Source: Bacteriovoracaceae bacterium (GTDB taxonomy: Bacteria; Bdellovibrionota; Bacteriovoracia; Bacteriovoracales; Bacteriovoracaceae). Taken from it: a stretch of 64,000 bases of DNA. A program made the translations under genes and the position numbers. The notes under the pieces were generated by a model, which saw nothing but the letters and a program-made list of their open reading frames with translations, was not told the DNA's origin and ran no database searches. The stretch covers positions 848,146 through 912,145 of the forward strand of contig OZ244226.1 of the NCBI GenBank assembly GCA_965217035.1, read 5' to 3'. The number at the start of each line of letters is the position of its first letter. The first letter of the stretch is position 1. Below are positions 1 through 64,000 of the stretch, one piece after another.

Positions 1-207
1 TCTTAGGCTATCTACAATCCTTGAAAATGCTCTTGCGTTTCTTCCATTTTCATTTTGATCTCTCTTAAAACGATCAAGTTCTTCTACCACAATTAGTGGT
101 ATAAAGACTTTATTATCACCAAATTTAAAAATGGATTGAGGATCAAAAAGGAGCACATTGGTATCGAGAACAAAAATTTTATCCAAGTCATCTCCATTGA
201 CAGTCAT
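1..207 (-). CDS. PhoH-like ATPase with N-terminal PIN domain (YlaK/PhoH2 type), 5' fragment; gene runs off the left edge
   Basis: Not in the ORF track because it is open at the window edge. Manual translation from ATG at 207-205 gives MTVNGDDLDKIFVLDTNVLLFDPQSIFKFGDNKVFIPLIVVEELDRFKRDQNENGRNARAFSRIVDSLR. The pattern VLDTNVLL...IP..V.EELD is the PIN-domain acidic pattern that opens PhoH2/YlaK proteins. Confidence 0.55.
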   Translation of the reverse strand, partial: MTVNGDDLDKIFVLDTNVLLFDPQSIFKFGDNKVFIPLIVVEELDRFKRDQNENGRNARAFSRIVDSLR

Positions 208-238
208 GACAAAACAAATTCAATTTTAGATTAACGAA

Positions 239-1336
239 CTAGCCATCATATGAAAAGTCTAGAATGCTCACGAAAATAAGTGCTCGCTCAGAAGAGATTG
301 CAAAATCACCGCGGCCAGTATTTGACTTATACAGTCCAGCAAAGATAGAAGTCACCCAAAAATCCACCTCGAGCCCATAAGAAAAACCAGCATCGTTGTA
401 TCCCCAATGTATATCAATTGATGGAAGATCAACTTCAATGCCAAAACGCACTTGTTGCTCCCAACTATAACCTCTATTTATCGGACTTAAATCTGCAGTA
501 AAAACAACATCAAGAAGTGGCCCAAAGTCCATAGCATAACCTACCCCAACATTCACAGTCATGGGTTGATCAGACAAACCTGCATTAGGGTTAGAATCAT
601 CTTTAAACTTTGTTTCTACTGCATCAAGAATTGATAGACCTGCCATAAAAGTTCCATGATCTTGCTTGTGAATATAATCAATTCCAAGATCAAACCCCCA
701 AGATTTATCTTCTCCCATCCCTAAAGCCTCAGCAATAGTATCAAAATCATCACTGTCTTCAATCGCAGTAATAATTTCTGTATCAAGCAAAGAAAATTGA
801 TTAAAAATCCCTTCACGTTTAATATACTTTACGGAAGCTCCAATACTGAGTTGTCCTGTTTTCTCATCCCCCATCGGAACAGCAAAGCCAGTAACAAAAC
901 CTTTGTCATAACCATAATCAATTTCAAGAAATGGATGAACTTGATTATATACCAAGAAATTGGCTTGTGTATTATAAATTAAGCTAAAACCCCAAGTACC
1001 TACTTTCATGCCTGGAGCCGATCCAAATGAAACATGAACAGGATAATTCATAAAAGTACTTGCAACTCCTTCGGGTGTATCTGGCACATCATCAAAACGG
1101 TCCTGATCATCAAGATCAAAAGAGGCACCAAAACCAATATTAAGAGGATGAAAAGCGATGCCTTTATTTCTTCCCAAAAGTGCTGGATTATAAAATAAAG
1201 CATGATCGTCATCAGCTAAAGCAAGGTAGCTCCCTCCCATCAATAATGCCCTGGGACTTTCTTTCATATAAACTTCATAACCGAAAAGCTTGGATGTGAT
1301 AATTAATAAAAAAACTAAAAATAATCGCAACATCAT
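239..1336 (-). CDS. outer-membrane beta-barrel protein (PorV/PorQ- or TraF-like), secreted
   Basis: 365-aa ORF with signal peptide MMLRLFLVFLLIITSKLFG. ALLMGGSYLALADDDHALFYNPALL resembles the conserved first strand of PorV/TraF-type barrels. Gly/aromatic-rich alternating strands continue to the C-terminus. ATGA overlap with the upstream lipoprotein gene. Confidence 0.5.
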   Translation of the reverse strand: MMLRLFLVFLLIITSKLFGYEVYMKESPRALLMGGSYLALADDDHALFYNPALLGRNKGIAFHPLNIGFGASFDLDDQDRFDDVPDTPEGVASTFMNYPVHVSFGSAPGMKVGTWGFSLIYNTQANFLVYNQVHPFLEIDYGYDKGFVTGFAVPMGDEKTGQLSIGASVKYIKREGIFNQFSLLDTEIITAIEDSDDFDTIAEALGMGEDKSWGFDLGIDYIHKQDHGTFMAGLSILDAVETKFKDDSNPNAGLSDQPMTVNVGVGYAMDFGPLLDVVFTADLSPINRGYSWEQQVRFGIEVDLPSIDIHWGYNDAGFSYGLEVDFWVTSIFAGLYKSNTGRGDFAISSERALIFVSILDFSYDG

Positions 1337-2277
1337 AAGAAGTTTGTCTCCAAAAATGCAGCGAAATAAAGTTGCATTAAATCATAATTCGAACTTGAAG
1401 TAGCCCAATCAATACAATCCTGATATTTATAAAAATCAAAGATTGGTCCAATCCCTGGTGCTAATGCTAATGCAGCTATTATCTCTGCTTGAACATCGAC
1501 AGCAAGATCGTCTAGTTCTCCAAGTGAATCACTGGCAGATAAAGTTGTATTTAAAACAATATCTAAAAGGTGATTTTGATTAACAGCAAAGTGACAAAGT
1601 CTTCGACTTACATCGGTGAGATCTTCACCTCCAGGAATATCCAAGTCCGGATGCCCTACCGGAACATTTGTACAAGAACCAGTTCCATTGGCCGTAATAA
1701 CAGCAAGAGCATTTGCATCATCATAATTTAAAATACAATCATTGCTCTGAGTTCCTGCCCCTTTTGTCCCAGAAGAATCTGCATTACCAAAGTATTGTAC
1801 CCACTTTCCAGTATGAGCAAGAATCATTAAAAGTAATTGAATATTTAGTGAAGTCGTTGAAGTTGATCCAAAAAGAGCAAGCCTCTCGATACTTGTTCCT
1901 CCATTAGTTGTATCAATGATTGTTTCCATAGCAGTAACGAGAGCATTGTATTCTGTACTCTCTGTTGATGTTTCTACTGAAGTAGAAAAAGTTGCTAAAG
2001 AAGTATAAAGAGAAGAAGAATCAAGATTATCCACATCATTTGAAAGAAAATTAATTTCGGTAAAATCACTATTGCAAGCATAGGCAGAAGATAAAGTCGA
2101 AATATAAAATGGATCATTCGTGAGTGAAGTAGCCTCGTTAAGTTTTGATAATGCTGCAGAACATTCACCTTTTGAAAGATGGAAATTTGCCTCACGAACT
2201 TTTTCTAAATCTAGATCTTCATCACTAGCGCAAGAAAATAAAAAAACAAGACCGAGAAAAAAACTCAGTTTTTTCAT
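1333..2277 (-). CDS. lipoprotein, unknown function
   Basis: 314 aa. ATG start. Lipobox-like signal MKKLSFFLGLVFLFSC followed by ASDED. Ser/Thr/Asp-rich mature part with several Cys. Confidence 0.6.
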   Translation of the reverse strand: MKKLSFFLGLVFLFSCASDEDLDLEKVREANFHLSKGECSAALSKLNEATSLTNDPFYISTLSSAYACNSDFTEINFLSNDVDNLDSSSLYTSLATFSTSVETSTESTEYNALVTAMETIIDTTNGGTSIERLALFGSTSTTSLNIQLLLMILAHTGKWVQYFGNADSSGTKGAGTQSNDCILNYDDANALAVITANGTGSCTNVPVGHPDLDIPGGEDLTDVSRRLCHFAVNQNHLLDIVLNTTLSASDSLGELDDLAVDVQAEIIAALALAPGIGPIFDFYKYQDCIDWATSSSNYDLMQLYFAAFLETNFL

Positions 2278-2337
2278 AGCTACTACCTCTATATTAATTG
2301 TAGCTGGATTCGTTATTCTCTAATAGAGAGTAAGAAT

Positions 2338-3555
2338 TTACGTAGGGTTATTCAGGTACTCACAAAGCCTTGATAAAGCCTTATTAAATGGAATTCTTTC
2401 AAGAACGAGACTCAATCTTGCACTATTTTTCAAACCAAATGATGAACCAGGGACTAAGGCTACACTAGTTTTCTCAAGTATTAGTTCGCAAATCTCATTG
2501 GAAAAATCTCCTTCTTTTCCTTCAGAAACCTTGTTATAGAGCTCTGTTCTGGAAAAATCGAGCATAAAATAAAAAGCTGAGTTCGTTTGATACCAACAAT
2601 GACTGAGATTTGCTTTTCTAAATTCCTCTCTTAAGCCTGTTGAAAGTTCTCTTAAATTTTGTTTTATCTCTGAGTGAAAATCCTTAAGGTGATCAAAGTT
2701 AAAGTCAGCTACAGATCTTTGTATCAAGCTATTCGTTCCCGAAGTTGTTTGACTTTGAATCCGAGTCATCGCATCAACAACTTCTTTTTGTGCTAAACAA
2801 TAACCTAATCTTAAACCTGTTGCTGAGAAAGATTTTGAAATTCCATTTGTAATGATTGTTCGATTTAAAAGAGAAGGCTTTTTTTCATAAAAATAAGTTG
2901 GTCCAGGATCGTAATAATAAATATCATCATATATTTCATCTGAAACAATATAAATATCATCATATTTAGAAATCATTTCAGAAAAAATTTTCATCCAATC
3001 ATTATTATAAAAAATTCCACCAGGATTGTTAGGACTATTGATGATTATTGCTTTTGTGTTGTCTGTTATTGCTTCTTCAATCCTAGAAATGCTTGGAGAA
3101 AATGAATCATATAGATAAGTATCAACAATAACTGGTTTAGCTCCCCAAAACTGGATCATCTCTGGGTAGGAAACCCAATATGGACAAAGTAGAATCACTT
3201 CATCATCAGGATCGAGTATCGCACCAAGTGCATTATAGAGAGAATGTTTCGAACCATTTGATACAATCACTTCAAAACCTGAATCTTCAAAACTCAAATT
3301 TCTTTTATTAGAATAATGATCAATAATTTTTTTTCTTAGCTTTTGGTTTCCCTGAACTGAAGGGTATTGAAAACTTGCAAGATAGTTCATTTGACTAATC
3401 ATTGATTGAACAAAATCAGGAGTCGGTCGGAATCGAAGCTGTCCAGAGCAAAGATTGTAGACACTCTTTCCTTCGTTCACCATAGCTCTGAACTTCTCAT
3501 TCACTTCCATTGTAATACTTTTCTTGGCACCTAATGCCTTTTTACTTAGTTTCAT
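2338..3555 (-). CDS. PLP-dependent aminotransferase, class I/II (aspartate/aromatic aminotransferase-like)
   Basis: INSPNNPGG (the NPxNPTG-type motif) and the PLP-lysine motif SKSFSATGLRLGY. The track start at 3570 is TTG. The ATG at 3555 makes an ATGA overlap with the rsmD stop, so I use 3555. Confidence 0.85.
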   Translation of the reverse strand: MKLSKKALGAKKSITMEVNEKFRAMVNEGKSVYNLCSGQLRFRPTPDFVQSMISQMNYLASFQYPSVQGNQKLRKKIIDHYSNKRNLSFEDSGFEVIVSNGSKHSLYNALGAILDPDDEVILLCPYWVSYPEMIQFWGAKPVIVDTYLYDSFSPSISRIEEAITDNTKAIIINSPNNPGGIFYNNDWMKIFSEMISKYDDIYIVSDEIYDDIYYYDPGPTYFYEKKPSLLNRTIITNGISKSFSATGLRLGYCLAQKEVVDAMTRIQSQTTSGTNSLIQRSVADFNFDHLKDFHSEIKQNLRELSTGLREEFRKANLSHCWYQTNSAFYFMLDFSRTELYNKVSEGKEGDFSNEICELILEKTSVALVPGSSFGLKNSARLSLVLERIPFNKALSRLCEYLNNPT

Positions 3556-4124
3556 AATTTTTCTACACAAAGAATATAATGAGTTCCTTGTTCGTAAATT
3601 TTATATGTTTCACCTTTTTTTAAGTTTAATTTTTCTAAGATATCATTCGCTTCAGGACCTTTAGAACGATCTCCTTCAATCCAATAAAGATCAGGTTTAT
3701 CCCCTAGTTTTTTAAAAGATTTAAAATATAAATCTTCCATTGCGTAGGGTGGATCTATAAAGTAGATTGCATTCTCTTCAAACATCGGAAAATCCGATTT
3801 AATAAAGTCTTCATTGTTAATTTTCATCCGATAATCCAGTTGAACTTTAAATTTTTCATTAAAAAGATCGGTATTTTCTTTAAGTAACTGAAAATGTTTG
3901 GAGGATTTCTCAAAAAATATTCCTGATTCTGCACCTCTTGAGAGGGCCTCTAGTCCAATGGCCCCAGATCCAGCGAAACAATCAAAAAAATGATATCCAG
4001 AAAGATTCTGATAGCGATCAAAAACCTTCCTCTTCAGAGTTGATAAAGTTGGTCTAAAAGAATGGTTTTTAGGTACTTTTACAGAGAATCCCTTGGCATG
4101 ACCGCCAAGTATTTTGATAGACAT
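3552..4124 (-). CDS. rsmD: 16S rRNA (guanine966-N2)-methyltransferase RsmD
   Basis: 190 aa. RPTLSTLKRKVFDRY, SAM motif FDCFAGSGAIGLEALSRGA, and catalytic DPPY (FIDPPYAM). Confidence 0.8.
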   Translation of the reverse strand: MSIKILGGHAKGFSVKVPKNHSFRPTLSTLKRKVFDRYQNLSGYHFFDCFAGSGAIGLEALSRGAESGIFFEKSSKHFQLLKENTDLFNEKFKVQLDYRMKINNEDFIKSDFPMFEENAIYFIDPPYAMEDLYFKSFKKLGDKPDLYWIEGDRSKGPEANDILEKLNLKKGETYKIYEQGTHYILCVEKL

Positions 4125-4136
4125 GGTATATCCGGA

Positions 4137-4502
4137 TTATGCAACCTTAGATCTAGCGAAAGGAACGTTAAGCTTAACTCCACCTTCCATTTCAACAACA
4201 AGTTCTTCGGAATCAGAATCCACGTAAACACTTAAAGTCTTACCATCGATAATAAAGCCTAAGTTGAATTTCATATCACCTTGTACATCAAAACTAATAC
4301 CCGTCTCACCTTTTTTCTTAGTTGGTAATTTTGTCACTTTCTCAGCCTCCGCTTCTTCTGCTTCAGTTTTATCTGCAGACTCAACGGAAACAACCCCTGA
4401 AAGATCCTCATCTTCTACAAGTTCACTTTCCAAAGATTCAATTTCACTCATGATGTCAGCAAGCTCTTCATCATTAAAACTTTTCTCATTGTTGTCTGCC
4501 AT
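4137..4502 (-). CDS. small acidic protein, unknown function
   Basis: 121 aa. ATG start. The N-terminal half is extremely Glu/Asp-rich (EELADIMSEIESLESELVEDEDL...AEEAEAEK). The C-terminal half looks beta-rich. It lies in the same-strand gene chain. Confidence 0.5.
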   Translation of the reverse strand: MADNNEKSFNDEELADIMSEIESLESELVEDEDLSGVVSVESADKTEAEEAEAEKVTKLPTKKKGETGISFDVQGDMKFNLGFIIDGKTLSVYVDSDSEELVVEMEGGVKLNVPFARSKVA

Positions 4503-4593
4503 AAACTACCTTCTTGTTGGCTTCATAACTATTTTCATTTGTTCTATCGGTGAGTTAAATAAAAATATTAAATAAAAAAGAGGATCCCCGAGT

Positions 4594-5028
4594 TTAAAGG
4601 TCAAGATGAAAGGTCACTGGGCCATCGTTTACTAAATGAATCATCATATCTGCACCAAATTCGCCTTTAAATGTAGGAATTTTTTCATTGAGTTTTCTAG
4701 TCATGATTTCAAACTTTAAATTTGCTTCTCGAGCCGCCATAGATCTATCAAAGCTTGGTCTATGACCTTTCTTGCCATCCCAGCTTAGGGTAAATTGACT
4801 TATATTTAGAATTTCTCCTCCAATTTGCTCAATATTCAAATTCATTTTATTATTTTCATCTTCAAAAATTCTTAAATTAAAAATTTTATCGCAGGCACGT
4901 TCGATAGATTCATTGTCGTCACCTTTTTCAAAACAAGTCAAAAGCAAATATCCTTTCGCTATTTTTGCAATTTCATTTCCATCAACAATGCATTTTGCTT
5001 CTGATACTCTTTGTAAAACGACCTTCAT
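4594..5028 (-). CDS. dtd: D-aminoacyl-tRNA deacylase
   Basis: 144 aa. MKVVLQRVSEAKCIVDG...GYLLLTCFEKGD...ISQFTL...GKKGHRPSF...VNDGPVTF is the typical Dtd layout. TAATG overlap with the upstream gene. Confidence 0.9.
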   Translation of the reverse strand: MKVVLQRVSEAKCIVDGNEIAKIAKGYLLLTCFEKGDDNESIERACDKIFNLRIFEDENNKMNLNIEQIGGEILNISQFTLSWDGKKGHRPSFDRSMAAREANLKFEIMTRKLNEKIPTFKGEFGADMMIHLVNDGPVTFHLDL

Positions 5029-6632
5029 TAAAAAAACCTCTTCCTTCTCATCTTATAAAGATTATCTTTTAAAATATTTTCTTCTGTAAAATCAATAAAA
5101 CTTTTGTAGTTCAAACTGTCCTTCACATTTAAAAAGAAAGGATATTCCTCATCCTTTTTTTCAGAACTACTATTATAAAGGACCTCTCCGAAAATTTCCC
5201 CAATAAGAGTTGAAACCTCAACAAGCTCAATGATACTAAGTTTTTTTATTTTATCTTTATATGACTTAATATCTTTCATGAAATCAAGTGTTGCTTTTAA
5301 AACTGTCCTATTCTTTTCATTAGTCCTCAACTTTAACTCAATATCAAGATACATATCACATTTTAAAAATGGATTTAAAGATTTTGCAGAGAGATAAGAA
5401 TATAAGCTATCAAAAAGAAGAAAAACAAAAAAATCTTCTAAGGACAGCTGATCAATATCAATTTGAGCATCACTTAAAAATAAATCGAGAAGAAAACTGC
5501 CCCCTAGCTTAGAAAGCCTATTAATTGAATAATTAGAACAAAATAAACTATTTGTACCAATAATATGAAACGATTTGTTATATTTTAACTTATAATCATA
5601 AACCTCTTTTAATCTTTTGCTTTTAAGACTCTTTATCTTTTCTTGGATTAAATTTATTTTCTGGTGATCATAAACATTAAAGTCCTCTAAGGAGTCTCCT
5701 GGGTGAAACTTCAAGATGTCAACAAGCTGTTTAACTATCAAATCAAAATTATCATAAGTATTCTCTGTAAAAAGTTTTAATCCCTTCTCTATAATATATT
5801 CATGAATATCAAAATCAGGATCTCCCAAAAGGTTTTCATACCAATAACACATGCTTTCATATTTCATCCATGGAGGAGATGAGAAAAGACAAAACTCAAA
5901 ATTATTAAATTTAATAATTTTGTTTTCTTCAATTGATTGATCATGATCAACAATTCTCCAATAGGGCTCATCTAAATTTTGATGAATAATAGTTTGCCGT
6001 ATTTTTATTCCTTGAGACAATTCCTTCACTCTCCTTGGCAATTTATTCGCATTAATATGAAGCTCCCCAAAAAGCACGAGGACAGGAATAGAAGAATTTA
6101 GCTCAATAAAATGATTAATCCTTTCTGCTGCTCTTTTATCTCTTTGTTCAAGAGTCCCTTTTGAGTTTAAAGCGATTATAGGGATTTCATTTTCTCGAGC
6201 ATAATTAAAGAGAATCTTATAATGACTCCATGGAAATCGCCATGACTCAGAATAATTAATTGATTCTAAAAACTCGAGCTCTGTTAAAAAACCTTTTAAA
6301 AAGGCATCAAGATATTCTTGATGTTCTTCATGAACCATTTCAAGGCCAATAATAAATTTAGATTTATTCTTTAAGAATGTTTTAATGATCCTTACAAGAT
6401 TTCTTGAATTTTGATCATGTGTGTGAAAATCCCCAAGGTAGGAAACATGAGAATTATGAATTGATTGAATCAATTCATTCATATTGCTTTTTTGAAACTC
6501 TCTTTGAGAATAATAAATTTGATTTTTTCGATAGCTTCCAAGCTGATTACTGATCTCAGCTTCATAGCCCATTGCTTTCGACTTCATATAGTCAAATAGT
6601 GCCTTATAAGAATCTCGCTTAGAAACGTCCAT
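5028..6632 (-). CDS. ChaN/Tiki-superfamily (Cofac_haem_bdg-like) domain protein with long C-terminal extension
   Basis: 534 aa with no signal peptide. The N-terminal ~220 aa follow the ChaN pattern: SYLGDFHTHDQNSRNLVRII...IGLEMVHEEHQEYLDAFLKG...ESWRFPWSHYKILFNYARENEIPIIALN...VLFGELH. The C-terminal ~300 aa are unrecognised. Confidence 0.5.
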   Translation of the reverse strand: MDVSKRDSYKALFDYMKSKAMGYEAEISNQLGSYRKNQIYYSQREFQKSNMNELIQSIHNSHVSYLGDFHTHDQNSRNLVRIIKTFLKNKSKFIIGLEMVHEEHQEYLDAFLKGFLTELEFLESINYSESWRFPWSHYKILFNYARENEIPIIALNSKGTLEQRDKRAAERINHFIELNSSIPVLVLFGELHINANKLPRRVKELSQGIKIRQTIIHQNLDEPYWRIVDHDQSIEENKIIKFNNFEFCLFSSPPWMKYESMCYWYENLLGDPDFDIHEYIIEKGLKLFTENTYDNFDLIVKQLVDILKFHPGDSLEDFNVYDHQKINLIQEKIKSLKSKRLKEVYDYKLKYNKSFHIIGTNSLFCSNYSINRLSKLGGSFLLDLFLSDAQIDIDQLSLEDFFVFLLFDSLYSYLSAKSLNPFLKCDMYLDIELKLRTNEKNRTVLKATLDFMKDIKSYKDKIKKLSIIELVEVSTLIGEIFGEVLYNSSSEKKDEEYPFFLNVKDSLNYKSFIDFTEENILKDNLYKMRRKRFF

Positions 6633-6652
6633 CTCTTAAATTTTATTATAAT

Positions 6653-9520
6653 TTATGACTTTTTAGAAACTAATGAATTTCTAAAGATCTCATTAAGAAG
6701 TTGATCAGAAATGCTATAAAGATCATTGAGTGCAGAAGACTTATCTTTATGATTTTTAATAATATCCGTAATCATTGCATCTCTCGGTATTTTAAGATTT
6801 TTTAGAATATCGATTATTGGATACCCCGTCATCTGCCCAAGAAGATAAGAAAGAAAGGCCCCAAGACTTTGAGAACAATGGACAGAAAGAATCAACTTTT
6901 CTTCACTAAAGAAGTCTATAATACAACCATCAATCTCTTCTCTCATAATCGACTTTGATAACGTTCGTGGAAGTTCTCTATGCTCTCCATGGAATTCGAG
7001 GAAAAGATCTTTATTATTAGGATAAAAAGGAACGAGGTCACAATTAACAAGTTGAGAACGCAAGTCTTCAGAGTTGAAATCAAAATTTTTAATATTTTTT
7101 CCACCGTTCGAATAAGCAAGATTAGAAACGACTGATTTAAAATTTGTTAAATAAGCAATCAAGTCATAAGGATATTTTTCTGCTAATGAAGAAATAAGAG
7201 TGCGAGAATCTGAAATTTTATGCTTCATTTCATCCAAGTTTATTTCTTGCAGTTTATCTTCGTTCACTAATAAGAAATCAAAACAATCTTTCAGATGAGC
7301 AGGCAACTCTGTATGGATTGCTAACATTTTTGGGACAAGCAGAGTTGATATCTTAGATTTTACCTGGTGATAGGAACCTGAAACGGACATTTGAGTGAGC
7401 TGCTTCCCTATCTCTGACTTAAAGTATTCTCTAAAAATATTTGAATTCATCGTTCGGGACTTTGGAACGACTCTGTAATAATAACAAGAGCTCATTCCAT
7501 ATTGAAAGACTTTTCCTGATAATAAATCAAATGAACAGAGTTCGAGCTTTGCATTGTTAATATCGCTAAAGTTCACAACAAGGACTAATTGATCACTTCC
7601 AAATTGATTAATACTCTCAAAATCAGAACTGAAATCAAGTTGATTACTAGAGAAGTCATTTCCATGAAGGAGTTTCTCTACATCTACTGTATGAATTTCG
7701 AAGAAATAACTAAGAGGCATACAATTTTGTAGCATTTGTTTGAAAAAACGAGGATGAGTAATCTGCCCAGAGTCATCTGAAGCGGAATGAATAAACTTTC
7801 CGTCTATAATAGCATCTTGAAAGAATTCTAATTGGTAATCTTTTCCGAAATCTTTACTGAAAAATGATGGAGTTTCGATAAGGTGGTTTTCAAAGAACTT
7901 ATTCAGTTCGTCTGTAATTAAGGCAAAATCTTTATGACAATCAAGTTTTCCTGTAAGTCTAAAATTATAACAGGTCTCTTTTTTTGATATTTTGCTCTCC
8001 CCTCTATTAATTACTTTTGGCTTCTTAGAAAAAAGATAAATATAAGGAGGTAATTCCCCTCTAGAACAAACGTCTTGGAGCTGAATGACTGATTCTAGTG
8101 ACAGCTTCTTTAAAAGACTTTGAACACGACTCTTTTGGCTGTGAACAAAAAGATTTGTGGAACTCAGTATGACCATATAACCGTTTTCTTTAAGGAAAGG
8201 AATATGATCTTGAATCTTAGTTATTAATGCGTGATGAGCATTCTTTCGAGGAGTGTTAAGCTGACTAACAACAAGTCGATCATAAGTGAGAGAATTGTCA
8301 TTCATCCCTTCAAGAATAAAATTCTTTTGGAGTTGAATATCTTCTCTTCTGTTTGAATTAAACTCTTTTGAACATTTGCTAATAAACTCAAGGGGAGACT
8401 CTGAATAAAACGAAGAAATTTTAACTAAGAATGTATAATATTCGATCTCATTAATATAATTAACAAGCACCGATTTATAACGATCTTCACTTTCAAACTC
8501 AGGACAGATGAGTTCATTCCATTTAAAATAACTATTATTATGCTGAGCCAGCCAATGAGCACAAGAATGATCGATAACATAGTCGCCACTAAATCGACAA
8601 CTCACAACCTTTAGAGCAGGATTATCAGCGTTATAGAAATCATACTTCACTTTATTTCTTTCAAGCCATTGAAAAAAGTTTAGGATTAGGCAGTTTAAAA
8701 AGAGTCCCGTGTTTTTATGCGAAACCGCATGAGACTTAAGACTTACCCCTGAAACATAACCATTAAAAGTTGCGAGGATATCGACATAGCTTAACTCATC
8801 ACAGTTTTCGAAGAAGTCGTTAATTGGACTAAGGCATTTCATACTAGGTGTATACCAACTGTACTGATTAGAATGAAGAAAAGAACTATCAAATTCTCTA
8901 GAACTATTCCTTTTAAAATATCTCAAAAAAAGTGAATGAAGTGAAAGAAGTTCTTTTGGAAGAAATTTTTCTCTATCGTAAACAGACAAAACTCTGAAGA
9001 AACGAACTTTTAAAAGATAAATGAGCGCAATTTTATAGGTAAGTTCTTCTGTAAATTTAAGCAAGTGATCAGCATAAACAGAACCTTCAGAGTGCAATTC
9101 GCTCCAAAAATTATCAACAGACTCGATATGAGCATTAATATTTTTATTGGAAGCATAAGCAATAAACTCATCAAAGAGCTGAGTTTTTATCTTGTTAGGA
9201 AAATGCTTATTACTGAGAACTTGCTCCGAAATATCTTTTGAAAGAACATGAAGAGTTTGGTTTAGAACATAAGAAGATTTTGGAGCTAAGTTTTCTGATA
9301 ACCATTCAAGATCGAGAAACTCATTGGGTCTAAAAGAAAGTTCTTCTTCGGCAGCAAAACCTCTTGGAGTAAAACTTGGAAGGCCACCTAAGTCTTTATG
9401 CGTGAGTGATACCTCTTCAGTTGTTGCATGAGAAACAACGGGAGGTTTCTCCTTCAACCACTCACTCGCCATAAAACTCCGTTTTTTCAACAAACCCCTC
9501 CAAGGCCCAATAAAATTCAT
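6653..9520 (-). CDS. large (955 aa) hypothetical protein; possible catalytically degenerate Eco57I/PglX-type N6-adenine methyltransferase fold
   Basis: Long uninterrupted ORF with ATG start. Segment order resembles type IIG/BREX methyltransferases: LKVVSCRFSGDYV (where xLDPACGSGxF would sit), YDRLVVSQLNTPRKN (where FDxVIGNPPY would sit), then FLKENGYMVILSSTNLFVHSQKSRVQSLLKK...VIQL (like LLKxGGxLxFIxPxxFLxxxxGxxLRxxL). Motifs I and IV are not canonical. Confidence 0.45.
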   Translation of the reverse strand: MNFIGPWRGLLKKRSFMASEWLKEKPPVVSHATTEEVSLTHKDLGGLPSFTPRGFAAEEELSFRPNEFLDLEWLSENLAPKSSYVLNQTLHVLSKDISEQVLSNKHFPNKIKTQLFDEFIAYASNKNINAHIESVDNFWSELHSEGSVYADHLLKFTEELTYKIALIYLLKVRFFRVLSVYDREKFLPKELLSLHSLFLRYFKRNSSREFDSSFLHSNQYSWYTPSMKCLSPINDFFENCDELSYVDILATFNGYVSGVSLKSHAVSHKNTGLFLNCLILNFFQWLERNKVKYDFYNADNPALKVVSCRFSGDYVIDHSCAHWLAQHNNSYFKWNELICPEFESEDRYKSVLVNYINEIEYYTFLVKISSFYSESPLEFISKCSKEFNSNRREDIQLQKNFILEGMNDNSLTYDRLVVSQLNTPRKNAHHALITKIQDHIPFLKENGYMVILSSTNLFVHSQKSRVQSLLKKLSLESVIQLQDVCSRGELPPYIYLFSKKPKVINRGESKISKKETCYNFRLTGKLDCHKDFALITDELNKFFENHLIETPSFFSKDFGKDYQLEFFQDAIIDGKFIHSASDDSGQITHPRFFKQMLQNCMPLSYFFEIHTVDVEKLLHGNDFSSNQLDFSSDFESINQFGSDQLVLVVNFSDINNAKLELCSFDLLSGKVFQYGMSSCYYYRVVPKSRTMNSNIFREYFKSEIGKQLTQMSVSGSYHQVKSKISTLLVPKMLAIHTELPAHLKDCFDFLLVNEDKLQEINLDEMKHKISDSRTLISSLAEKYPYDLIAYLTNFKSVVSNLAYSNGGKNIKNFDFNSEDLRSQLVNCDLVPFYPNNKDLFLEFHGEHRELPRTLSKSIMREEIDGCIIDFFSEEKLILSVHCSQSLGAFLSYLLGQMTGYPIIDILKNLKIPRDAMITDIIKNHKDKSSALNDLYSISDQLLNEIFRNSLVSKKS

Positions 9521-9600
9521 ATAAAATAAAAGATTTCGGTTCCAATTTTTTATAAGAATACTCAGGTATTGTCATCGGAAAATCGATGCGTCATATGAGA

Positions 9601-9630
9601 TGAAAGAAAGTGAAAGAAAGTGTAAGAAAA
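9601..9630. repeat. tandem decamer repeat TGAAAGAAAG x2 plus a degenerate third copy (TGTAAGAAAA)
   Basis: Read directly at 9601-9610, 9611-9620 and 9621-9630. It lies in the 110-nt spacer between the stop of 9631..11400 and the start of 6653..9520. Confidence 0.6.
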
Positions 9631-11400
9631 CTAAATCGTCGTTTCTCTTCCTAAACTTTTCAACAACTTAGCTTTAGTTCCAGTAACAATTCTCTTAAGT
9701 ATTGGTCCATCACTTGATGCTCCGTCAGAGACTGTATTTCCAATCATTTGAATCTCTACAATCCCCTCTTTGATATTGTTATCATTTAGCTCATTTCTCA
9801 CCATGAGCTTGCCACCGAGTTCAGTTAAAAGTTCTTGCCCTGTGACAAGGTTAAGATCGATAAGCTTCCTAACGCTTTGCTCTCCATGATTGAGGTATTC
9901 AAGTTCAGCCGTGTTAAATAAAAGTCCTTTGATTCTGAATTGTACTTTAGAATCAGCCGCTAAAGTATTCACTTTAATCAATCTTGATGTAGATGAAATT
10001 TCAAGCTCATTAAAACCTTTCTCAAGTCGAGACATAATACTATAAAGAACTTGTTCGATAGATTCCTTATCAACAGAAATTTGAAAGTCTTGATAGCTAC
10101 TTGCAAATTCCCACTTTAGATTTGAATTTTTAGATCTTTTCATAAAAGTTTTAGCTGTTTGCGAAACAAGCTTTTGAAAAGAAACTTCTTTATCAGCAAC
10201 AATACTCATTGCTTCGTCTTGTGGTTCTGCTGAGATCATTTCAGAGATCTTCTGACCAATAGGATTATCATAATTGACGTTAGAGGAATCAAGCCTTGTC
10301 GTATCAATAGTTTCTCCCAAGGCTTCTTTTACTTTTACAGAGATTTGTTTTAATTCGAAGTTTGAATGATCAGTAGCAATTTCGTTTTGCTTTTGATCCT
10401 GATCAATGAGTTCATCAAATTCATCTGCAAGAGTAAACTCATAACTCGATTCATTATTTAAAGATGATGAACTAACCCACTGATCTTCGAGTTCCTCTTC
10501 AGTTAACTCTAGATTTTCAGCAGATAATTCAATCACATCTGACTTTTTTTCTTGAATTTGTGAAGATTGATTATCAAAAATTGAATTTATATATTCATCA
10601 TCAAATTCAAAAGTATCTGATTTTTCGCTCTTGCTATATTCGAGAGTGCGGTTTGCAGGATAAGCTTTTTCCAATATAAAAGTGTTGTATTCAAGGAAGA
10701 GATTTTTTACAGCTGGAAGCCTGAGGCGATCAAAAACTTGTTCTAAAAGTCTTTCAACCTCAGTTGGATTACTTTCATATTCACCATTAAAAGAATAAGC
10801 CATTCTCTCTATTTCCCTCATACTCTTGCGTCGTTGTGACCAAGTCAAGAGATAAGCAACAATCGATGTTCCAAGCAAAGCGATTGCAAAAATGATAGAA
10901 TATCTAAATTTCTTTAAAGAGTTCTGTAATGACCGAATCTCTTTTGCAAACGCACCAGAAATATCAAAACGAAGTTCCTCTAAACGATTAAATGAATTTA
11001 CAATCCGAGCTAAAGGAATATTTCCAAGGCTAAAGTTCTTGGCCATATTTTTATAGTTAATAAACTCATCATAAACATCATTCGAATATCCCTCAAAATC
11101 GATAAGATTTAATTCGTCAATTTTTCTATCAAATTGAAAGAAGCATTCATCTGTTGAGCTAAAATAATTAGAAGTCATGGCCTTAGCTGAACTAACTCCG
11201 CCTAATAAAGCATAATGTGATTGCCCCACACGATTTGAACAAATTGTGATTCCATTTCTTAGACTTTGAAGGCTTTGAATCGCCGATTCACCTGAACGGT
11301 AACTAAAGCCTCCCACAGTCATGACAATAGCTGATGTTAAAAAACACACCATTAGAATTGCCTGATGAGAGGAACTGAATGAGAAATTCTTGAGTTTCAT
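9631..11400 (-). CDS. membrane protein with acidic linker and degenerate HATPase_c-like C-terminal region, unknown function
   Basis: 589 aa. ATG start. Two hydrophobic helices (ILMVCFLTSAIVMTVGGF; YSIIFAIALLGTSIVAYLL) bracket a ~140-aa loop. A long Glu/Asp/Ser-rich segment follows. The C-terminus IEQVLYSIMSRLEKGF...GGKLMVRNEL...GIVEIQM loosely resembles the N-box and C-terminal end of sensor-kinase ATPase domains but lacks a clear DxGxG. Confidence 0.45.
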   Translation of the reverse strand: MKLKNFSFSSSHQAILMVCFLTSAIVMTVGGFSYRSGESAIQSLQSLRNGITICSNRVGQSHYALLGGVSSAKAMTSNYFSSTDECFFQFDRKIDELNLIDFEGYSNDVYDEFINYKNMAKNFSLGNIPLARIVNSFNRLEELRFDISGAFAKEIRSLQNSLKKFRYSIIFAIALLGTSIVAYLLTWSQRRKSMREIERMAYSFNGEYESNPTEVERLLEQVFDRLRLPAVKNLFLEYNTFILEKAYPANRTLEYSKSEKSDTFEFDDEYINSIFDNQSSQIQEKKSDVIELSAENLELTEEELEDQWVSSSSLNNESSYEFTLADEFDELIDQDQKQNEIATDHSNFELKQISVKVKEALGETIDTTRLDSSNVNYDNPIGQKISEMISAEPQDEAMSIVADKEVSFQKLVSQTAKTFMKRSKNSNLKWEFASSYQDFQISVDKESIEQVLYSIMSRLEKGFNELEISSTSRLIKVNTLAADSKVQFRIKGLLFNTAELEYLNHGEQSVRKLIDLNLVTGQELLTELGGKLMVRNELNDNNIKEGIVEIQMIGNTVSDGASSDGPILKRIVTGTKAKLLKSLGRETTI

Positions 11401-11507
11401 AAAACTTCCTGTTTAATCCTGTAAAAATTTCTGGGTATTTGTAATCTTCCTGACAATCTCTTCACTGAAATGGATATTTTCCTTTCCTTGGTGTATTTTC
11501 AGTGAGT

Positions 11508-12257
11508 ATGTTGGACGCTGACAGGACACACAGAAATCTCCTTATTTCGTTGCTTGCAACGGTCACAATCCATAGTATCCTGCTTTTTTTCAGTTCTCAA
11601 ATACTCAATTTTGACCGTGAAAATGATGCAGAGTCCGTAGATAATGACCGACTCACTATTGAATTCAAGTTTGTAGGAGTTGAGAAATCGAAGTCCCAAA
11701 ACAAGGTCTTTGCGCAGAGCAGTGCAAAAAAAACTAAAAGAGCCCAAAACTCAGCTGGAAAAAAAACTGTCCGCAAGGTTAAAACCCTTAAATTTGAAGA
11801 AAGTAAAAGTTTTAGGAAACAACTCCCAATGGCGCTTCAAAGCTCAAGCCTGGCCCAATCCAACTCTACTTTTTCTTTAGAGATTCCAAAAGGTGTTCCT
11901 GAAGAGGAACTTAACGAACTTCAAAGAGTTCTCTACTCTTTCTATCTTCGTCTCCAAGGCCAGTATGTTTCGACACTTGTTGATAAATATATGGATAAAC
12001 AAAGAAAAAACCCTCGTTATCAAATTCCTATAAACAGAGATCGGGATCGTGTCACTTTAAGAGCGACCTATGATCTTAATGGGAACATAGTTAGAATAAA
12101 AACATTACTTTCAGCCAGACATAAAAATCATTCAGAATTTTTCCTGGATGCCGTGAAAGAAATAGAAGCAATCCCAAATCCTCCTGATATCTTGCTCGAT
12201 AAGAAAAAGCAATTTCATGTAAACTATGATTTGAGACTCAATCCAATTTATTATTAA
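11508..12257 (+). CDS. membrane-anchored basic protein, unknown function
   Basis: The track start at 11502 is GTG; the first ATG is at 11508. N-terminal anchor LLISLLATVTIHSILLFF, then a Lys/Ser-rich linker and a ~120-aa C-terminal domain. The topology is TonB-like but no TonB motif was seen. Confidence 0.45.
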   Translation: MLDADRTHRNLLISLLATVTIHSILLFFSSQILNFDRENDAESVDNDRLTIEFKFVGVEKSKSQNKVFAQSSAKKTKRAQNSAGKKTVRKVKTLKFEESKSFRKQLPMALQSSSLAQSNSTFSLEIPKGVPEEELNELQRVLYSFYLRLQGQYVSTLVDKYMDKQRKNPRYQIPINRDRDRVTLRATYDLNGNIVRIKTLLSARHKNHSEFFLDAVKEIEAIPNPPDILLDKKKQFHVNYDLRLNPIYY

Positions 12258-12973
12258 GATTTGATTTTTCGTAAAGCTTTGAGAATTTGTTGACTCACTC
12301 TTTTTTGATCTTCAAGAGAAATCCCATAATTAGGCAAGAATTTAGAAATGAGAGCTGATTGAGTATCTTCACTACTTGTATTGAGAATCGAATAGATTTC
12401 AATATTTTTTTGATAGAAAAAATGGTTATCACTATCGTTAAATCGAATTTCATTTTGGTCATAAGTTCTTTCTTCGAGATCAACTCCAAGCACCAACTTC
12501 GCATTATAGAGGGTTTCAATATATTGAGCTCTCGAAAGATCAAGAATATGAGAAATATCACTCGCAGAAAATCTATATTTATGTGAAAGAGCGAGAACAA
12601 GCCTTTCTTTCCAATTCAATTTTTCAAATTCGAGAGAGGCTTTTGTTTTTAAACGAGATAAAAAATCTCTTTTAAAGAAAAAAACTAGTTTCTTAACAAG
12701 GAAGAAAAAATCATTCCTCTTGAATACATATTGACTGGGATTAAAATCACCAAGCCTCATCTCTACCTTAAAACGTGATTGATTTTTATAGAAAAATAAA
12801 CTCACAGCTTTTTCGACAAGAACTGAAGCGCTGGAGGATTCCATGCAAAGATAATTCGCAACTCCTAATAGATCTGTCGCTAATCGAGAGTTTGTTAGAA
12901 GAGGTCTTGAAGCCTTATTACTTGATTGATTTACTATTCCGTTAGGTTCCATCTCAAATAGTTTACTCAACAA
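12254..12973 (-). CDS. hypothetical protein with sigma-70 region-4-like HTH (ECF sigma-like)
   Basis: LNWKERLVLALSHKYRFSASDISHILDLSRAQYIETLYNAKLVL fits the sigma70_r4_2 pattern. Region 2 is not clearly recognisable. The start is uncertain (TTG at 12973, ATG at 12952). 4-nt convergent overlap with 11508..12257. Confidence 0.4.
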   Translation of the reverse strand: MLSKLFEMEPNGIVNQSSNKASRPLLTNSRLATDLLGVANYLCMESSSASVLVEKAVSLFFYKNQSRFKVEMRLGDFNPSQYVFKRNDFFFLVKKLVFFFKRDFLSRLKTKASLEFEKLNWKERLVLALSHKYRFSASDISHILDLSRAQYIETLYNAKLVLGVDLEERTYDQNEIRFNDSDNHFFYQKNIEIYSILNTSSEDTQSALISKFLPNYGISLEDQKRVSQQILKALRKIKS

Positions 12974-13124
12974 ATGTAAAAATTAAAACTTGAGAAAAAT
13001 ACTTCTCGGCGATATTTGCTCTTTGTTGAGCAAGAACGACAAATTTAATAGACTTTAATCAGAGTCTTTTTTAAGTACAATGTATAAGAGACTTTTTTAT
13101 CAAGGGACTTAAGGAGAGAGTGCC

Positions 13125-13961
13125 ATGAAAATCTACTCATTACTGACATCGCTAATGCTAGGATTGCTTTTATCATGTGATTCAGAAAATTCAGTTGGAA
13201 CTTCATTATCAGGAAACCTATCAACTAATAATAATGGTGCGACATCAAGTTCTAGTTCTAATAACGGAGGAAGCGTTAGCTGCACAGGAACTTCGTCTGA
13301 TGGTTATAATGATCAAGTAAACAATCCAGCTGTTCCAAGCCCAACACCACTCTTTCAATACGAGGTTAATTTAGCAGGTTCTCAAGGTTGGATTGTTGGT
13401 AACAGTCCAGTTGATAATTCTCTCGATATTGAGCAAGCTGTTCAAGCTCTAAGTAATGACGGAGCTTACTACTTACGTTTTAGAACACTTCCAAGCGTAA
13501 AACCACCACAGGGAGAAGAGTTCTGTCCTGGTCGACAGACTGGTATCGCATGGATGGAGCATTACTCAAAACTACAATTTAATATTTATAGACATTCCTA
13601 TGCAGTTCAGTTCAATGCTGCCTATCAAGTTCTTGATGTCATTCAACTCACCGGAGAGGGAGGAGTTTATCTGACTACGACAGAACTCGTTGATACAAAT
13701 AGCTGTTCTAATATTATAAAAATTCCATCGCTTTCGGTTGGACAAATACCATCAGGTTACACTGCAGTAACCTTGTTTGAAATTAAAACAGCACGTTCAG
13801 ATGCCCAACATCTTTACTGTAACAAAATTGGTAATTGTGCGGACCCAGAACTCTATGACCCTTCTTACGACGTAAGACCTGCTGATTGTTGGAGAATGAC
13901 TGTTCAAGTAGCAACGAATAAAACTCATTTTTTCAAGGGTTATAATCGATCTGATATCTAG
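13125..13961 (+). CDS. lipoprotein, unknown function
   Basis: 278 aa. GGAGAG SD upstream of the ATG. Signal plus lipobox MKIYSLLTSLMLGLLLSC. A Ser/Asn/Gly-rich linker precedes a Cys-containing globular part. Confidence 0.6.
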   Translation: MKIYSLLTSLMLGLLLSCDSENSVGTSLSGNLSTNNNGATSSSSSNNGGSVSCTGTSSDGYNDQVNNPAVPSPTPLFQYEVNLAGSQGWIVGNSPVDNSLDIEQAVQALSNDGAYYLRFRTLPSVKPPQGEEFCPGRQTGIAWMEHYSKLQFNIYRHSYAVQFNAAYQVLDVIQLTGEGGVYLTTTELVDTNSCSNIIKIPSLSVGQIPSGYTAVTLFEIKTARSDAQHLYCNKIGNCADPELYDPSYDVRPADCWRMTVQVATNKTHFFKGYNRSDI

Positions 13962-14917
13962 GACTTTAGATTAGGAAGCATCCTTTCAACGAGATTCTCA
14001 CCTTTAGCATTAGAGACTTCAACTAATAGCCCTGGGCAGGTTACGTTCACTTCTGAAATTTTATTCGCAAGAATATCAAAAGCAACGAGAAGAATACCTT
14101 GTTCTTTAAGCTTCCAACAAATCTCTTCACACTTCTTTTTGAGATGAGAAGCAAGAGGTTCCACATTAAACTTTGCACCCTGAGCAATATTGCTAAGATA
14201 ACTCCCTTCTGGTGGAAACTTTCTAATTGTTCCGATTTCTTCTCCAATCCAAAAGATTGTTCGAATTTCTCCCTCTGTTCGTACTTCTTCTAAAAAGGGT
14301 TGCATAATCAAAGATCCCTCTTCATTTTTCAAGATCTTAGAAACGGAAGCTGAGAAACTTTCATTAATTAGAACTTTATGAATTCCAATACCAGAAAATG
14401 AATTAAGTGGCTTAAAAATAGCTTCTTTAAAGCCTTGCACTTTTAATGTCTTTGCAAACTCTTCAAATGCTAATTGGCTTGAACCAATACAAGAATCTAA
14501 GGCAAGTTCGTCTTCATAAGCTAAAAGTTTTTCATTATGAAGGAGTATTCCTTCCGGAGAATTAAGAACGTTAATTTCTTTATGAACTTCTAGAAACCTC
14601 AGTAACCATGCTGATTTCAAATAAGCTTCAGTAACTGGTGGGTCTAGCCGAAAATGGATAAAATCGCCCTTAGAGCAAGTTTGAATGGTTTTACTCGTTA
14701 ATTTAAACTTTTCAATATAAAAGTCACTTCCGATGATCCCATTAAATTCGTAGACCTGAAAGGCTAAGGCTTCATGGAAGTTTGTAATATAAAAGTCTTC
14801 ATCGAAAAGTAAGTAAACATCTTCTCCCTTAGCTTTTAAAGTCAGCGCCATAAAAAGAGAAGAATCTTTCTTCGTATTTAATTTTCCTATAGGGTCAATA
14901 TAAAAAAAGTGTTTCAT
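13958..14917 (-). CDS. gshB: glutathione synthetase (ATP-grasp, prokaryotic GshB type)
   Basis: MKHFFYIDPIGKLNTKKDSSLFMALTLKAKGEDVYLL is the typical GshB N-domain. GEIRTIFWIGEEIG and the ATP-grasp C-terminus are present. The track start at 14932 is TTG. The ATG at 14917 forms an ATGA overlap with the upstream stop. Confidence 0.8.
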   Translation of the reverse strand: MKHFFYIDPIGKLNTKKDSSLFMALTLKAKGEDVYLLFDEDFYITNFHEALAFQVYEFNGIIGSDFYIEKFKLTSKTIQTCSKGDFIHFRLDPPVTEAYLKSAWLLRFLEVHKEINVLNSPEGILLHNEKLLAYEDELALDSCIGSSQLAFEEFAKTLKVQGFKEAIFKPLNSFSGIGIHKVLINESFSASVSKILKNEEGSLIMQPFLEEVRTEGEIRTIFWIGEEIGTIRKFPPEGSYLSNIAQGAKFNVEPLASHLKKKCEEICWKLKEQGILLVAFDILANKISEVNVTCPGLLVEVSNAKGENLVERMLPNLKS

Positions 14918-15999
14918 TGTTTTTCTATCCAAGTATGAAATTTAATGCTTGGTTTGATTCTTTTGTACTCTTTATACTTTTCATCGAGATAATTGAAAAG
15001 CTCTTTTAAGCTCAAAGATTTTTCTTGATGAAGTTTTTTGATAAACCCTACCTTCTTTTCATAAGTCATATACGCCGCAAAACGCGCATTATTCCAAGAA
15101 ACTCTTATAGGATAGCAATTCTCAGATTTTATATTCATTTTTTTACAAGCGGACTTCATGGAAGGAATAAACTGGGTATCAAGAAACTCTTTTAAAAGGA
15201 TATCCGCTTCTTTCTTATTTTTTGGTTCTTGCTTCTTTAAAATTTCTTTGTAACGATCAATCAAATTCACTAAGGAAAACCTAAGACCTTCAAACTTCTT
15301 AGCCTGTTCCAAACGCTTTTCTTGTTGTTTGTTTCCTATTTTGAAGTACTCATACATCATCTCTTTTCCAAAATAGTTAGCGAGATTTTCATTTAAATCA
15401 ACATTATCTTTTATGAAAAAAATCGTATGAAAGAGTTCATGAAAGATTAGCTCAGCAAGATCTTCATCTTTATATTGAAAAAAAGAAGAAAGAATTTTAT
15501 CTTCAAAATTTCCAAGGCTTGAATAAGCGTAGACTGGGCGAATATAAGTATAATACTGATCCTCTTCTTTTTCTTTAGCATAACTCTTTGCTGATTCTTC
15601 ATCGAAGAATCCAAGATAAGGAAATTCCCCTACGAATGGAAACCACTCATTATGAGGTTCGATCTTATTGTAAAGAGAAGCAATAACAAGATGCGAGACA
15701 GCTTCTCTGTCTAAAAAAGTGACCTCCGAATAGATCGAAGTAGGCTCTTTTTCAAAATAATTATAAAAATGATTTTTATAAGCTTGAATTTTTTTTATTT
15801 GTCCTTTAACGTCAGCTGGTACTTTAGGATCCTCAAGAACCTCTTCATAACCTCTTCCATTCCATTGAATTTTAAATTGTCCCCACCCCTGCTCGGTGAC
15901 ATAAGTAACTTTAGCACAAGATAATGTGAGAAAAATAAAACTATTGAGGAGTAATGAACTTCCCTTGGCAAGAAAGAGCTGTGGCTTCTGTGATTTCAA
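14914..15999 (-). CDS. predicted zinc aminopeptidase (DUF2265/PF10023-like) lipoprotein
   Basis: The HELFH motif (LIFHELFHTIFF) sits in the position typical of the 'predicted aminopeptidase' family. Lipobox FIFLTLSC. The track start at 16041 (TTG) would overlap miaB by 100 nt. The in-frame TTG at 15999 gives MKSQKPQLFLAKGSSLLLNSFIFLTLSC. The start remains uncertain. Confidence 0.55.
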   Translation of the reverse strand: MKSQKPQLFLAKGSSLLLNSFIFLTLSCAKVTYVTEQGWGQFKIQWNGRGYEEVLEDPKVPADVKGQIKKIQAYKNHFYNYFEKEPTSIYSEVTFLDREAVSHLVIASLYNKIEPHNEWFPFVGEFPYLGFFDEESAKSYAKEKEEDQYYTYIRPVYAYSSLGNFEDKILSSFFQYKDEDLAELIFHELFHTIFFIKDNVDLNENLANYFGKEMMYEYFKIGNKQQEKRLEQAKKFEGLRFSLVNLIDRYKEILKKQEPKNKKEADILLKEFLDTQFIPSMKSACKKMNIKSENCYPIRVSWNNARFAAYMTYEKKVGFIKKLHQEKSLSLKELFNYLDEKYKEYKRIKPSIKFHTWIEKQ

Positions 16000-17305
16000 C
16001 GTGTTTCCATTTCCATTTGAGATTTTCTTCTGTGCTATCAATATGGACTATTCTAGAACAATCAGTACGGCCCTTCCACTTTTCGATACCTTTCATGGTA
16101 TTTTTCCCTTCAATAAGAACTCGATAGACCTTTCCGACCATTTGCTTTCTGATTTTTTCTTGAATTTTAAGTTGATAAGCTTGAATTTCTCTCAAACGAC
16201 GCCCTCGAATATCTCGAGTAAGGATATCTTCCATCCGAGCAGCTTTTGTTCCTTTACGAACAGAAAAAGCATAAGAGTAAATAAAATCAAATTGAGCAGC
16301 ATCAAGTAACTTCAATGTATCTCTGTGCTCTTCTTCCCTCTCATTGGGAAATCCTGCAATAATATCTGAAGAAATCACAATATCTGGATTAGACTTCCTC
16401 AGTTTCTCTAAAAGCCCAAGATAATGCTCAGCTGTGTACTGCCTCAACATTCTTTGTAGAACAGAGTTAGAACCAGATTGAACAGGAAGATGAAGATGTG
16501 GAGAAAGCTTCTTAGCTGAACCATGAACAGCAATCAATTCATCACTCACATCATAAGGATGACTTGTTGTATAACGAATGAGTTCCAAACCATTAACTTC
16601 ATCAAGTGCTTGAATCAGCATCGCAAGAGACTCGTCATTTTCCTTTCCATAAGAGTTAACATTTTGACCAAGCAAAGTAATCTCTTGAATTCCTTGATAC
16701 TCGACAAGTTTACGAACATCATCAACGACTTCTTTTAACCGACGAGACTTCTCTCTTCCACGAGTAAAGGGGACAATACAATAAGAACAAAACTTATCAC
16801 AACCTTTAATAATATTCACAAAAGCTTGAGGGGTTCCGTGAGTGATTTGAGTTTCGATTGAATAGTCAGAACTTCGATCCCAGGTATTGACGTGGAATTT
16901 ATTATCGCCGGCGTAACTGCGATAAACGAAGTCATTAATACTATCAATAACATCCGTACCAAAAGCAAAATCAAGTTGAGGGTATTTCTTGATTAGTTCT
17001 TTTCCATCAGTCTGAGCAATACAACCACAAACTGCGACCTTTGGTTTCTTTTCTTTTTTCTTTAAGTGTTTTGTTTCACCTAAATGAGAATAAAACTTTT
17101 GATTAGCCAAATCGCGAACGGCACAGGTATTAAAAATCAGAAGATCAGCATCTTCTTGAGTTTCAGTTTTTTCAAAGTTTAATTTTTTAAGATGACTGAA
17201 TAAGCGCTCACTATCATGGTAGTTCATTTGGCAACCATAGGTTTTCACCCATACTTTTCGTTCAGGGAACTCAATGTCGCCAAGCACAATATTCTTATCA
17301 GTCAT
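15941..17305 (-). CDS. miaB: tRNA-2-methylthio-N6-dimethylallyladenosine synthase MiaB (radical SAM methylthiotransferase)
   Basis: KVWVKTYGCQMN (UPF0004 domain), radical-SAM CDKFCSYCIVP (CxxxCxxC), and a C-terminal TRAM domain (GKVYRVLIEG...). The ATG at 17305 (MTDKNIV...) is preferred over the extended track start at 17350. Confidence 0.9.
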   Translation of the reverse strand: MTDKNIVLGDIEFPERKVWVKTYGCQMNYHDSERLFSHLKKLNFEKTETQEDADLLIFNTCAVRDLANQKFYSHLGETKHLKKKEKKPKVAVCGCIAQTDGKELIKKYPQLDFAFGTDVIDSINDFVYRSYAGDNKFHVNTWDRSSDYSIETQITHGTPQAFVNIIKGCDKFCSYCIVPFTRGREKSRRLKEVVDDVRKLVEYQGIQEITLLGQNVNSYGKENDESLAMLIQALDEVNGLELIRYTTSHPYDVSDELIAVHGSAKKLSPHLHLPVQSGSNSVLQRMLRQYTAEHYLGLLEKLRKSNPDIVISSDIIAGFPNEREEEHRDTLKLLDAAQFDFIYSYAFSVRKGTKAARMEDILTRDIRGRRLREIQAYQLKIQEKIRKQMVGKVYRVLIEGKNTMKGIEKWKGRTDCSRIVHIDSTEENLKWKWKHVEITEATALSCQGKFITPQ

Positions 17306-17460
17306 GCAGGTAGATATCATATTTTGAAGCTGAGTGCCAAGTGGACACAAAGAGGATCGACCGCAAATCCTCTTTGCCCAAGAAATTAAAAATACATACT
17401 ACGGTCCAGAGCTCAGTCACCGGAAAAACCGATGAATTTCTATATTTTTAAAAAATGACC

Positions 17461-17693
17461 TTAAAAAAACCCGTTTTTCTCCAGTTCAAAAAGTGACATA
17501 CTCTTTGAACAACGAAGCGTATCTCGAGTTCCTTTCCCACTTCCGTTCAACCTTTTAATCTCAACAAAGTAATATGGAAAAACATAACTGAAATAACTCA
17601 AACTCGCCTTTGATTTGCCTTTACCGTTTACAAACATTTCTTGAGAATAAACGGAAACTGAGAAAACAAAGTTAATAAAATCAAAGCTTTCAT
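17461..17693 (-). pseudogene. small secreted protein gene with apparent -1 frameshift (or 1-nt assembly error) inside the signal peptide
   Basis: The ATG at 17693 (ATGA overlap with the TIGR02147 stop) reads MKALILLTLFSQFPFILKKCL*. The -1 frame reads ...INFVFSVSVYSQEMFVNGKGKSKASLSYFSYVFPYYFVEIKRLNGSGKGTRDTLRCSKSMSLFELEKNGFF*, with stop at 17461. Joining at TTA-A gives a textbook signal peptide, MKALILLNFVFSVSVYSQ. Confidence 0.35.
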
Positions 17694-18436
17694 TGTATAT
17701 TCTCTTTAGTTAATGGAAAAAAACTTAAACAAAGCTCATAGAGAGCGTCAGGATCTTCTTTTTCATCCATCAGGCTTGCGAACTCACGACGGAATTTCTT
17801 TAAAAGTTCTTTTGCCTTAGGAATATTCTCTTTTTTAATGGAAACCATCATCGAAGAGTGATCTCTTATTTCAACAGGGTCATTTTCAGCAGACTCCATC
17901 GAAAGTTTTAAAAGTTCAAGTTGGTAGTTTCTTCTAGCGAGATTAGTAGAACTACTTGTAATATTTGAAGTATGCCCAGAAGTATTATCCACCCATTCTT
18001 CATCTTCATCTTTTGTAATGAGTTTTTGTTTTTTTAATTTTTCAATCGTAAAACTCGCCTCTTCTTTTGAAATTCCTAACTTTCTTGAAATCCAACTAGA
18101 AGCAAGCCTAAAATCTGAAGACTTCGTTAACTCTAGAACAGCATCGGCATGCCACTTCGAACTGATTTCCAATTCATCAAGTTGGATCAATTGATAAGAA
18201 AGCTCTTCTGAGACCGACAGTTTTTGATCGATTTCAAGCTTATCAATAATGGTTTGCCTTACCTTACCTACTAATTTTCTTTTTCCACTCAAGACCTGAG
18301 ATAAAGAAGTTGGAGACACTTCTAAGTAAGAGGCAAATGCTCTAAGTGAGTATCGATGGTTAAGTGATTTCCTTCTTTTGAACTCAAAATCAAGAAATGA
18401 AAGAATGCCGTCATCAGTTGATTCATTTGATTGCAT
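17690..18436 (-). CDS. TIGR02147-family (DUF4423) HTH protein
   Basis: 248 aa. HRYSLRAFASYLEVSPTSLSQVLSGKRKL is the hallmark N-terminal HTH of this family. It is a paralog of 39758..40600. Confidence 0.7.
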   Translation of the reverse strand: MQSNESTDDGILSFLDFEFKRRKSLNHRYSLRAFASYLEVSPTSLSQVLSGKRKLVGKVRQTIIDKLEIDQKLSVSEELSYQLIQLDELEISSKWHADAVLELTKSSDFRLASSWISRKLGISKEEASFTIEKLKKQKLITKDEDEEWVDNTSGHTSNITSSSTNLARRNYQLELLKLSMESAENDPVEIRDHSSMMVSIKKENIPKAKELLKKFRREFASLMDEKEDPDALYELCLSFFPLTKENIQ

Positions 18437-18474
18437 GCGGTTTTATAACAACCGAACCCTTCCAGAGTAAAGCC

Positions 18475-18507
18475 CTTTGAAACAAAGTGTTTCACTTTGT
18501 TTCAAAG
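18475..18507. promoter_or_regulatory. perfect 15-bp inverted repeat (CTTTGAAACAAAGTG-TTT-CACTTTGTTTCAAAG) upstream of the TIGR02147 gene
   Basis: Read directly: arms at 18475-18489 and 18493-18507 with a 3-nt spacer. It lies 39-71 nt upstream of the ATG at 18436. No T-tract follows on either strand, so an operator is more likely than a terminator. Confidence 0.4.
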
Positions 18508-18653
18508 CGTGAAATTAATACATACCCTCTTAAAAGTCAGATATAAGAGCTCTTCGGTTATTTTCGCAGTCTTCAATCTGAGCTTAAGAGCTGAAAAACT
18601 ATCACTGTTCCGTTAGAAACACGAACAGACGTTCATTTGTTTATTAGAGCAAT

Positions 18654-19019
18654 TTAGTAAATTTGAACCTTTTGGATAGATGAACTCTTAATTTTTAGTG
18701 ATGAAAGCCTTATAGCGAATCCCGAAGAATCGCTCATGACAAGGCTTCTTGAAGATTTTCTTAAACAGAGTTTTAGATTTTTTCCAGCAATATAGGCTTG
18801 TTCAAAACTTTTTATTATTTCAGCTTCGTAAGTATTAGGAGTCAGATCAAATTTGATGACAGCCTTCTTTCCGTTTCTATCTTTCAATTGAAAGGCGATT
18901 AATCCTTTTGAAGTCTCTTTGCTGATTAATTTAGAGTTTACTCTCACGTTCTTAATACACTGAGCGGAATAGGCAGGTACTGCGATCATCATAAAAGCTA
19001 GAATTGAAATCGTTTTCAT
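18654..19019 (-). CDS. small secreted protein, unknown function
   Basis: 121 aa. GGAGG SD upstream of the ATG. Signal peptide MKTISILAFMMIAVPAYSA. Confidence 0.55.
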   Translation of the reverse strand: MKTISILAFMMIAVPAYSAQCIKNVRVNSKLISKETSKGLIAFQLKDRNGKKAVIKFDLTPNTYEAEIIKSFEQAYIAGKNLKLCLRKSSRSLVMSDSSGFAIRLSSLKIKSSSIQKVQIY

Positions 19020-19087
19020 CTGAGAGCCTCCAATCCAGGGTTATTTAATTAGGATAGAGGCCATCTATAATGAAAACAATAGACGAC

Positions 19088-19124
19088 AAAAAAGCGCCGC
19101 GACTTGATTCAGAAACTAAGCGGC
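19088..19124 (-). terminator. candidate rho-independent terminator of 19116..20063
   Basis: On the minus strand: GCCGC (19124-19120, overlapping the stop), a 19-nt loop, GCGGC (19100-19096), GC, then TTTTTT (19093-19088). The stem is short and the loop long, so the call is weak. Confidence 0.35.
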
Positions 19125-20063
19125 TTTAGAAAACTTCATCTTCTCATAAATATAGGAATCAAACTCTTCGGCTAATGAAGTTGGGGCCAAGATATCAAAC
19201 TGACAATTCTTCCATAAATTCTCTAGCCACTCATAAAGTTTTTCCCCAGGCTCAACATAAGCAGACCAAATATAATCGCCTCTTGAAGAGCGAAGTAAAC
19301 TAGAGTTTCTAAAAAAATGGTAATTAGGATTTAAATTGATATGCTCACTTGGTTGAAAAATTTTTAAAACGAGATGCTCTTCTGTATCAGAGAATTGCCT
19401 TAAACTTGAAAGAAAACTCGCAATTTCAGAAACACCGTGGTGAGGTTTCACTGGTTCATCCGCAACTTTTACCGAAGCAATTCTTTTTAAAGGAATTGTA
19501 AAAAGAGTTTTATCCATACCGTCTTCAGTAATTAGATTTAATTCATTATCAAGATAAGAAAGCCTATAAGGAAAACAGAAGAAATTTCTATCTCCTCCGC
19601 GAAGTTTTATCCGTAAAGCGGACTTTTCTAAGATTGCCTTCTCTAATATTTTAACTGATTCATCTGATCGCTCTTGAAAAGATTTTTCAAATGTATTGAA
19701 AGCTTCAAAAAAATCATGAGATTTTAGTTTTCTCTCCTGTCCCGCTAAGAATCTTCTAAGAAACTTATGATAGGGAGCTGAATTATGTTCTGAGAGAAAT
19801 GGGAAGTGGGCCTGAAAAGCAATCCAATCCATCAAACTAAGACTCCAATTAAATTTAGAAATCCCTTTTACTTTCACCTTCTCTCCAGAATGAGTAACCT
19901 CTAATCCAAGATTTTTCAAAAATGAGGAAAGGGCCATAATTTCATCTCGACTGAGTTGTAAGTCTTCTTCTAACTCACTGAAACTATAGGTCTTGTCCCT
20001 AGACAAGAGCGATTCTAAAACATTCCAAAAGGCTTGATCATTTAACAAATCCGAGCGGTTCAT
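19116..20063 (-). CDS. putative HTH plus WYL-like domain regulator
   Basis: 315 aa. The N-terminus WNVLESLLSRDKTYSFSELEEDLQLSRDEIMALSSFLKNLGLEV looks like a winged HTH. The central FCFPYRLSYLDNELNLITEDGMDKTLFTIPLKRIASVKV fits the WYL-domain pattern (P..L.......L........FxLxRI). Motif-level only. Confidence 0.4.
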   Translation of the reverse strand: MNRSDLLNDQAFWNVLESLLSRDKTYSFSELEEDLQLSRDEIMALSSFLKNLGLEVTHSGEKVKVKGISKFNWSLSLMDWIAFQAHFPFLSEHNSAPYHKFLRRFLAGQERKLKSHDFFEAFNTFEKSFQERSDESVKILEKAILEKSALRIKLRGGDRNFFCFPYRLSYLDNELNLITEDGMDKTLFTIPLKRIASVKVADEPVKPHHGVSEIASFLSSLRQFSDTEEHLVLKIFQPSEHINLNPNYHFFRNSSLLRSSRGDYIWSAYVEPGEKLYEWLENLWKNCQFDILAPTSLAEEFDSYIYEKMKFSKAA

Positions 20064-20145
20064 TCAGCAATTTCTCCTTTTTGTACCCGATTAAACTTGT
20101 CGGCTATTCTCTAAAAAACTTTAATTCCCAACGAAATCCCGTAGA

Positions 20146-20661
20146 ATGAATCTTATGTTTATTAAAGGAGCCTTTAAAAGCCCCCTATTAACCATAGGGA
20201 TCATCATGATGACGATTTTCGTCTTCCAGCTTAGAGAGCAGGGTTTTTTTGGAAAGTCTAGATTTCGTACTACATCCTGCACTGGAACGATCGCTATTCT
20301 AAAGAAATACCAGAAAGATTATTGGGATCTCGATTGTGATGAAAATACAATGATCCTCAGTATCAACTATCTCCGTTCTGAATACTTGGGTCAATTGGAC
20401 CAAATGAAAGCTAAGGATACGGTTCGCTCTTTTCTTTATAAAGATCTTGCGAATACTTTGACGACGATTGCTGTTCGCTCACCTAATGAGCTCTTAGAAC
20501 GAGTTGATATTATCCGTCTTCAACTTAAACTTCCACAACTTACGGTCAATGTTATTACCGAAGGAAAAGATATCGCTCCTCTTTATCAAATGCGAGATAC
20601 AAAAAATATCGCCAATCTTCTTAAAGAGACTGTCCAGGTTCAAGAATTGTGGAACGAATAA
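20146..20661 (+). CDS. membrane-anchored protein, unknown function
   Basis: 171 aa. ATG start. Single N-terminal hydrophobic helix SPLLTIGIIMMTIFVF. Confidence 0.5.
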   Translation: MNLMFIKGAFKSPLLTIGIIMMTIFVFQLREQGFFGKSRFRTTSCTGTIAILKKYQKDYWDLDCDENTMILSINYLRSEYLGQLDQMKAKDTVRSFLYKDLANTLTTIAVRSPNELLERVDIIRLQLKLPQLTVNVITEGKDIAPLYQMRDTKNIANLLKETVQVQELWNE

Positions 20662-21728
20662 TTGGTCTTCTTCTCACCTTTGGTCTTCCCTATCTTTATC
20701 TAAAAAAAGAAGAAAAAAATAAATTTATAAATCTCTTCGGCAGTGTTGCCCTTTGCTATCTCTCTGGTGTTCTTATGAGTTTTTTCTTTTCTCCTTATAT
20801 CGGGAAAGGAATTATCCAATCGACCACTGAAGCGACGCTTGTTCTTTCAATTCCGTTATTGCTCTTGAATACAGATCTTAAACATCTCTGGAAGATTACT
20901 CCTAAAATGGTGATTGCTTTTATCATTGCGATGGTCACTGTTATAATCTCAGTCTTTACTATTTCAGCTCTTTTCAAAGGGAAGATTGAAAATCTCTCGA
21001 TGCTGGCCGCTTCTGTCGCTGCTCTTTTTACAGGTGGAACTGTCAATTTAAGCTCTATCTATATGGCACTCGATATTGATCAGAATATGTATATCACAAT
21101 AGCAGCAAGTGATTTTTTAACAGGTGCAATCTATTTCCTTATCACATTAAAGATTTGTTCTTACCTAAAAACCAAGACGACACAAACCCAATCAGTGGTA
21201 TCGGATTATATTCTCTTCAGTAAAAAATCAGGTTTCTATCTTTTTTATACGGTTTTAATCAATATCATTATTGTCGGAGCATCGATGCTCTTATTCGGTA
21301 AGCTAAATGCGACTTTTATCATTTGCGGCCTTACGACTTTCGGAGTCCTCGCAACTCAAAAGCTAAAACTCACTGAAAAGAAAAAAGGTGAGAACCTTGG
21401 AGAATACTTTCTTATGGTTTTTTGCTTGGCCGTAGGACTCCAGGTGGATTTGAACCAATTTAACAGTGAGTCGCTTGTTATCATCTATTTCTTCTTAAGT
21501 GTGATGGGTCTTCATGCCCTCCTCTTCTTTCCCATTGCCAAGCTTACAAAACTTCCAATGGATCAATCCTTTATCGCTCATATTGCAGCCATCTTTGGAC
21601 CTCCGTTTGTTGTTATCATTTCTAAGAATATGAGACGTGAAGATCTGATGGCACCAGGCATCGCAGTGGGAAGCTTGGGAATTGCGGTTGGTACCTTTAT
21701 CGGGCTTATGATATTTAAGCTGGTATGA
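20649..21728 (+). CDS. polytopic integral membrane protein (possibly DUF819-like)
   Basis: 359 aa. GTG start overlapping the previous gene by 13 nt. About 10 hydrophobic helices throughout. The family assignment is only an impression. Confidence 0.45.
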   Translation: MERIIGLLLTFGLPYLYLKKEEKNKFINLFGSVALCYLSGVLMSFFFSPYIGKGIIQSTTEATLVLSIPLLLLNTDLKHLWKITPKMVIAFIIAMVTVIISVFTISALFKGKIENLSMLAASVAALFTGGTVNLSSIYMALDIDQNMYITIAASDFLTGAIYFLITLKICSYLKTKTTQTQSVVSDYILFSKKSGFYLFYTVLINIIIVGASMLLFGKLNATFIICGLTTFGVLATQKLKLTEKKKGENLGEYFLMVFCLAVGLQVDLNQFNSESLVIIYFFLSVMGLHALLFFPIAKLTKLPMDQSFIAHIAAIFGPPFVVIISKNMRREDLMAPGIAVGSLGIAVGTFIGLMIFKLV

Positions 21729-22276
21729 TTCCTCAATTAGAAACAGAACGACTTATATTAAGAGATATCAAAAAAGAAGACCTTCCGATTTGGCAAAAGT
21801 ATTTCAACAACTGGGAAGTTATCAGACATTTAAGTGCTCATGTTCCCTGGCCTTATCCCGATGATGGAGTAGAGTTTTTTTATAATAGCTCTATTCTTCC
21901 CAATCAAGGAAAAACTCAATATCACTGGACTATCACTTTAAAAAATAATCCTGATGAACTTATTGGATCCGTCACTCTGTACTTTGAAGATTCTATTCAA
22001 GAAAATAGAGGTTTCTGGTTAGCTCAACCATTTTGGGGAAAGGGAATAATGACCGAAGCTTGTGAAGCTGTAAATCGTTTTGCCTTTGAAGATTTAAAAC
22101 AAGAAAAACTAATCTTTTGCAATGCTGTTGGAAACAATCGCTCTCGTCGAGTAAAAGAAAAAACAGGGGCTAGATTTTTAAGAATAGAACCCTATACTTT
22201 TGTCGATCCAAATCTGACGGAACACGAACTCTGGGAACTCACCAAAGAAGATTGGCTTAAAATGCAAAATAATTAA
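21725..22276 (+). CDS. GNAT family N-acetyltransferase (RimJ/RimL-like)
   Basis: 183 aa. LETERLILRDIKKEDL is the typical opening of Acetyltransf_3/RimJ-like proteins. WGKGIMTEA is the acetyl-CoA loop. ATGA overlap with the upstream gene. Confidence 0.8.
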   Translation: MIPQLETERLILRDIKKEDLPIWQKYFNNWEVIRHLSAHVPWPYPDDGVEFFYNSSILPNQGKTQYHWTITLKNNPDELIGSVTLYFEDSIQENRGFWLAQPFWGKGIMTEACEAVNRFAFEDLKQEKLIFCNAVGNNRSRRVKEKTGARFLRIEPYTFVDPNLTEHELWELTKEDWLKMQNN

Positions 22277-22431
22277 TTTCTAGCTCACTCTATTTTTATG
22301 CTTCTTTTTTTTAGCACCTTTACCAGTGGCTACCTTACAAACACCTGACAATCATCTGACCATCCCTTCATTGGCTTTTGCCCAGACCCTAGTAAACTGA
22401 TCACAAGACAAATCCATAGGAGATGGTTTCA

Positions 22432-23121
22432 ATGAAAAAAATGAATTTGCTTTTGTGTGTCCTTGCTGCCAACACAATCATCATGCTGAGCGTTTTCTCT
22501 AATCCTGCGGTGAAGAAAACGTGCAGTGACATTGCTTCTTGCTTAGAACTCTCATCCCGAATCACCGGCACCAAGTATATCTACGGCAAGGACATTAAAG
22601 GCAAAATTAATTTTTCAAAAAACTTTGTCATTAATAAGACAAACGTTGATCGAACCATCTCCCAGGTTTTGTACACGAATGGCTACACTCGCATTCCTTC
22701 AGGAGAAAATACTTTTCAAATTATTAGTGCTCGCGATATTCGCTATACTCCGGTTCCAACTTTTGAAATATTTAAAGATAAAATTCCAGAAAATCATGAC
22801 TACTTCATGGCAAACTATAAATTAAAAAACCCTTATATTGTTAATGAAATCGTCCGCAATTTCCGACCATTTATGTCCAGATATGGAAGAATACTCGATG
22901 TGAAAAAGCCTGGCATGATTATCATCACTGACACAGGAAAAAATATTAATCGCTTAGCCAAACTTATTACTTTCCTAGACAAAGACCTCAACGATGATGA
23001 AAAAGAGCAATATGAAGAGCGGAATGAAAAACGACGAAAGCTCGAGCTTGTTAAAACTAAAAACTGTTCTCATTTAGAAGCGAAAATCGACAAACTAGAA
23101 ATGTTGATAAGTAAGAAATAA
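22432..23121 (+). CDS. secreted protein with secretin N-domain (GspD/PilQ N0-N1-like) and coiled-coil tail; no secretin pore domain
   Basis: SQVLYTNGYTRIPSGENTFQIISARDI and PGMIIITDTGKNINRLAKLITFLD match the repeated N-domain signatures of secretins. The ATG at 22432 has AGGAG 9 nt upstream; the track start at 22423 abuts the SD. Signal peptide MKKMNLLLCVLAANTIIMLSVFS. Confidence 0.5.
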   Translation: MKKMNLLLCVLAANTIIMLSVFSNPAVKKTCSDIASCLELSSRITGTKYIYGKDIKGKINFSKNFVINKTNVDRTISQVLYTNGYTRIPSGENTFQIISARDIRYTPVPTFEIFKDKIPENHDYFMANYKLKNPYIVNEIVRNFRPFMSRYGRILDVKKPGMIIITDTGKNINRLAKLITFLDKDLNDDEKEQYEERNEKRRKLELVKTKNCSHLEAKIDKLEMLISKK

Positions 23122-23215
23122 CTTGCACAGCGCGATAAACATCCTTTCTTCTGCTTTCCACTAAAGCCCGGTTCTTTTATCATAGATGATATCAAATCAT
23201 ATACAAGGACAATCC

Positions 23216-24652
23216 ATGGATCTCTTATTCCCTGAAAAAAAATCAACCAAAGATGACATTCTCGGGAAATTAAAAACAATGAAAGAAAAAGATGTGAAGT
23301 GGGAAAATGCTCGCGCCTTTTCATTAGTCTATGGGGCAGACCAAGACGTCTATGAGGTCCTGAAAGAGTCTCATAATATGTTCATCTCAACTAATGCCTT
23401 AAACCCAACGGCCTTCCCTTCTTTAAAAACAATGGAGAATGAAGTTGTTAGCATGATGAAATCTTTACTTGGTAACGAAGAATGTGCAGGCTCTATGACT
23501 TCAGGTGGAACTGAAAGTATTTTAATGGCCGTTAAGACAGCACGAGAATGGGCAAGAAAAAACAAACCTAAGATAAAAAACCCTGAACTCATTGCTCCTG
23601 CAAGTGTTCACCCCGCTTTCAATAAAGCCTGTCATTATTTTGGAATAAAATTAGTGATCACCCCAGTTGATCCTAAAACTTATGAAGCTGATGTTGAAGC
23701 CATGAAAAAAGCCATCAACAAAAATACAATTATGTTAGTAGGTTCTTCTCCGCAATACCCTCAAGGCGTTATTGACCCAATCGAAAAGATAGGAGCACTC
23801 GCTTTAGAGAATAATATCTTATGCCATTCTGACTCTTGTATTGGTGGAGTTGTTCTTGGTTTTTGGAGAAGAATGGGATTTGATATTCCCGCTTTTGATC
23901 TCAATGTTCCAGGTGTCACTTCTCTTTCTGTTGATCTTCACAAATATGGTTATACAGCAAAGGGAGCATCAGTTGTTCTGTATAAATCCCGAGAACTCAG
24001 GAAGCATCAATTCTATTGCACAACAGGTTGGACTGGAGGAATTTATATTTCACCAACAGCTCTTGGAACCAGAGGTGGTGGTTCGATCGCATCGGCTTGG
24101 GCCGTTATGAACTATCTTGGAGTCGAAGGTTATAAAGAGATTTTTCAATCCATTTATGAAACAAGAAATAAACTCGTTGAACAGATTAAAGAAGTCGAAG
24201 GATTGTTTATTCTTGGCGAACCCAATTCAAGCTGTATCTCTTTTAGTGCAAAAGATTGCGATATCTATGTTCTTGCTGATTATATGAATGAAAAGGGTTG
24301 GGTTATGGATAAAAATACTTTCCCTCCGAGTCTTCACATGTCGATCATGAAAGCTCATGCCAACGTGATTGAGGACTTCATCACAGACCTTAAAGAATGC
24401 CATGAAAAAGCTAAACTTGAATATAAACCTAGCTCTAAGTTCAAGGCTGGCTTCATGAATACGATGATTAGAGTTATGCCTAAAGGACTCATCAAAAAAT
24501 TAGCTGGAGAACAAGTTGCAGAAGTTGGGAATGAGGATACGCCTGGAGCAACTAAGACGGCCGGTATTTATGGTATGGTTGGAAGTCTTGAAGCTAAAGG
24601 GGCTCTTCAAGATGTTGCGATCGAACTTTTAGATAATTTATATAATAATTAG
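23216..24652 (+). CDS. PLP-dependent group II decarboxylase-fold enzyme, sphingosine-1-phosphate lyase-like
   Basis: The length and layout match SPL/GadA-type enzymes. GSMTSGGTESILMAV is present, and the PLP-lysine motif SVDLHKYGYTAKGASVVLY is close to the S.D.HKYG motif of S1P lyases. The ATG at 23216 has AAGGA 7 nt upstream; the track start at 23186 is also ATG. Confidence 0.7.
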   Translation: MDLLFPEKKSTKDDILGKLKTMKEKDVKWENARAFSLVYGADQDVYEVLKESHNMFISTNALNPTAFPSLKTMENEVVSMMKSLLGNEECAGSMTSGGTESILMAVKTAREWARKNKPKIKNPELIAPASVHPAFNKACHYFGIKLVITPVDPKTYEADVEAMKKAINKNTIMLVGSSPQYPQGVIDPIEKIGALALENNILCHSDSCIGGVVLGFWRRMGFDIPAFDLNVPGVTSLSVDLHKYGYTAKGASVVLYKSRELRKHQFYCTTGWTGGIYISPTALGTRGGGSIASAWAVMNYLGVEGYKEIFQSIYETRNKLVEQIKEVEGLFILGEPNSSCISFSAKDCDIYVLADYMNEKGWVMDKNTFPPSLHMSIMKAHANVIEDFITDLKECHEKAKLEYKPSSKFKAGFMNTMIRVMPKGLIKKLAGEQVAEVGNEDTPGATKTAGIYGMVGSLEAKGALQDVAIELLDNLYNN

Positions 24653-24660
24653 GATTCTTG

Positions 24661-26031
24661 ATGGAAATTACGAATGCTGCTGAAAAACAAAGAGAATACT
24701 TTTTTAAACAAAAAACCTACCCTTACGAAGTTAGAAAAGCCAACTTAAAAAAACTCTATAATCTTTTAAAAGAGAATGAATCACGTTTTGCTGAGGCCAT
24801 GCAAAAAGATCTCTGGAAAAGTCCTAGCCAATCTTACGGAAGTGAGATGGGAATCGTTTACAAAGAATTAAGAAAGGCACAAAGAAAACTCTGGTCTTGG
24901 ATGAAACCAAAAAGAGTTTGGGACACACTTGCAAATTTTCCAAGCTCGAATTTTATCTACCCAAGTCCCTACGGTTCAGCTTTAATCATTGCTCCTTGGA
25001 ACTATCCTTATCTCCTTTGCTTTGATCCTTTAATTGGAGCTATAGCAGGAGGAAATTGTGCGATCTTAAAACCCTCGGAACTTACTCCTAATGTTTCTGC
25101 TGTTATTGAAGATATTATTAACAGTAATTTTGATCCTGAGTTTCTTCACGTTTATACCGGAGGAGTTGATATCAGCCAGAAGCTTCTCGCTCAAAACTTT
25201 GACAATATCTTCTTCACAGGAAGTACACCAGTGGGAAAAATCATCATGGAGGCTGCTTCTAAACACCTCACACCCGTAACCCTTGAACTTGGAGGAAAAA
25301 GTCCCTGTTTAATTGATAGAACAGCGGATCTAGATGTTACAGTAAGAAGGATTGTTTGGGGAAAGTTTATGAACTGCGGGCAAACCTGCGTTGCACCCGA
25401 TTATCTCTTAGTCGATGAAACGATTCAAAATCAGGTTTATCAAAAAATTCAAGAAGTTTTAAAAAGTTTCTACGGCTCCAATATTGAACAATCAGAAGAC
25501 TATGGTCGAATTGTGAGCGAAAAGCACTTTGACCGTCTAGTGAAACTTGCTGAAGACTCCGGTTACTCAAAAGAAAATATGAAGATAAATCGTGAAGAGA
25601 GATTTCTTGCTCCGATCATCATTTCAGATTGTACTTGGAATTCACCAATCATGCAGGATGAAATTTTTGGACCTGTACTCCCTATGATTCCAGTAAAAAG
25701 CATTAAGGATTCTTTAGAGCAATTAAAAAAACTCCCACCTCCTCTGGCATTCTATTATTTTGGGAAAGATAAAGAACTTGAGAAAAGGATCTTAGAGGAG
25801 ATGAGATTTGGAGGTGGCTGTATCAATGATACAATCATGCACCTTGCGAACTCCAATTTATCCTTTGGAGGAGTTAAAGACAGTGGAATTGGTCGTTACC
25901 ATGGCCGAAAATCTTTCGAAGCTTTTAGCTATGAAAAATGTATTGTAAAAAAAGAATTCTGGCCTGATTTACCCCTGAGGTATCCTCCGCTCAAAGATCG
26001 AATTAAATATATTCGAAAAGTGTTTGGTTAA
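24661..26031 (+). CDS. aldehyde dehydrogenase, class 3 (fatty-aldehyde dehydrogenase-like)
   Basis: ~456 aa. The short N-terminus is typical of ALDH3. Catalytic Glu motif LELGGKSP, catalytic Cys motif NCGQTCVAPDY, and EIFGPVLP are present. The track start at 24658 is TTG; the ATG is at 24661. Confidence 0.85.
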   Translation: MEITNAAEKQREYFFKQKTYPYEVRKANLKKLYNLLKENESRFAEAMQKDLWKSPSQSYGSEMGIVYKELRKAQRKLWSWMKPKRVWDTLANFPSSNFIYPSPYGSALIIAPWNYPYLLCFDPLIGAIAGGNCAILKPSELTPNVSAVIEDIINSNFDPEFLHVYTGGVDISQKLLAQNFDNIFFTGSTPVGKIIMEAASKHLTPVTLELGGKSPCLIDRTADLDVTVRRIVWGKFMNCGQTCVAPDYLLVDETIQNQVYQKIQEVLKSFYGSNIEQSEDYGRIVSEKHFDRLVKLAEDSGYSKENMKINREERFLAPIIISDCTWNSPIMQDEIFGPVLPMIPVKSIKDSLEQLKKLPPPLAFYYFGKDKELEKRILEEMRFGGGCINDTIMHLANSNLSFGGVKDSGIGRYHGRKSFEAFSYEKCIVKKEFWPDLPLRYPPLKDRIKYIRKVFG

Positions 26032-26356
26032 AACTGTTTCAAGCTTTGCAAATGTTGGCGAACTTGATTCTGTTGAATTTCTTTATGCTAAACGACAAGG
26101 CCTAGGTCAAACAATTGGAGAAGTTGTTGTTTGTGGATCAGGGAAGGTAATGCTTGATAATCAAAGCTTTACAGCTCCGGATGTAAGTCTTCACCCTTTC
26201 AGTCTTTCTACCGAAGATTATATTGCTCAAGATTTAACAGAAATGGTTAAAGCGGATCAAGGCATCGTGGTTTGTGGAAAAGGTTATTACCGAAAACGAG
26301 TAGGAATCACTGAAACTCTTCGCATTCACCTTATAGATATCTACGAGCAAAAATAA
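26024..26356 (+). CDS. hypothetical protein
   Basis: 110-aa ORF with a TTG start overlapping the ALDH stop by 8 nt. No recognisable motif. Followed by a terminator. Confidence 0.35.
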   Translation: MVKTVSSFANVGELDSVEFLYAKRQGLGQTIGEVVVCGSGKVMLDNQSFTAPDVSLHPFSLSTEDYIAQDLTEMVKADQGIVVCGKGYYRKRVGITETLRIHLIDIYEQK

Positions 26357-26375
26357 GCTTACTAAAAATTCAAGC

Positions 26376-26408
26376 AAAAAAAGCCGAGGCATAGATCTCG
26401 GTTTTTTT
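26376..26408. terminator. bidirectional rho-independent terminator between convergent genes
   Basis: A7 (26376-26382), GCCGAGG stem (26383-26389), 6-nt loop, TCTCGGT (26396-26402), T-run to 26408. The stem has 5 Watson-Crick pairs plus G-U wobbles. The A-run and T-run allow function on both strands. Confidence 0.55.
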
Positions 26409-26426
26409 ATTCAATTTTCAATTTTA

Positions 26427-26630
26427 TTAGAACTTTAAATAAAGATTTTCAAAAGCGTTATGCACTAATGTTTTTTCTTGAACACCATAAACTGTACTAC
26501 TTTCGAATTGTTCATTTTTTCCAGTCTCAAGGAAAGTAATTTGAGCCTTATGAGCTTCTTCTATACTAACTTCTAAAGACTTTTTTCTTAAACTCACTAT
26601 GAATTCATTTGAGACTATTTGTAGACCCAT
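26427..26630 (-). CDS. small hypothetical protein (67 aa)
   Basis: ATG at 26630 preceded by GGAG with 7-nt spacing. No motif recognised. Confidence 0.35.
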   Translation of the reverse strand: MGLQIVSNEFIVSLRKKSLEVSIEEAHKAQITFLETGKNEQFESSTVYGVQEKTLVHNAFENLYLKF

Positions 26631-26731
26631 GTGATTGCTCCAATCAATATCTAATGTAAGACTAAACTAACTAAAGTGGAGCCATCTTGCAACCAAACAA
26701 CAGTCAATATAAAGAATATAGTCAAAACGCG

Positions 26732-28147
26732 TTATTGGAGTGAACGTGCTCTATAACAACTGAAAACCTTGTTAAATACCTGATCGTATCCTGAAGTGAA
26801 AAAACCTTTATCTATTCTCTGAGAGCTAATAACGGATTTCATCGTATTGTTATAATCATTCCAAAGCACCCCATTTTCATTATGAGGTTCTATCTCATAA
26901 GAACCTCCTCTTTGAAAATAGGTCAACACCAAGCCACAGTTTAAGTAATTGATCCATGCATTTTCTGCTTCACCGACTTGTTGTGTATGCTCCAGACCTA
27001 GTAAATGACCAATTTCATGAGTGTAGATAGTTCCATTCTCTTCGTAAGTATTCCCTCTCTTAAGACCTCTATATTCAGAGACGACTGTCGCCTGACTTGA
27101 AAATGGGAGACGATTGACTCTTGCAATTCCTGCAACCGGGCCAAGAATAGAGTTTACAAAAACAAGCGTCACAGCTCCTTTCTGGTTATAACGAGAAATG
27201 AGTTTATCGTAATCAATACAGTTAGATGAAGTAGGGTCACACATTGTATACAATTCATTATCTTCAATTTCTTCGACAGTAAGTTTATAAAAACCATTAA
27301 AGCTTTGATCTCCTATCTTTAACTTGGAGTTCAAAACTCGAAGGGCCTCATCAGCATCTGCTTCGATATCACTAGAAAGACTCACATCAGTACTTTTTAG
27401 AAAAACTAACTTCAATGGAATTAGCCCTTCCGAAGACTCTTGGAGTGCTGTAACACTATTAAAAAGCGTTACGATCCCACTTGCTGTTAATCCCGTAGAG
27501 TCTGAAATGAGATAATTAAAATCAATACTACTATTAACCGGGAGATCAAAGCTCTGGTCCGGAGTAAAGACTATCTTTGAATTCTCAATTGTAATACTCG
27601 CATCATCAACCGAATCAACAGAAACAATCGTCAATAAATCTCCATCAACATCAATATCATTGGCCAGAACATCAATTGTTATTGAAGATTGCCCCTCATA
27701 GCGGACATGATCGATAAAAGTCGTGGGAGCATCATATTTTCCATAAACATTAAAGTTAACGTCTCCAACAAGCAAAGCATTCGATGTTTTATCTTTCAGA
27801 TAAATATTAACAGTCTCTTTTCCAACAAAATGAGGAAAAGGTTCAATATTTAAAGTTTGATTCCCATCTGAAAGAGAAGTTTCAAATTCCTTAGAATATA
27901 CTGAGGTAACTTCATATCTTTGAAAAAATGAACTGATTCCGAATACCTCTCCTATATTATAACTATGCTGGGAATCTTCTTGGATAGGAATTCCGTCACC
28001 ATTCGATAACCCCGGATTCAATCCGTTAATCCCTCCATCATCAGAGACTTTAAAACTACAAGAGGCAAACATGATAAATAGGAATATTAACAATAGTTTT
28101 TTCAATTTCGATTCTTCTCGATTTCTATCATAACGGCTCATAAACAT
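26732..28147 (-). CDS. secreted metzincin-type zinc metalloprotease lipoprotein with cadherin/VCBS-like domain
   Basis: HEIGHLLGLEH is the HExxHxxGxxH metzincin signature. VLANDIDVDGDLLTIVSVD is a cadherin/VCBS-like repeat signature. Lipobox LFIMFASC. The track start at 28219 is TTG; the ATG at 28147 (MFMSRYDRNREESKLKKLLLIFLFIMFASC) is preferred. Confidence 0.7.
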   Translation of the reverse strand: MFMSRYDRNREESKLKKLLLIFLFIMFASCSFKVSDDGGINGLNPGLSNGDGIPIQEDSQHSYNIGEVFGISSFFQRYEVTSVYSKEFETSLSDGNQTLNIEPFPHFVGKETVNIYLKDKTSNALLVGDVNFNVYGKYDAPTTFIDHVRYEGQSSITIDVLANDIDVDGDLLTIVSVDSVDDASITIENSKIVFTPDQSFDLPVNSSIDFNYLISDSTGLTASGIVTLFNSVTALQESSEGLIPLKLVFLKSTDVSLSSDIEADADEALRVLNSKLKIGDQSFNGFYKLTVEEIEDNELYTMCDPTSSNCIDYDKLISRYNQKGAVTLVFVNSILGPVAGIARVNRLPFSSQATVVSEYRGLKRGNTYEENGTIYTHEIGHLLGLEHTQQVGEAENAWINYLNCGLVLTYFQRGGSYEIEPHNENGVLWNDYNNTMKSVISSQRIDKGFFTSGYDQVFNKVFSCYRARSLQ

Positions 28148-28539
28148 TTGAAATCTATAAATATCTTTATCGGAATAAAACCGAGAACTTATAACTTCGT
28201 TTCCAAAAAATAATGACAATGTTTATTGGCATCTTGCCTACGAGAACAAATTTATAAACCGGAGTGATTTGATCATAAAATCAAGAAGGCCTTTAAAAAC
28301 CCCGATCTTAGTATTGTGTAATACTAGAAGCTACTTATTTCTAGCATAATGGAAATTAATGGACGACTGCTACTGACTATGCTTCCAAACAAAATATCCT
28401 TGTTGAACTCAATACTTTTATTAATGACTATGACTCAAGTTCGCAAACAAAGAATCTCCATCTTCGTGTCTATTTAAGCTCTGATACTTCGAGTGAATTT
28501 ACTATTGATTCAATAGACATAGACGCAACCCTAAGGTAA

Positions 28540-28950
28540 CTATAATTTTTCTGAAACAAGCTCAAAAGGATAAGAAATGATTACTTTTTCACTTTCTTTA
28601 GAAGGAGAAAAACTCATTTTCCGAATAACGGATCTTAGACAAGTAAACAATGATTGATCTTTAATTTCAGATTGAGCGACTTTAATATTCCGAGTTCGCC
28701 CCCTCTCATCAACGGACCATTGTATGATAAACCTTCCACTCAAATCCGGTTCAAGAATAAGCTTACTTTCATAACAGCCTTGAAGATCAGCTTGAAACTT
28801 TTGCAACTCATCTCGAACTTCACTATTCGAGAGATTCCCCTGAATCTTTATCCAATTTGGAGAACCTGAATTCTTTTTAAGAGGTTTGATTTCAGAACAA
28901 GAAACAAGTCCAAGAATGGCAAATGAGTAAAGTAATAAAAAAAAATTCAT
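28540..28950 (-). CDS. lipoprotein with AgmX/PglI-type (TonB_C-like) C-terminal domain
   Basis: 136 aa. Signal plus lipobox ILGLVSC. LQGCYESKLILEPDLSGRFIIQWSVDERGRTRNIKVAQSEIKDQSLFTCLRSVIRKMSFSP...ISYPFEL matches the Cys-containing AgmX/PglI C-terminal domain pattern common in myxobacteria and Bdellovibrionota. Confidence 0.55.
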   Translation of the reverse strand: MNFFLLLYSFAILGLVSCSEIKPLKKNSGSPNWIKIQGNLSNSEVRDELQKFQADLQGCYESKLILEPDLSGRFIIQWSVDERGRTRNIKVAQSEIKDQSLFTCLRSVIRKMSFSPSKESEKVIISYPFELVSEKL

Positions 28951-29194
28951 AATATTTAGCTATTATTATCAGCCTTTTTAGGCAGATCCGTCTAATGAGA
29001 ATTATTGAAAAAGTAAAACAGTGTTTTTTCAATGCTTTACACTTGAACTTGAGCAAAATACACTGGATTAATGGATATGAAGTGGCTTCGCATATTTGGA
29101 ATGATTGCAATCCTTGGCGCAATTTTTTATATGAAATTTAACCTTGAAGGTAATCAGAATTCTAGTTTCTTTAAACTCTTTTCTCCAAGTCAGA

Positions 29195-30238
29195 ATGTTC
29201 AAAATAAGTAATCTCTTCTTACTTCTACTCTTTTCTTGCTCGATTCATCAAAACTCGAGAGATGAAAATAAAAGCATGACTAAGAAGGAAACGGTCGAAG
29301 ATTTAAAAGTACTCATTTATGCCTTAAAAAAGACTTATGCCGGTCAATACTTCGCTCCAGGCATAAACATAAAAGAACTTTATCGACAATTAAGGAAAAT
29401 TCCTAAAAAAAGAAATCGCCAAATATTACTGGAAAGACTCCAAGCTGTTTTTGCAACTCTACCGGATCGTAGTATAAAAGCTCTAAGCTATCTCAATGAT
29501 CCAAAAGATAAAAAAATTAAACCCTGGAAGTTTGAAGAAACTTCATCGATACAGAAAGAGGGGGCCTACCTCAAAATACCAAGTTTCAAATCTTTAAATT
29601 CTCCTTATTGGGACCGCTTAAAAGATGAACTTGATAAAAATATGAGAAAGAAGTCCTTTCTGATTCTAGACTTGAGGAATTCGGATGGTGATGACGATTC
29701 TGTGGGAATATACCTTGCTCGCTATTTTAATGGAGGAGTTCTCCGTCACCCTATTATTCGCCAACATCATATAAGAACAAAACAATCCTTGAGACTCCTT
29801 AAAAACTATTGGAGCTTGATGAGTCCCAACCAAAAATTTCCCTTCCCTGATTACAAGAAAGGTGAATCGAAAATCTTACCGATAGAATTTCGAAGAGATC
29901 AAAATTCTTATTCTAAAAAATATTCTCCTAATAAAAATCTTTATATTCTTGTAGATGAATCTTGTAAAAAACCTTGTGAAACAACTCTCTATGCTCTAGA
30001 AAAGAATCCTTTAACAAAGATTATCGGGACCAAAACAAAAGGTCAGATTCATTTTGGACATCCAGGACTTTTATTATTACCCAACTCGCAGATTAGTGTT
30101 CTTATCCCTACTTCCTATAATGAGTTTGCAGACGGACGCTTTGAAGAAAAAAGAGGTTTTACACCCGACTTCAATTGTGTGACGAAACAAGGATCGGACG
30201 ATAAGCTGCTTCAACAGCTTTGTGAGACCTATTGGTAA
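29195..30238 (+). CDS. peptidase S41-family (tail-specific protease-like) lipoprotein
   Basis: FLILDLRNSDGDDDSVG sits where S41 enzymes carry LIxDLRxNxGG. Lipobox LLLLFSC after the ATG at 29195; the track start at 29144 is TTG. The 3' end overlaps the convergent PlsC-family gene by 68 nt. Confidence 0.55.
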   Translation: MFKISNLFLLLLFSCSIHQNSRDENKSMTKKETVEDLKVLIYALKKTYAGQYFAPGINIKELYRQLRKIPKKRNRQILLERLQAVFATLPDRSIKALSYLNDPKDKKIKPWKFEETSSIQKEGAYLKIPSFKSLNSPYWDRLKDELDKNMRKKSFLILDLRNSDGDDDSVGIYLARYFNGGVLRHPIIRQHHIRTKQSLRLLKNYWSLMSPNQKFPFPDYKKGESKILPIEFRRDQNSYSKKYSPNKNLYILVDESCKKPCETTLYALEKNPLTKIIGTKTKGQIHFGHPGLLLLPNSQISVLIPTSYNEFADGRFEEKRGFTPDFNCVTKQGSDDKLLQQLCETYW

Positions 30239-30905
30239 GAGCCTCAATATCTTCAAAATCAGACGTTTCAAGAATTTCGAGAAAGTTCACTTCAACTTCG
30301 ACACTGAAAAAAGTTAAAACTTTAAAAAAATGATCGGCCATCGTCATTTCTCCATACCAAAAGAGGAAGTCTTTCGTATGCTGGTCAACTGGCTCTCCAT
30401 TAATCTTTGTGTAGTTCACAACGTGAAGCAGAACCGGAGTGTTTTGATTCATCGCAGGCTGAAACATCGGCTTACGAAAAGGAAGAACTCCCGTTCCATC
30501 GCCTGTTGTTGCTTCAGCATAAAGAGCAACGCTTACTCCGTTCGCAAGGGATTTTTCGATATCCTTAAGTTCCTTTAATCGATCGTTTGGATCTCTTTTT
30601 TCTTTTCTTCTTTCAACAAAAACACATCCAGCCATTTCAGTTAAGAAGCCAACTCCCAAGGTTTCCTTCATTTCAAAAGAAGTAATAAAGCTGACAGGAT
30701 AAATAGATGAGAGAACAAAAATATCAAGATAAGAAAGATGATTTCCAACAACAAGGAAGTTTTGATGATTCTCTGTTAACTTTTTCCCTTTCACAACTCT
30801 TTTTATATTAAGAATAAAGCAAATAGTTTTAGTAATGAGAGAAAGCCATCTTCCGAGATATTTTCTTATTCCATAAGGGTTTAATTTATAAAAAGGATAA
30901 AACAA
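30171..30905 (-). CDS. lysophospholipid/1-acyl-glycerol-3-phosphate acyltransferase family (PlsC/AGPAT-like) protein
   Basis: The HX4D motif VVGNHLSYLD, block III YAEATTGDG, and VLPFRKP are present. 30905 is a TTG start. The frame stays open upstream to 31007 and encodes a hydrophobic helix with no canonical start (see findings). Confidence 0.8.
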   Translation of the reverse strand: MFYPFYKLNPYGIRKYLGRWLSLITKTICFILNIKRVVKGKKLTENHQNFLVVGNHLSYLDIFVLSSIYPVSFITSFEMKETLGVGFLTEMAGCVFVERRKEKRDPNDRLKELKDIEKSLANGVSVALYAEATTGDGTGVLPFRKPMFQPAMNQNTPVLLHVVNYTKINGEPVDQHTKDFLFWYGEMTMADHFFKVLTFFSVEVEVNFLEILETSDFEDIEALTNRSHKAVEAAYRPILVSSHN

Positions 30906-30994
30906 TAATGAAATTGCTATATAAAGAAAAAGAGTAACGAGAAAAAGAGAAAGCTTTAACGCTATTAATAAATAAGAAATAATCTCTCTCCTCT

Positions 30995-31786
30995 CTATGC
31001 TTGGACTTCAGACTCCTTAAAATTATGCCATGCAATTTTTAACTTTTTAATAGCTTTTAAGAAGGTTCTAGATACCACGCTCCACAAGCTCATAGTTCCA
31101 ATTTGAAGGACCTCATCGCCTGTATTGAAATTAATTAGTTTCTTATAAAAAATATTATATAAACTCTCTCGATGATAAAACTGGAGGTCACCTTCCGATT
31201 TTTCAAAAATATTTCCAGTCACACTATTTTTGAAAATATTTTTATCATCATCAAACTTTGCAGACTCAGGAATATACATTTCAGCTCTAAAATTTTTACT
31301 AATTTCTTGAACAAGAATATAATGCTGAAGACTAGGGCAAACTTGGTAACGAGGAGATGGATAAACCTCATCAAAATATTTTGCAACATTACCTAAACTT
31401 GATAAAACACAAGCAAGATTCGAAATCCAAACCTTCTTGAAAAGTGCATTTCTTAAAAGATAGCCCGTTAATAATTTTGCGACTAGTTTTTGTGAAACTT
31501 TTCGACCTCGATACTGACTCTTAACACATGTAAGCCCTAGATGAAGAATTTTTCTTCCTCCAATATGAAAGATTAGAGAAGAGACAAAACCGATAGGGAC
31601 TTTTCCATCGTGAGCGATAACAACCATGTTCTCAACATCTTGACTTTGATTGTCTGAAAAAATTTGATAATTAGGAACTTCTCCAAGACATTCCAAGGCA
31701 ACTTCCTCCATGTCTCCTCTTAAAGCTTGAAATGATTTATCTGAAAGTCTTCTATTGGCCGAGTTGTGGAACTTGTAAGTAATCAT
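30995..31786 (-). CDS. GNAT-fold acyltransferase, unknown substrate
   Basis: 263 aa. LHLGLTCVKSQYRGRKVSQKLVAKL fits the GNAT motif A (Q/RxxGxG/A-like acyl-CoA loop). AGGAGG SD upstream of the ATG. Lies immediately upstream of the PlsC-family gene on the same strand. Confidence 0.5.
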   Translation of the reverse strand: MITYKFHNSANRRLSDKSFQALRGDMEEVALECLGEVPNYQIFSDNQSQDVENMVVIAHDGKVPIGFVSSLIFHIGGRKILHLGLTCVKSQYRGRKVSQKLVAKLLTGYLLRNALFKKVWISNLACVLSSLGNVAKYFDEVYPSPRYQVCPSLQHYILVQEISKNFRAEMYIPESAKFDDDKNIFKNSVTGNIFEKSEGDLQFYHRESLYNIFYKKLINFNTGDEVLQIGTMSLWSVVSRTFLKAIKKLKIAWHNFKESEVQA

Positions 31787-31805
31787 AACTAACCTCCTGT
31801 TAGTT
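31787..31805 (-). promoter_or_regulatory. 7-bp hairpin presenting the SD of the GNAT gene in its loop, abutting the start codon
   Basis: The minus strand reads AACTAAC-AGGAG-GTTAGTT-ATG. The arms are 31805-31799 and 31793-31787, and the loop is the AGGAG SD. Confidence 0.3.
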
Positions 31806-31886
31806 CTATTATAAAAAAAAGAATAATCTTGGATAAGTAGAGTCGGTTAAGTAAGAGTGAAACTTATTTTAAGGTTCTGTTAAGGA

Positions 31887-32612
31887 CTATTTCCTCTTCT
31901 TCATGATGAAGAAAGCCACGACGCCAATCAGTATAATAATATAAAGAAAAGTGTCTTTCCCATCAGAAATTGAATTGCCTGAATTCCCTTGTTGACGATT
32001 TCTTGATGAAATTTCAACTAATTCATCAGGAAGTGACTGAATGTTCTCGAAGATATTATCATCAGAACCTTTCCCAACTTTTGCAATTGAACCAGCCTTA
32101 TAATCAGTCCCTCTTTCTCTCTTTACCCTCAGACTATTTACTATTTTTTCAAAAACTTTTTGATAGTTTCTGTATTCTCTTCGAGAAACAGAAAAAGTCA
32201 TTGCCACACCAAGATCTTCTTTTACGGTCGCTAAGTAGCGTGTATAGAAGCCAGGTATTTCACTTGAAAGATGAAGTGCATCTACCCAGCGGTGCCCGTT
32301 AACTTCGTTAACTTTATCAGACTTAGGATCTGAAACCTGCACCTTGCCACCTGGAAGTTTGTAAGTTTTCTTATTTTTTAGATAGCTTTGGTAATACTCC
32401 AGCGTATCCATCTTTCCACGTTTTTTAGCAGCAAAAATAATAATTGCTTCTTGGCCTCGTTCTTTTACCGTACTTTGACAAACCCACTCTGCACCTTCCA
32501 TTTGGCATTCCCAACCAATCGGAAGTTCAAATTCAATAAAGTTATTAGAAAAGCGTTTACCGAAAAGAGGTGAACTAACAAACAAAAGAACAATAAGAGA
32601 GATTAACTTCAT
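31887..32612 (-). CDS. secreted protein with C-terminal membrane anchor, unknown function
   Basis: 241 aa. Signal MKLISLIVLLFVSSPLFG. C-terminal helix FLYIIILIGVVAFFIM followed by KKRK. ATGA overlap with the upstream gene. Confidence 0.55.
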   Translation of the reverse strand: MKLISLIVLLFVSSPLFGKRFSNNFIEFELPIGWECQMEGAEWVCQSTVKERGQEAIIIFAAKKRGKMDTLEYYQSYLKNKKTYKLPGGKVQVSDPKSDKVNEVNGHRWVDALHLSSEIPGFYTRYLATVKEDLGVAMTFSVSRREYRNYQKVFEKIVNSLRVKRERGTDYKAGSIAKVGKGSDDNIFENIQSLPDELVEISSRNRQQGNSGNSISDGKDTFLYIIILIGVVAFFIMKKRK

Positions 32613-33208
32613 ACTACTAATTGGTGTCTCAAATCTTTAATTTCAAAATGATTTTGCTGATCGAAGGTTAAGAAACTTTTACCTTCCTGCCAGTCATAGG
32701 ATCGATTAAGAAATAGTGAGAACCCCTTTACCTTTATTTCTACAGGTAGGATAAATTCCTTTGCTGCTCTTTGTAAAGCTTCCTCCAAGTCCTTCTCATT
32801 ATGAAACTTTCCAAGAACAAGATAGGGCTTTCTCGCCTCTTTATTCTTTATCGTTTTAGTATAGTTTTTCTTGATATCGTTGATCGACTCTAGACAATAT
32901 TCCAAGTTTGTTGAAAGAGTTGGATTTAAATAAAGCAGAAACTTTTTCTTATTTTGATAAACCCCAAAGTTTTGAAATTTTATATAATCACTTTCTGATC
33001 GATCGATAAAGAAAGATTGAAACTCTTCTTCAAACTCATCAAAGACCTTGTGAGAATCATGATCTTTAAGTTCAAAAGGAGCAATAAGAGGTAAATGAAT
33101 GGGAGTGAATGAAAGATCGAGAGAGAGACGTTTTTTAAAATTCTTAACCTTTTGGATAAAGTTAGAATCTTCGAATTTACTAACGACGAGGAACTTTGTT
33201 TTTTCCAT
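32609..33208 (-). CDS. hypothetical cytoplasmic protein
   Basis: 199 aa. AAGGAG SD upstream of the ATG. No signal peptide and no convincing motif. Confidence 0.5.
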   Translation of the reverse strand: MEKTKFLVVSKFEDSNFIQKVKNFKKRLSLDLSFTPIHLPLIAPFELKDHDSHKVFDEFEEEFQSFFIDRSESDYIKFQNFGVYQNKKKFLLYLNPTLSTNLEYCLESINDIKKNYTKTIKNKEARKPYLVLGKFHNEKDLEEALQRAAKEFILPVEIKVKGFSLFLNRSYDWQEGKSFLTFDQQNHFEIKDLRHQLVV

Positions 33209-33252
33209 AAACCACTCCTTGGTAATGGAAGAGCTCGCACCTGAGCCCTCTC

Positions 33253-34539
33253 TTATTTTATAGCATAAAAAGTTGCAGAATTTCCAAGCTTCTCTTCAAT
33301 TCTTAACAACTGATTATATTTCTCTAAGCGATCTGATCGACTCGCAGAGCCTGTCTTTATATGACCTGCTCTTGTTGCAACTGCTAGGTCAGCAATAAAA
33401 CTATCTGAAGTCTCACCAGATCGATGACTAATGATCGCGCTAAAATTATTTTTAAAAGCAAGATCAATTGCACTAAATGTCTCAGTCAGAGAACCTATTT
33501 GATTCACTTTCACAAGGATTGAATTAGCCTGCTTCTTTTCGATTCCCTCTGCGAGAATTTTTTTATTTGTCACAAAGAGGTCATCACCCACAATAACGAC
33601 CTTGCCCCCAATCCTCTTAGTAAGCTCTGTCCACCCCTCTTTATCATGTTCAGAAAGGCCGTCTTCAATTGAATAGATGGGGTAATTTGTAGCAAGTTTC
33701 TCAAGATAGTCAATCATCTCAATAGAAGTGAGCTTTGATCCGTCAGAGAAACTATAATTATTATCAGTATCACCAAACTCGCTGGCCGCGACATCAAGCG
33801 AAATCTTAATATCAGTTCCTGCTTTATAGCCTGCATTCTCAATCGCTTGAAGGATCAATTCAATTGCTTCGTCATGAGTTTTAAGATTTGGAGCAAAGCC
33901 ACCTTCATCACCAACATTCGTTGAATAACCTTTTGAATTAAGTACTTTTTTAAGATTATGAAAAATCTCAACGCCTGCTCTTAGATTTTCACTAAACGAT
34001 TTATTCATACAGGGAAGAATCATAAACTCTTGAAAGTCTAAATTATTCGAAGCATGTTCTCCTCCATTGATGATATTCATCAATGGAGCTGGAAGATGGG
34101 CACCTGTAGAGAATTGAGGGGCCTTGAGATCCGACTCTAGGTATTCATAAAGAGCTTTTCCTTTTGCAAGAGCACCAGCTCTTGCCGCCGCCAAGCTAAC
34201 ACCAAGGATTGCATTCGCTCCAAGGTTTTCCTTATTTTCCGTTCCGTCTAAGTCCAACATTTTCTGGTCGAGTCCGGCTTGATCAAAAACATCAAAGCCC
34301 TCTAATGCTGGCGCCATTTTTGTATTAATATTTTCAATAGCTTTTCCGACAGACTTCCCTAAGAAGAAAGACTTATCACCATCTCGAAGCTCGAGCGCTT
34401 CTCTCGTTCCTGTTGAAGCCCCTGAAGGAACAGCGGCCCTTCCAAGTTTTCCACAAGTTGTAGTGAGATCGACTTCGACTGTTGGATTCCCTCTTGAATC
34501 AAGAATCTGTCGTGCGTGAACATTAGCGATTTTAGACAT
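33253..34539 (-). CDS. eno: enolase (phosphopyruvate hydratase)
   Basis: 428 aa. [25 protein letters not shown]..., [15 protein letters not shown] and [22 protein letters not shown] are near-invariant enolase blocks. Confidence 0.97.
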
Positions 34540-34622
34540 TGCACCCTCGCATCTATAATTTTAAACCGAATATTGGAATTTTTATATCAAAATTTCTTAT
34601 TGAGGGTCAATGCCTGACTCTA

Positions 34623-35765
34623 TCAGGCCACTTTTTTAGGCTTTAAACCTCTTATATCGCGCGCCCAGTCTGGCATCTGAAATTTTGAGCTCGGAAATGG
34701 TAGCTTATTAACCTTAATCTCATGGAAAAAAGTTGGAAGATATTGGCAAGGAACAAGCTCCCCCGTTAACTCTCCTGTTTTATCATCACGACCTTTCTGA
34801 ACCCATTCATAAATATGACGGATATTATAGCCTCCGTCTTCTCGAATTCCGAGCACTTCAGAAATATACGCGATTCGACGTTTTCCATCAGAAAATCTTT
34901 TGGTTTGAACAATCATATCAAGAGCATTTGTGATCATAAGCTTTAACGAACTCGCAGGGATTTGCGTCCCTGATAAAAGACAAAGAGTCTCAAGTCTCAA
35001 GCAAGCTTCTGAAGGATTATTCGCATGAACAGTTCCCATACTTCCGTCATGTCCGGTATTCATTGCATTTACGAGATCAAGGGCTTCATCACCTCTAACT
35101 TCTCCAACAATAATTCGATCAGGCCTAAGTCTCATCGCAGAATGAAGAAGATCTCGAATCGTTACTCCTTCAATATTGGCGAGTAAGTTTTCTTTTCTCG
35201 TAACAAATTGAACGATATGTTTCCCTTCAATTTCAAGTTCTTTTGTATCTTCAACAACGATCACTCGCTGATGACCAGGAACTCTTGAAGCAACAACATT
35301 TAACAAAGTTGTTTTTCCAGAACCTGTCCCACCTGAAACAAGAATATTTTTTCCGAGATAAACACAGATATCCAGAAAACGAGCAGCGTCTTCTGAAAGA
35401 GATCCCCAAGCGACAAGATCTTTTAAAAGAACTTGCTCCTTAAAAAACTTACGTATTGAAAAAGTTGTTCCATTTTGAGCAATGGGAGGAAGAACTGCTG
35501 CAATCCTTGAACCATCAGGCAAATGAGCATCAAGTCGAGGGTTTTCAGAATCAAACTTCTTTCCTACCGTTTGAGCAATTGCTCTCATCGCCGCCATCAC
35601 ATCATCTTCTGTTTTGAATTTATTTTTTACGAGGTGAAGTTTACCACCTCTTTCAACATAAATTTCGTCATGCCCATTAACCATAACTTCAGAGATCGAA
35701 TCATCATCTAAGAGATCATTGATTGGAGCGAGAAAATTTTTAATAGCGTCTTTAAATACACTCAT
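34623..35765 (-). CDS. cpaF: CpaF/TadA-family type II/IV secretion ATPase
   Basis: 380 aa. EVMVNG...IYVERGG, Walker A VSGGTGSGKTTLLN, Walker B/Asp box VIVVEDTKEL, and His box RLRPDRIIVGEVRGDEA...AMNTGHDGSMGTVHAN are present. Confidence 0.85.
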   Translation of the reverse strand: MSVFKDAIKNFLAPINDLLDDDSISEVMVNGHDEIYVERGGKLHLVKNKFKTEDDVMAAMRAIAQTVGKKFDSENPRLDAHLPDGSRIAAVLPPIAQNGTTFSIRKFFKEQVLLKDLVAWGSLSEDAARFLDICVYLGKNILVSGGTGSGKTTLLNVVASRVPGHQRVIVVEDTKELEIEGKHIVQFVTRKENLLANIEGVTIRDLLHSAMRLRPDRIIVGEVRGDEALDLVNAMNTGHDGSMGTVHANNPSEACLRLETLCLLSGTQIPASSLKLMITNALDMIVQTKRFSDGKRRIAYISEVLGIREDGGYNIRHIYEWVQKGRDDKTGELTGELVPCQYLPTFFHEIKVNKLPFPSSKFQMPDWARDIRGLKPKKVA

Positions 35766-35768
35766 GAA

Positions 35769-36209
35769 TTAGTCTTCTGGAACCCATTCCGTTTCAACTT
35801 CACTGGCTAAGCTTCTATTAATTGGCATTGTTTTGAGCTGTTTTCTTTTGCCTTCATTCTTCCCGAGAACAACAATTTTTCCTTTTCCTGCAAAACCTGG
35901 ACAATAATAATTAAACTCTCCTGGCTTATCGAAAACAGTTTCTCCCTCAGTAACTTTACCTAACTTAGCAGACATAAAAAGATTATGACTCTGTAGTAGC
36001 ATGCATTGAGGCTCTGCCAGAGTTGAAGTAACAAAAAAACGGATTTTTTCTCCTTCAAAAGCAAAAAGATGATCTGGATAATATCCTTCAGGAGTCACGA
36101 TGATTGAAAATGACCGCTCCGGATATTCAAACTTTTTAAAAGAATGATGATCGTATTCTGTCGCAATCGAAGAAAAAACAATTAAGAATCCAAGTATTAG
36201 CGCTTTCAT
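35769..36209 (-). CDS. secreted cupredoxin-fold-like protein (no canonical copper ligand set seen)
   Basis: 146 aa. GGAGG SD. Signal peptide. YPDHLFAFEGEKIRFFVTS ... PGEFNYYCPGFAGKGKIVVLG follows the strand pattern of plastocyanin/EfeO-type cupredoxins, but the His/Met ligands are not evident. Confidence 0.35.
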   Translation of the reverse strand: MKALILGFLIVFSSIATEYDHHSFKKFEYPERSFSIIVTPEGYYPDHLFAFEGEKIRFFVTSTLAEPQCMLLQSHNLFMSAKLGKVTEGETVFDKPGEFNYYCPGFAGKGKIVVLGKNEGKRKQLKTMPINRSLASEVETEWVPED

Positions 36210-36284
36210 GGATTACCTCCATGTATCTTTTCGTCCTGTAATTCTTGGTATCTGAGCAGACTGATAAGAACGGAAAATCTTGCT

Positions 36285-37178
36285 TTACTGGAGGTCGAGA
36301 GTCAGGTTTTTAAGAGCATAAAAGGCTTCAGTGCCTTCTGAGTTGTCGTATTTTTTAAGTTCTACACAGCGACCATTATGGACGTAATCTTCTTTTCCAC
36401 TATTCATTATCCCAATAAGCTCATAGGTCTTAGCATCAAAAACAGGAGAACCAGAGCTGCCTTCAAAAGCATCAAGATTTGAAAAGTAGAACTGGCCTAA
36501 AAAATCTAAAACTTCTCCCTTGGTACTTACTCTCATTGGTAACCCCATTGGAAATCCCACCATAAAAACTTCCTTAACATTTTCTTTTTTAGAAATTTTC
36601 AAAACAGGACGATTTGTTTTTTTATTGAGTTGAATTAGAACGTAATCATCTTCAAAATAATCAGTAGAGTGAAAAGATCCTTTATGAGCAAGAACTCTTT
36701 CACAGTGAAAAATATTTTCTTTCTTTCTTTTGCTTGATCGATAACCAAACATCCATGAGAAATTACGGCATCCCATTAACAAAGTCTGCTCTTCTGTCGT
36801 CCCTTCTCCTTCAAGACAATGAAGAGTTGTCAGAAGCTTATCTTCACCAACAAGAAAAGCTGCACAAGCTCCCTCTATTCTTTTTTGTCCATAATAAGGA
36901 ACTGATTTACAAAGCTTCTCTTTCGATTTTTCTCCCGGTCGAGAGAAACGTCTTTTCTCATAATATGGGATCTCAGATATATCCATTGAAATCTTTTTAA
37001 AACGAGAGAAAATTCTTTTCTTATTTTTCGGAATACGGACGGCAATAGATTTTGAAAGTTCTAAAATCTTCTTATCACTTAAACTCGTCACAGGTTTGAT
37101 ATCATTTCTTCCATAAATAGCGTCTGGAGCTGCATGAGCGAGAAAAGGAATGATAAAAAAGAGTCCTAAGATCTTCAT
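36285..37178 (-). CDS. secreted trypsin-like (S1/V8-type) serine protease
   Basis: Signal MKILGLFFIIPFLAHA. The catalytic triad contexts are LTTLHCL (His), DDYVLIQL (Asp) and GSSGSPVF (Ser). Confidence 0.75.
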   Translation of the reverse strand: MKILGLFFIIPFLAHAAPDAIYGRNDIKPVTSLSDKKILELSKSIAVRIPKNKKRIFSRFKKISMDISEIPYYEKRRFSRPGEKSKEKLCKSVPYYGQKRIEGACAAFLVGEDKLLTTLHCLEGEGTTEEQTLLMGCRNFSWMFGYRSSKRKKENIFHCERVLAHKGSFHSTDYFEDDYVLIQLNKKTNRPVLKISKKENVKEVFMVGFPMGLPMRVSTKGEVLDFLGQFYFSNLDAFEGSSGSPVFDAKTYELIGIMNSGKEDYVHNGRCVELKKYDNSEGTEAFYALKNLTLDLQ

Positions 37179-37439
37179 GAGGGCATTCTTAGCATTTTAA
37201 CTCTATTTGCCAAATAATAAATGCTTACTATGAAAAGCTGCCTCACATTCTTATGCGAGGCAAAATTCTTTTGAATTTATAAAGATAGCTTATTTCACTT
37301 TTTTTGATTTAAATTATGCTTCTCATTAAAAGATAAAGCAGCTGAAGGTGTTCAGGTACTTCGGAATTCTACTTTTAGTTTTATAGCTTGTTAGATTGTC
37401 GAATACTTTCTTGCTAAGGATTATCCTAAGTTGAACAGC

Positions 37440-37748
37440 TCAAATTTTGATATCAATAACTCCGTAAGCAGGTTCTTCATAAGGATGAGTCTCCTTCATG
37501 GCCTTGATAACTTCTTCGACATCAGCTGGGTGACAAACCATTTCAACTTTAACTTCTTCGACCGTCTCAAGCTGCCCCATTGTCCCAATATGGGGATCAC
37601 TTCCCTTTTGCGGTTCAAATTGCCCTTTTCCCTCGTACTCGAAGCTACAACGTTTGTAATCCCCTAAAGTTCCAGCTCCTGCCATAAACATAGCCTCTTT
37701 TACTAGCTCTTTCACATTTCGTGGAATATATACATAAATTTGATACAC
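37440..37748 (-). CDS. stand-alone NIF3/YqfO insert-domain-like small protein
   Basis: 102 aa. GTG start. YVYIPRNVKELVKEAMFMAGAGTLGDYKRCSFEYEGKGQFEPQKGSDPHIGTMGQLETVEEVKVEMV...HPYEEPAYGVI matches the PII-like cap domain found in NIF3 (YbgI/YqfO) proteins and as separate small proteins. Confidence 0.5.
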   Translation of the reverse strand: MYQIYVYIPRNVKELVKEAMFMAGAGTLGDYKRCSFEYEGKGQFEPQKGSDPHIGTMGQLETVEEVKVEMVCHPADVEEVIKAMKETHPYEEPAYGVIDIKI

Positions 37749-37804
37749 CGCTTTACAACTCCTCTGATAAAGTGAGAGAAAGCCATATTAGGAGAATGAG
37801 AGTC

Positions 37805-38314
37805 ATGTCACAAGGGCGAACAGATCAAGAATTAGAAGGCGTTAATCATCTTGGAAGTGCAGGGACAAAGTACAGCCAAGACTATGCTCCTGAAGTTCTA
37901 GAAAAATTTAAAAACAAAAATCCAAATAAAGATCAATGGGTCACTTTTGTCTGTACTGAATTTACTTCCCTCTGTCCGCTCACTGGGCAACCAGACTTTG
38001 CCAAAATTTTCATCAACTATATTCCTGATATCGATATGGTAGAATCTAAAGCTTTAAAACTTTATCTTTTCAGCTTTAGAAATCATGGTGATTTTCACGA
38101 AGACTGCATTCAAAAAATTTGTAATGATCTCCAGGAATTGATGAACCCAAAATACCTTGAAGTCATTGGCGAGTTTACTCCGCGTGGAGGGATCGCAATC
38201 TTCCCTTTTTCAAATTGCCATAATAATGAAGAGAAATATCAAAAAATTTATGAGCAAAGGATTGCGAACTATAGGCCCGGAGCTTATAGCTGTAATCTTA
38301 GTAAAGTCTATTAA
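37805..38314 (+). CDS. queF: NADPH-dependent 7-cyano-7-deazaguanine reductase (unimodular QueF)
   Basis: The Cys motif EFTSLCPLTGQPDFA and the QueF motif VESKALKLYLFSFRN are present. The ATG at 37805 has GGAG 10 nt upstream. The track start at 37721 would overlap the divergent gene. Confidence 0.9.
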   Translation: MSQGRTDQELEGVNHLGSAGTKYSQDYAPEVLEKFKNKNPNKDQWVTFVCTEFTSLCPLTGQPDFAKIFINYIPDIDMVESKALKLYLFSFRNHGDFHEDCIQKICNDLQELMNPKYLEVIGEFTPRGGIAIFPFSNCHNNEEKYQKIYEQRIANYRPGAYSCNLSKVY

Positions 38315-38532
38315 GTACTTTCTTAATGTGTCTTATCTTTAAAAAACACTTCTAGAGGAAGATTAGAATAACCTCTAAATCATGACGCATTACTGTAAAA
38401 ATATCTCATGCATTTAGCTTTTTTATATTATAGAGTGGTTCCAAAAATGGACCACTTTGTTCACATTTTGATATAGCATTGCTTTCCAATGTTTTAAAAC
38501 AAGGCATCACTTAATCAAAAGGAGACATCTTA

Positions 38533-39177
38533 ATGTTGAAAAAAATTTCAAATGCCTTGTTGTTAACACTCATTTTAACTTCGCCTATCGCTCACTCACA
38601 AAGAGCACATTATCATCTTAAATGGTGCAAGAATGTTGGTGAAAAAATTCAAACAGCATTATTTAGTGGTGCTAGCACAAGAACTTATGAAGAAGAGAAA
38701 GAGCTTCTTATTTCCGGTATCAAGCAATCGATAAGGAGCACTCCTCAAAAAAATAACTTCTACTTTTTGCAAACTTTAAAGCAAACACTTTTAAATGTTG
38801 AGATGTACCCTGATATCGAATTCAAAGTCTTCTATTTGAGAGGTCAGATGAGATACGCATTAAATGATCTCACTTATCTTGATCAAACTTACAAAAAGAA
38901 TAAATGCTTTTTTTGTAAAATTGATCACTCTCGATATGTTAATAAAATTATTAATAGAGGCTTAGAATTGGCTTTTGCTGTTCCGACTGATGAGCTTGAA
39001 AAGCAAATTCTTAACCAAACAGCAACTTTTGGAGCTTTTCTTCTAGATAAAAGTGCGAATCGTAGAGGCTATAGTTGTGCTCGTAAGTCGATCCAAAACG
39101 TATTAGATGCCAACAATATTATAAGCAAGCGTGAATCATTACGACTCGCTACAAGTCAATTAGGACAAGGCTGTTAA
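38533..39177 (+). CDS. secreted helical protein, unknown function
   Basis: 214 aa. AAAGGAG SD. Signal MLKKISNALLLTLILTSPIAHS. Six Cys. Confidence 0.55.
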   Translation: MLKKISNALLLTLILTSPIAHSQRAHYHLKWCKNVGEKIQTALFSGASTRTYEEEKELLISGIKQSIRSTPQKNNFYFLQTLKQTLLNVEMYPDIEFKVFYLRGQMRYALNDLTYLDQTYKKNKCFFCKIDHSRYVNKIINRGLELAFAVPTDELEKQILNQTATFGAFLLDKSANRRGYSCARKSIQNVLDANNIISKRESLRLATSQLGQGC

Positions 39178-39199
39178 AAATTACACAGGAGACACAAAT

Positions 39200-39748
39200 A
39201 TGAATTTCTTATTATCTATTTTATTAATGCTAAGCTCTTTGGTTTTAACTTACAGTGATAATGCAAAAGCCTTTGATTTAGAAAAAGAGAGAGTTTACTT
39301 CACAGGAAATTACGAGAGAACTTTTTCAGAATCTTTTAGAAAACGTCAAATGGCTTTTGAGAAAAAACTCAAGGTTGATTTAGAGTTGATAAAGCTTAAA
39401 ACAGGTCGAGCGAGATTAATCCTAAGATTCCATCCTTTTAGAGTTGGATTTATTCATAATCTTTCAATGGAATGCCCTGGAGCCAGCTTTGATCTCCTTG
39501 GAGAAGATGATGGCTTCGGAGGCTATAGACTCTATGAAGGAAGTCAAAATTACATAAATAATAAAGTTTGGGGTAGTTTTACTGGAACAAAAAGAAAGGC
39601 CTCTATTAATGTAAGTGATCTTGAATCAACAATAACTAACTGTATCAATAATGATTCTACTAGCGGTGGATGGAGTTGGGCACATTCGACTCAACAAAGA
39701 AACCTTCTCAACGAAGGGCAAACATTACTTACTCTAAAAAGAAGATAA
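39200..39748 (+). CDS. secreted protein, unknown function
   Basis: 182 aa. CAGGAG SD. Signal MNFLLSILLMLSSLVLTYSDNAKA. Confidence 0.55.
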   Translation: MNFLLSILLMLSSLVLTYSDNAKAFDLEKERVYFTGNYERTFSESFRKRQMAFEKKLKVDLELIKLKTGRARLILRFHPFRVGFIHNLSMECPGASFDLLGEDDGFGGYRLYEGSQNYINNKVWGSFTGTKRKASINVSDLESTITNCINNDSTSGGWSWAHSTQQRNLLNEGQTLLTLKRR

Positions 39749-39757
39749 TGAGTACTT

Positions 39758-40600
39758 TTGAATAAAATAAATCCAAATTCTATTTATATTCAAAAAAGCC
39801 CCGATGAAGTTTTACGGGGCTATTGGTTAAAAAAACAAAAAGAAAACCATAGGTTTTCTATTCGAGCTTGGGCAAAACACTTGGGCTTCAAGACCCATAG
39901 TCATCTTCATCAAATGATTCATGGCAAAAGATTAATCCCTAAAAAGTATGTTTCTGTTCTTTGTGATAATATGGGACTCAACTTAGAAGAAAGCCAATAT
40001 TTTAATCTTCTTGTAGATCTTCAACGGTCAAAATCAGAAGAAGAAAAAATCTTCTTTCTAAAAAAGCTTAAAGACTTAAGGGGTAACGATAGTTTAGATT
40101 TTCGAATCATAGATGAATTTCAAATGCTCAGTAATCCACTTCACTTCCTCTTATTAGAAATTCTTTCTCTCAGTTCGGAACCGCAACCTGTCATCAAGCT
40201 AAAAAATCGCCTTCGTTTTAATTATTCTCTATTAGAAATAAGAGAAGCAATTGAAGTATTACAAAAACTTAATATCATCACTAAAGATGAAAATAATCAC
40301 TTCTCGCGCACAAGTGAGCATTTCTATACTAAAAATGATATTCCTAATAAATCGATCCAGCTCTTTCATCAAAATTGTTCAAAACTTGCTCAAATTGCTG
40401 TCCAAGAGCAAGAACAAGAAATCAGAGAGTTTAATGGAACGACTTTTAATATAAAAAGAGAACGTATTAACGAAGCCAAAATCGCTATCAGAGAATTCAG
40501 AGAAGAATTCATCCGAAAATATTCAAGTGATCAATACCAAGGTGATCAAACTTATCATTTAAATATGAACTTTTTTGCGGTAACAAAGGATCCATCATGA
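39758..40600 (+). CDS. TIGR02147-family (DUF4423) HTH protein, second paralog
   Basis: 280 aa. HRFSIRAWAKHLGFKTHSHLHQMIHGKRLIP parallels HRYSLRAFASYLEVSPTSLSQVLSGKRKL of 17690..18436. The only in-frame start before the HTH is the TTG at 39758. Confidence 0.65.
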   Translation: MNKINPNSIYIQKSPDEVLRGYWLKKQKENHRFSIRAWAKHLGFKTHSHLHQMIHGKRLIPKKYVSVLCDNMGLNLEESQYFNLLVDLQRSKSEEEKIFFLKKLKDLRGNDSLDFRIIDEFQMLSNPLHFLLLEILSLSSEPQPVIKLKNRLRFNYSLLEIREAIEVLQKLNIITKDENNHFSRTSEHFYTKNDIPNKSIQLFHQNCSKLAQIAVQEQEQEIREFNGTTFNIKRERINEAKIAIREFREEFIRKYSSDQYQGDQTYHLNMNFFAVTKDPS

Positions 40601-41604
40601 AAATATTAATACTGCTTAGTCTTTCTTTAAGTCTCCATGCTTCAGATGGAGGTTCTTCCGGTGCTGGTAACGGAGGTGATTATATTCGTATGAAGTTTAT
40701 TGATATTGGAAATAATATCGTCGACTACTACACAGAAGGGTTTAAAGAAATCAAGGAACAGCTCCAAAGCCCTGAAGAACTTCGAGATTACCTTGATATC
40801 AAAATCATTAAACTCAGCACGGAGGTTTTAACTGATAATGGAGGAAGTAAAGTCGACGCCATAGGAGAACCAAATAGTATTACTCTTTATGAGGGTAAAG
40901 AATCTGAAGGTACTGGTTGGTATGGTATTTACCAGAGAAATGAAGCCGAGAAATTAGTCCTTCATGAGATGTTACGTGCTCATGGAATTAATGACGATAA
41001 TTATGTTTACAGTAAAAAAGTTCTTAAGAGTCAGGATATCTTAAAAGAAGGACCTTTTCGAATGAAATGGTCAAGAGAGTCTCATTATATATTGAAAACT
41101 GCGATGCTTAAATCTTTTGATCAACAAGCAGAACAAGAGCAGAGTATTTATAATGAAGCTTTTAAAAAGATTTTAAAACTTAATAATCTTCGATACTCTT
41201 CTTTACTTCAAGCAGTTAACTATAAATTAGATGAAGAAATATTAGAAAAAATTGATTTAATAAAACTGCTCACATTAAAAAGAAAACAAATTAAAACAGT
41301 ACTAAGCCTGATTCCCACCGTTGATAAAATTGCCTATCAAGATCATAAAGAAGAAGGCCAGAACTTAAAGAAACTCTATTCAAATTATTTTTACTTTCTC
41401 TTAAAAGGACTTCTTGATTCTCATCTTATTATTGGAAATCAAGACTACCTCATTGAAAATATAAAAATAATAAAATCTCTTTATTTAAGAGTTCAAAATT
41501 CGAACTCTCTCAACTCTGTTTGTCTCAATTTTCTGACTCAAGCTATTCAGAAGAGAAATGACTCTTCATTATTATTAAGAAAGGCAATACAAAGCTTGAG
41601 ATAG
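40597..41604 (+). CDS. secreted protein, unknown function
   Basis: 335 aa. ATGA overlap with the upstream gene. Signal MKILILLSLSLSLHA followed by a Gly/Ser stretch. Confidence 0.55.
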   Translation: MKILILLSLSLSLHASDGGSSGAGNGGDYIRMKFIDIGNNIVDYYTEGFKEIKEQLQSPEELRDYLDIKIIKLSTEVLTDNGGSKVDAIGEPNSITLYEGKESEGTGWYGIYQRNEAEKLVLHEMLRAHGINDDNYVYSKKVLKSQDILKEGPFRMKWSRESHYILKTAMLKSFDQQAEQEQSIYNEAFKKILKLNNLRYSSLLQAVNYKLDEEILEKIDLIKLLTLKRKQIKTVLSLIPTVDKIAYQDHKEEGQNLKKLYSNYFYFLLKGLLDSHLIIGNQDYLIENIKIIKSLYLRVQNSNSLNSVCLNFLTQAIQKRNDSSLLLRKAIQSLR

Positions 41605-41605
41605 G

Positions 41606-42853
41606 TTAAAAGATTTTTAGCTTGAAAAAGAAAAAGACAAACCCTGAAAAGAAGATAAGACTCACAATCGAAACTTTATCAAGAAACTTAAAATAGCTTG
41701 TTTTTCTGTAGATATGTTTCTTAAAAAGTCTCCAATTAAGCCAACCAATAAACGGTGTAATCAAAAACGAAAGAATGGTTGCAAAGTCTACCATCGTTTT
41801 CATATTTTTAAGAAATAAGAATAAAACAAGAAAAGTTCCTATAATAAGAATTAAAATCGTAGTTTTGTAATAAAGTCCCATCTTTTGGTCCTGTCCATTA
41901 AGAAGAACGATCCCTCGAGACATGACACGAGGGAAAGCATCAAGACAGGTCATTGTAGTGCTAACCATAGTGGCAAGGCAGGCAAACCCTATCAACATTT
42001 TTGACCAAGCACCTAATCCTGAAGAGAAGAGCTCGACGAGTTGTCCAGAAAACTTAACAGCACTTCCTTCAAACCCAATACCTGCAGGGTTCATCACAAT
42101 AGCCCCTAAGCCTAGAAAACAAAGAGCAAGGAAAGCAGTTCCGAAATAACCCACATAAAAATCGAGCATCCCTTCTTTTTGTTTTTGCTCATCCGCAGGT
42201 TTCCAATTCAAACACTCACAAGTCCATAAGGATTGCCAAACCGAGATATCCACAGGAGCAGGCATCCAACCAATTAATGCCATCAAAAAAAGAAGATCGG
42301 TTGCTGAGCTGAAATCAAATTGATTAAATGTAAAACTTGCTTGAGTTGTATCAAATTTCGACAAAGAAATCCCTAAAGCACAAATAGTTGCAATCGCTAA
42401 AGTAATGACAATATATTTCACGACATTATCGAGAAGATCGTATTTCCCAACAATTAAGACAATCATAGAAAGGGTCATTAAACCGGCTGCCATATAAACA
42501 GGAGAGACGCCTATTGGAAATAATAAGAGAGTGATTCCCGCCGTTACAATGGAAATTGCTGCCATCACTATAAACATTGAGAGAACATTCACTATTAAAT
42601 AGAAGTAAAGATATCCTTGTCCTAACTCTTGATAACCATGAAGTAAGCTCTTCCCTTTTGCATTCGGATAACGAGTTCCCATTTCAAGAAAAGGAAGTTT
42701 TAAAAAGTTTGCCAACAAAACAAAGATGACAAGGTCAAAACTATAAAGGGCTCCAGCTCGTGTGGATTGAACTAAATGGGAAACCCCAATAGCAGCCCCT
42801 GCATAGACGAGACCTGGACCAAGCATCTTTAAGCATTTTTGAATTTTATTCAA
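41606..42853 (-). CDS. NRAMP-family divalent metal cation transporter
   Basis: LGPGLVYAGAAIGVSHLVQSTRAGALYSF is the NRAMP TM1 signature region. About 11 hydrophobic helices. The start is uncertain (TTG at 42877, TTG at 42853, ATG at 42826). Confidence 0.8.
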   Translation of the reverse strand: MNKIQKCLKMLGPGLVYAGAAIGVSHLVQSTRAGALYSFDLVIFVLLANFLKLPFLEMGTRYPNAKGKSLLHGYQELGQGYLYFYLIVNVLSMFIVMAAISIVTAGITLLLFPIGVSPVYMAAGLMTLSMIVLIVGKYDLLDNVVKYIVITLAIATICALGISLSKFDTTQASFTFNQFDFSSATDLLFLMALIGWMPAPVDISVWQSLWTCECLNWKPADEQKQKEGMLDFYVGYFGTAFLALCFLGLGAIVMNPAGIGFEGSAVKFSGQLVELFSSGLGAWSKMLIGFACLATMVSTTMTCLDAFPRVMSRGIVLLNGQDQKMGLYYKTTILILIIGTFLVLFLFLKNMKTMVDFATILSFLITPFIGWLNWRLFKKHIYRKTSYFKFLDKVSIVSLIFFSGFVFFFFKLKIF

Positions 42854-44165
42854 GACGACTCTCCCAGGCTGGATCAAAGTTAATGACTATTCTTTTTTCT
42901 TTCTTAAAGAAAACCGAACCCGGTTTCCCTTTTACCCCTTTTAAGTTCTTTACCTGGGTATAGATCAAGGGTACTTGATCACTCTCAAATTTTGAATACT
43001 GTTTGATAGCACTTCCTAGAATTTGAAGAACTTCAGGTGTGAAAGCAATATTTTGAGTATTTTTGAAGTATAAATGAGCACTGGGCATATTCTCAATATG
43101 AAACCACCAATCGTCTTTTTTGGCCCATTTAGATCGAAGTCCGTCATTTGATTGAGCATTCTTCCCTACCCTAAAATTCATCGTAAGAAATTGATTTTCA
43201 AAAAAATCAAAATTGGACTTTTCTTGAACTTTCTTTTTACTAACATGCCAAATTGGTCTAATTACTTTTAGTTTTTGTCCTAAATCTTGATGACGGTGAA
43301 GTTTATCAAGATTTTTTTGAAGCCGTTGCTCCATCATTCCTTCAACTTCTTTTAGTCTTTTTAGTTTTTCAAAGACAACATCAAGTTTTTGATAAGAGTT
43401 CTCACAACCTTTAAAGTTGAATTTTATTCCTTCAAGGTTAACTTTATTTTTCATCTCTGAAAGTTCATCTTGCCCATGCGAAAGAGTCTCTTTCCACTGA
43501 AGTGCTTGCTCCTGGAGTTTCTTCCATCTTTTAATTTTAAGAAGATCATTTTTTATGTTTTGAACTTTTCTTTTCTGTGAGGCTTTTTCTTTTCTTGCTC
43601 CCTTTGAAGAACTTGATGCTTTAGTCTCCTCTTTCAAGAGTTGCTCAACTTCTTTCACTTTTTGTTCTCTTTGATTTTTTTGCTCGCTTCTTCCCACTTC
43701 ATCAAAAGTTTCAAAGTTTACTTCGGTTTCTCGATAACCTTGCCAACTCACAAAATTCTTTACTCCCTTCTCCGTCCAGAAATGATGAGCAAAGTAAGCC
43801 TCTCTTCCACGGTAAAAATAATAGAAACGATTCTCCTTCCCCCACTTCTGATATTTCAAACATAAACAGCGATCAAGCCCATCGATCTCAATTCCCAAGA
43901 AACCTGTACTTGAAAAATGTTTGCGCACATACTCCAAGACAACGTCAATCGCTCTTAAGGAGCTTTCTGGTTGCTTCTCTGCAAGCCAAAAACCTTCATA
44001 TCCTCCCCCACGCCCCAAATAAAGCCAATAAGTTTTTCCAGGAACTCGAACGCTTATAGAGAGATAACGAGACGTGCTAAAAAGCTTCTGAACCATCCCT
44101 GTCGAAGTTAGTTTTTGATTAATCAGCGACACCTGGTTTTTTAATGTTGTATAATTTTGAATCAT
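42846..44165 (-). CDS. NFACT/DUF814-domain protein (RqcH/FbpA-like, short form)
   Basis: The C-terminal DWWFHIENMPSAHLYFKN...KGKPGSVFFKKEK matches the NFACT-R (DUF814) motif (WxxHxxxxPGSHV-like). The centre is Lys/Glu-rich coiled coil. The ATG at 44165 is preferred over the TTG at 44207. Confidence 0.6.
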   Translation of the reverse strand: MIQNYTTLKNQVSLINQKLTSTGMVQKLFSTSRYLSISVRVPGKTYWLYLGRGGGYEGFWLAEKQPESSLRAIDVVLEYVRKHFSSTGFLGIEIDGLDRCLCLKYQKWGKENRFYYFYRGREAYFAHHFWTEKGVKNFVSWQGYRETEVNFETFDEVGRSEQKNQREQKVKEVEQLLKEETKASSSSKGARKEKASQKRKVQNIKNDLLKIKRWKKLQEQALQWKETLSHGQDELSEMKNKVNLEGIKFNFKGCENSYQKLDVVFEKLKRLKEVEGMMEQRLQKNLDKLHRHQDLGQKLKVIRPIWHVSKKKVQEKSNFDFFENQFLTMNFRVGKNAQSNDGLRSKWAKKDDWWFHIENMPSAHLYFKNTQNIAFTPEVLQILGSAIKQYSKFESDQVPLIYTQVKNLKGVKGKPGSVFFKKEKRIVINFDPAWESRLE

Positions 44166-46506
44166 GAATCTAAACCTACTCGACCAATCTAGTTCGGAGC
44201 TGCTCAATCTTATTGATTGGGATTTATTGATTCATGATATCGCATCTGGTGCTTACTTTGAACAAACAAAACAGAAAATTATGAAATACCCTCGAGCTAC
44301 TGCCCCTCAGGAGCTCCGAGAGATTCATCAAGTTATTGAGAAGTTCATTGAAAAGTATCATTCCAATGACCATGACAATTTCTATATCCAAATAAATAAT
44401 ATTCCAGCCACCCATAAAATAAAAGATCAGATCTTTCTTTTAGATAAAGGTTCGGTCTTAACCATTCAAGATATCCATCGTTTTGTTTTATTACTTGAAG
44501 TTTTTCATCAGCAGCATAAGTTTTTCGGAGAACTTTTCGGAACTAAGAATATGCACTCTGATGAAATAGGCTTAATTCTTAAAAGCCTTATTCGCCCATT
44601 CAGAAGATTTGTCGATTCTGATGGAGAAATCGATTATAGCTCACACCCAGTTTTGGGAGAACTTTATCAAAAAAGAGCAAAAATCGATAATAAAGCCAAT
44701 AAAAAGCTAAGAGAAATTATTAATGATTGGAAATCTCAAGATATTTTACAAATAGATACTTATGATATCATTCAAGGTCACTTTGTTCTTATAGTAAAAA
44801 CAGATCATTATAACAGCTCGCTCGGATCAATCATCGCTCGCTCAGACTCTGGCCAAACTCTTTATATTGAACCTTCTCAGTTAAGCGCTTTTTCTTTTGA
44901 GCATAAAAAGTTAACACTCGAAATTGAAAAAGAAATTTTTCAAATTTGTGTTAAGTATTCTGATATCTTAAGATCTGTTGTCCCTACTATTCAAAGAGCT
45001 TTAGATCTCATTACTGAGGTTGATTATTATTTTTGTCTTGCTCAGTATGCTATTCAAAAAAATCTTATAAAACCTAAACTTATTAATGAAAAGAAAATAA
45101 AATTAGAAGGTTTTTTTCACCCTCTTATAGATGATCCTGTCAAAAATGATTTAAATCTTTTAGCAAATCATGAAGGTCTTATAATTTCAGGCCCCAATAC
45201 CGGAGGGAAGACCGTCACTTTAAAAACTCTTTGTCTGGTACAGTTATTTCTGAATAAAGGTTTTTATATTCCTGCTCACTATGCTGAACTCTCTGTCTTC
45301 AAAGAAGTCTATTTTCTTTCTCTCGATCATCAAAACCTCACTGATGGTCTTAGTTCTTTTGGAGCCGAGACAATGCATTATCTTAGTCTCACCGAACAAC
45401 TTGGAGATAATGCCTTGATCTTTATTGATGAAATTTTTAATTCAACTTCATCAGAAGAAGCTTCTGCATTGGCCATTAGTTTTTTTGATTTCTTTTATCA
45501 AAAAGCGAATCCGATGCTTTTTGTTTCAACTCACCATCAAATGTTAAAAGTTAAAACGCATGAATCAAAGCAATTCCTCTCCGCTCATATGGGATTCGAC
45601 CCGGACAACCTTATTCCGACTTATAAGCTTTCTGTTGGAACACCGGGGAGCTCGATGGCATTAGAAACCTTTGAAAGGATTTCAAAGCAGTACCAGTTTG
45701 CTGATCAAATCAAACAAAAAGCTCGCTCGATTCTTGATTCAAAATACCAAGAGTACGAAAAACTCCTTTTTGAAGTTTCTCAGAAAAAAGCAAAGTTCGA
45801 AAAAGAGTACTTAAAATATGAAGAACTTAATAAAACACTGAAGAATCAAGCTCAATCTCAAGAAGGTGTTCTAAAACTTAAAGCCGATAAAGAGTATGAG
45901 AAACTTAAGATTGAAATTAACTCCATCAGAAGACAAGCGTTGGAAACTCTAAAAGAGGTTAAGGAGAAGCAAAACTCTTCTGAGAAGTCCATACGCAAAG
46001 CTTTTTACAAGATCGATGACCAACTCCCTACAGAGGAGTTCGAAAAACCAGATGCTCAAAAAATCAACCATGATCCTGAAATCGGAGAACGCTGCCTCTT
46101 TATTCCTCTGAATAGAGAAGGAGAAGTTGTTAAAATCAATGAAAAGAGAAAAAAAGTGACTCTTTTAATGAAAGGGAATATGAAGATTGAGGCGAAGTTT
46201 TCTGAACTGGGAAAACCAAGATCTTCTGCACAAAAACAAGATTTTCAATTTCAAGTTCAAAAAACAAAAGAAACTTCTCTCAAAGTTGATGGCCGTGGAA
46301 TGAGATTAGATGAGTTTAAGGAGAAAGTAGAATTTGCTCTTTCTGATGTGATGTTGGGAGAAATCCCATTTGTCGAAATTATTCATGGCCACGGCGATGG
46401 TATTTTAAAAAATTGGTTAAGAGAACATTTAAAACTCCATCCTGATCTTCGCTTTGAGATTCCAAAAGAGTCTCAGGATGGAGTAACCGTCGTGCGCCTA
46501 AGCTAA
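44164..46506 (+). CDS. mutS2: endonuclease MutS2 (MutS domain V ATPase plus C-terminal Smr domain)
   Basis: 780 aa. Walker A ISGPNTGGKTVTLKT, Walker B LIFIDEIFNSTS, and the Smr domain DGRGMRLDEF...VEIIHGHGDGILKNWLREHL are present. Confidence 0.9.
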   Translation: MNLNLLDQSSSELLNLIDWDLLIHDIASGAYFEQTKQKIMKYPRATAPQELREIHQVIEKFIEKYHSNDHDNFYIQINNIPATHKIKDQIFLLDKGSVLTIQDIHRFVLLLEVFHQQHKFFGELFGTKNMHSDEIGLILKSLIRPFRRFVDSDGEIDYSSHPVLGELYQKRAKIDNKANKKLREIINDWKSQDILQIDTYDIIQGHFVLIVKTDHYNSSLGSIIARSDSGQTLYIEPSQLSAFSFEHKKLTLEIEKEIFQICVKYSDILRSVVPTIQRALDLITEVDYYFCLAQYAIQKNLIKPKLINEKKIKLEGFFHPLIDDPVKNDLNLLANHEGLIISGPNTGGKTVTLKTLCLVQLFLNKGFYIPAHYAELSVFKEVYFLSLDHQNLTDGLSSFGAETMHYLSLTEQLGDNALIFIDEIFNSTSSEEASALAISFFDFFYQKANPMLFVSTHHQMLKVKTHESKQFLSAHMGFDPDNLIPTYKLSVGTPGSSMALETFERISKQYQFADQIKQKARSILDSKYQEYEKLLFEVSQKKAKFEKEYLKYEELNKTLKNQAQSQEGVLKLKADKEYEKLKIEINSIRRQALETLKEVKEKQNSSEKSIRKAFYKIDDQLPTEEFEKPDAQKINHDPEIGERCLFIPLNREGEVVKINEKRKKVTLLMKGNMKIEAKFSELGKPRSSAQKQDFQFQVQKTKETSLKVDGRGMRLDEFKEKVEFALSDVMLGEIPFVEIIHGHGDGILKNWLREHLKLHPDLRFEIPKESQDGVTVVRLS

Positions 46507-46911
46507 TTAGGCGATCTCTATTCGCTTTTCTTTTTTCTCTGTTCTTTTTAACGTGACTTCAAGAATCCCTTCTTCAAGTTTTGCTTTAACATCTTCTTCA
46601 TCAATATCTTTTGGTAATCGAAAAGACTCTTTGAAAGAGCTATAAACTCTTGTAGAAGATTCGGCATTTTCTTCAACTCGTTTCTTTTCTCCGAAAACCG
46701 TTAAAAAGCCCTTTTCGAGGTTTAATTCGATGTCTTCACGCTTTACGCCAGGGACCTCGAATAAAAGCCGATAATGTTCATCAGCTTTCACAATTTCGTA
46801 AGCTGGAGTAAAGGTTTTTGGATAAGAATCAAATTCAGAAAATAGACTTTCAAAAGGACTTCTTAAGCCCAAAGGAAAGTCACTTCTAAGTCGCTTAGTG
46901 AGTACAGTCAT
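46507..46911 (-). CDS. Hsp20/alpha-crystallin family small heat-shock protein
   Basis: 134 aa. TAGGAGG SD. PAYEIVKADEHYRLLFEVPGVKREDIELNLEKGFLTVFGEKK ... GILEVTLKR is the classic ACD pattern. Its stop abuts the mutS2 stop (TAATTA). Confidence 0.85.
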   Translation of the reverse strand: MTVLTKRLRSDFPLGLRSPFESLFSEFDSYPKTFTPAYEIVKADEHYRLLFEVPGVKREDIELNLEKGFLTVFGEKKRVEENAESSTRVYSSFKESFRLPKDIDEEDVKAKLEEGILEVTLKRTEKKEKRIEIA

Positions 46912-46953
46912 TGATGACCTCCTATAGTTAAAATTATTAGGGGTTTATCCCTT

Positions 46954-47817
46954 TCAACTATAAGATGGAGTCACTTTTTCTGGTGTCAAGTCTACGGATG
47001 GCAAATTGAGATTAACTCGAGGTTTTTGAATATTTTCGCGCTGAAAGTATTCATAAGCTCGTGTTGTGATGTCAGTGGCATAAGCTTTTTCATAATTAAT
47101 ATCAAAGACATAAGCTTTAACATTAAAGACTAAAGCAAAAGTCCCTCCTATTATTTCTTCACTCACAACTATATTGACGGGTTTTTTAAGATAAGCATAA
47201 CGACTCGTGATAACAATCTCATAAAGTATTTTTTTTATATCGATGATATTTTCAGTTGGAGCAATATGAAATTTAACCTCAACCATCATATCCAGGGCTC
47301 CAGCATTACCTGAAGAAACAGCATTATTGATAAATTGAGAGTTTGGAATAGTAACAAGAGAGTCATCGAGGGTAATTAATCGAACGGCCCTTAAACCAAT
47401 ATGAGATATTTCGCCGTAGATATCATTAAACTTTACTCTATCTCCCACCTGGAAAGGGCGATCAAATAAAAGAACAACTCCGGCAATAAGCGATGATGAA
47501 ATATCTTTTAAAGCAAAACCAATTGCAAGAGCGGCAGACCCCCCAAGACCGAGAAGAACCTGTTCCGGTGGTCGAAGAACCGCATAAATAATAAAAAATG
47601 AACCAAAGATATACCAAGCAAAAGTGAAGACTGTTGTAATTTGAAGAATTGTAAGTCTTAAGTTTGGCCATTTCTTTTCAAGATTTTGAGAAACAGTTTT
47701 GAACCGTCGGGCTAAAAAGATTAAAACAGCAAACGCAATAACAAGCATGAAAATCTTTTCAACTTGAAAGAGATTAAGAATTTCTGAAACGTCCGATAAT
47801 TCTTTCTTAGCTGGCAT
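46954..47817 (-). CDS. small-conductance mechanosensitive channel (MscS family)
   Basis: 287 aa. Three N-terminal TM helices, then LLFDRPFQVGDRVKFNDIYGEISHIGLRAVRLITLDDSLVTIPNSQF, the MscS beta-domain signature. The start overlaps the upstream ATPase gene by 11 nt. Confidence 0.85.
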   Translation of the reverse strand: MPAKKELSDVSEILNLFQVEKIFMLVIAFAVLIFLARRFKTVSQNLEKKWPNLRLTILQITTVFTFAWYIFGSFFIIYAVLRPPEQVLLGLGGSAALAIGFALKDISSSLIAGVVLLFDRPFQVGDRVKFNDIYGEISHIGLRAVRLITLDDSLVTIPNSQFINNAVSSGNAGALDMMVEVKFHIAPTENIIDIKKILYEIVITSRYAYLKKPVNIVVSEEIIGGTFALVFNVKAYVFDINYEKAYATDITTRAYEYFQRENIQKPRVNLNLPSVDLTPEKVTPSYS

Positions 47818-50140
47818 AAATTAAGTTCTTCTTTTTTAAATAATTAATAAGAGAATGTTGAAATCTAACATTAATTGTATAAGCTCCATTTTCTCTTCGA
47901 ATTAATATGTTATGATCCAACCCAAGCTTTAGGGCGAATCTAATAACACTTTCAGGTAAACTCGTGACCTTCATTGCATCAATTGTTGATAAGTTTTCGT
48001 GTTTAACAATCGCAGAGTAGATAAAGAGAGTATCATCGGTCAGATTACTTAACATAGAAAGATCATCATCATGAGGGAGTCCAACACTAAAGAACTTTCC
48101 TCCTCTGTATTTTAATGAAGAGAGCCAGGTATAAAGAGAAATTTCAGGGTTACCAAGTGATTGCTCCCAAAGCAGTCGAAAAAACTGATCTTCTACCTGC
48201 TCGACACTATCCATTTCGAAAGCACCTTTCGTTGCACGAACAATATCATGATATGAAAGCTTATAATCTGAAAGCTCGTGCCGTTTCATAATCATCTTTC
48301 GAATATCTTGATCAGTAAAAGGAGCAAGCTCAACAACAGTTCTAAAATTTTGATTCTTTCCAAATGCTGATTTCAAATATGACCAAGAATATGCATTAAA
48401 GCTAAAAAGAAAGAAGATATTTTCAACTCTCGCATTAATCAATTGAAGGATTGTCTTAAAAGCTTCGAACCCTCCAACCTTAGATAAAAAGCTATTTTGA
48501 CTCTCATCTAACATGATTAAAGTCTGAGGCATTGTTTTATCCGCTTCAATTAATGGAAAGTAATCATCTTCCATTTGGACACCAGTAAGACTAGAAATGA
48601 ATTGGACTAACTCACCTTCACTGAGAAGACGACTTGGCATATTGGCACGAATTATCTGAACTCCCTCTTTTTTTATTTCAGATTCAAGCATTGTTAAGAA
48701 AGTTGTCTTTCCAGCTCCCTTTTCGCCAACAAGCACAAGTGAGTTCTCATCACTCCTGTCTTCAATCCATGATTGGATGCAACTCAGAACAGCTGAATAC
48801 TTTGAGTTCCGACTTTCTGTAAAGAGAGATTTATCATGCTCCACTCTTCTATAAAAAAGCTCTTGATAATCTTCAGGTAAATCTTGAAGCTCAGATTCTT
48901 CAAAGATTTCAGAATTTTCTAGCTTTCTTTTGAAAATCTCTGCCGTTATTGATTTAACAAATTCAAATCTTCCACTCCACTGCAAAAAGAGCATGAAAAC
49001 ATTAACGGCTAAAACTGCAATTAAAACTGGTAAACAAAGATAAAAATGTCTTTTCATGCTCAGATTCTTTGACAACCATTCTGAGACATGAGGAATTTTC
49101 ATGTCAGCAACTTTAGCGCTTAGCTCTTGCCTCCAATCTCTTCCAATAATAAAAAGAACAATAAGGATAACGATAAATGAAATGTTTTGAAATATATAAT
49201 ACGAAAGCCCTTTACTCACCACACTTTCGATCATGTAGATCAAGCTATAGGAAATTAAAAGAGTAAAACTCAAAAGAGAAGCATTTTTAGCTGCCTTCTC
49301 CTCTAAAGATCCTGATTTTTGCCCAGGTTTATAATTTTTAGCAATTCGCAAAAGTGAATCAGATAAAATTTTTCTAAAAATTCTATAGTAAATCCAATAA
49401 GCAATAAATGGATAAAAGATTGAAAGTTCCTCGAAATGTGTTTTTTCTAACAAACTTCGAGATAAAGAAATCGAATAAAGGGCCATGATCCAAGGAAAGT
49501 AATCAATCGCTAATCGAAGGAGCTCAGAATAAAGAGAATAATTTTTTGCTTTATAGCTCAAGCGAATAAATTTTGCTCTCCAGATTTTGAGCTTCTTGAT
49601 AATCCTTTTAGAGACTCCCCAAAAGAAAAAAGGAATCATAAAAACAAGGCAGAGAAGGACTCCGTCAAGAACAAGAGTTTTAATGCCATCGAAGCCAAGT
49701 TTTAAATTATTTTTAATATAAATGACTTTAAAATAAGCAATGGCATACCACTCAACCGGCACAAGTTGAATTTCTCTTCTTAAATCATTAAAGAAAGCAA
49801 GGTTGAAATCAAAAACCGTAGAATCCTGGTTTTGTTGAACTTCTATTAAGTATTTCGAACGGATTTTACTTGAGCGCAGTAAGAGATCGAGGTGGCGATC
49901 AAAGCCTTCTTGGAATTCCTCGTCTGTTTCTCCCTCTTCTCGAGCAAGCTGATCGGTAGTCGCATCAACAATATCTCTCCAAATATTAAGAGATTTTTCA
50001 TATTGTTCTCGCGGATCAACCGCGCTTCCATATTCAACTTCAAGTTGAGTCAAATCATTGTCGAAATTGTCATAATCCTGAGGCCCATAGGAATATGCGC
50101 TGAAGTTAAACCATGTAATAATAAGAATAAATACTTTCAC
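47807..50140 (-). CDS. polytopic membrane protein with C-terminal cytoplasmic P-loop NTPase (AAA-like) domain
   Basis: 777 aa. GTG start. Signal-like MKVFILIITWFNFSAYS, an acidic ~120-aa segment and at least 5 hydrophobic helices. Then Walker A LVLVGEKGAGKTTFL and Walker B TLIMLDESQN, with a helical C-terminal domain. Confidence 0.55.
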   Translation of the reverse strand: MKVFILIITWFNFSAYSYGPQDYDNFDNDLTQLEVEYGSAVDPREQYEKSLNIWRDIVDATTDQLAREEGETDEEFQEGFDRHLDLLLRSSKIRSKYLIEVQQNQDSTVFDFNLAFFNDLRREIQLVPVEWYAIAYFKVIYIKNNLKLGFDGIKTLVLDGVLLCLVFMIPFFFWGVSKRIIKKLKIWRAKFIRLSYKAKNYSLYSELLRLAIDYFPWIMALYSISLSRSLLEKTHFEELSIFYPFIAYWIYYRIFRKILSDSLLRIAKNYKPGQKSGSLEEKAAKNASLLSFTLLISYSLIYMIESVVSKGLSYYIFQNISFIVILIVLFIIGRDWRQELSAKVADMKIPHVSEWLSKNLSMKRHFYLCLPVLIAVLAVNVFMLFLQWSGRFEFVKSITAEIFKRKLENSEIFEESELQDLPEDYQELFYRRVEHDKSLFTESRNSKYSAVLSCIQSWIEDRSDENSLVLVGEKGAGKTTFLTMLESEIKKEGVQIIRANMPSRLLSEGELVQFISSLTGVQMEDDYFPLIEADKTMPQTLIMLDESQNSFLSKVGGFEAFKTILQLINARVENIFFLFSFNAYSWSYLKSAFGKNQNFRTVVELAPFTDQDIRKMIMKRHELSDYKLSYHDIVRATKGAFEMDSVEQVEDQFFRLLWEQSLGNPEISLYTWLSSLKYRGGKFFSVGLPHDDDLSMLSNLTDDTLFIYSAIVKHENLSTIDAMKVTSLPESVIRFALKLGLDHNILIRRENGAYTINVRFQHSLINYLKKKNLIYAS

Positions 50141-50174
50141 TATCTAAAAGTATAACGATATTAAAGAGTGAGTA

Positions 50175-51638
50175 TCAAGAAATCTTCTTCACTGACCAGG
50201 ATCGCTTGCCACCATCGTGAACCTCAACCCCCATCGCTGCAAGCTCATCTCGGATTCTGTCGCTCTCGGCCCAATCTTTGTTTTCACGAGCTAAAATTCT
50301 ATTTTTTACGAGCTTCTCAATTTGGTCTTTATTGAGATTTTTTTCAGTTAGGACGATCTCATCTAATCGATTTAACATTTCAGAAGGATTTTCTTGGAAA
50401 AGAGCTCCGAGTCCACCCCACTCAATCATCCAATCATGAAAAAACTGTGAGTTCCCTTTGTGGACCGCATTCCATTTCTTATTTTTGAAACCTAAAGCAT
50501 TAAAAGCACGAACAGCCTCAAAGATTTGGGAAATATATTCAGCGCTATTGAGATCATCATTAAGAGACTTCTTTATTTTACCTTGCAAAGCTTCTAGTTT
50601 TTTTATAAATCCACTTTCTGCATCACCCTCTTCATTAACTGCAGCAATGACATCATTGGCAAGCTCTAGTGAACTATAAATACGATCGAGGGCAGAGATC
50701 GTTTGAAGAATTTTATCATCACTAACAGAAAGCATTGAACGATAATGAGCACTTAAGAAAAGATATTTTAAAATCTCTCCGTGATAGCGATCCATGAAAG
50801 CTCTGGCCGTAACAACGTTCCCTAAAGATTTGGACATCTTCTCATCTTTCATATTGATAAAATTATTGTGAATCCAATAATTACAATACTTACATCCAGT
50901 TCTTGCTTCCCCTTGGGCAATCTCGTTTTCATGATGAGGAAAAATCAAATCAATTCCACCACCATGAATATCAATAGTATTCTTACCAAAAATTGATTGG
51001 ATCATAGCAGAACATTCAATATGCCAACCAGGACGACCTTTACCCCACGGTGAATCCCAAGAAGGTTCTCCTTCTTTAGAAGGCTTCCAAAGCACGAAGT
51101 CCGCAGGGTTTTTCTTACGCTGATCAACCTCAACTCTATTTCCTGCTTCAAGCTCATCAAGTTTCTTCTTACTTAACTTTCCATACTCATCAAATTCATC
51201 GGTGGCATAAAAAACCTCACCATCAACTTCATAGGCTTTGTCTTTTTTTACCAGATCATCAACAAACTCGATAATTTGCGGCATGTATTCTGTCACTTTT
51301 GGATTTTCATCATGGGACCTCAAGCCTAGTCGATTAAAATCAACCTCAAACTCTTTAATAAAGTGTTCTGAAACTTCAATCGATTCAACACCTTGCTCAT
51401 TAGCTTTCTTGATGATTTTGTCATCAACATCTGTATAATTATAAACAAACTTAACCTTATAACCTTCATGCTCTAACCAATTTCTTAAAAGGTTAAAAGT
51501 AATCGCCCCACGAAAGTTTCCAATATGGAGATAATCATAAACGGTTGGTCCACAAAGATAGATCGAAACTTCCCCCTCTTTTTTGGGGACAAACTTTTCT
51601 TTTTTATTGCTGAGTGTATTCCAAAATGCTAAAGCCAT
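50175..51638 (-). CDS. cysS: cysteine--tRNA ligase
   Basis: 487 aa. The HIGH motif is YLHIGNFRG and the KMSKS motif is KMSKSLGN. The Zn/Cys-binding contexts GWHIECS and HHENEIAQ are present. Confidence 0.95.
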   Translation of the reverse strand: MALAFWNTLSNKKEKFVPKKEGEVSIYLCGPTVYDYLHIGNFRGAITFNLLRNWLEHEGYKVKFVYNYTDVDDKIIKKANEQGVESIEVSEHFIKEFEVDFNRLGLRSHDENPKVTEYMPQIIEFVDDLVKKDKAYEVDGEVFYATDEFDEYGKLSKKKLDELEAGNRVEVDQRKKNPADFVLWKPSKEGEPSWDSPWGKGRPGWHIECSAMIQSIFGKNTIDIHGGGIDLIFPHHENEIAQGEARTGCKYCNYWIHNNFINMKDEKMSKSLGNVVTARAFMDRYHGEILKYLFLSAHYRSMLSVSDDKILQTISALDRIYSSLELANDVIAAVNEEGDAESGFIKKLEALQGKIKKSLNDDLNSAEYISQIFEAVRAFNALGFKNKKWNAVHKGNSQFFHDWMIEWGGLGALFQENPSEMLNRLDEIVLTEKNLNKDQIEKLVKNRILARENKDWAESDRIRDELAAMGVEVHDGGKRSWSVKKIS

Positions 51639-51661
51639 AGGGCTTATTCTAACACAAATAT

Positions 51662-52642
51662 TTATGGAGACAGAACTTTTTCCTTAATAAAAGCCTTCAA
51701 GTCATCAAGCTGTTTATCACTGAGGCGCTCACGCGTATAATTAGGCATATAAATAGTATCACTTTCAAATAACCCTTTACGAGAAACTCCATAGGAATTC
51801 TTTAGGCGATAAAGAGCTTTATAAGTCCTACGAGAATCCCTAAAGCGAGGCATTTTTGCCGTAATACCGCTATCAGCTTTATGACAATGGAGACAGGAGT
51901 TTTCAAAAATGACCTTCCCACTCTCAGGGTCACCATTCATACCGTATCCCGCTTCAAAGTCTGACGGAGGTTTAACAAAGGTCGCTTCGGAGGTCTTTAG
52001 ATATTTAGAGTCTAATAATTTCAATTTTTCTTTATTATTAATCTTGGAAGCATTCAGAAACTCATAGTCCTCTAGGCTTAATTTCAGATCAGCCAATTTA
52101 TATTGAAGAGACCAAAGATAATTGAGCATCGCCTCAAGCTCCCAACTATCGAGAGCTCTTCCTTTTGAACATTCTTTAGAACAGAGTTGAACAGCATTTC
52201 GAAAATCTTTATGAGCAGGCCCAATCAATTCCTTGCCATACTTTTTAATGTAATCCCCGTTAAACCATGATGTTCTATTGACTGATCCATACATTGTCGT
52301 CCCTGGTAAAAAAGCGAGTCCATTCGTTTTTGCAAACTTCAATCGAGCTTCGGGATCATTGATGGATAAGTCAGGATCCTCCTGAACAACATTATGGCAG
52401 TGATTGCAACGAAATGCCGGAGCCTGAAGAATCGTCATTGTTCCATCAGGTCGCTTGGTTTGCCCTTTAAAAAAAATCTCCTCACCTTTTTTAATAAGTA
52501 TAGGATCTAATTTCTTGAGAGCATGGAGCGGTTTTTTCTCTCCTAAATCCTGACGGACTTCTTCTAAGGGCGTTTTAAAGTCATACTGAGAATAAGCATT
52601 AAAACCAACAAATAGAATGAAAAGCAAAACCCGCATGCTCAT
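51662..52642 (-). CDS. secreted di-haem c-type cytochrome
   Basis: Signal MSMRVLLFILFVGFNAYS. There are two CxxCH haem-binding motifs (FRCNHCH and SCLHCH). Confidence 0.65.
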   Translation of the reverse strand: MSMRVLLFILFVGFNAYSQYDFKTPLEEVRQDLGEKKPLHALKKLDPILIKKGEEIFFKGQTKRPDGTMTILQAPAFRCNHCHNVVQEDPDLSINDPEARLKFAKTNGLAFLPGTTMYGSVNRTSWFNGDYIKKYGKELIGPAHKDFRNAVQLCSKECSKGRALDSWELEAMLNYLWSLQYKLADLKLSLEDYEFLNASKINNKEKLKLLDSKYLKTSEATFVKPPSDFEAGYGMNGDPESGKVIFENSCLHCHKADSGITAKMPRFRDSRRTYKALYRLKNSYGVSRKGLFESDTIYMPNYTRERLSDKQLDDLKAFIKEKVLSP

Positions 52643-52671
52643 TATATAGCATATGAGATGCGGATTTTGAG

Positions 52672-53682
52672 TTATTTAAGAATTTTTAAGGATTCTATTC
52701 CCTTTAATAGGATTTGAGGATTCGCCTGAGTCGGAGATATGACATTTTTGACTCCAGTAGCTTCTATTTTAACCTTAGGATTCACCCAGAAATTTCTCCC
52801 ACCAACGGCCGTCTTTTGATTTTGCTTCCAAAGCCCTTCAAGATACTCTCTGATCTTCAAGAATGTTTCTGTACTTTCAAAGTTAACAAGCGTGTAATTT
52901 CTCTCAAATCCAAGCTTACCTTTCACTCTTAAAGCATAAATATCAAAACGGATCTGTGGACTTTTGGGAAACATAACAAGCTCACCTGTTAGTTTAATTT
53001 CATCTCCATGCCCCTCCACCATTGAAACTTTCTGAATCAGTGGATTTTTTTTATCAATATCAAGTTCAACATGAATCGGACGATCAGGATTGATTCGAAC
53101 AAAAACAGCGATATCTATGACATCATTTCGATAAACCTTTTCTAATAATTTATGATGCGTTTCAGGAACAAAAACAGGAACAACAGCATCTTTATATTCA
53201 ACAGCAAGAACCCCTTGAGCATAAGAAACACCATGAACCTTTCCTACGATTCGATCAACATCTTCTAGCTTAGAAAGATCTGCTCGATGCTTATACTTTG
53301 GCATCTTAGGATTCGTCTCAAAAGCTTTTAACATTTTCATTTCGTTAACAATCACATGAGGAAAACAACTTTCTGTTTCGAGAAACTCACCTTTCACAAG
53401 GATTTTATCATGGCGTTTTAATGTCATAAGTTGAGGAACAACTTTTTTATCCATAGTTAAAAGTGAGAAATCGATATATTTGAAGAAGTTTTTTGGAGAC
53501 CGGTAAGTTCCAACAAAAAGCTTAAACCGAGGAACAGCCCCATGAATAAAGATTTCAACCCCGTCAGCTTTTAATGATTTCTCAACTTCCTTAAGGGAAA
53601 TCTTATTGACCTCATCAGGACAATCAGCTTTCGCGAAATTGAAAACAACAATCAACGATACAAGAAAGAAAAACCAGCGCAT
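52672..53682 (-). CDS. secreted protein, unknown function
   Basis: 336 aa. Signal MRWFFFLVSLIVVFNFAKA. No motif recognised. Confidence 0.55.
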   Translation of the reverse strand: MRWFFFLVSLIVVFNFAKADCPDEVNKISLKEVEKSLKADGVEIFIHGAVPRFKLFVGTYRSPKNFFKYIDFSLLTMDKKVVPQLMTLKRHDKILVKGEFLETESCFPHVIVNEMKMLKAFETNPKMPKYKHRADLSKLEDVDRIVGKVHGVSYAQGVLAVEYKDAVVPVFVPETHHKLLEKVYRNDVIDIAVFVRINPDRPIHVELDIDKKNPLIQKVSMVEGHGDEIKLTGELVMFPKSPQIRFDIYALRVKGKLGFERNYTLVNFESTETFLKIREYLEGLWKQNQKTAVGGRNFWVNPKVKIEATGVKNVISPTQANPQILLKGIESLKILK

Positions 53683-53690
53683 ACTTTGTC

Positions 53691-54035
53691 CTACTGTTTA
53701 TCAACCCAACACTGAAATCGAAGCCCGTCATACTCAAGCACATTAATCGGGCCAACGTGTCCATTAAGAGTAAAGTCATACATTTTGGATTGAAACTTTC
53801 CAAAGCTCATTGTTAAAGATGCTTGAGGGTAATACTCATCACCTTTATCCCATAGAACGGAGAATTCGTAGTTTTTAAATTTGATAACATTTAAATCAAC
53901 GATATAACCTTCCGTAATAGTAACGGGAATAATCTTTTCGTCTCCCCCCTGAACAGGTTCATCAACTTTACACTTTAAACTTTTAGAGAAACCACTAGAA
54001 CTGATTAAAATAAGTAAGCAGATTAATTTCTTCAT
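53691..54035 (-). CDS. small secreted/lipoprotein-like protein, unknown function
   Basis: 114 aa. AGGAAG SD. Signal MKKLICLLILISSSGFS. Confidence 0.5.
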   Translation of the reverse strand: MKKLICLLILISSSGFSKSLKCKVDEPVQGGDEKIIPVTITEGYIVDLNVIKFKNYEFSVLWDKGDEYYPQASLTMSFGKFQSKMYDFTLNGHVGPINVLEYDGLRFQCWVDKQ

Positions 54036-54044
54036 AACTGCTTC

Positions 54045-54593
54045 CTAGAAATTTCTTTGTCTGTAAGTTTCAGCACAGAAAAATTGAAAGCTTCGGGCCC
54101 TATAATTCAAACCATCTCGAACGGCTGCACATGAATTGTAACCGTTGCTACAAACTCCTGCGAAGTTTCTCACAACAGAATGTCCAAGCTTATTCACTAA
54201 TTGATAATTACAAGTATCAACTGTCGAGTATCGGTGTAAGTATCCGTTAAAGGCAAAGTATGGATATTGGTTATAAGTGACCAAACCGTTGAAACCAATA
54301 TTAACATTAGGAACAACTCTTGTTGGAAGCATAAACCAACTTCCATAAAAATAGTTCGTAAGCCCTTGATTGACCCAAGCAGCGTAATAAGCATTGACGT
54401 TATAGTTAATAACTTGTTGGTAGTTCACAACTACCGGCTGATGCCAATAGTAGTAATAAGTTACCGGTCGGTAAGCGACTGGAGCATAATACCGAGGCAC
54501 GACTGGCCTGTAATAACGGCGTCCATAATATTGGGCCTGAGAATTCATACTCAAACTCGCAAAAAATACAGTGATAAAAATCAAAGCTTTCAT
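54045..54593 (-). CDS. secreted Tyr/Val/Asn-rich low-complexity protein with Cys-containing C-terminal part
   Basis: The ATG at 54593 has AGAGGAG upstream and gives the signal MKALIFITVFFASLSMNSQA. The mature N-terminus is QYYGRRYYRPVVPRYYAPVAYRPVTYYYYWHQPVVVNYQQVINYNVNAYYAAW. The track start at 54641 is an upstream extension. Confidence 0.5.
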   Translation of the reverse strand: MKALIFITVFFASLSMNSQAQYYGRRYYRPVVPRYYAPVAYRPVTYYYYWHQPVVVNYQQVINYNVNAYYAAWVNQGLTNYFYGSWFMLPTRVVPNVNIGFNGLVTYNQYPYFAFNGYLHRYSTVDTCNYQLVNKLGHSVVRNFAGVCSNGYNSCAAVRDGLNYRARSFQFFCAETYRQRNF

Positions 54594-54693
54594 AACTTCT
54601 CCTCTATAATTTTCGTTGATATTTACCCTATATAATGGCACTTTTACAAGTTTGGACTTTTACGGAGTGGTGCAAAAACGGTAGTATTTACAC

Positions 54694-55503
54694 ATGGTTT
54701 GGGATGTTGATCCAGCGATATTCAAATTAGGAGGCTTTGAGCTGAGGTACTATCCTCTTTGCTTCATTTTTGGCTTTTTGCTTGGGCAAAAATACGCGAC
54801 ACCTCGCTTTCTCAAAGAAGGTTTTGAAAAAAAACATGTCGAGAGTGTTGTTACCCATCTCATTATCGGAACGGTCATTGGTGCTAGACTAGGGCATTGT
54901 CTATTCTATGAACCAGAGTATTACCTCTCCAGGCCCTGGGAAATCCTAATGGTCTGGAAAGGTGGCCTTGCTTCTCATGGTGGGTTCACAGGTGTCATGG
55001 TTTCTCTTTATTTCTACTTGAAAAAATGGAAGAAGATGACCTTCTTTTGGTTGGTCGAAACATTAACTCCGGCCATTATGTTCGTTGCTGGACTCATCCG
55101 GATCGGAAACCTTTTTAATTCCGAGATCGTTGGAAAAGTCACAGATGTACCTTGGGCCTTCGTTTTCACTAAGGTTGATCCTAATCTCAGGCATCCCACT
55201 CAAATCTATGAATCTATCGGTTATTTCTCAATTTCGGCTATAATGTATTATTTTTGTAATAAATACGTTGGTACAAAAAAGTGGCCACCAGGAAGGGCCT
55301 TAGGTCTTGTTTTCATCATCTCTTTCACCTTTAGATTCTTCATTGAGTTTTTTAAGATCGATCAAGTTGCTTTTGAACAAGGAATGTCGATCAATATGGG
55401 TCAATGGTTAAGTGTTCCTTTTGTTTTGGCGGGAATTTACCTCATGACTGGCCATCAAAATAAGCTCAAAATCTTCGACCCACTTACAAAACCGCTTGGT
55501 TAA
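54694..55503 (+). CDS. lgt: prolipoprotein diacylglyceryl transferase
   Basis: 269 aa. GGLASHGGFTGV, IRIGNLFNSEIVGK and RHPTQIYESI are the conserved Lgt blocks. Confidence 0.9.
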   Translation: MVWDVDPAIFKLGGFELRYYPLCFIFGFLLGQKYATPRFLKEGFEKKHVESVVTHLIIGTVIGARLGHCLFYEPEYYLSRPWEILMVWKGGLASHGGFTGVMVSLYFYLKKWKKMTFFWLVETLTPAIMFVAGLIRIGNLFNSEIVGKVTDVPWAFVFTKVDPNLRHPTQIYESIGYFSISAIMYYFCNKYVGTKKWPPGRALGLVFIISFTFRFFIEFFKIDQVAFEQGMSINMGQWLSVPFVLAGIYLMTGHQNKLKIFDPLTKPLG

Positions 55504-55621
55504 GTAAGTCCTTAAAATCACATCAAAATTGTCTAGCTCCTAAACACCCTGAAATAAGGAAAGAGCGCTCACTAGTGATTTCCCTAATTAAGTTATTATA
55601 AGGACTTAGGGAAATAAAAAG

Positions 55622-56599
55622 ATGGCCAAAATCTCTGTTTACATTAACGACCGTGCCTCTGGTACAAGTAAGCTCGACTGGGAGTATGAACTTCATAAGT
55701 TTCTCTTCCGACATGATGTGAGCTATTACTCACCTTTCGATCTTGAAAGTTTAAAGGCTCAACTTACTACGGACCTCTATAATGGAACAGAATACATCTT
55801 CTCAATTGGTGGAGATGGAACGGCTAACCTCATTACTCAATTCCTTGCCTTAAGTGATATCAAGTTAATGGTTATCCCTACCGGAACAGCAAACGACTTT
55901 GCAAGCGAACTTGGTACTAACGAGGACATAAAAAAAATCATTCAAATTTTTAGGCATCAAACCTCGAAGAAAATTGATCTCATCAAAATTAACGAGTCTT
56001 ATATGTTCAGTAATGGTGGTATCGGTCTTGCTGCCAATGTTGCTCTCAAAGTTAACAAATATCGAAAAAGAGTTTCTCTTTTCAAACAAGTTATGAAGAA
56101 GATGGGTGCTAATACCTATTCGATGATTTTAGGAAAAGAACTTTTTCTCAAACCTATTAATATCTATAAGCTCAGAATTCACTCTCCTGACTTTCCACTT
56201 TTCGATGATGTTGTCGAAACTCCTATGCTTTTAATTAATAATCAATCGAAGGTTGGAGGTAAGTTTAATATCGCTCCTAATACTACGAACGACGATGGAA
56301 AGTTTAATGTTTCTATCTTGCTCCATAAAAATAAAAGAGATCTCTTTCAATTTATTTTTAAAACTTTGATGGATCAACCTGATACGGCGGATCCCAATTT
56401 TATAACATTTGAAACTAATCAAATTTCAATTACAAATGAATCAGAAGAAATTTTACCTTTTTTTGGAGATGGTGAAGTCCTAGAAAAAGCACAAAGTTTT
56501 GATATTCGACTTCTTAAACAAGCCATTAACGTTTGTGCTTATCAAGACCACCTTATGTATTCAAACAGATATTCCCTTGATGAGGTGACCTTGTCATGA
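55622..56599 (+). CDS. diacylglycerol-kinase catalytic-domain lipid kinase (YegS/LCB5 family)
   Basis: 325 aa. IFSIGGDGTANLI (GGDGT motif), VIPTGTANDFA and a C-terminal beta-sandwich region are present. Confidence 0.8.
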   Translation: MAKISVYINDRASGTSKLDWEYELHKFLFRHDVSYYSPFDLESLKAQLTTDLYNGTEYIFSIGGDGTANLITQFLALSDIKLMVIPTGTANDFASELGTNEDIKKIIQIFRHQTSKKIDLIKINESYMFSNGGIGLAANVALKVNKYRKRVSLFKQVMKKMGANTYSMILGKELFLKPINIYKLRIHSPDFPLFDDVVETPMLLINNQSKVGGKFNIAPNTTNDDGKFNVSILLHKNKRDLFQFIFKTLMDQPDTADPNFITFETNQISITNESEEILPFFGDGEVLEKAQSFDIRLLKQAINVCAYQDHLMYSNRYSLDEVTLS

Positions 56600-57648
56600 A
56601 ACTTTTGATTACAGGTGGAACTGGATTTATCGGAAAGACATTCCTTCTTAAGTCTTATAATGATTTTGAAAAAATCTACTTACTTGTAAGACCTCATTCT
56701 TTAAAAAAAGCTTTCACTTACTTTAAAGATATTCCTAATATTGAATTTGTTGTCGGTAATATTCTTGATAATGATGTCTGTGAAAGCATCAAAGACTTAG
56801 AGAGAATTTGTGAAGAAGTTGATTCAATCTTTCACTTAGCCGCTATTTACGACTTAGATATGAGTCTTGTCGACGCCTATACTCATAATGTTATTGGCGT
56901 TCAAAATGTTCTTAATCTTGCTCGAAAAATCAAAAACCTAAAATTCTTTCATCATGTTTCAACTTATGCCGTTAATGGAAATCCAAAAAATAGAGTTTAT
57001 GAAAATGATCTCAACGAAAGAGCATCTTTCTCTGATCATTATTCGCGAAGTAAAATGCAAGGAGAACACCTTGTAAGAACAATGAATATCGGGAAGTCTC
57101 AAAAAAGAATTTACCGCCCAGGTATTGTTGTAGGCTCTTATGAGACGGGCCTTATTCAAAAAATAGATGGTCCTTATTACTTCTATAACTTAGTTTTAAA
57201 ATTAAAAGAGTTTTTCCCAGTCATAGAGAAGCTTGGCTTCTTTCCTTTTCCATATGATGAAAGTACGAGTTTTCCTATTATTCCAGTTGATACATTGACC
57301 GATTGGTTTGCAAACTCGATTGCTCATCCTAAAAATGATGAAGAAATTAGAACTTATCATTTCATTTCTGATAGAAATATCGACTTAAAAAACTTCCTAG
57401 AAACATCTTTGAAGGAGCTAGGTCTTAATATTCCGGTCCTTCAGTTAAATCGTTCGCGTTTTTATAAATTTATTCTTCCTCGATTAGGAATTCCTTCAGG
57501 GATTGTAGGTTATCTCTATTCAGGAGCTCAATATGATATTACTCAGCGAAAGAAAGACTTTCCTGAACTCGTTGAGGTTGAGTACCAAGACTATGCGTCT
57601 ACTCTCGTGAAAGGATTTGAAAAGTATATTCAGGAGCAAATTCAATGA
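56596..57648 (+). CDS. thioester-reductase-type SDR (NAD_binding_4 / fatty acyl-CoA reductase-like)
   Basis: 350 aa. LITGGTGFIGK, IFHLAAIYDLDMS...NVIGVQNVLNLA...FFHHVSTYAV, and the catalytic YSRSK (YxxxK) are present. ATGA overlaps on both sides. Confidence 0.75.
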   Translation: MKLLITGGTGFIGKTFLLKSYNDFEKIYLLVRPHSLKKAFTYFKDIPNIEFVVGNILDNDVCESIKDLERICEEVDSIFHLAAIYDLDMSLVDAYTHNVIGVQNVLNLARKIKNLKFFHHVSTYAVNGNPKNRVYENDLNERASFSDHYSRSKMQGEHLVRTMNIGKSQKRIYRPGIVVGSYETGLIQKIDGPYYFYNLVLKLKEFFPVIEKLGFFPFPYDESTSFPIIPVDTLTDWFANSIAHPKNDEEIRTYHFISDRNIDLKNFLETSLKELGLNIPVLQLNRSRFYKFILPRLGIPSGIVGYLYSGAQYDITQRKKDFPELVEVEYQDYASTLVKGFEKYIQEQIQ

Positions 57649-59720
57649 AAGAAATTATTAACATTTCTCTAGGTTCAGCTTCTGAAAACTTTGACGAGAC
57701 AATTTCTGTACTTGGAACAACCTTTCGGATTAAAAGATTAGGAGTCGACTTTAACATTAATTTAGCTAAAAAACTTATCGAGCAATATCGTAATTCTGTT
57801 GATCTTTTTGCACTTTCAGGTTTCCCTCCGATCATCAATCTTAAGAGTAAGACCTATATTCATTGTCAATTGAGACAGATTATTAAGGCTACCGATGGCG
57901 TCCCTATTATTGATGGACAAGCCTTAAGAGATGTTTATCAACCATGGTTCCTTGACCGTCTTTTACAAGCATCGCCTGATTTCTTTGATGGAAAAAGAGT
58001 TGGATTCTTTACTGGTTGTATTCAAATGAATATTCTCAAAGAACTTGAAAAGCATAATTGCGAACTTCGATTTGCTGATCCTTACTTCTTCTATAGAGTT
58101 CCAAAGACACTTAAGACCTCTGCTGATTTAGATCTTTTTCTAAAATCAAATATTCAAATTCTAACTCGCTATCGCTTAAGAAAACTACAATTGCGAGACT
58201 TTACGAATCCTCTGGCAAAGAAAATGCCTTCTTTTCGAAAATTTTTAAACTCAGATATTTTTATCGCAAATAGCTCTCAACTTGATTATGTAAAGCTCCC
58301 AAGACTCGATGGAAAAACTTTTATTCTTGAACATCTCACAAAGAAAAACGAGGAAAAGTTAAGAGCCGCAGGCGTTGAAAGAATTCTAACGATAACGAAG
58401 GGGAATCTTGATCTTCCTGTTTTAAATCTTACTCTCCTACAAGCAATCTTTCAGCTTCTCAAAGACGATCTTTCACCTCTTACGGCCAGTGAAATCATTG
58501 AATTTACCGATAAGTTAAACTTGGCACCTAAAATTAATAAAGCGGAACAGAGAAATATAGAAGAAGATAATAAAACCCATAAGTTCTCTTTTATCGTCCA
58601 TCCGTTGAGCATTAATCACATCTTTCTTCATCCCGCTTTAAAGCCACTCGGAAGAAATAAAGGTATAAAGAAAGCAACAGAGAAACTAATTACATTAGCT
58701 CCTGGAACTTATTATGGAAAAGTTCTTGGGGTTAAAAGTGAAGCAACAGGGAAAGAGGTCGTAGGAGAGATCTATACGATTTTAGATACCCCTAAAATGA
58801 TGATGAAGGCTAAAAAGGAATGCATTTACAGAAAACTTGTTAATATTACCCATCAAGCTAAAAATAGAAACTCTAAAATCATTGGATTAGGCGCTTATAC
58901 AAAAATTGTAGGAGACGCGGGAGTCACTGTCGCAAAACGAAGCCCCATTCCAGTGACAACAGGAAACTCTTTGTCTGCAGCCTCTACTCTTTGGGCAGCT
59001 TCTTATGGAATTCAGAAGATGAATTTTGTTAACAAAGATGATGACATCTATCAAGGTACCGCCATGGTCGTCGGAGCGACAGGAAGCATTGGAAAAGTTT
59101 GTTCTAAACTTCTTTCGAAGTTTTGGGAAAATATTATTATTGTTGCTCCAAGGCCTTTTAAGCTTGTTGATCTAGCTAAAGAGATTAAAAAAATTTCTCC
59201 GAGTTGTAATATTACTTATTCAACAAGTCCCGATGATCACCTTCAAACAGCAGATCTTGTTATTACGACAACATCTGCCCAAGGAAGAAAAATCCTCGAT
59301 ATCGAAGAAGCAAAACCTGGAGCAGTCATATGTGATGTTTCAAGACCATTTGACATTAGTCTAGAAGACAGTTTAAAGAGACCTGACGTTCTTGTTATTG
59401 CGAGTGGGGAAGTTGAACTTCCAGGCAATAATGTCAAATTAACTTGCGATATTGGTCTGCCCGGAACGACGGTTTATGCATGTCTTGCGGAAACTGCTCT
59501 TCTTGCATTAGAAGGTCGCTTCGAAAATTTCAGTCTTTCAAGAGATATTAATTATCGAAAAGTGATAGAAATTGACTCGCTTGCTAGAAAGCATGGTGTG
59601 AAGCTTTCTGCTATCATGGGGCATGACTCTGAAATCACAGATGATGAGATTGCTCTTTGCAGAGAACACGCCCTAAGAAAAAGACTAGAGGAAGAAGATA
59701 ACGATGAATTGTGTCTCTAG
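57645..59720 (+). CDS. fusion protein: uncharacterised N-terminal alpha/beta domain plus C-terminal acyl-ACP reductase (cyanobacterial AAR)-like domain
   Basis: 691 aa. From residue ~325, the blocks FSFIVHPLS, IGLGAYTKIV, VTTGNSLSAAS, AMVVGATGSIGKVCSKLL, VYACLAETALLALEGRFENFSLSR and RKHGV parallel, in the same order, the blocks I recall from cyanobacterial AAR (FGLIGHLTS, ALGGFTSII, FTTGNTHTA, VVGATGDIGSAV, FACFAEAMLLEFEG..NFSWGR). This includes the Cys in the ACxAE block. The N-terminal ~320 aa (INISLGSASENFD...RLGVDFNINLAKKLIEQY...DLFALSG) resemble a family often auto-annotated as quinate 5-dehydrogenase. Confidence 0.6.
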   Translation: MKEIINISLGSASENFDETISVLGTTFRIKRLGVDFNINLAKKLIEQYRNSVDLFALSGFPPIINLKSKTYIHCQLRQIIKATDGVPIIDGQALRDVYQPWFLDRLLQASPDFFDGKRVGFFTGCIQMNILKELEKHNCELRFADPYFFYRVPKTLKTSADLDLFLKSNIQILTRYRLRKLQLRDFTNPLAKKMPSFRKFLNSDIFIANSSQLDYVKLPRLDGKTFILEHLTKKNEEKLRAAGVERILTITKGNLDLPVLNLTLLQAIFQLLKDDLSPLTASEIIEFTDKLNLAPKINKAEQRNIEEDNKTHKFSFIVHPLSINHIFLHPALKPLGRNKGIKKATEKLITLAPGTYYGKVLGVKSEATGKEVVGEIYTILDTPKMMMKAKKECIYRKLVNITHQAKNRNSKIIGLGAYTKIVGDAGVTVAKRSPIPVTTGNSLSAASTLWAASYGIQKMNFVNKDDDIYQGTAMVVGATGSIGKVCSKLLSKFWENIIIVAPRPFKLVDLAKEIKKISPSCNITYSTSPDDHLQTADLVITTTSAQGRKILDIEEAKPGAVICDVSRPFDISLEDSLKRPDVLVIASGEVELPGNNVKLTCDIGLPGTTVYACLAETALLALEGRFENFSLSRDINYRKVIEIDSLARKHGVKLSAIMGHDSEITDDEIALCREHALRKRLEEEDNDELCL

Positions 59721-61122
59721 TTTCTATAGCTCAAAGTCTAATAGTTCAGACCGTCCTGCTATTGTTTTTTTTGATGGAATTAACTCTCTTTCAAAGACTA
59801 AAAGAGCAACAAGCTTTAAAGAGTTTCATGAAAAAACTTTAAAAGCTCAGCAATATTTACTTAAAAATGGTTTCACAAAAGATGACACGATCCTATTAAT
59901 GGAAATGCCGAGTCCAAACTTCTTCGCCTTTATCATTGCTTCCTTATCTCTTGGAATAAAAATTCTTATTATCGAGCCTTGGTTATCATTAGACAAAATA
60001 ACAAAAATCATTGAAAGAACAAAACCGAAAGGATTTATGACTGCCTTATTTGGCCGAGTTTGGGGAATTCGCTCCAAAGCGGTAAGAAATATTCCAAACT
60101 GGTTCAACTCATCTGTTCTTAATAGTTATTCGGCAAGCAAGGAACCGACAATAGAGCAAATGGATGATCAAGCGAATGCAATTATCACATTTACAACAGG
60201 AACCACTGGAACTCCAAAAGCGGTTCACAGAAAACATGGATATCTTCTTACTCAGATGCAAGTTCTCAAAAAACATTTCCACTATAATCGTTTCACCGGC
60301 CCAGATTTAACAATTTTTACAAATATTGTTCTTTTAAATCTAGTTAGTGGTAAAACAAGTCTCTTTGTTCCACCAAAATGGCCAAAAAAATCTCTTAGAG
60401 ATCTTGATAAATTACCAAAAAATCTTCGACCTCAAACAACTGCGGTTGGACCGGCTTTTCTCGAAAAACTACTTAATCATTCAGAATTAAATGGATTGGA
60501 ATCACTCCATGTTGGAGGAGCTCTGTGCGACAATTCAGTCTATGAAAGAGCAATAAAGAAATGGGAAGGTAAAGAGCTTATCCATGTTTATGGCTCAAGT
60601 GAAGCTGAACCTGTAGCTCTTTCAAATCTTGAGGAAGCTGTACAGAAAAGTAAGGATAATAATTATTTTCAAACACTTTATCTCGGAAAAACAGTTGAAG
60701 AAATAACAATGAATATTGAAGAAAAGAGTGCCTGGATTAGTGGTATTCATGTCTCTCCTCTTTACGAAGGAGACTCTGAAGAGGCCCGTAAAAATAAGAA
60801 AATCGATGAGGATGGTAGACTTTGGCATAATATGGGAGACAGAATTTCTGAATCTGTTGATGGCCTTTGGTATAAAGGACGAGACTTTCAAGAACTCAAT
60901 GATTTTGAGCTCGAACAAAAAATTTATAATCTCACAGATCATTCTCGTTCCTTTATTCATACGGTTAATGATAAAAAGTACTTAGTTGGTGAAGATCTTC
61001 CAGTTAAAACAATTAAACAAAACCACCCAGAGATTGATCAAGTTTTCTCAACAAAGATTATTCGCGACAAACGCCATAGAGCTCGAATTGATCGTCCTAG
61101 CTCTTTAAAAGGATTAATATGA
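59704..61122 (+). CDS. AMP-dependent synthetase/ligase (adenylate-forming; fatty acyl-AMP/ACP ligase-like)
   Basis: 472 aa. The AMP-binding core is ITFTTGTTGTPKAV, followed by IHVYGSSEAEP and a GD...DG..W..GR block (NMGDRISESVDGLWYKGRD). 17-nt overlap with the upstream gene. Confidence 0.8.
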   Translation: MNCVSSFYSSKSNSSDRPAIVFFDGINSLSKTKRATSFKEFHEKTLKAQQYLLKNGFTKDDTILLMEMPSPNFFAFIIASLSLGIKILIIEPWLSLDKITKIIERTKPKGFMTALFGRVWGIRSKAVRNIPNWFNSSVLNSYSASKEPTIEQMDDQANAIITFTTGTTGTPKAVHRKHGYLLTQMQVLKKHFHYNRFTGPDLTIFTNIVLLNLVSGKTSLFVPPKWPKKSLRDLDKLPKNLRPQTTAVGPAFLEKLLNHSELNGLESLHVGGALCDNSVYERAIKKWEGKELIHVYGSSEAEPVALSNLEEAVQKSKDNNYFQTLYLGKTVEEITMNIEEKSAWISGIHVSPLYEGDSEEARKNKKIDEDGRLWHNMGDRISESVDGLWYKGRDFQELNDFELEQKIYNLTDHSRSFIHTVNDKKYLVGEDLPVKTIKQNHPEIDQVFSTKIIRDKRHRARIDRPSSLKGLI

Positions 61123-61961
61123 AAAGCCCTTATTTACAGTTTATTCTTCAAAGAGTTCCTATCATTCCACAACTTCTTCTAAGCTATGGTTTTAGTTATT
61201 CAGGGCTTTATCTTACTGGAGTTGAAACTAATCTCGTTCATTTTGTTTCTTTTATTGTTTTTATGTTTCTCACTCAATTACGTTTTATGGACGAAATAAA
61301 AGACTTTGAAAAAGATAAAATCGCAAACCCAGATAGACCACTCCCTAAGGGACTCATCTCTGCCCAATCTGTCCTAAAAGGCATTACCATTCTCGGTACA
61401 ATTTTAATTGTTTTAAATATTTGTACCTTTGCTCTTTCCCAAACAGGCGGAGTCTGGTTAATGATAACTCTTATTTGGCTCCTCTTAATGTATAAAGAAT
61501 TTTTCTTAGGAGAGAAATTAGCTGAATACCCTCTAGTCTATGCAATTACTCATCAAATTATTATTGTGCCTCTTGTGCTTTTTATTGCGACCACATTAAA
61601 TCCAGATTCAGAAATTACAAATACCGTAAACTACTCTTTTATGGTCTTTGGTGGTTTTTTTAGTTACGAAATAGGAAGAAAACTTAACCCCAATGCTCAC
61701 GAAGTTTTAAAAACCTATTTAAAGGTTTATGGCCTTCCCATAACAATTCTCTTAACTGTCATTCTAATGGCAATCAGCTGTTATTTTGCAAATAGTTTAA
61801 ATCTTCTAAAACCGATTGGAATATCAAGTACTCTAGCGCTTGCCAGTTATTTTATACTTTTTTCAAAACCTAATATTTATAAACTTACAGAATTACTCAT
61901 AACACTTAACTTACTTTTGATACTTTGGATTATTCCTCTTAAAAATTGGATAAATTTATGA
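61119..61961 (+). CDS. UbiA-superfamily intramembrane prenyl/alkyl transferase
   Basis: 280 aa with ~8 hydrophobic helices. The first Asp-rich motif plus following loop is RFMDEIKDFEKDKIANPDRPLPKGLIS (compare NDxxDxxxD...RPLxxG). ATGA overlaps on both sides. Confidence 0.75.
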   Translation: MKSPYLQFILQRVPIIPQLLLSYGFSYSGLYLTGVETNLVHFVSFIVFMFLTQLRFMDEIKDFEKDKIANPDRPLPKGLISAQSVLKGITILGTILIVLNICTFALSQTGGVWLMITLIWLLLMYKEFFLGEKLAEYPLVYAITHQIIIVPLVLFIATTLNPDSEITNTVNYSFMVFGGFFSYEIGRKLNPNAHEVLKTYLKVYGLPITILLTVILMAISCYFANSLNLLKPIGISSTLALASYFILFSKPNIYKLTELLITLNLLLILWIIPLKNWINL

Positions 61962-64000
61962 AAATGTTGTTAAAACAAAGCGATTCATTAGAAAATCACC
62001 TTCAAGAAAGTGGTGGAAAAGGGTATAACCTCGCAAAACTTTTTCAACAAAACATTACTGTTCCTGAATTCTTTGTCGTTACGAATACTCTTTTTCAAGA
62101 GTACAAAAAATTTATCAAATTTGATGAATCTAAATATGAAAATCTTTCTTTTTCTGAAAAAACAAAAGAAATCGAAAATCTCTTCTCTCAAAATGAAATT
62201 CCTAATAATTTGTATCAACCAATTGAAAAGATTCTCGCAACCAATGATTTTTCAAATAAACTTTTTGCAGTAAGATCAAGTGGCCTTGACGAAGACTCGA
62301 GCGATCATTCATTTGCAGGAATGTTCTCATCATTTCTTTTTCAAGAGACTCATGAACAAGTAAACCTCGCCATTAGAAAATGCTGGGCCAGTGCTTATAC
62401 AGAAAGGGCCCTAGAGTATAGAAAGAAGAATGGATTAAACCTTTCAAATATAGCCATGGGTGTTGTTATCCAGAGAATGATCAATTCTGAAAAATCGGGA
62501 GTCCTCTTCACAAGAAATCCTGTCGATCCACTCGATAGAGACAATCTAATTATTGATAGTGTCTATGGACAAGGGGAAGGTCTTGTCAGTGGTTTGTTAG
62601 ATGCTGATCATTATAAGTTTTCTCGAAAAGAAAAAAAACTAGAATCAAATATAATAAAGAAAACCTCAAAACTTGTGAGAGAAGGATCTAAACCAGGCTT
62701 AGTTGAAGAAGATGTTCCTGAAAATCTCCAAGAAGTTTCTAGTCTAGAAGAAAGTGAAGTTGCTAAAATTGCAGAGAAGGGAATTCAACTCGAAACAATC
62801 AATCAAGCTCCTCAGGATATTGAATGGGCCATCGAAAATGGAACTGTTTACTTCTTGCAAATGAGACCAATCACAAACCTTCCACCTCCAGAGTTCTACG
62901 ATAAAGAAATCAATGGAGATGAACCAACTCTTTGGGATAATTCTAATATTGTCGAAAGCTTCAGCGGTGTAACCTTACCACTCACCTACTCCGGGACATC
63001 AAAGAGTTATGCCATTGTTTACCGCCAAACCTTTAGAGTGATAGGAATTCCGGAGAAATATATAGAACAATATGACGAGCAATTCGAGAACATGCTTGGT
63101 TATATAAGAGGTCATGTTTATTATAATCTATTGAATTGGTACAAAGTTCTTTTCCTACTTCCTAGTAGTTCAAACAATAAAGAATTTATGGAAACAATGA
63201 TGGGAGTAAAAGAAGATCTCCATGAAGATCATCAAAAACTTTTCAACTTCACAAATGATATCCCTAAATATTCTAAATTAGAAAAGATTTCGATTTCACT
63301 CAATCTTGCTTTTAAATTTTTTTCTTTCGAATCAAGAAGAAAAAAATTTGTTAAAAAGTTCACTAAAATCTATGATGAGTATAACGCAACAGACTTCAAA
63401 AAAAGATCTTTAAAATCCCTAGAACAATCTTTCAAACGCTGGAACCAAGAAATCATTTACAATTGGGAAACACCCATACTCAATGACATCTTTGTCATGA
63501 TATTTTTTGGAGTTCTGAAAAAACTTACTTCGAAGTGGATTCAAACAGAACAAGACTTCACCACATTACAAAATGATCTCCTTTGTGGAGAAGGAGGTCT
63601 TGAAAGTACGATGCCAACGAAAGTTCTCATGGAAATCGCTAGCGAGGTCGACCAAAATCAAGAGCAAAGAGACTTTATTTTGAATAGTGAACTAGAATCT
63701 CTTCATGAAAAGCTCTTTGTAAGCTCACATGAAGACCTTAAGGCCAGAATAAGTGATTATCTCTTCCGTTACGGGTTTCGTTGTCACAATGAACAGAAAC
63801 TTGAAGAACAAGATCTCACAGAGAATCCGACATTTGTTTACTCTAACCTACAAAACTATCTGAGGATGAAAAACTATAGTGTCAAAGAGATGGAAGAAAG
63901 AGAACAGAAGATTAGAAAAGAAGCCGAAAAACTTGTAAGCTCGCACATTAGTGGAGCTAAAAAAACTGTTTTCTTTTGGGTTTTAAAGAATGCAAGAAGA
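61958..64000 (+). CDS. PEP-utilising enzyme family protein (PPDK_N ATP-grasp; PEP synthase / rifampicin-phosphotransferase-like), 3' end beyond window
   Basis: Not in the ORF track because it is open at the right edge. Manual translation from the ATG at 61958 gives MKMLLKQSDSLENHLQESGGKGYNLAKLFQQNITVPEFFVV...FAVRSSGLDEDSSDHSFAGMFSSFLF...CWASAYTERALEYRKKNGL...MGVVIQRMINSEKSGVLFTRNP...IDSVYGQGEGLVSG, the PPDK_N signature blocks. The frame is open for 681 codons to 64000. The two small track ORFs at 61988-62273 lie inside it. Confidence 0.8.
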   Translation, partial: MKMLLKQSDSLENHLQESGGKGYNLAKLFQQNITVPEFFVVTNTLFQEYKKFIKFDESKYENLSFSEKTKEIENLFSQNEIPNNLYQPIEKILATNDFSNKLFAVRSSGLDEDSSDHSFAGMFSSFLFQETHEQVNLAIRKCWASAYTERALEYRKKNGLNLSNIAMGVVIQRMINSEKSGVLFTRNPVDPLDRDNLIIDSVYGQGEGLVSGLLDADHYKFSRKEKKLESNIIKKTSKLVREGSKPGLVEEDVPENLQEVSSLEESEVAKIAEKGIQLETINQAPQDIEWAIENGTVYFLQMRPITNLPPPEFYDKEINGDEPTLWDNSNIVESFSGVTLPLTYSGTSKSYAIVYRQTFRVIGIPEKYIEQYDEQFENMLGYIRGHVYYNLLNWYKVLFLLPSSSNNKEFMETMMGVKEDLHEDHQKLFNFTNDIPKYSKLEKISISLNLAFKFFSFESRRKKFVKKFTKIYDEYNATDFKKRSLKSLEQSFKRWNQEIIYNWETPILNDIFVMIFFGVLKKLTSKWIQTEQDFTTLQNDLLCGEGGLESTMPTKVLMEIASEVDQNQEQRDFILNSELESLHEKLFVSSHEDLKARISDYLFRYGFRCHNEQKLEEQDLTENPTFVYSNLQNYLRMKNYSVKEMEEREQKIRKEAEKLVSSHISGAKKTVFFWVLKNARR

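What the first reader, a model, noticed from the sequence alone, without database searches (positions are those of the whole stretch)
23216..26356. Sphingosine-1-phosphate-lyase-like enzyme in an operon with a class-3 (fatty) aldehyde dehydrogenase
Seen in sequence: a group II PLP enzyme with the S1P-lyase-like lysine motif SVDLHKYGY is followed, fewer than 10 nt downstream, by an ALDH3-type enzyme (LELGGKSP, GQTCVAPDY). A small overlapping ORF and a terminator at 26376-26408 close the unit.

Established: in eukaryotes SGPL1 cleaves sphingosine-1-phosphate to phosphoethanolamine plus hexadecenal, and ALDH3A2 oxidises that aldehyde. A few bacterial S1P lyases are known (Legionella, Burkholderia, Symbiobacterium). 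Bacteriovorax-type predators are known to make sphingophosphonolipids.

Inference: this pair would encode two consecutive steps of sphingoid-base catabolism in one bacterial operon. An LCB5/DAGK-family kinase at 55622 is a candidate for the preceding phosphorylation. The function could be turnover of the cell's own sphingolipid or use of prey or host lipid.
Basis: partly seen in the sequence, partly recalled or inferred. Interest (0 to 1): 0.65.

Follow-up and report, generated by a model that had tools for sequence, protein, structure and literature searches.

The report
Bacterial sphingoid-base lyase plus aldehyde dehydrogenase operon
A predatory-type bacterium (Bacteriovoracia) carries, back to back, a sphingosine-1-phosphate-lyase-like enzyme and a class-3 aldehyde dehydrogenase, next to an uncharacterised transporter; the set most likely breaks down sphingolipid backbones, which is a sensible but untested new arrangement of known enzymes.

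Summary
Nothing here has been tested biochemically.**

- **PLP enzyme (23216-24652).** It sits firmly among solved S1P lyases (human SGPL1 E 2e-100, StSPL 2e-93). MfnA (1e-35) and GAD (4e-20) are far weaker. All PLP-binding residues are kept. Two substrate-phosphate-pocket positions differ across the whole clade (A103->L, H129->N).
- **Aldehyde dehydrogenase (24661-26031).** This is a class-3 ALDH with an intact Asn/Glu/Cys set. It starts 8 nt after the lyase stop.
- **Small ORF and terminator.** An orphan 110-aa ORF overlaps the ALDH end by 8 nt. A strong terminator follows at 26377-26408.
- **Conservation of the pair.** The lyase-ALDH3 pair is kept in four other Bacteriovoracia/Halobacteriovoraceae genomes (lyase identity 58-90%), two of them with different flanks. 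About 80 other lyase loci lack it.
- **A missed partner.** The more widely conserved neighbour is a DUF819 (CPA/AT) transporter.
- **Sister lineages.** In Halobacteriovorax/Bdellovibrio-type loci the lyase instead shares an operon with an alkaline-ceramidase-family gene. This independently points to sphingolipid catabolism.
- **Kinase at 55622.** It is a generic YegS/BmrU-type lipid kinase in an unrelated cluster, with no link to the lyase.
- **Missing context.** No SPT or ceramidase lies in the window.
- **Rating.** New member of a known kind; moderate interest.

The parts
20146..20661 (+). 171-aa protein of unknown function. It is the first gene of the possible long transcription unit and overlaps the DUF819 start by 13 nt.
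   Evidence: ORF; no Pfam family. It is conserved directly upstream of DUF819 in L001 (83% identity) and L003 (51%).
20649..21728 (+). DUF819 membrane protein, a predicted secondary transporter of the CPA/AT superfamily. It is the most widely conserved neighbour of this lyase clade.
   Evidence: PF05684, E 2e-24. The family is modelled on the CitS fold and classed as CPA/AT re-entrant type (PMC8396727). It lies next to the lyase in L001-L004, L006, L011, L022, L058, L071, L081, L082, L084, L085 and L086.
21725..22276 (+). GNAT N-acetyltransferase (Acetyltransf_3), with a 4-nt overlap onto DUF819. It is a lineage-specific insert between transporter and lyase.
   Evidence: PF13302, E 3e-27. Only remnants (aa 1-35 and 170-183) remain in the 90%-identical relative L001, and it is absent in L003, L081 and L082.
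22423..23121 (+). 232-aa protein with a GspD-like N0 domain. It is a lineage-specific insert and probably not part of the pathway.
   Evidence: PF21305, E 2e-7. Only a fragment (aa 2-49) remains in L001 and it is absent elsewhere.
23216..24652 (+). Sphingosine-1-phosphate-lyase-like PLP enzyme, 478 aa, soluble with no N-terminal membrane anchor. The PLP lysine is K243 in SVDLHKYGY.
   Evidence: PDB phmmer gives SGPL1 2e-100, StSPL 2e-93, Dpl1 1e-92 and Burkholderia S1PL 2e-92, against MfnA 1e-35 and GAD 4e-20. The predicted structure (pLDDT 81) has S1P lyases as its top 22 Foldseek hits, TM 0.80/0.86. Active-site map.
24661..26031 (+). Class-3 aldehyde dehydrogenase, 456 aa, soluble. Catalytic motifs are APWNYP (Asn), LELGGKSP (Glu) and GQTCVAPDY (Cys).
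   Evidence: PF00171, E 2e-82. Best PDB matches are 6k0z 6e-133, ALDH3A1 7e-121, ALDH3A2/FALDH 1.5e-119 and rat class-3 1ad3 1.5e-117; class 1/2 enzymes reach only about 1e-42. Orthologues follow the lyase in L001, L003, L081 and L082.
26024..26356 (+). Orphan 110-aa ORF with a TTG start and an 8-nt overlap onto the ALDH stop. It is probably coding but specific to this genome.
   Evidence: Codon-usage score 0.34, like real genes. No Pfam or NCBIfam family. Only itself is found in the 5.8e9-protein database. It is absent downstream of the ALDH in L003 and L082.
26377..26408 (+). Intrinsic terminator that closes the unit. It may act in both directions, because a weaker reverse-strand match covers the same hairpin.
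   Evidence: 13-pair stem plus T-run. (-16.3 kcal/mol, z -4.5).

Best explanation
**Proposed function.** The locus is a cytoplasmic module for the last steps of sphingoid (long-chain) base breakdown.

1. The PLP enzyme binds a 1-phosphorylated 2-amino-3-hydroxy long-chain base as an external aldimine on PLP, displacing K243.
2. It cleaves the C2-C3 bond by a retro-aldol reaction. The products are phosphoethanolamine and a long-chain fatty aldehyde.
3. The translationally coupled class-3 aldehyde dehydrogenase oxidises that reactive aldehyde to the fatty acid with NAD(P)+. The acid can then be re-used or beta-oxidised.
4. The DUF819 transporter, the conserved upstream partner, most likely moves a charged or amphipathic participant across the inner membrane. 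Candidates are the phosphorylated base, a lyso-sphingolipid or phosphoethanolamine.

**Shown versus inferred.**
- Shown: family membership, active-site conservation, gene architecture and synteny.
- Inferred: the actual substrate, the chain length handled by the ALDH, co-transcription, the transporter's cargo, and whether the lipid comes from the cell's own membrane or from prey.
For: **The lyase groups with S1P lyases.**
- Its bit scores against solved S1P lyases (313-340, Legionella 205) are about 2.5-fold those against MfnA (126) and 4-fold those against GAD (75).
- A family profile gives 413-484 bits to S1P lyases and 185 to MfnA.
- It fails the NCBIfam cut-offs for MfnA (253 < 299) and GAD (108 < 380).
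- The predicted fold matches 22 S1P lyase chains before any decarboxylase.

**Active-site residues (roles from Table 3 of PMC6148460; mapping).**
- PLP-binding set: K311/H310/D274/C276/H201/G168/T169 are all identical, and S353 is Thr.
- Substrate-phosphate residues Y105, N126 and K317 are kept.
- A YGM motif corresponding to the substrate-entry Tyr is invariant in the family.

**The dehydrogenase is class 3** with intact catalytic residues.

**Gene architecture.** There is an 8-nt gap with the Shine-Dalgarno sequence inside the lyase stop, and a single strong terminator downstream.

**Synteny.**
- The DUF819-lyase-ALDH3 triad recurs in L001, L003, L081 and L082.
- L081 and L082 have different surrounding genes.

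**Independent pointer to sphingolipids.** In L021, L022, L030, L058, L071 and L085, homologous lyases share an operon or locus with a PF05875 alkaline-ceramidase-family protein (E 3e-16).

**Known chemistry.**
- S1P lyase gives hexadecenal plus phosphoethanolamine.
- Human FALDH has been used as a coupling enzyme for bacterial S1P lyases in vitro (PMC6148460; PMC5234717).
- Bacteriovorax stolpii has SPT and sphingophosphonolipids (PMC6148460).
Against: - **No assayed member.** No member of this bacterial clade has been assayed. It is only 38% identical to StSPL and human SGPL1, which are 45% identical to each other.
- **Altered phosphate pocket.** Two phosphate-pocket positions are invariantly different (A103->L, H129->N). 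The phosphate-binding Tyr is Phe in about half of the clade, although it is Tyr in the window.
- **No kinase.** No kinase that would make the 1-phosphate substrate is linked to the lyase in any of about 86 loci.
- **No synthesis or ceramidase genes.** No SPT, ceramide synthase or ceramidase lies in the 64-kb window.
- **Narrow distribution of the ALDH.** The ALDH partner is confined to one lineage. 75 of the 80 genome loci have no ALDH of any class within 6 kb.
- **Non-specific family.** Class-3 ALDHs also act on aromatic and medium-chain aldehydes; the best NCBIfam hit is benzaldehyde dehydrogenase MdlD, below its cut-off.
- **Transporter type.** A CitS-like transporter is a more usual partner for small soluble solutes than for lipids.
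Confidence: 0.58

Rival explanations
1. The chemistry is the same (PLP retro-aldol cleavage releasing a long-chain aldehyde that the ALDH oxidises), but the substrate carries a different C1 head group. One example is the sulfonate of capnine-type sulfonolipid bases, which would give taurine plus an aldehyde. Another is a phosphonate analogue. Such a substrate would need no kinase.
For: - The clade has invariant changes in the substrate-phosphate pocket (A103->L, H129->N, Y105 Y/F).
- No kinase is conserved beside the lyase in any locus examined.
- Some loci carry a TauE/SafE-family transporter next to the lyase or the ceramidase, for example L007, L014 and L071.
- S1P lyases are reported to accept sphingosine 1-phosphonate (PMC6148460).
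Against: - The Burkholderia lyase has Thr and Gln at the same two positions and still cleaves S1P (PMC6148460 Table 3).
- K317 and N126 are invariant.
- The TauE association covers only 7 loci, and TauE-family substrates are diverse (PMC12671195).
- The sulfonolipid idea rests on my own reasoning, with no direct evidence.
Confidence: 0.12
2. The adjacency reflects shared descent and not a shared pathway. The lyase works with the DUF819 transporter, while the ALDH3 is a general detoxifier of lipid-derived or aromatic aldehydes that happens to sit downstream.
For: - The ALDH follows the lyase only in one Bacteriovoracales/Halobacteriovoraceae lineage and not in about 75 other loci.
- L003 shares extended synteny with the window, so part of the conservation is simple inheritance.
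- Class-3 ALDHs have broad substrate ranges (NCBIfam top hit MdlD).
Against: - The triad survives in L081 and L082, where both flanks differ.
- The junction is always tight: 8 nt in the window and an 11-nt overlap in L082.
- The lyase product is an aldehyde, exactly the substrate class of the downstream enzyme.
Confidence: 0.15
3. The PLP enzyme is an amino-acid decarboxylase (MfnA/GAD-like) working with DUF819 as a substrate/product antiporter, as in GadB/GadC or AspD/AspT systems.
For: - PF00282 is the top Pfam hit.
- Many homologues are auto-annotated as 'glutamate/tyrosine decarboxylase-like' or 'MfnA'.
- DUF819 belongs to the CPA/AT clan, which includes the aspartate:alanine exchanger and glutamate symporters.
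- Across phyla the lyase-like gene usually sits beside some transporter.
Against: - It falls below the NCBIfam cut-offs for MfnA and GAD.
- It is far closer to S1P lyases by sequence, profile and fold.
- The lyase-specific residues K317, N126, Y105 and the YGM tyrosine are retained.
- Sister lineages link the gene to a ceramidase.
- A decarboxylase would yield an amine, not a substrate for the coupled ALDH.
Confidence: 0.05
4. The lyase is a secreted effector that destroys S1P of a eukaryotic host, as in Legionella and Burkholderia.
For: The characterised lyases of bacterial pathogens (Legionella, Burkholderia) play this role (PMC6148460; PMC5234717).
Against: - There is no signal peptide or hydrophobic N-terminus in the sequence.
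- The gene is translationally coupled to a cytoplasmic NAD(P)-dependent ALDH and linked to an inner-membrane transporter.
- The lineage consists of environmental Bacteriovoracia.
- The clade is widespread in free-living Chloroflexota and others.
Confidence: 0.03

Closest known systems
Symbiobacterium thermophilum S1P lyase (StSPL; PDB 3MAD/3MAU)
   Same: - It is a soluble bacterial enzyme without a membrane anchor.
- It has the same fold (TM 0.81/0.85).
- The PLP lysine, His-Lys motif, Asp, Cys and stacking His are identical.
- Y105, N126 and K317 are kept.
   Different: - Identity is only 38%.
- A103 is Leu and H129 is Asn.
- The span from the end of the catalytic domain to the YGM motif is roughly 40 residues longer than in StSPL or SGPL1.
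- The window gene sits with a DUF819 transporter and an ALDH3.
Eukaryotic S1P degradation pathway: SGPL1/Dpl1 followed by ALDH3A2 (FALDH)
   Same: - The same two enzyme families would act in the same order: lyase makes the fatty aldehyde and class-3 ALDH oxidises it.
- SGPL1 is the best PDB match of the lyase (2e-100).
- ALDH3A2 is among the best matches of the dehydrogenase (1.5e-119).
   Different: - The eukaryotic enzymes are ER-membrane-anchored and encoded by unlinked genes.
- Here both are soluble-type proteins encoded 8 nt apart.
- The window ALDH ends 12 residues after the catalytic domain, so there is no room for the C-terminal membrane anchor.
Legionella LpSpl and Burkholderia S1PL2021/2025
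   Same: - They are bacterial members of the S1P lyase family.
- Burkholderia also deviates at the A103 and H129 positions (Thr, Gln) yet cleaves S1P (PMC6148460 Table 3).
   Different: - Those are virulence factors acting on host S1P in bacteria described as lacking sphingolipid synthesis.
- The window enzyme shows no secretion signal and sits in a catabolic-looking operon in an environmental predator lineage.
Ceramidase-linked lyase operons of Halobacteriovorax/Bdellovibrio-type genomes
   Same: - The lyase belongs to the same clade (44-51% identity).
- A DUF819 transporter lies nearby.
   Different: - Those loci carry an alkaline-ceramidase-family gene, a ~750-aa lipoprotein, a 243-aa secreted protein and an OMP-like protein, and no ALDH.
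- The window lineage has the ALDH3 and none of those genes.
Bacterial class-3 ALDH of PDB 6k0z (from memory: Staphylococcus aureus AldH of staphyloxanthin synthesis)
   Same: - It is the best match (6e-133).
- The alignment runs to the very C-terminus (residues 12-456 against 19-464).
- It is a soluble enzyme of about 460 aa.
   Different: - The genomic context and presumed substrate differ.
- Its identity as S. aureus AldH is my recollection, because the tool lists it only as 'Aldehyde dehydrogenase'.

Membership tests
Sphingosine-1-phosphate lyase (SGPL1/Dpl1/StSPL, EC 4.1.2.27) | Fold-type I PLP enzyme of the group II decarboxylase superfamily that is closer to solved S1P lyases than to any decarboxylase | tested here: met
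   PF00282, E 1e-18. phmmer scores are 313-340 bits to SPLs, 126 to MfnA and 75 to GAD. The family profile gives 413-484 against 185 bits. The top 22 Foldseek chains are all SPLs.
Sphingosine-1-phosphate lyase (SGPL1/Dpl1/StSPL, EC 4.1.2.27) | PLP-binding set: Schiff-base Lys (St K311) after His310, Asp274, Cys276, stacking His201, Gly168-Thr169 and Ser353 of the partner subunit | tested here: met
   The window has K243, H242, D206, C208, H132, G98 and T99. S353 is Thr285, a conservative change that is near-invariant in the clade. Residue roles come from PMC6148460 Table 3.
Sphingosine-1-phosphate lyase (SGPL1/Dpl1/StSPL, EC 4.1.2.27) | Substrate-phosphate pocket: Tyr105, Asn126, His129, Ala103 and Lys317 | tested here: inconclusive
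   Y39, N60 and K249 are conserved. A103 is Leu37 and H129 is Asn63, both invariant in 21 clade members. Y105 is Phe in about half of them. Validated Burkholderia S1PL has Thr and Gln at the two variable positions.
Sphingosine-1-phosphate lyase (SGPL1/Dpl1/StSPL, EC 4.1.2.27) | C-terminal 'substrate entry' tyrosine (St Y482, Hs Y526) in a (V/I)YGM motif | tested here: inconclusive
   The window has GIYGM with Y452. A449, Y452 and G453 are invariant in the clade. Local alignment pairs the motifs, but support is weak because the segments are short (21 and 55 of 1000 shuffles reach the score). MAFFT and HMMER misplace it because this stretch is much longer in the window clade. The model is low-confidence there.
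Sphingosine-1-phosphate lyase (SGPL1/Dpl1/StSPL, EC 4.1.2.27) | Cleavage of long-chain-base 1-phosphates to a fatty aldehyde plus phosphoethanolamine | not testable with these tools
   This needs an enzyme assay. No clade member was found characterised in the literature searched.
Tyrosine/aspartate decarboxylase MfnA and glutamate decarboxylase GAD | Score above the curated NCBIfam equivalog cut-off | tested here: not met
   TIGR03812 MfnA scores 252.9 against a cut-off of 299.4. TIGR01788 GAD scores 108.1 against a cut-off of 380.4.
Class-3 aldehyde dehydrogenase (ALDH3) | Aldedh domain whose best matches are class-3 enzymes, well separated from classes 1 and 2 | tested here: met
   PF00171, E 2e-82. 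6k0z scores 6e-133, ALDH3A1 7e-121, ALDH3A2 1.5e-119 and rat class-3 1ad3 1.5e-117. ALDH1A3 reaches only 1e-42.
Class-3 aldehyde dehydrogenase (ALDH3) | Catalytic Asn, general-base Glu and nucleophilic Cys in the conserved motifs | tested here: met
   APWNYP, LELGGKSP, GQTCVAPDY and EIFGP are present in the translation and aligned to 6k0z.
Fatty aldehyde dehydrogenase ALDH3A2 specifically | C-terminal membrane anchor and preference for long-chain aldehydes | tested here: not met
   The alignment to 4qgk covers residues 10-445, and the protein ends at 456-457, leaving no room for a transmembrane tail. Chain-length preference cannot be tested here.
Operon (single transcription unit lyase-ALDH-ORF110) | Same strand, minimal or overlapping junctions, no internal terminator, and a terminator at the end | tested here: met
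   There is an 8-nt gap and an 8-nt overlap. The only convincing + strand terminator is at 26377-26408. Actual co-transcription cannot be tested here. The unit may extend upstream to 20146.
Long-chain-base (sphingosine) kinase, for the ORF at 55622-56599 | DAGK_cat kinase that is specifically related to sphingosine kinases or linked to the lyase | tested here: not met
   DAGK_cat and YegS_C domains are present. PDB hits are only bacterial DgkB/BmrU/YegS (1e-12 to 6e-8), with no SphK at E <= 0.01. NCBIfam assigns it to the YegS/BmrU lipid kinase family, below cut-offs. It lies 29 kb from the lyase, and no homologue is near the lyase in the 80 loci.

The most novel reading that the evidence does not exclude
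The widespread bacterial clade to which this lyase belongs may not be a plain S1P lyase. It has an invariant Leu and Asn in the head-group pocket and is habitually paired with a transporter (DUF819, MFS_2, TauE or Atg22-like). Together with DUF819 it could be an uptake-and-cleavage system for exogenous sphingoid lipids taken from prey or the environment. The head group might be something other than phosphate, for example capnine-type sulfonolipid bases cleaved to taurine plus aldehyde with no kinase step. That would assign a first function to the DUF819 family and define a new bacterial route for sphingolipid or sulfonolipid scavenging.
Probability: 0.15. Interest if true: 0.7.

Novelty: new member of a known kind. 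Interest (0 to 1): 0.4.

Why it matters
**What is new.**
- Bacterial sphingolipid research has concentrated on synthesis. Breakdown is known mainly from secreted lyases of pathogens that attack host S1P.
- A cytoplasmic lyase translationally coupled to the aldehyde-removing enzyme would be a natural operon version of the eukaryotic SGPL1-ALDH3A2 exit route from sphingolipid metabolism.
- It occurs in a lineage whose relatives (Bacteriovorax stolpii) make sphingophosphonolipids.

**What it offers.**
- It provides soluble, easily expressed enzymes for testing bacterial long-chain-base turnover.
- It gives the uncharacterised DUF819 transporter family a concrete, testable functional context.
- Together with the ceramidase-linked sister loci, it outlines a modular sphingolipid catabolic locus in Bdellovibrionota.

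**Limits.** Both enzymes belong to known families and do the expected chemistry, so the finding extends known biology and does not overturn it.

Tried and rejected
- **SPT elsewhere in the window.** The 410-aa Aminotran_1_2 protein at 2338-3570 looked like a candidate. It is an aspartate aminotransferase (best PDB hits AspAT, 9e-55), so it was rejected.
- **Ceramidase and other ceramidase-operon genes in the window.** I searched the window by tblastn for homologues of the ceramidase, the ~750-aa lipoprotein, the 243-aa protein, the OMP-like protein, the MFS_2 transporter and TauE. None was found at E <= 1e-3.
- **Homologues of the 110-aa ORF.** A search of the 5.8e9-protein database found none but itself. 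There was no hit in L003 or L082 either.
- **Kinase linked to the lyase.** Neither tblastn with the window kinase against 80 loci nor the Pfam lists for six further loci showed a DAGK-type kinase.
- **Promoter evidence for a separate lyase transcript.** One 9/12 match lies at 23155-23183, but promoter-like sites are no more frequent than in shuffles, so it is not informative.
- **Literature.** Searches for a described bacterial S1P-lyase/FALDH operon or Bdellovibrionota sphingolipid catabolism found nothing relevant.
- **Multiple alignment of the C-terminal tyrosine.** MAFFT misaligned it because the PDB-derived sequences were truncated and the region is much longer in the window protein. A local alignment was used instead.
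- **Not attempted.** I did not build an explicit phylogenetic tree with decarboxylase outgroups, because outgroup sequences could not be retrieved. Placement rests on score gaps.

Full report
**1. Observation**

- **PLP enzyme.** The ORF carrying SVDLHKYGY ends at 24652. Its likely start is the ATG at 23216. That start gives 478 aa, the length of the 90%-identical homologue P0001, and is preceded by AAGGA.
- **ALDH junction.** The lyase stop codon TAG (24650-24652) lies inside TAGGA, which can serve as the ribosome-binding site for the ALDH ATG at 24661. The gap is therefore 8 nt.
- **ALDH.** The gene (to 26031) carries APWNYP, LELGGKSP, GQTCVAPDY and EIFGP.
- **Small ORF.** A 110-aa ORF (26024-26356, TTG) overlaps the ALDH stop by 8 nt.
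- **Terminator.** The hairpin plus T-run at 26377-26408 folds at -16.3 kcal/mol, z -4.5.

**2. Identity of the PLP enzyme**

The enzyme groups with S1P lyases by every measure I could run.
- **Sequence against solved structures.**

| Structure | E-value |
|---|---|
| Human SGPL1 | 2e-100 |
| S. thermophilum StSPL | 2e-93 |
| Yeast Dpl1 | 1e-92 |
| Burkholderia S1PL | 2e-92 |
| A. fumigatus SPL | 4e-85 |
| Legionella LpSpl | 2e-59 |
| MfnA | 1e-35 |
| Best GAD | 4e-20 |

- **Profile.** A 21-sequence family profile widens the gap: 413-484 bits for most S1P lyases (Legionella 286) against 185 for MfnA.
- **Curated models.** The protein fails the NCBIfam cut-offs for MfnA and GAD.
- **Fold.** An AlphaFold model (pLDDT 81, pTM 0.80) has 22 S1P lyase chains as its top Foldseek hits (TM 0.80/0.86). 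Decarboxylases follow.

**3. Active site**

I used the residue table of the Nat Prod Rep review (PMC6148460, Table 3) and an alignment with StSPL and human sequences recovered from the HMMER output.
- **PLP machinery.** It is intact: K243, H242, D206, C208, H132, G98 and T99. Ser353 is Thr.
- **Substrate-phosphate pocket, kept.** Y39 (Y105), N60 (N126) and K249 (K317) are conserved.
- **Substrate-phosphate pocket, changed.** A103 is Leu and H129 is Asn, invariantly across 21 clade members. The Tyr is Phe in about half of them.
- **Precedent.** Burkholderia S1PL, which cleaves S1P, also differs at these two positions (Thr, Gln).
- **Substrate-entry Tyr.** It appears as an invariant YGM motif. 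The window has a much longer stretch (roughly 40 extra residues) between the catalytic domain and this motif than StSPL or SGPL1, and the motif lies in a low-confidence part of the model.
- **Overall distance.** The window protein is 38% identical to both StSPL and SGPL1, which are 45% identical to each other.

I conclude that this is a distinct, unassayed bacterial clade inside the S1P lyase family.

**4. The dehydrogenase**

- **Family.** The protein hits PF00171 at 2e-82. Its best structural relatives are 6k0z (6e-133), ALDH3A1, ALDH3A2/FALDH and rat class 3 (about 1e-117 to 1e-121). Class 1/2 enzymes score about 1e-42.
- **Membrane anchor.** The protein ends 12 residues past the catalytic domain, so it lacks the FALDH membrane anchor.
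- **Substrate.** No NCBIfam equivalog is reached (best MdlD, 380 < 550). Class 3 membership is therefore shown, while 'fatty' specificity is inferred.

**5. Context and conservation**

*The ALDH pairing.*
- The closest relatives come from Bacteriovoracia, Bacteriovoracales and Halobacteriovoraceae MAGs.
- Among 80 genome loci holding lyase homologues, an ALDH of any class follows the lyase in L001 (90% identity) and L003 (58%). In L002 the contig ends too early to tell.
- Longer contigs confirm the pairing in L082 (59% lyase identity; ALDH 51%, overlapping the lyase by 11 nt). It is probably also present in L081 (67%; partial ALDH, 54%).
- The flanking genes in L081 and L082 differ from those in the window, so the pairing is not just block synteny.

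*The transporter partner.*
- A DUF819 membrane protein (PF05684) lies immediately upstream in all of these loci.
- DUF819 also lies next to the lyase in Oligoflexales, Planctomycetota, Caldilineaceae, Halobacteriovorax, Bdellovibrio and unassigned contigs.
- DUF819 is an uncharacterised CPA/AT-superfamily transporter modelled on CitS (PMC8396727).
- In the window, a GNAT and a GspD-N0-like gene sit between DUF819 and the lyase. In L001 both survive only as remnants, so they are dispensable.
- No + strand terminator-like site separates 20146 from 26377, except two weak intragenic matches. The unit may therefore comprise seven genes.

**6. Independent pointer to sphingolipids**

- **Ceramidase-linked loci.** In L021, L022, L030, L058 and L085 the gene order is a ~750-aa lipoprotein, the lyase, a 243-aa secreted protein, an alkaline-ceramidase-family protein (PF05875, E 3e-16) and an OMP-like protein. 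Where the contig extends upstream, a TetR-like gene and DUF819 are transcribed divergently. L071 holds the same families in a different order, without the 243-aa protein.
- **Meaning.** A ceramidase acts upstream of the lyase in the known pathway, so this association supports a sphingoid substrate for the clade.
- **Chloroflexota loci.** In 23 of these the partner is instead an MFS_2 transporter. Others carry TauE or Atg22-like transporters.

**7. What is missing**

- **Kinase.** No kinase is linked to the lyase anywhere I looked. It sits in a five-gene lipid cluster with a thioester-reductase-type SDR, an acyl-ACP-reductase-like protein, an acyl-activating enzyme and a UbiA-like protein.
- **Synthesis genes.** The 64-kb window has no SPT (the aminotransferase at 2338-3570 is an AspAT), no ceramide synthase and no ceramidase.
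- **Small ORF.** The 110-aa ORF is an orphan, though its codon usage resembles that of real genes.

**8. Mechanism proposed**

- **Inferred from family chemistry.** A long-chain-base 1-phosphate forms an external aldimine on PLP. Retro-aldol cleavage of C2-C3 releases phosphoethanolamine and a fatty aldehyde. The coupled ALDH3 oxidises the aldehyde to the acid, limiting its toxicity. DUF819 moves a charged participant across the membrane.
- **Support from published practice.** Bacterial S1P lyases have been assayed by coupling to human FALDH (PMC5234717).
- **Confidence.** About 0.58.
- **Rivals.** The alternatives are a different head group, a non-functional adjacency, a decarboxylase/antiporter pair and a secreted effector. 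They are weighed in their own sections.

**9. Comparison and novelty**

- **Known families.** Both enzymes belong to known families and the two-step route is textbook in eukaryotes.
- **Prior bacterial work.** Bacterial S1P lyases are known from Symbiobacterium, Legionella and Burkholderia.
- **Literature.** I found no description of a lyase-ALDH3 operon, of the DUF819 association or of the ceramidase-linked loci in the library searched.
- **Rating.** New member of a known kind, in a new and sensible genomic arrangement; interest 0.4.

Noticed in passing
window 55622-61961 (+): Five tightly packed lipid-type genes whose product is unknown. They are a YegS/BmrU-type lipid kinase, a thioester-reductase-type SDR (NAD_binding_4), a 691-aa protein whose C-terminal half resembles long-chain acyl-ACP reductase / the PigE N-terminal part, a fatty-acid-CoA-ligase-family enzyme and a UbiA-like prenyltransferase.
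   Followed up: partly
L021, L022, L030, L058, L071, L085 (for example L022:3650-10046): In Halobacteriovorax/Bdellovibrio-type genomes the lyase homologue sits in a conserved operon with a PF05875 alkaline-ceramidase-family protein, a ~750-aa lipoprotein, a 243-aa secreted protein and a 250-aa OMP-like protein. TetR and DUF819 are transcribed divergently. GNAT, DAO, HGLS-like and GDPD genes follow in L021/L022. It looks like an envelope-spanning sphingolipid uptake and breakdown locus.
   Followed up: partly
23 Chloroflexota loci, for example L018:7440-8963 and L008:3755-5242 (MFS_2 gene just downstream of the lyase): In 20 of 24 cases the lyase homologue is followed within 300 nt, on the same strand, by an MFS_2 (GPH-family) transporter (PF13347, E 2e-84 for the representative scanned, L042:8957-10399). 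Other loci have TauE/SafE or Atg22-like MFS transporters. Lyase-like genes of this clade are habitually paired with a transporter.
   Followed up: partly
window 23216-24652; alignment: There are clade-wide invariant substitutions in the substrate-phosphate pocket relative to validated S1P lyases (A103->Leu, H129->Asn; Tyr105 is Tyr or Phe). The stretch between the catalytic domain and the C-terminal YGM motif is also much longer than in StSPL or SGPL1. The clade may have altered head-group specificity.
   Followed up: partly
window 26024-26356 (+): The 110-aa ORF, translationally coupled to the ALDH, has gene-like codon usage. Its only match among 5.8 billion proteins is itself.
   Followed up: yes
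L001:5367-5791 compared with window 21725-23121: In the 90%-identical relative, the GNAT and the GspD-N0-like genes between DUF819 and the lyase survive only as short remnants (GNAT aa 1-35 and 170-183; N0 protein aa 2-49). This indicates recent gene decay at that spot.
   Followed up: partly
window 30171-31786 (-): An OlsA-like lyso-ornithine-lipid O-acyltransferase (NF052553, E 9e-31, below cut-off) lies next to a 263-aa GNAT-like protein. This may be an ornithine-lipid olsB/olsA pair.
   Followed up: no
window 17690-18436 (-) and 39758-40600 (+): Two paralogous DUF4423 proteins lie in one 64-kb window (E 2e-34 and 6e-27).
   Followed up: no
window 26732-28219 (-): A 495-aa protein combines bacterial Ig/cadherin-like domains with a zinc-metalloprotease HExxH region (M43/M10/reprolysin-like, below cut-offs). 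It is convergent with the lyase unit and conserved in L003 (41% identity).
   Followed up: no

Follow-up and report, generated by a model that had tools for sequence, protein, structure and literature searches.

What do the six genes that close the window (the whole 64,000-nucleotide stretch of Bacteriovoracaceae DNA that was analysed) make? An initial annotation had read them as one operon for a linear route from a fatty acid to a UbiA-catalysed alkyl transfer. From 55622 to 64000 we found six plus-strand ORFs, here g1 to g6, with exactly the coordinates of that annotation (Table 1). Neighbouring genes are joined by ATGA overlaps at four junctions (56596, 57645, 61119 and 61958), while g3 and g4 overlap by 17 nt (59704-59720). 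No excess of promoter-like or terminator-like sites was found within the chain (7 terminator-like sites observed vs 6.4 expected). The closest relative, locus L087, has the six genes in identical order, with the 4-nt overlaps and the 17-nt g3/g4 overlap alike, in agreement with a single operon. The g6 reading frame is open through 64000, where the window ends at residue 681 of 907. In L087 and L003 the operon does not stop at g6: genes of GNAT-like, DUF3419 and MMPL type follow, and in L087 their products are a tandem-GNAT protein, a DUF3419 protein resembling BtaA and an MMPL exporter. By analogy with these two loci, our operon very probably runs on past 64000; the six genes are most likely the beginning of a translationally coupled series of nine genes or more. 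DUF3419, GNAT and exporter genes are absent from the window itself; they are placed downstream of g6 in the source genome by extrapolation from the relatives.

Table 1. Features of the six-gene chain, in positions of the window.
Feature	Position	Strand	Assignment
g1	55622-56599	+	DAGK-fold (YegS/BmrU-type) lipid kinase, 325 aa
g2	56596-57648	+	Thioester-reductase-type SDR (NAD_binding_4), 350 aa
g3 whole ORF	57645-59720	+	
g3 N-terminal domain	57645-58574	+	Residues 1 to ~310; unannotated alpha/beta domain
g3 C-terminal domain	58575-59720	+	AAR/PigE-N-type NAD(P)H thioester reductase, predicted aldehyde-forming
g4	59704-61122	+	ANL-superfamily adenylating enzyme, 472 aa
g5	61119-61961	+	Divergent UbiA-fold integral membrane transferase, 280 aa
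g6	61958-64000	+	RPH/PigC-type ATP-grasp + swivelling-His phosphotransferase; first 681/907 residues

Pfam scores were above the gathering threshold for five of the six genes, the exception being g5 (UbiA), and profile checks against Pfam, NCBIfam and PDB upheld the earlier family assignments of all six, with the refinements given below. The NCBIfam matches of all cluster proteins lie far under equivalog cut-offs, and thus no substrate can be transferred by homology. The reading of g1 as a YegS/LCB5 lipid kinase agrees with its matches to DAGK_cat (55.2 bits, cut-off 23.6) and YegS_C (32.7 bits, cut-off 27) and with the GGDGT motif in its sequence; NCBIfam lipid-kinase models gave 70-93 bits, all far under their equivalog cut-offs. 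Likewise, the NAD_binding_4 thioester reductase call for g2 is borne out by a Pfam score of 135 bits and by both expected motifs, TGGTGFIGK and YSRSK. The N-terminal half of g2 matches NCBIfam PRK07201 (1e-49) and Thioester-redct (8e-24), and among solved structures the MxaA terminal reductase (4u7w) comes closest to g2.

The protein encoded by g3 had been described as a fusion with an AAR-like domain, and this was confirmed. The C-terminal domain matches the NCBIfam model of the PigE N-terminal region at 3.9e-45 and that of AAR (TIGR04058) at 9e-19, with scores of 154 vs an equivalog cut-off of 850 for PigE and 68 vs 449.7 for AAR. It also matches PDB 4ppm (PigE) at 6.7e-36, and Foldseek aligned it with AAR 6jzq at a TM of about 0.81-0.82. 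The catalytic Cys294 of AAR aligns to an invariant C613 (VYACLAETA), and the AAR nucleotide loop to GATGSIGK, showing that the domain keeps the AAR/PigE-type thioester reductase fold, catalytic Cys and nucleotide loop, features common to AAR, PigE and TamH. For the PigE N-domain, reduction of a thioester to an aldehyde is supported by experiment (PMC8341465). In PigE and TamH, as in g3, the reductase is fused to a second domain, an arrangement consistent with channelling of a reactive aldehyde. Unlike these systems, g3 has neither an ADO partner nor an aminotransferase, and the domain fused to its reductase is N-terminal, ~300 aa long and unannotated, with no Pfam or PDB sequence match. The AlphaFold model of this domain (pLDDT 89.8, pTM 0.87) gave only weak Foldseek matches, to glutamate dehydrogenase, AAR and TAD (TM 0.4-0.48); it is possibly a variant Rossmann dehydrogenase. 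Residues H73, G91, D145, D204 and K224 are invariant. Among 1.84 billion proteins the domain has only 301 representatives, both fused and ~300-aa proteins, some of the latter of which may be fragments.

The assignment of g4 as an adenylate-forming ligase was supported by AMP-binding at 105.9 bits and a TGTTGTPKA motif, together with a match to NCBIfam PRK09274 (2e-43, under cut-off). A family-specific C-terminal motif, RDxRH[RK][AS]RIDR, is kept in 21 full-length homologues. In 11 of 88 related loci g4 and g5 are a single fused protein, and because both are one polypeptide there, the sequences show that the ANL enzyme would act in physical contact with the UbiA-fold transferase. For g5, the UbiA-family call holds in the form of a divergent UbiA-fold protein with ~6-8 hydrophobic segments. 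Its Pfam UbiA score (32.7 bits) is slightly under the gathering score of 34.2, and homologues reach 35-36 bits. The closest solved structure to the family is the archaeal DGGGP synthase 6m31, matched by the family profile over nearly the full length at 3.4e-6. The two proteins share the first Asp-rich motif and RPLPxG (MDEIKDFEKD...RPLPKG, conserved in g5). Unlike the archaeal enzyme, g5 carries an invariant YE..RK where the second Asp-rich motif would be; it forms one protein with an adenylating enzyme in the 11 loci, and no isoprenoid genes lie close to it. In canonical UbiA enzymes the second Asp-rich motif holds the diphosphate donor. The donor of g5 may therefore not be a diphosphate, and g5 may not be a transferase of the usual type either.

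Of the earlier description of g6 as PEP-synthase/rifampicin-phosphotransferase-like, the RPH-like ATP-grasp part stands. The protein scores 248 bits against PPDK_N, matches PDB RPH 5fbs at 1.3e-41, and gives NCBIfam matches to PRK06241.2-2 (580 bits), RedH/PigC (1e-76) and RPH (7e-59), all under cut-offs. An identical full-length protein, P0172 (907 aa), contains Rph_4th and PEP-utilizers domains and the motif GSLLSHSAVVARE, so that g6 has the three-domain RPH/PigC architecture with an intact swivel His. Assignment as a PEP synthase was rejected, g6 being an RPH/PigC-type His-swivel enzyme that falls under the PEP synthase model cut-off. It has in common with RPH and PigC/HapC the ATP-grasp, the Rph_4th substrate-binding domain and the swivelling His domain with its His motif. 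It differs from them in scoring under the RPH and PigC/RedH model cut-offs as well, and in sharing its operon with a UbiA-fold protein and an ANL enzyme, and their substrates are not transferable to it by homology. For HapC, a phospho-His relay to a substrate oxygen has been proposed from modelling against the RPH structure (PMC13534948).

Neighbourhoods were compared across the 88 related loci, with gene counts taken from the 40 that have full flanks. As had been expected of a functional unit, the six genes are co-conserved in related genomes: g1 and g2 occur in all 40 loci, g6 in 37, DUF3419 in 36, g4 in 35, g5 in 33 and GNAT in 17. The genes g1-g2-g3 are always contiguous, g1 lying directly 5' of g2 in 40/40, and in most relatives g3 is directly followed by a BtaA-like DUF3419 protein. 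The genes g4 and g5 are always followed by g6, and usually then by the tandem-GNAT protein. The operon is a composite of two evolutionary modules, A (g1-g2-g3) and B (g4-g5-g6), and is characteristic of Bacteriovoracales (Bdellovibrionota), predatory Bacteriovorax-like bacteria. Module B lies within 10 kb of g1-g3 in about 83-93% of complete loci although its position and orientation relative to module A vary, a classical sign that genes are functionally linked. Module B stands without g1-g3 nearby, and together with GNAT and DUF3419, in Oligoflexus (L089) and an 8.1-Mb assembly (L086); its product therefore does not require the reductase/kinase module. Bdellovibrio (L085) has module B and a g3-like gene, with g1 and g2 absent from the 22.7 kb covered. 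MacB/FtsX, ABC and LolA_like genes adjoin DUF3419 in Oligoflexus, and related exporter genes are found in Bdellovibrio and Bacteriovoracales. A P450 recurs in 14-19 loci, closest to terpene oxygenases (pentalenene oxygenase, 2.5e-70), and genes of the ceramidase family lie beside the cluster in L087/L088 (Ceramidase_alk with an Exo_endo_phos protein) and L003 (PF05875).

No ACP or other carrier protein and no Spt-like aminotransferase was found in the window or in any of the 88 loci, and ADO and ketosynthase genes were looked for and were absent, as the initial annotation had stated. Since no locus encodes a carrier protein, g2 and g3 must draw on the bulk acyl-ACP or acyl-CoA of the cell for their substrates. 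The annotation's statement that the locus matches no characterised pathway also held, since no description of the cluster was found in the literature or curated models, and none of the curated NCBIfam models names any cluster member.

In the linear scheme first proposed, g4 would activate a fatty acid, g3 and g2 would reduce it to an alcohol, g1 and then a dikinase-type g6 would form an alkyl diphosphate, and g5 would use this as a non-isoprenoid donor to give an ether lipid. Every required family is present in one operon, the closest solved relative of g5 is ether-forming, and PPDK/PEPS-type enzymes, which transfer phosphoryl groups via His, could in principle phosphorylate a phosphate monoester. 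However, module B occurs without g1-g3, or without g1 and g2, in the three loci named above, and g5 lacks the second Asp-rich motif, which binds diphosphate. UbiA catalysis depends on ionisable allylic or oxocarbenium donors, and we know of no saturated alkyl diphosphate that serves as one. The scheme also leaves the g4-g5 fusion and the DUF3419 and GNAT proteins without a role; any model must accommodate these along with the MMPL or MacB/LolA-like exporters. We consider it possible, unsupported and very improbable. The near-full-length resemblance of g5 to DGGGP synthase, with RPLPxG and the first Asp-rich motif kept, could instead mean that g5 adds a polyprenyl or geranylgeranyl group to the hydroxyl of a phosphorylated lipid acceptor, yielding a mixed prenyl/acyl (archaeal-like ether) lipid. 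The kinases could supply such an acceptor, and the recurrent P450 resembles terpene oxygenases; this likeness is generic, however, the missing motif is needed for the second Mg2+ on a prenyl diphosphate, and the conserved neighbours include no gene for a prenyl diphosphate synthase or a G1P/G3P dehydrogenase. We regard this reading as unlikely.

Sphingolipid tailoring or turnover, acting on the sphingo(phosphono)lipids of the lineage, is a rather unlikely role in which g1 would be a ceramide/sphingoid-base kinase, g2 a keto-reductase, GNAT a ceramide-synthase-like N-acyltransferase and g4 an acyl-ACP-synthetase-like activator. Circumstantially, Bacteriovorax stolpii is known for sphingophosphonolipids, the protein families overlap those of the Caulobacter ceramide locus, and ceramidase genes adjoin the cluster, but the latter are found in 3 loci only, 2 with one arrangement. 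Against this role, which the initial annotation had also raised, are the absence of Spt and ACP, the TR-type NAD_binding_4 nature of g2 and the lack of any curated model naming a member, and to our knowledge no sphingolipid step needs a UbiA, AAR-like or RPH-like enzyme. As a separate observation, the term sphingophosphonolipid co-occurs with Bacteriovorax in the literature. Most doubtful is a prodiginine/tambjamine-type small-molecule pathway, with g4 resembling TamA, g3 forming an aldehyde like PigE/TamH, and g6, like PigC/TamQ, O-phosphorylating a carbonyl for condensation with an amine. The g3 C-domain is indeed nearer to PigE than to AAR, g6 matches RedH/PigC models, and the literature offers PigE reductase activity and a proposed phosphorylation-then-condensation mechanism for HapC (PMC8341465, PMC13534948). 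Yet g6 scores 580 bits against the non-PigC model PRK06241.2-2 vs 255 bits, an aminotransferase domain and pyrrole-forming genes are absent, and the membrane transferase, MMPL and LolA-like partners point to a lipid.

Taken together, we favour, at somewhat better than even confidence, a pathway for an envelope lipid that proceeds through a fatty aldehyde or alcohol. With acyl-ACP or acyl-CoA as its thioester substrate, the g3 C-domain would form a fatty aldehyde and, like the reductases of PigE, TamH and AAR-ADO, hand it on to a partner. The fused N-domain and/or g2 would play that part and yield a lipid alcohol. On this alcohol, g1 could then place a phosphate, and/or the BtaA-like enzyme could attach a 3-amino-3-carboxypropyl group through an ether bond. 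By phosphorylation, g6 would activate a hydroxyl or enolisable oxygen of a lipid intermediate, and g5 might couple either this intermediate or a prenyl donor with a second component, although any single detailed chemistry for this joining step has a small chance at best. A carboxylate activated by g4 would serve an acylation step, GNAT would N-acylate an amino head group, and MMPL or MacB/LolA-like systems would export the product.

BtaA is a SAM:diacylglycerol 3-amino-3-carboxypropyl transferase, and the betaine-lipid pathway resembles our loci in that most relatives carry a protein of the BtaA family after g3, and throughout Bdellovibrionota such a protein is linked to module B. In contrast, no BtaB methyltransferase was noticed, DUF3419 is absent from the window, and DGTS synthesis lacks the reductases and UbiA-like and RPH-like partners found here. 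The myxobacterial ElbD and mycobacterial FadD/Pap/MmpL loci likewise combine an adenylating enzyme, reductase/acyltransferase steps and an RND/MMPL exporter, in the general logic of a specialised envelope lipid, whereas their enzyme sets are unlike that of the cluster, which has no ElbD-type multidomain protein, PKS or carrier protein. We conclude that, by a route that matches no described pathway, the operon most likely turns fatty acyl precursors into a specialised membrane lipid and exports it to the cell envelope.

We classify the six overlapping plus-strand genes at the end of the window (g1 to g6) as part of what is most likely a specialised lipid biosynthesis and export operon. The initial annotation had described them as one chain, and the ORF coordinates agreed: four of the junctions are ATGA overlaps (at 56596, 57645, 61119 and 61958), and g3 and g4 overlap by 17 nt. 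Within the g1-g6 chain there was no excess of promoter-like or terminator-like matches over the shuffled expectation.

Between 31.9 and 54.6 kb the window contains housekeeping or unannotated genes (CysRS, MutS2, enolase, a PilT-like ATPase, QueF and others), with no Spt, ACP or ketosynthase gene among them. The absence of ACP, ADO, ketosynthase and Spt genes that had been reported for the window was likewise seen in the scanned ORFs (for ketosynthase, those of 31.9-54.6 kb). The gene for prolipoprotein diacylglyceryl transferase (lgt), on the same strand 118 nt upstream of g1, may be co-transcribed with the operon; its adjacency to the cluster is not conserved in other genomes. Further upstream lie an MscS-type channel gene and a gene for a 777-aa AAA_22 ATPase. 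Both families are also present upstream of the g1-g2-g3 triad in two other loci (L001 and L002), and synteny may extend over this flank in some members of the order. A DUF4423 protein and ORFs without a Pfam match (51662-54641 and 38533-41604) have no obvious relation to the operon.

Coordinates and conservation of the operon genes, their neighbours and related features
Feature	Locus	Coordinates	Strand	Length or extent	Loci with full 10-kb flanks	Basis
g1, lipid kinase	window	55622-56599	+	325 aa	40/40	ORF listing, translation
g2, TR-type SDR	window	56596-57648	+	350 aa	40/40	ORF listing, translation
g3, N-domain plus AAR/PigE-type reductase	window	57645-59720	+	691 aa		ORF listing, translation
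g3 N-domain	window	57645-58574	+	residues 1 to ~310		
g4, ANL enzyme	window	59704-61122	+	472 aa	35/40	ORF listing, translation
g5, UbiA-fold membrane protein	window	61119-61961	+	280 aa	33/40	ORF listing, translation
g6, RPH/PigC-type phosphotransferase	window	61958 to window end	+	open through 64000	37/40	
DUF3419 (BtaA-family) protein	relatives			~365 aa	36/40	
Tandem-GNAT protein	relatives			~340 aa	17/40	
lgt	window	54694-55503	+			
MscS-type channel and AAA_22 ATPase genes	window	46954-50140				
DUF4423 protein	window	39758-40600				
ORFs without Pfam match	window	52672-53682, 53691-54035, 54045-54641, 40597-41604, 38533-39748		114-336 aa		
g4-g5 fusion	L003	12106-14385				
g4-g5 fusion	L077	2075-4333				
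g4-g5 fusion	L080	6627-8852				
g4-g5 fusion	L034, L035, L037, L038, L043, L044, L026, L014					
MacB/FtsX-LolA_like putative export region	L089	13768-18838				
MacB/FtsX-LolA_like putative export region	L085	18532-22730				
MacB/FtsX-LolA_like putative export region	L019	13320-15198				
MacB/FtsX-LolA_like putative export region	L038	12686-14544				
Ceramidase_alk and Exo_endo_phos genes	L087	14554-18359				
PF05875 ceramidase-family gene	L003	5245-5976				

Gene neighbourhoods were compared across 88 loci by tblastn and clustering of all ORFs, with flanks of 10 kb on either side of each homologue. Co-conservation of the six genes was evident, with g1, g2, g4, g5 and g6 each present in 33-40 of the 40 loci with full flanks, where an absence score applies to the +/-10 kb flanks and a gene scored absent may sit elsewhere in that genome. 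The window belongs to a member of Bacteriovoracales (Bdellovibrionota). The g3 homologues of full length carry Bacteriovoracaceae or Halobacteriovoraceae annotations, and so do the 80 genome loci recovered by the g3 profile, with a few exceptions. One MAG labelled Sulfitobacter sp. (L036, on the 2.03-Mb contig JBLHVN010000001.1) has nearly the layout and identities of the Halobacteriovorax loci L031 and L027, and its label is probably wrong.

Wherever the locus is long enough, g1-g2-g3 are collinear and contiguous, and the DUF3419 protein is usually directly 3' of g3. The internal order of g4-g5-g6 is also kept, while the block as a whole is placed downstream of g1-g3, upstream and divergent, or several kb away. 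That the two blocks stay close despite such rearrangement argues strongly for a functional link. The cluster is also associated with exporters and with enzymes of the head-group type; other genes that recur beside it encode a formyltransferase-fold protein (in 32 loci), a P450 (in 14-19) and a ~225-aa protein with no annotation (in 14-18), alongside MacB/FtsX and ABC genes (14 loci each) and LolA_like genes (10 loci). None of the DUF3419, GNAT, formyltransferase-like or P450 genes is inside the 64-kb window, and if present in the source genome they sit past 64000. For the accessory DUF3419, GNAT-like, 231-aa and 464-aa proteins, NCBIfam searches gave no informative model, and PDB profile searches showed for the GNAT-like and DUF3419 proteins only a generic resemblance to GNATs and SAM methyltransferases.

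The closest relative (L087) is 54-62% identical to the window in g1, g3, g4 and g6 and 44-48% in g2 and g5, and has the same six genes with identical overlaps. After its g6 come a GNAT-like gene, a 220-aa gene on the opposite strand, DUF3419 and MMPL and, further downstream, genes for an Exo_endo_phos protein, a neutral ceramidase and an aldehyde dehydrogenase. The L003 locus is similar and has a P450 and MMPL. Ceramidase-family genes adjoin the cluster in L087, in L088 with the same arrangement and, as PF05875, in L003; an Exo_endo_phos (sphingomyelinase-fold) gene is also beside the cluster in the closest relatives.

Outside Bacteriovoracales, the layout differs. In Bdellovibrio bacteriovorus (L085) the order is AMP-ligase, GNAT, P450, MFS, UbiA-like and RPH-like, and nine kb away is an operon in which DUF3419 is accompanied by a LolA_like gene and by a g3-like one (49% identity). 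Oligoflexus (L089) has a probable g4-g5 fusion followed by RPH-like and GNAT genes, and a divergent operon of DUF3419, ABC, FtsX and LolA_like genes, with no g1-g3 within 10 kb. An 8.1-Mb assembly (L086) has genes for MMPL, DUF3419 and a 464-aa membrane protein, followed in this order by AMP-ligase, UbiA-like, RPH-like and GNAT genes; no g1-g3 were found at the locus. Because of these three layouts, we conclude that two modules are fused in the window operon. One is a core of broad distribution (ANL, UbiA-like, RPH-like, GNAT, DUF3419 and exporter), the other a reductase/kinase module that is typical of Bacteriovoracales and partly of Bdellovibrio. Beside DUF3419, a MacB/FtsX permease, an ABC ATPase, LolA_like proteins and unannotated proteins of 354-406 aa recur. 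The MacB/FtsX-ABC-LolA_like set suggests a dedicated trans-envelope lipid export route, alternative to MMPL.

The family calls of the initial annotation for g1 to g4 were upheld. The g1 translation contains the GGDGT nucleotide loop of a DAGK-fold lipid kinase and scored over the cut-off with both Pfam DAGK_cat (55.2 bits) and YegS_C (32.7 bits); its best NCBIfam score was 92.7 bits against a cut-off of 313, and it reached no equivalog of known substrate (YegS, DgkB, MamU and others). A thioester-reductase-type SDR is encoded by g2 (Pfam NAD_binding_4, 135 bits, over the cut-off), whose predicted active site is of the TR type, with a TGGTGFIGK nucleotide loop and the YxxxK catalytic pair in YSRSK. 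Among solved structures, the myxalamid terminal reductase MxaA comes closest to it. No carrier protein (ACP/PCP) partner was found in the window operon, and 85 loci contained neither a conserved small ORF nor a PP-binding motif of this kind.

In g3, residues ~311-685 gave matches to the reductase domain at the N-terminus of PigE (NCBIfam 3.9e-45; PDB 4ppm, 6.7e-36), a domain with experimental support as a thioester-to-aldehyde reductase (PMC8341465). The match to cyanobacterial AAR is weaker (9e-19). Nevertheless, the AlphaFold model of this C-domain (mean pLDDT 86.5) superposed on AAR with a Foldseek TM of 0.81, and in the HMM alignment the catalytic Cys294 of AAR, the residue altered in the C294S structure 6jzz, pairs with the invariant C613 of g3 in VYACLAETA, while GATGSIGK pairs with the AAR nucleotide (NADPH) loop. 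As judged by these alignments, the catalytic equipment of the domain is intact.

The N-domain of g3 (residues 1 to ~300) had no Pfam match and no PDB sequence match. Its predicted fold is confident (pLDDT 89.8, pTM 0.87) and weakly resembles amino-acid dehydrogenases, AAR and TAD (Foldseek TM 0.4-0.48). That it is a degenerate copy of the C-domain is kept only as a lead: hhalign was not significant (probability 0.7%) and Foldseek gave only TM 0.4-0.48. The model contains a Rossmann-like beta-alpha-beta unit (strand 118-121, helix 124-135, strand 140-143) with a GxxxG-type loop and an invariant D145 just past the second strand; further invariant residues are H73, D204 and K224. It is possible that this is a variant nucleotide-binding catalytic domain. 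Searched exhaustively with HMMER, 1.84 billion representative proteins yielded only 301 relatives of the N-domain, some as the N-terminus of ~690-aa proteins, fused to AAR-like reductases, and others of ~300 aa that are apparently stand-alone, of which some may be fragments.

An ANL adenylating enzyme is encoded by g4 (Pfam AMP-binding, 105.9 bits; A3 motif TGTTGTPKA). Its nearest group is the uncharacterised PRK09274, and it has weaker similarity to OleC-type beta-lactone synthetases. The C-terminal end RDxRH[RK][AS]RIDR is strictly conserved in the family, and in this motif Arg seems to replace the canonical A10 Lys. Divergent g4 paralogues of ~620 aa end in ...DARHQSKVEY instead. We found that g4 and g5 are physically coupled: in 11 loci one ORF of 705-828 aa encodes both; the 752-aa Oligoflexus protein, which matches g4 and then g5 in tblastn, is a probable further case.

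For g5, a membrane protein with ~6-8 hydrophobic segments, the UbiA call stood at the level of the superfamily. Its Pfam UbiA score of 32.7 bits is below the gathering score of 34.2, whereas homologues pass with 35.3-36.2 bits. Superfamily membership is credible because the family profile (21 members) matches the archaeal DGGGP synthase 6m31 at 3.4e-6 over nearly the full length. The first Asp-rich motif and RPLPxG are kept (MDEIKDFEKD...RPLPKG in g5, NDIFDIEID...RPLPSG in DGGGPS), with ND changed to DE in g5. In contrast, the second Asp-rich motif (DxxxD / DxxDxxxD) is absent from the g5 family, where all 21 members have an invariant [FY]E..RK, and the DGGGPS segment KDFEDMEGD has no counterpart.

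The window contains the first 681 residues of g6, a 907-aa protein whose full-length identical copy (P0172) has PPDK_N, Rph_4th and PEP-utilizers domains and the swivelling-His motif GSLLSHSAVVARE. By sequence, the His relay is intact. The nearest solved structures are entries for the Listeria rifampin phosphotransferase (1.3e-41), and g6 shares the RPH/PigC-type layout of an ATP-grasp domain, an Rph_4th substrate domain and a swivelling domain with the catalytic His, although it scored under the equivalog cut-offs (RPH, 200 against 999; PigC, 255 against 1300; RedH, 258 against 1350). Enzymes of this class transfer a phosphoryl group from ATP via His to an oxygen of a hydrophobic substrate. 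Transfer via His has been modelled for the PigC homologue HapC (PMC13534948). Of the earlier PPDK_N call, the RPH-like part was retained, while a PEP synthase function is rejected because full-length P0172 contains no PEP/pyruvate-binding TIM-barrel domain and the scores are below threshold (191 against a cut-off of 739.75 for TIGR01418).

Several readings of the pathway were weighed. The linear scheme of the initial annotation, in which a saturated alkyl diphosphate serves as the g5 donor, has the merit of employing all six families, but it is weakened by the separability of the two modules, by the loss of the second Asp-rich motif in g5 and by the donor itself, since to our knowledge saturated alkyl diphosphates are without precedent as UbiA donors. 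As pure speculation, an allylic donor derived from a 2-enoyl thioester would make better chemical sense. The conservative reading, DGGGPS-like prenyl transfer by g5, has to contend with the same missing motif and with the absence of isoprenoid genes. An alkane pathway would share with the g3 C-domain the catalytic Cys, the NADPH loop and the fold of AAR, yet g3 did not reach the AAR equivalog (TIGR04058, 68 against a cut-off of 449.7), and the pathway is rejected because neither the window operon nor the set of conserved neighbours includes an ADO-like gene.

The similarity of g3 to PigE and of g6 to PigC suggested a prodiginine- or tambjamine-like condensation; a prodiginine pathway is rejected because the aminotransferase and pyrrole genes are absent. 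The case for a sphingolipid role, also raised earlier, is circumstantial. The lineage is known for sphingophosphonolipids, and the neighbouring ceramidase and Exo_endo_phos genes, in only three loci, hint at such a link, but the Spt and ACP of a bacterial ceramide locus (Spt/bCerS/CerR) were found neither among the window ORFs scanned (31.9-64 kb) nor in the conserved gene clusters of the 88 loci. With respect to the BtaA/BtaB betaine-lipid pathway, the BtaA-family gene is absent from the window and occurs in most full-flank relatives, lying downstream of g6 in L087.

We lean, by a small measure, towards a general picture in which an acyl thioester is converted to an aldehyde and a lipid alcohol, which is joined, head-grouped and exported as an envelope lipid. 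In this pathway, g3 would reduce a fatty acyl thioester drawn from bulk metabolism, and the aldehyde, without being released, would be turned into a lipid alcohol by the g3 N-domain, g2 or both. Phosphorylation of hydroxyl groups would fall to g1 and/or g6, and g5, with the adenylating enzyme g4, would link two components within the membrane. An amino-acid-type head group would be added and N-acylated by the BtaA-like enzyme and the GNAT protein, and the product would be moved to the outer envelope by MMPL or MacB/LolA-like systems.

Any single detailed chemistry for the g5 step is improbable. We likewise regard as unlikely, taken as a whole, the proposal that the g4-g5 pair performs a new membrane-transferase chemistry and, with the AAR-like reductase, its N-domain and the BtaA-like enzyme, builds an ether- or homoserine-type envelope lipid of predatory Bdellovibrionota that has not been described before. 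In that proposal the g5 donor would derive from a fatty acid and would not be a prenyl diphosphate; the candidates would be an acyl-adenylate and an alkyl or alkenyl phosphate from the RPH-like g6.

As first proposed, the cluster matched no characterised pathway. Full-text literature searches and one Bdellovibrionota comparative-genomics paper yielded no description of it, and all six proteins fall within known superfamilies, none reaching a curated NCBIfam threshold of a known-substrate family. Three features are new in their domain architecture or motif: the fusion of ANL and UbiA-like enzymes, a UbiA-fold clade that has just one Asp-rich motif, and the unannotated N-domain of g3. The chance that g4 and g5 carry out a genuinely new chemistry is modest. 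By default, UbiA proteins are usually named prenyltransferases and RPH/PEPS-like proteins PEP synthase; the present analysis corrects the automatic names 'phosphoenolpyruvate synthase', '4-hydroxybenzoate polyprenyltransferase' and 'predicted amino acid dehydrogenase', and the cluster may widen the reaction scope of the UbiA and RPH/PEPS-like families.

Bdellovibrio-like predators are studied as living antibiotics, and their envelope has to withstand both prey entry and their own lytic enzymes, while their lipid biosynthesis is only partly mapped. Bringing together the g3 fusion, the ANL-UbiA fusion, an RPH-like enzyme, a BtaA-like enzyme and dedicated exporters, this conserved, lineage-typical cluster provides a concrete, testable handle on an envelope lipid of these predators.
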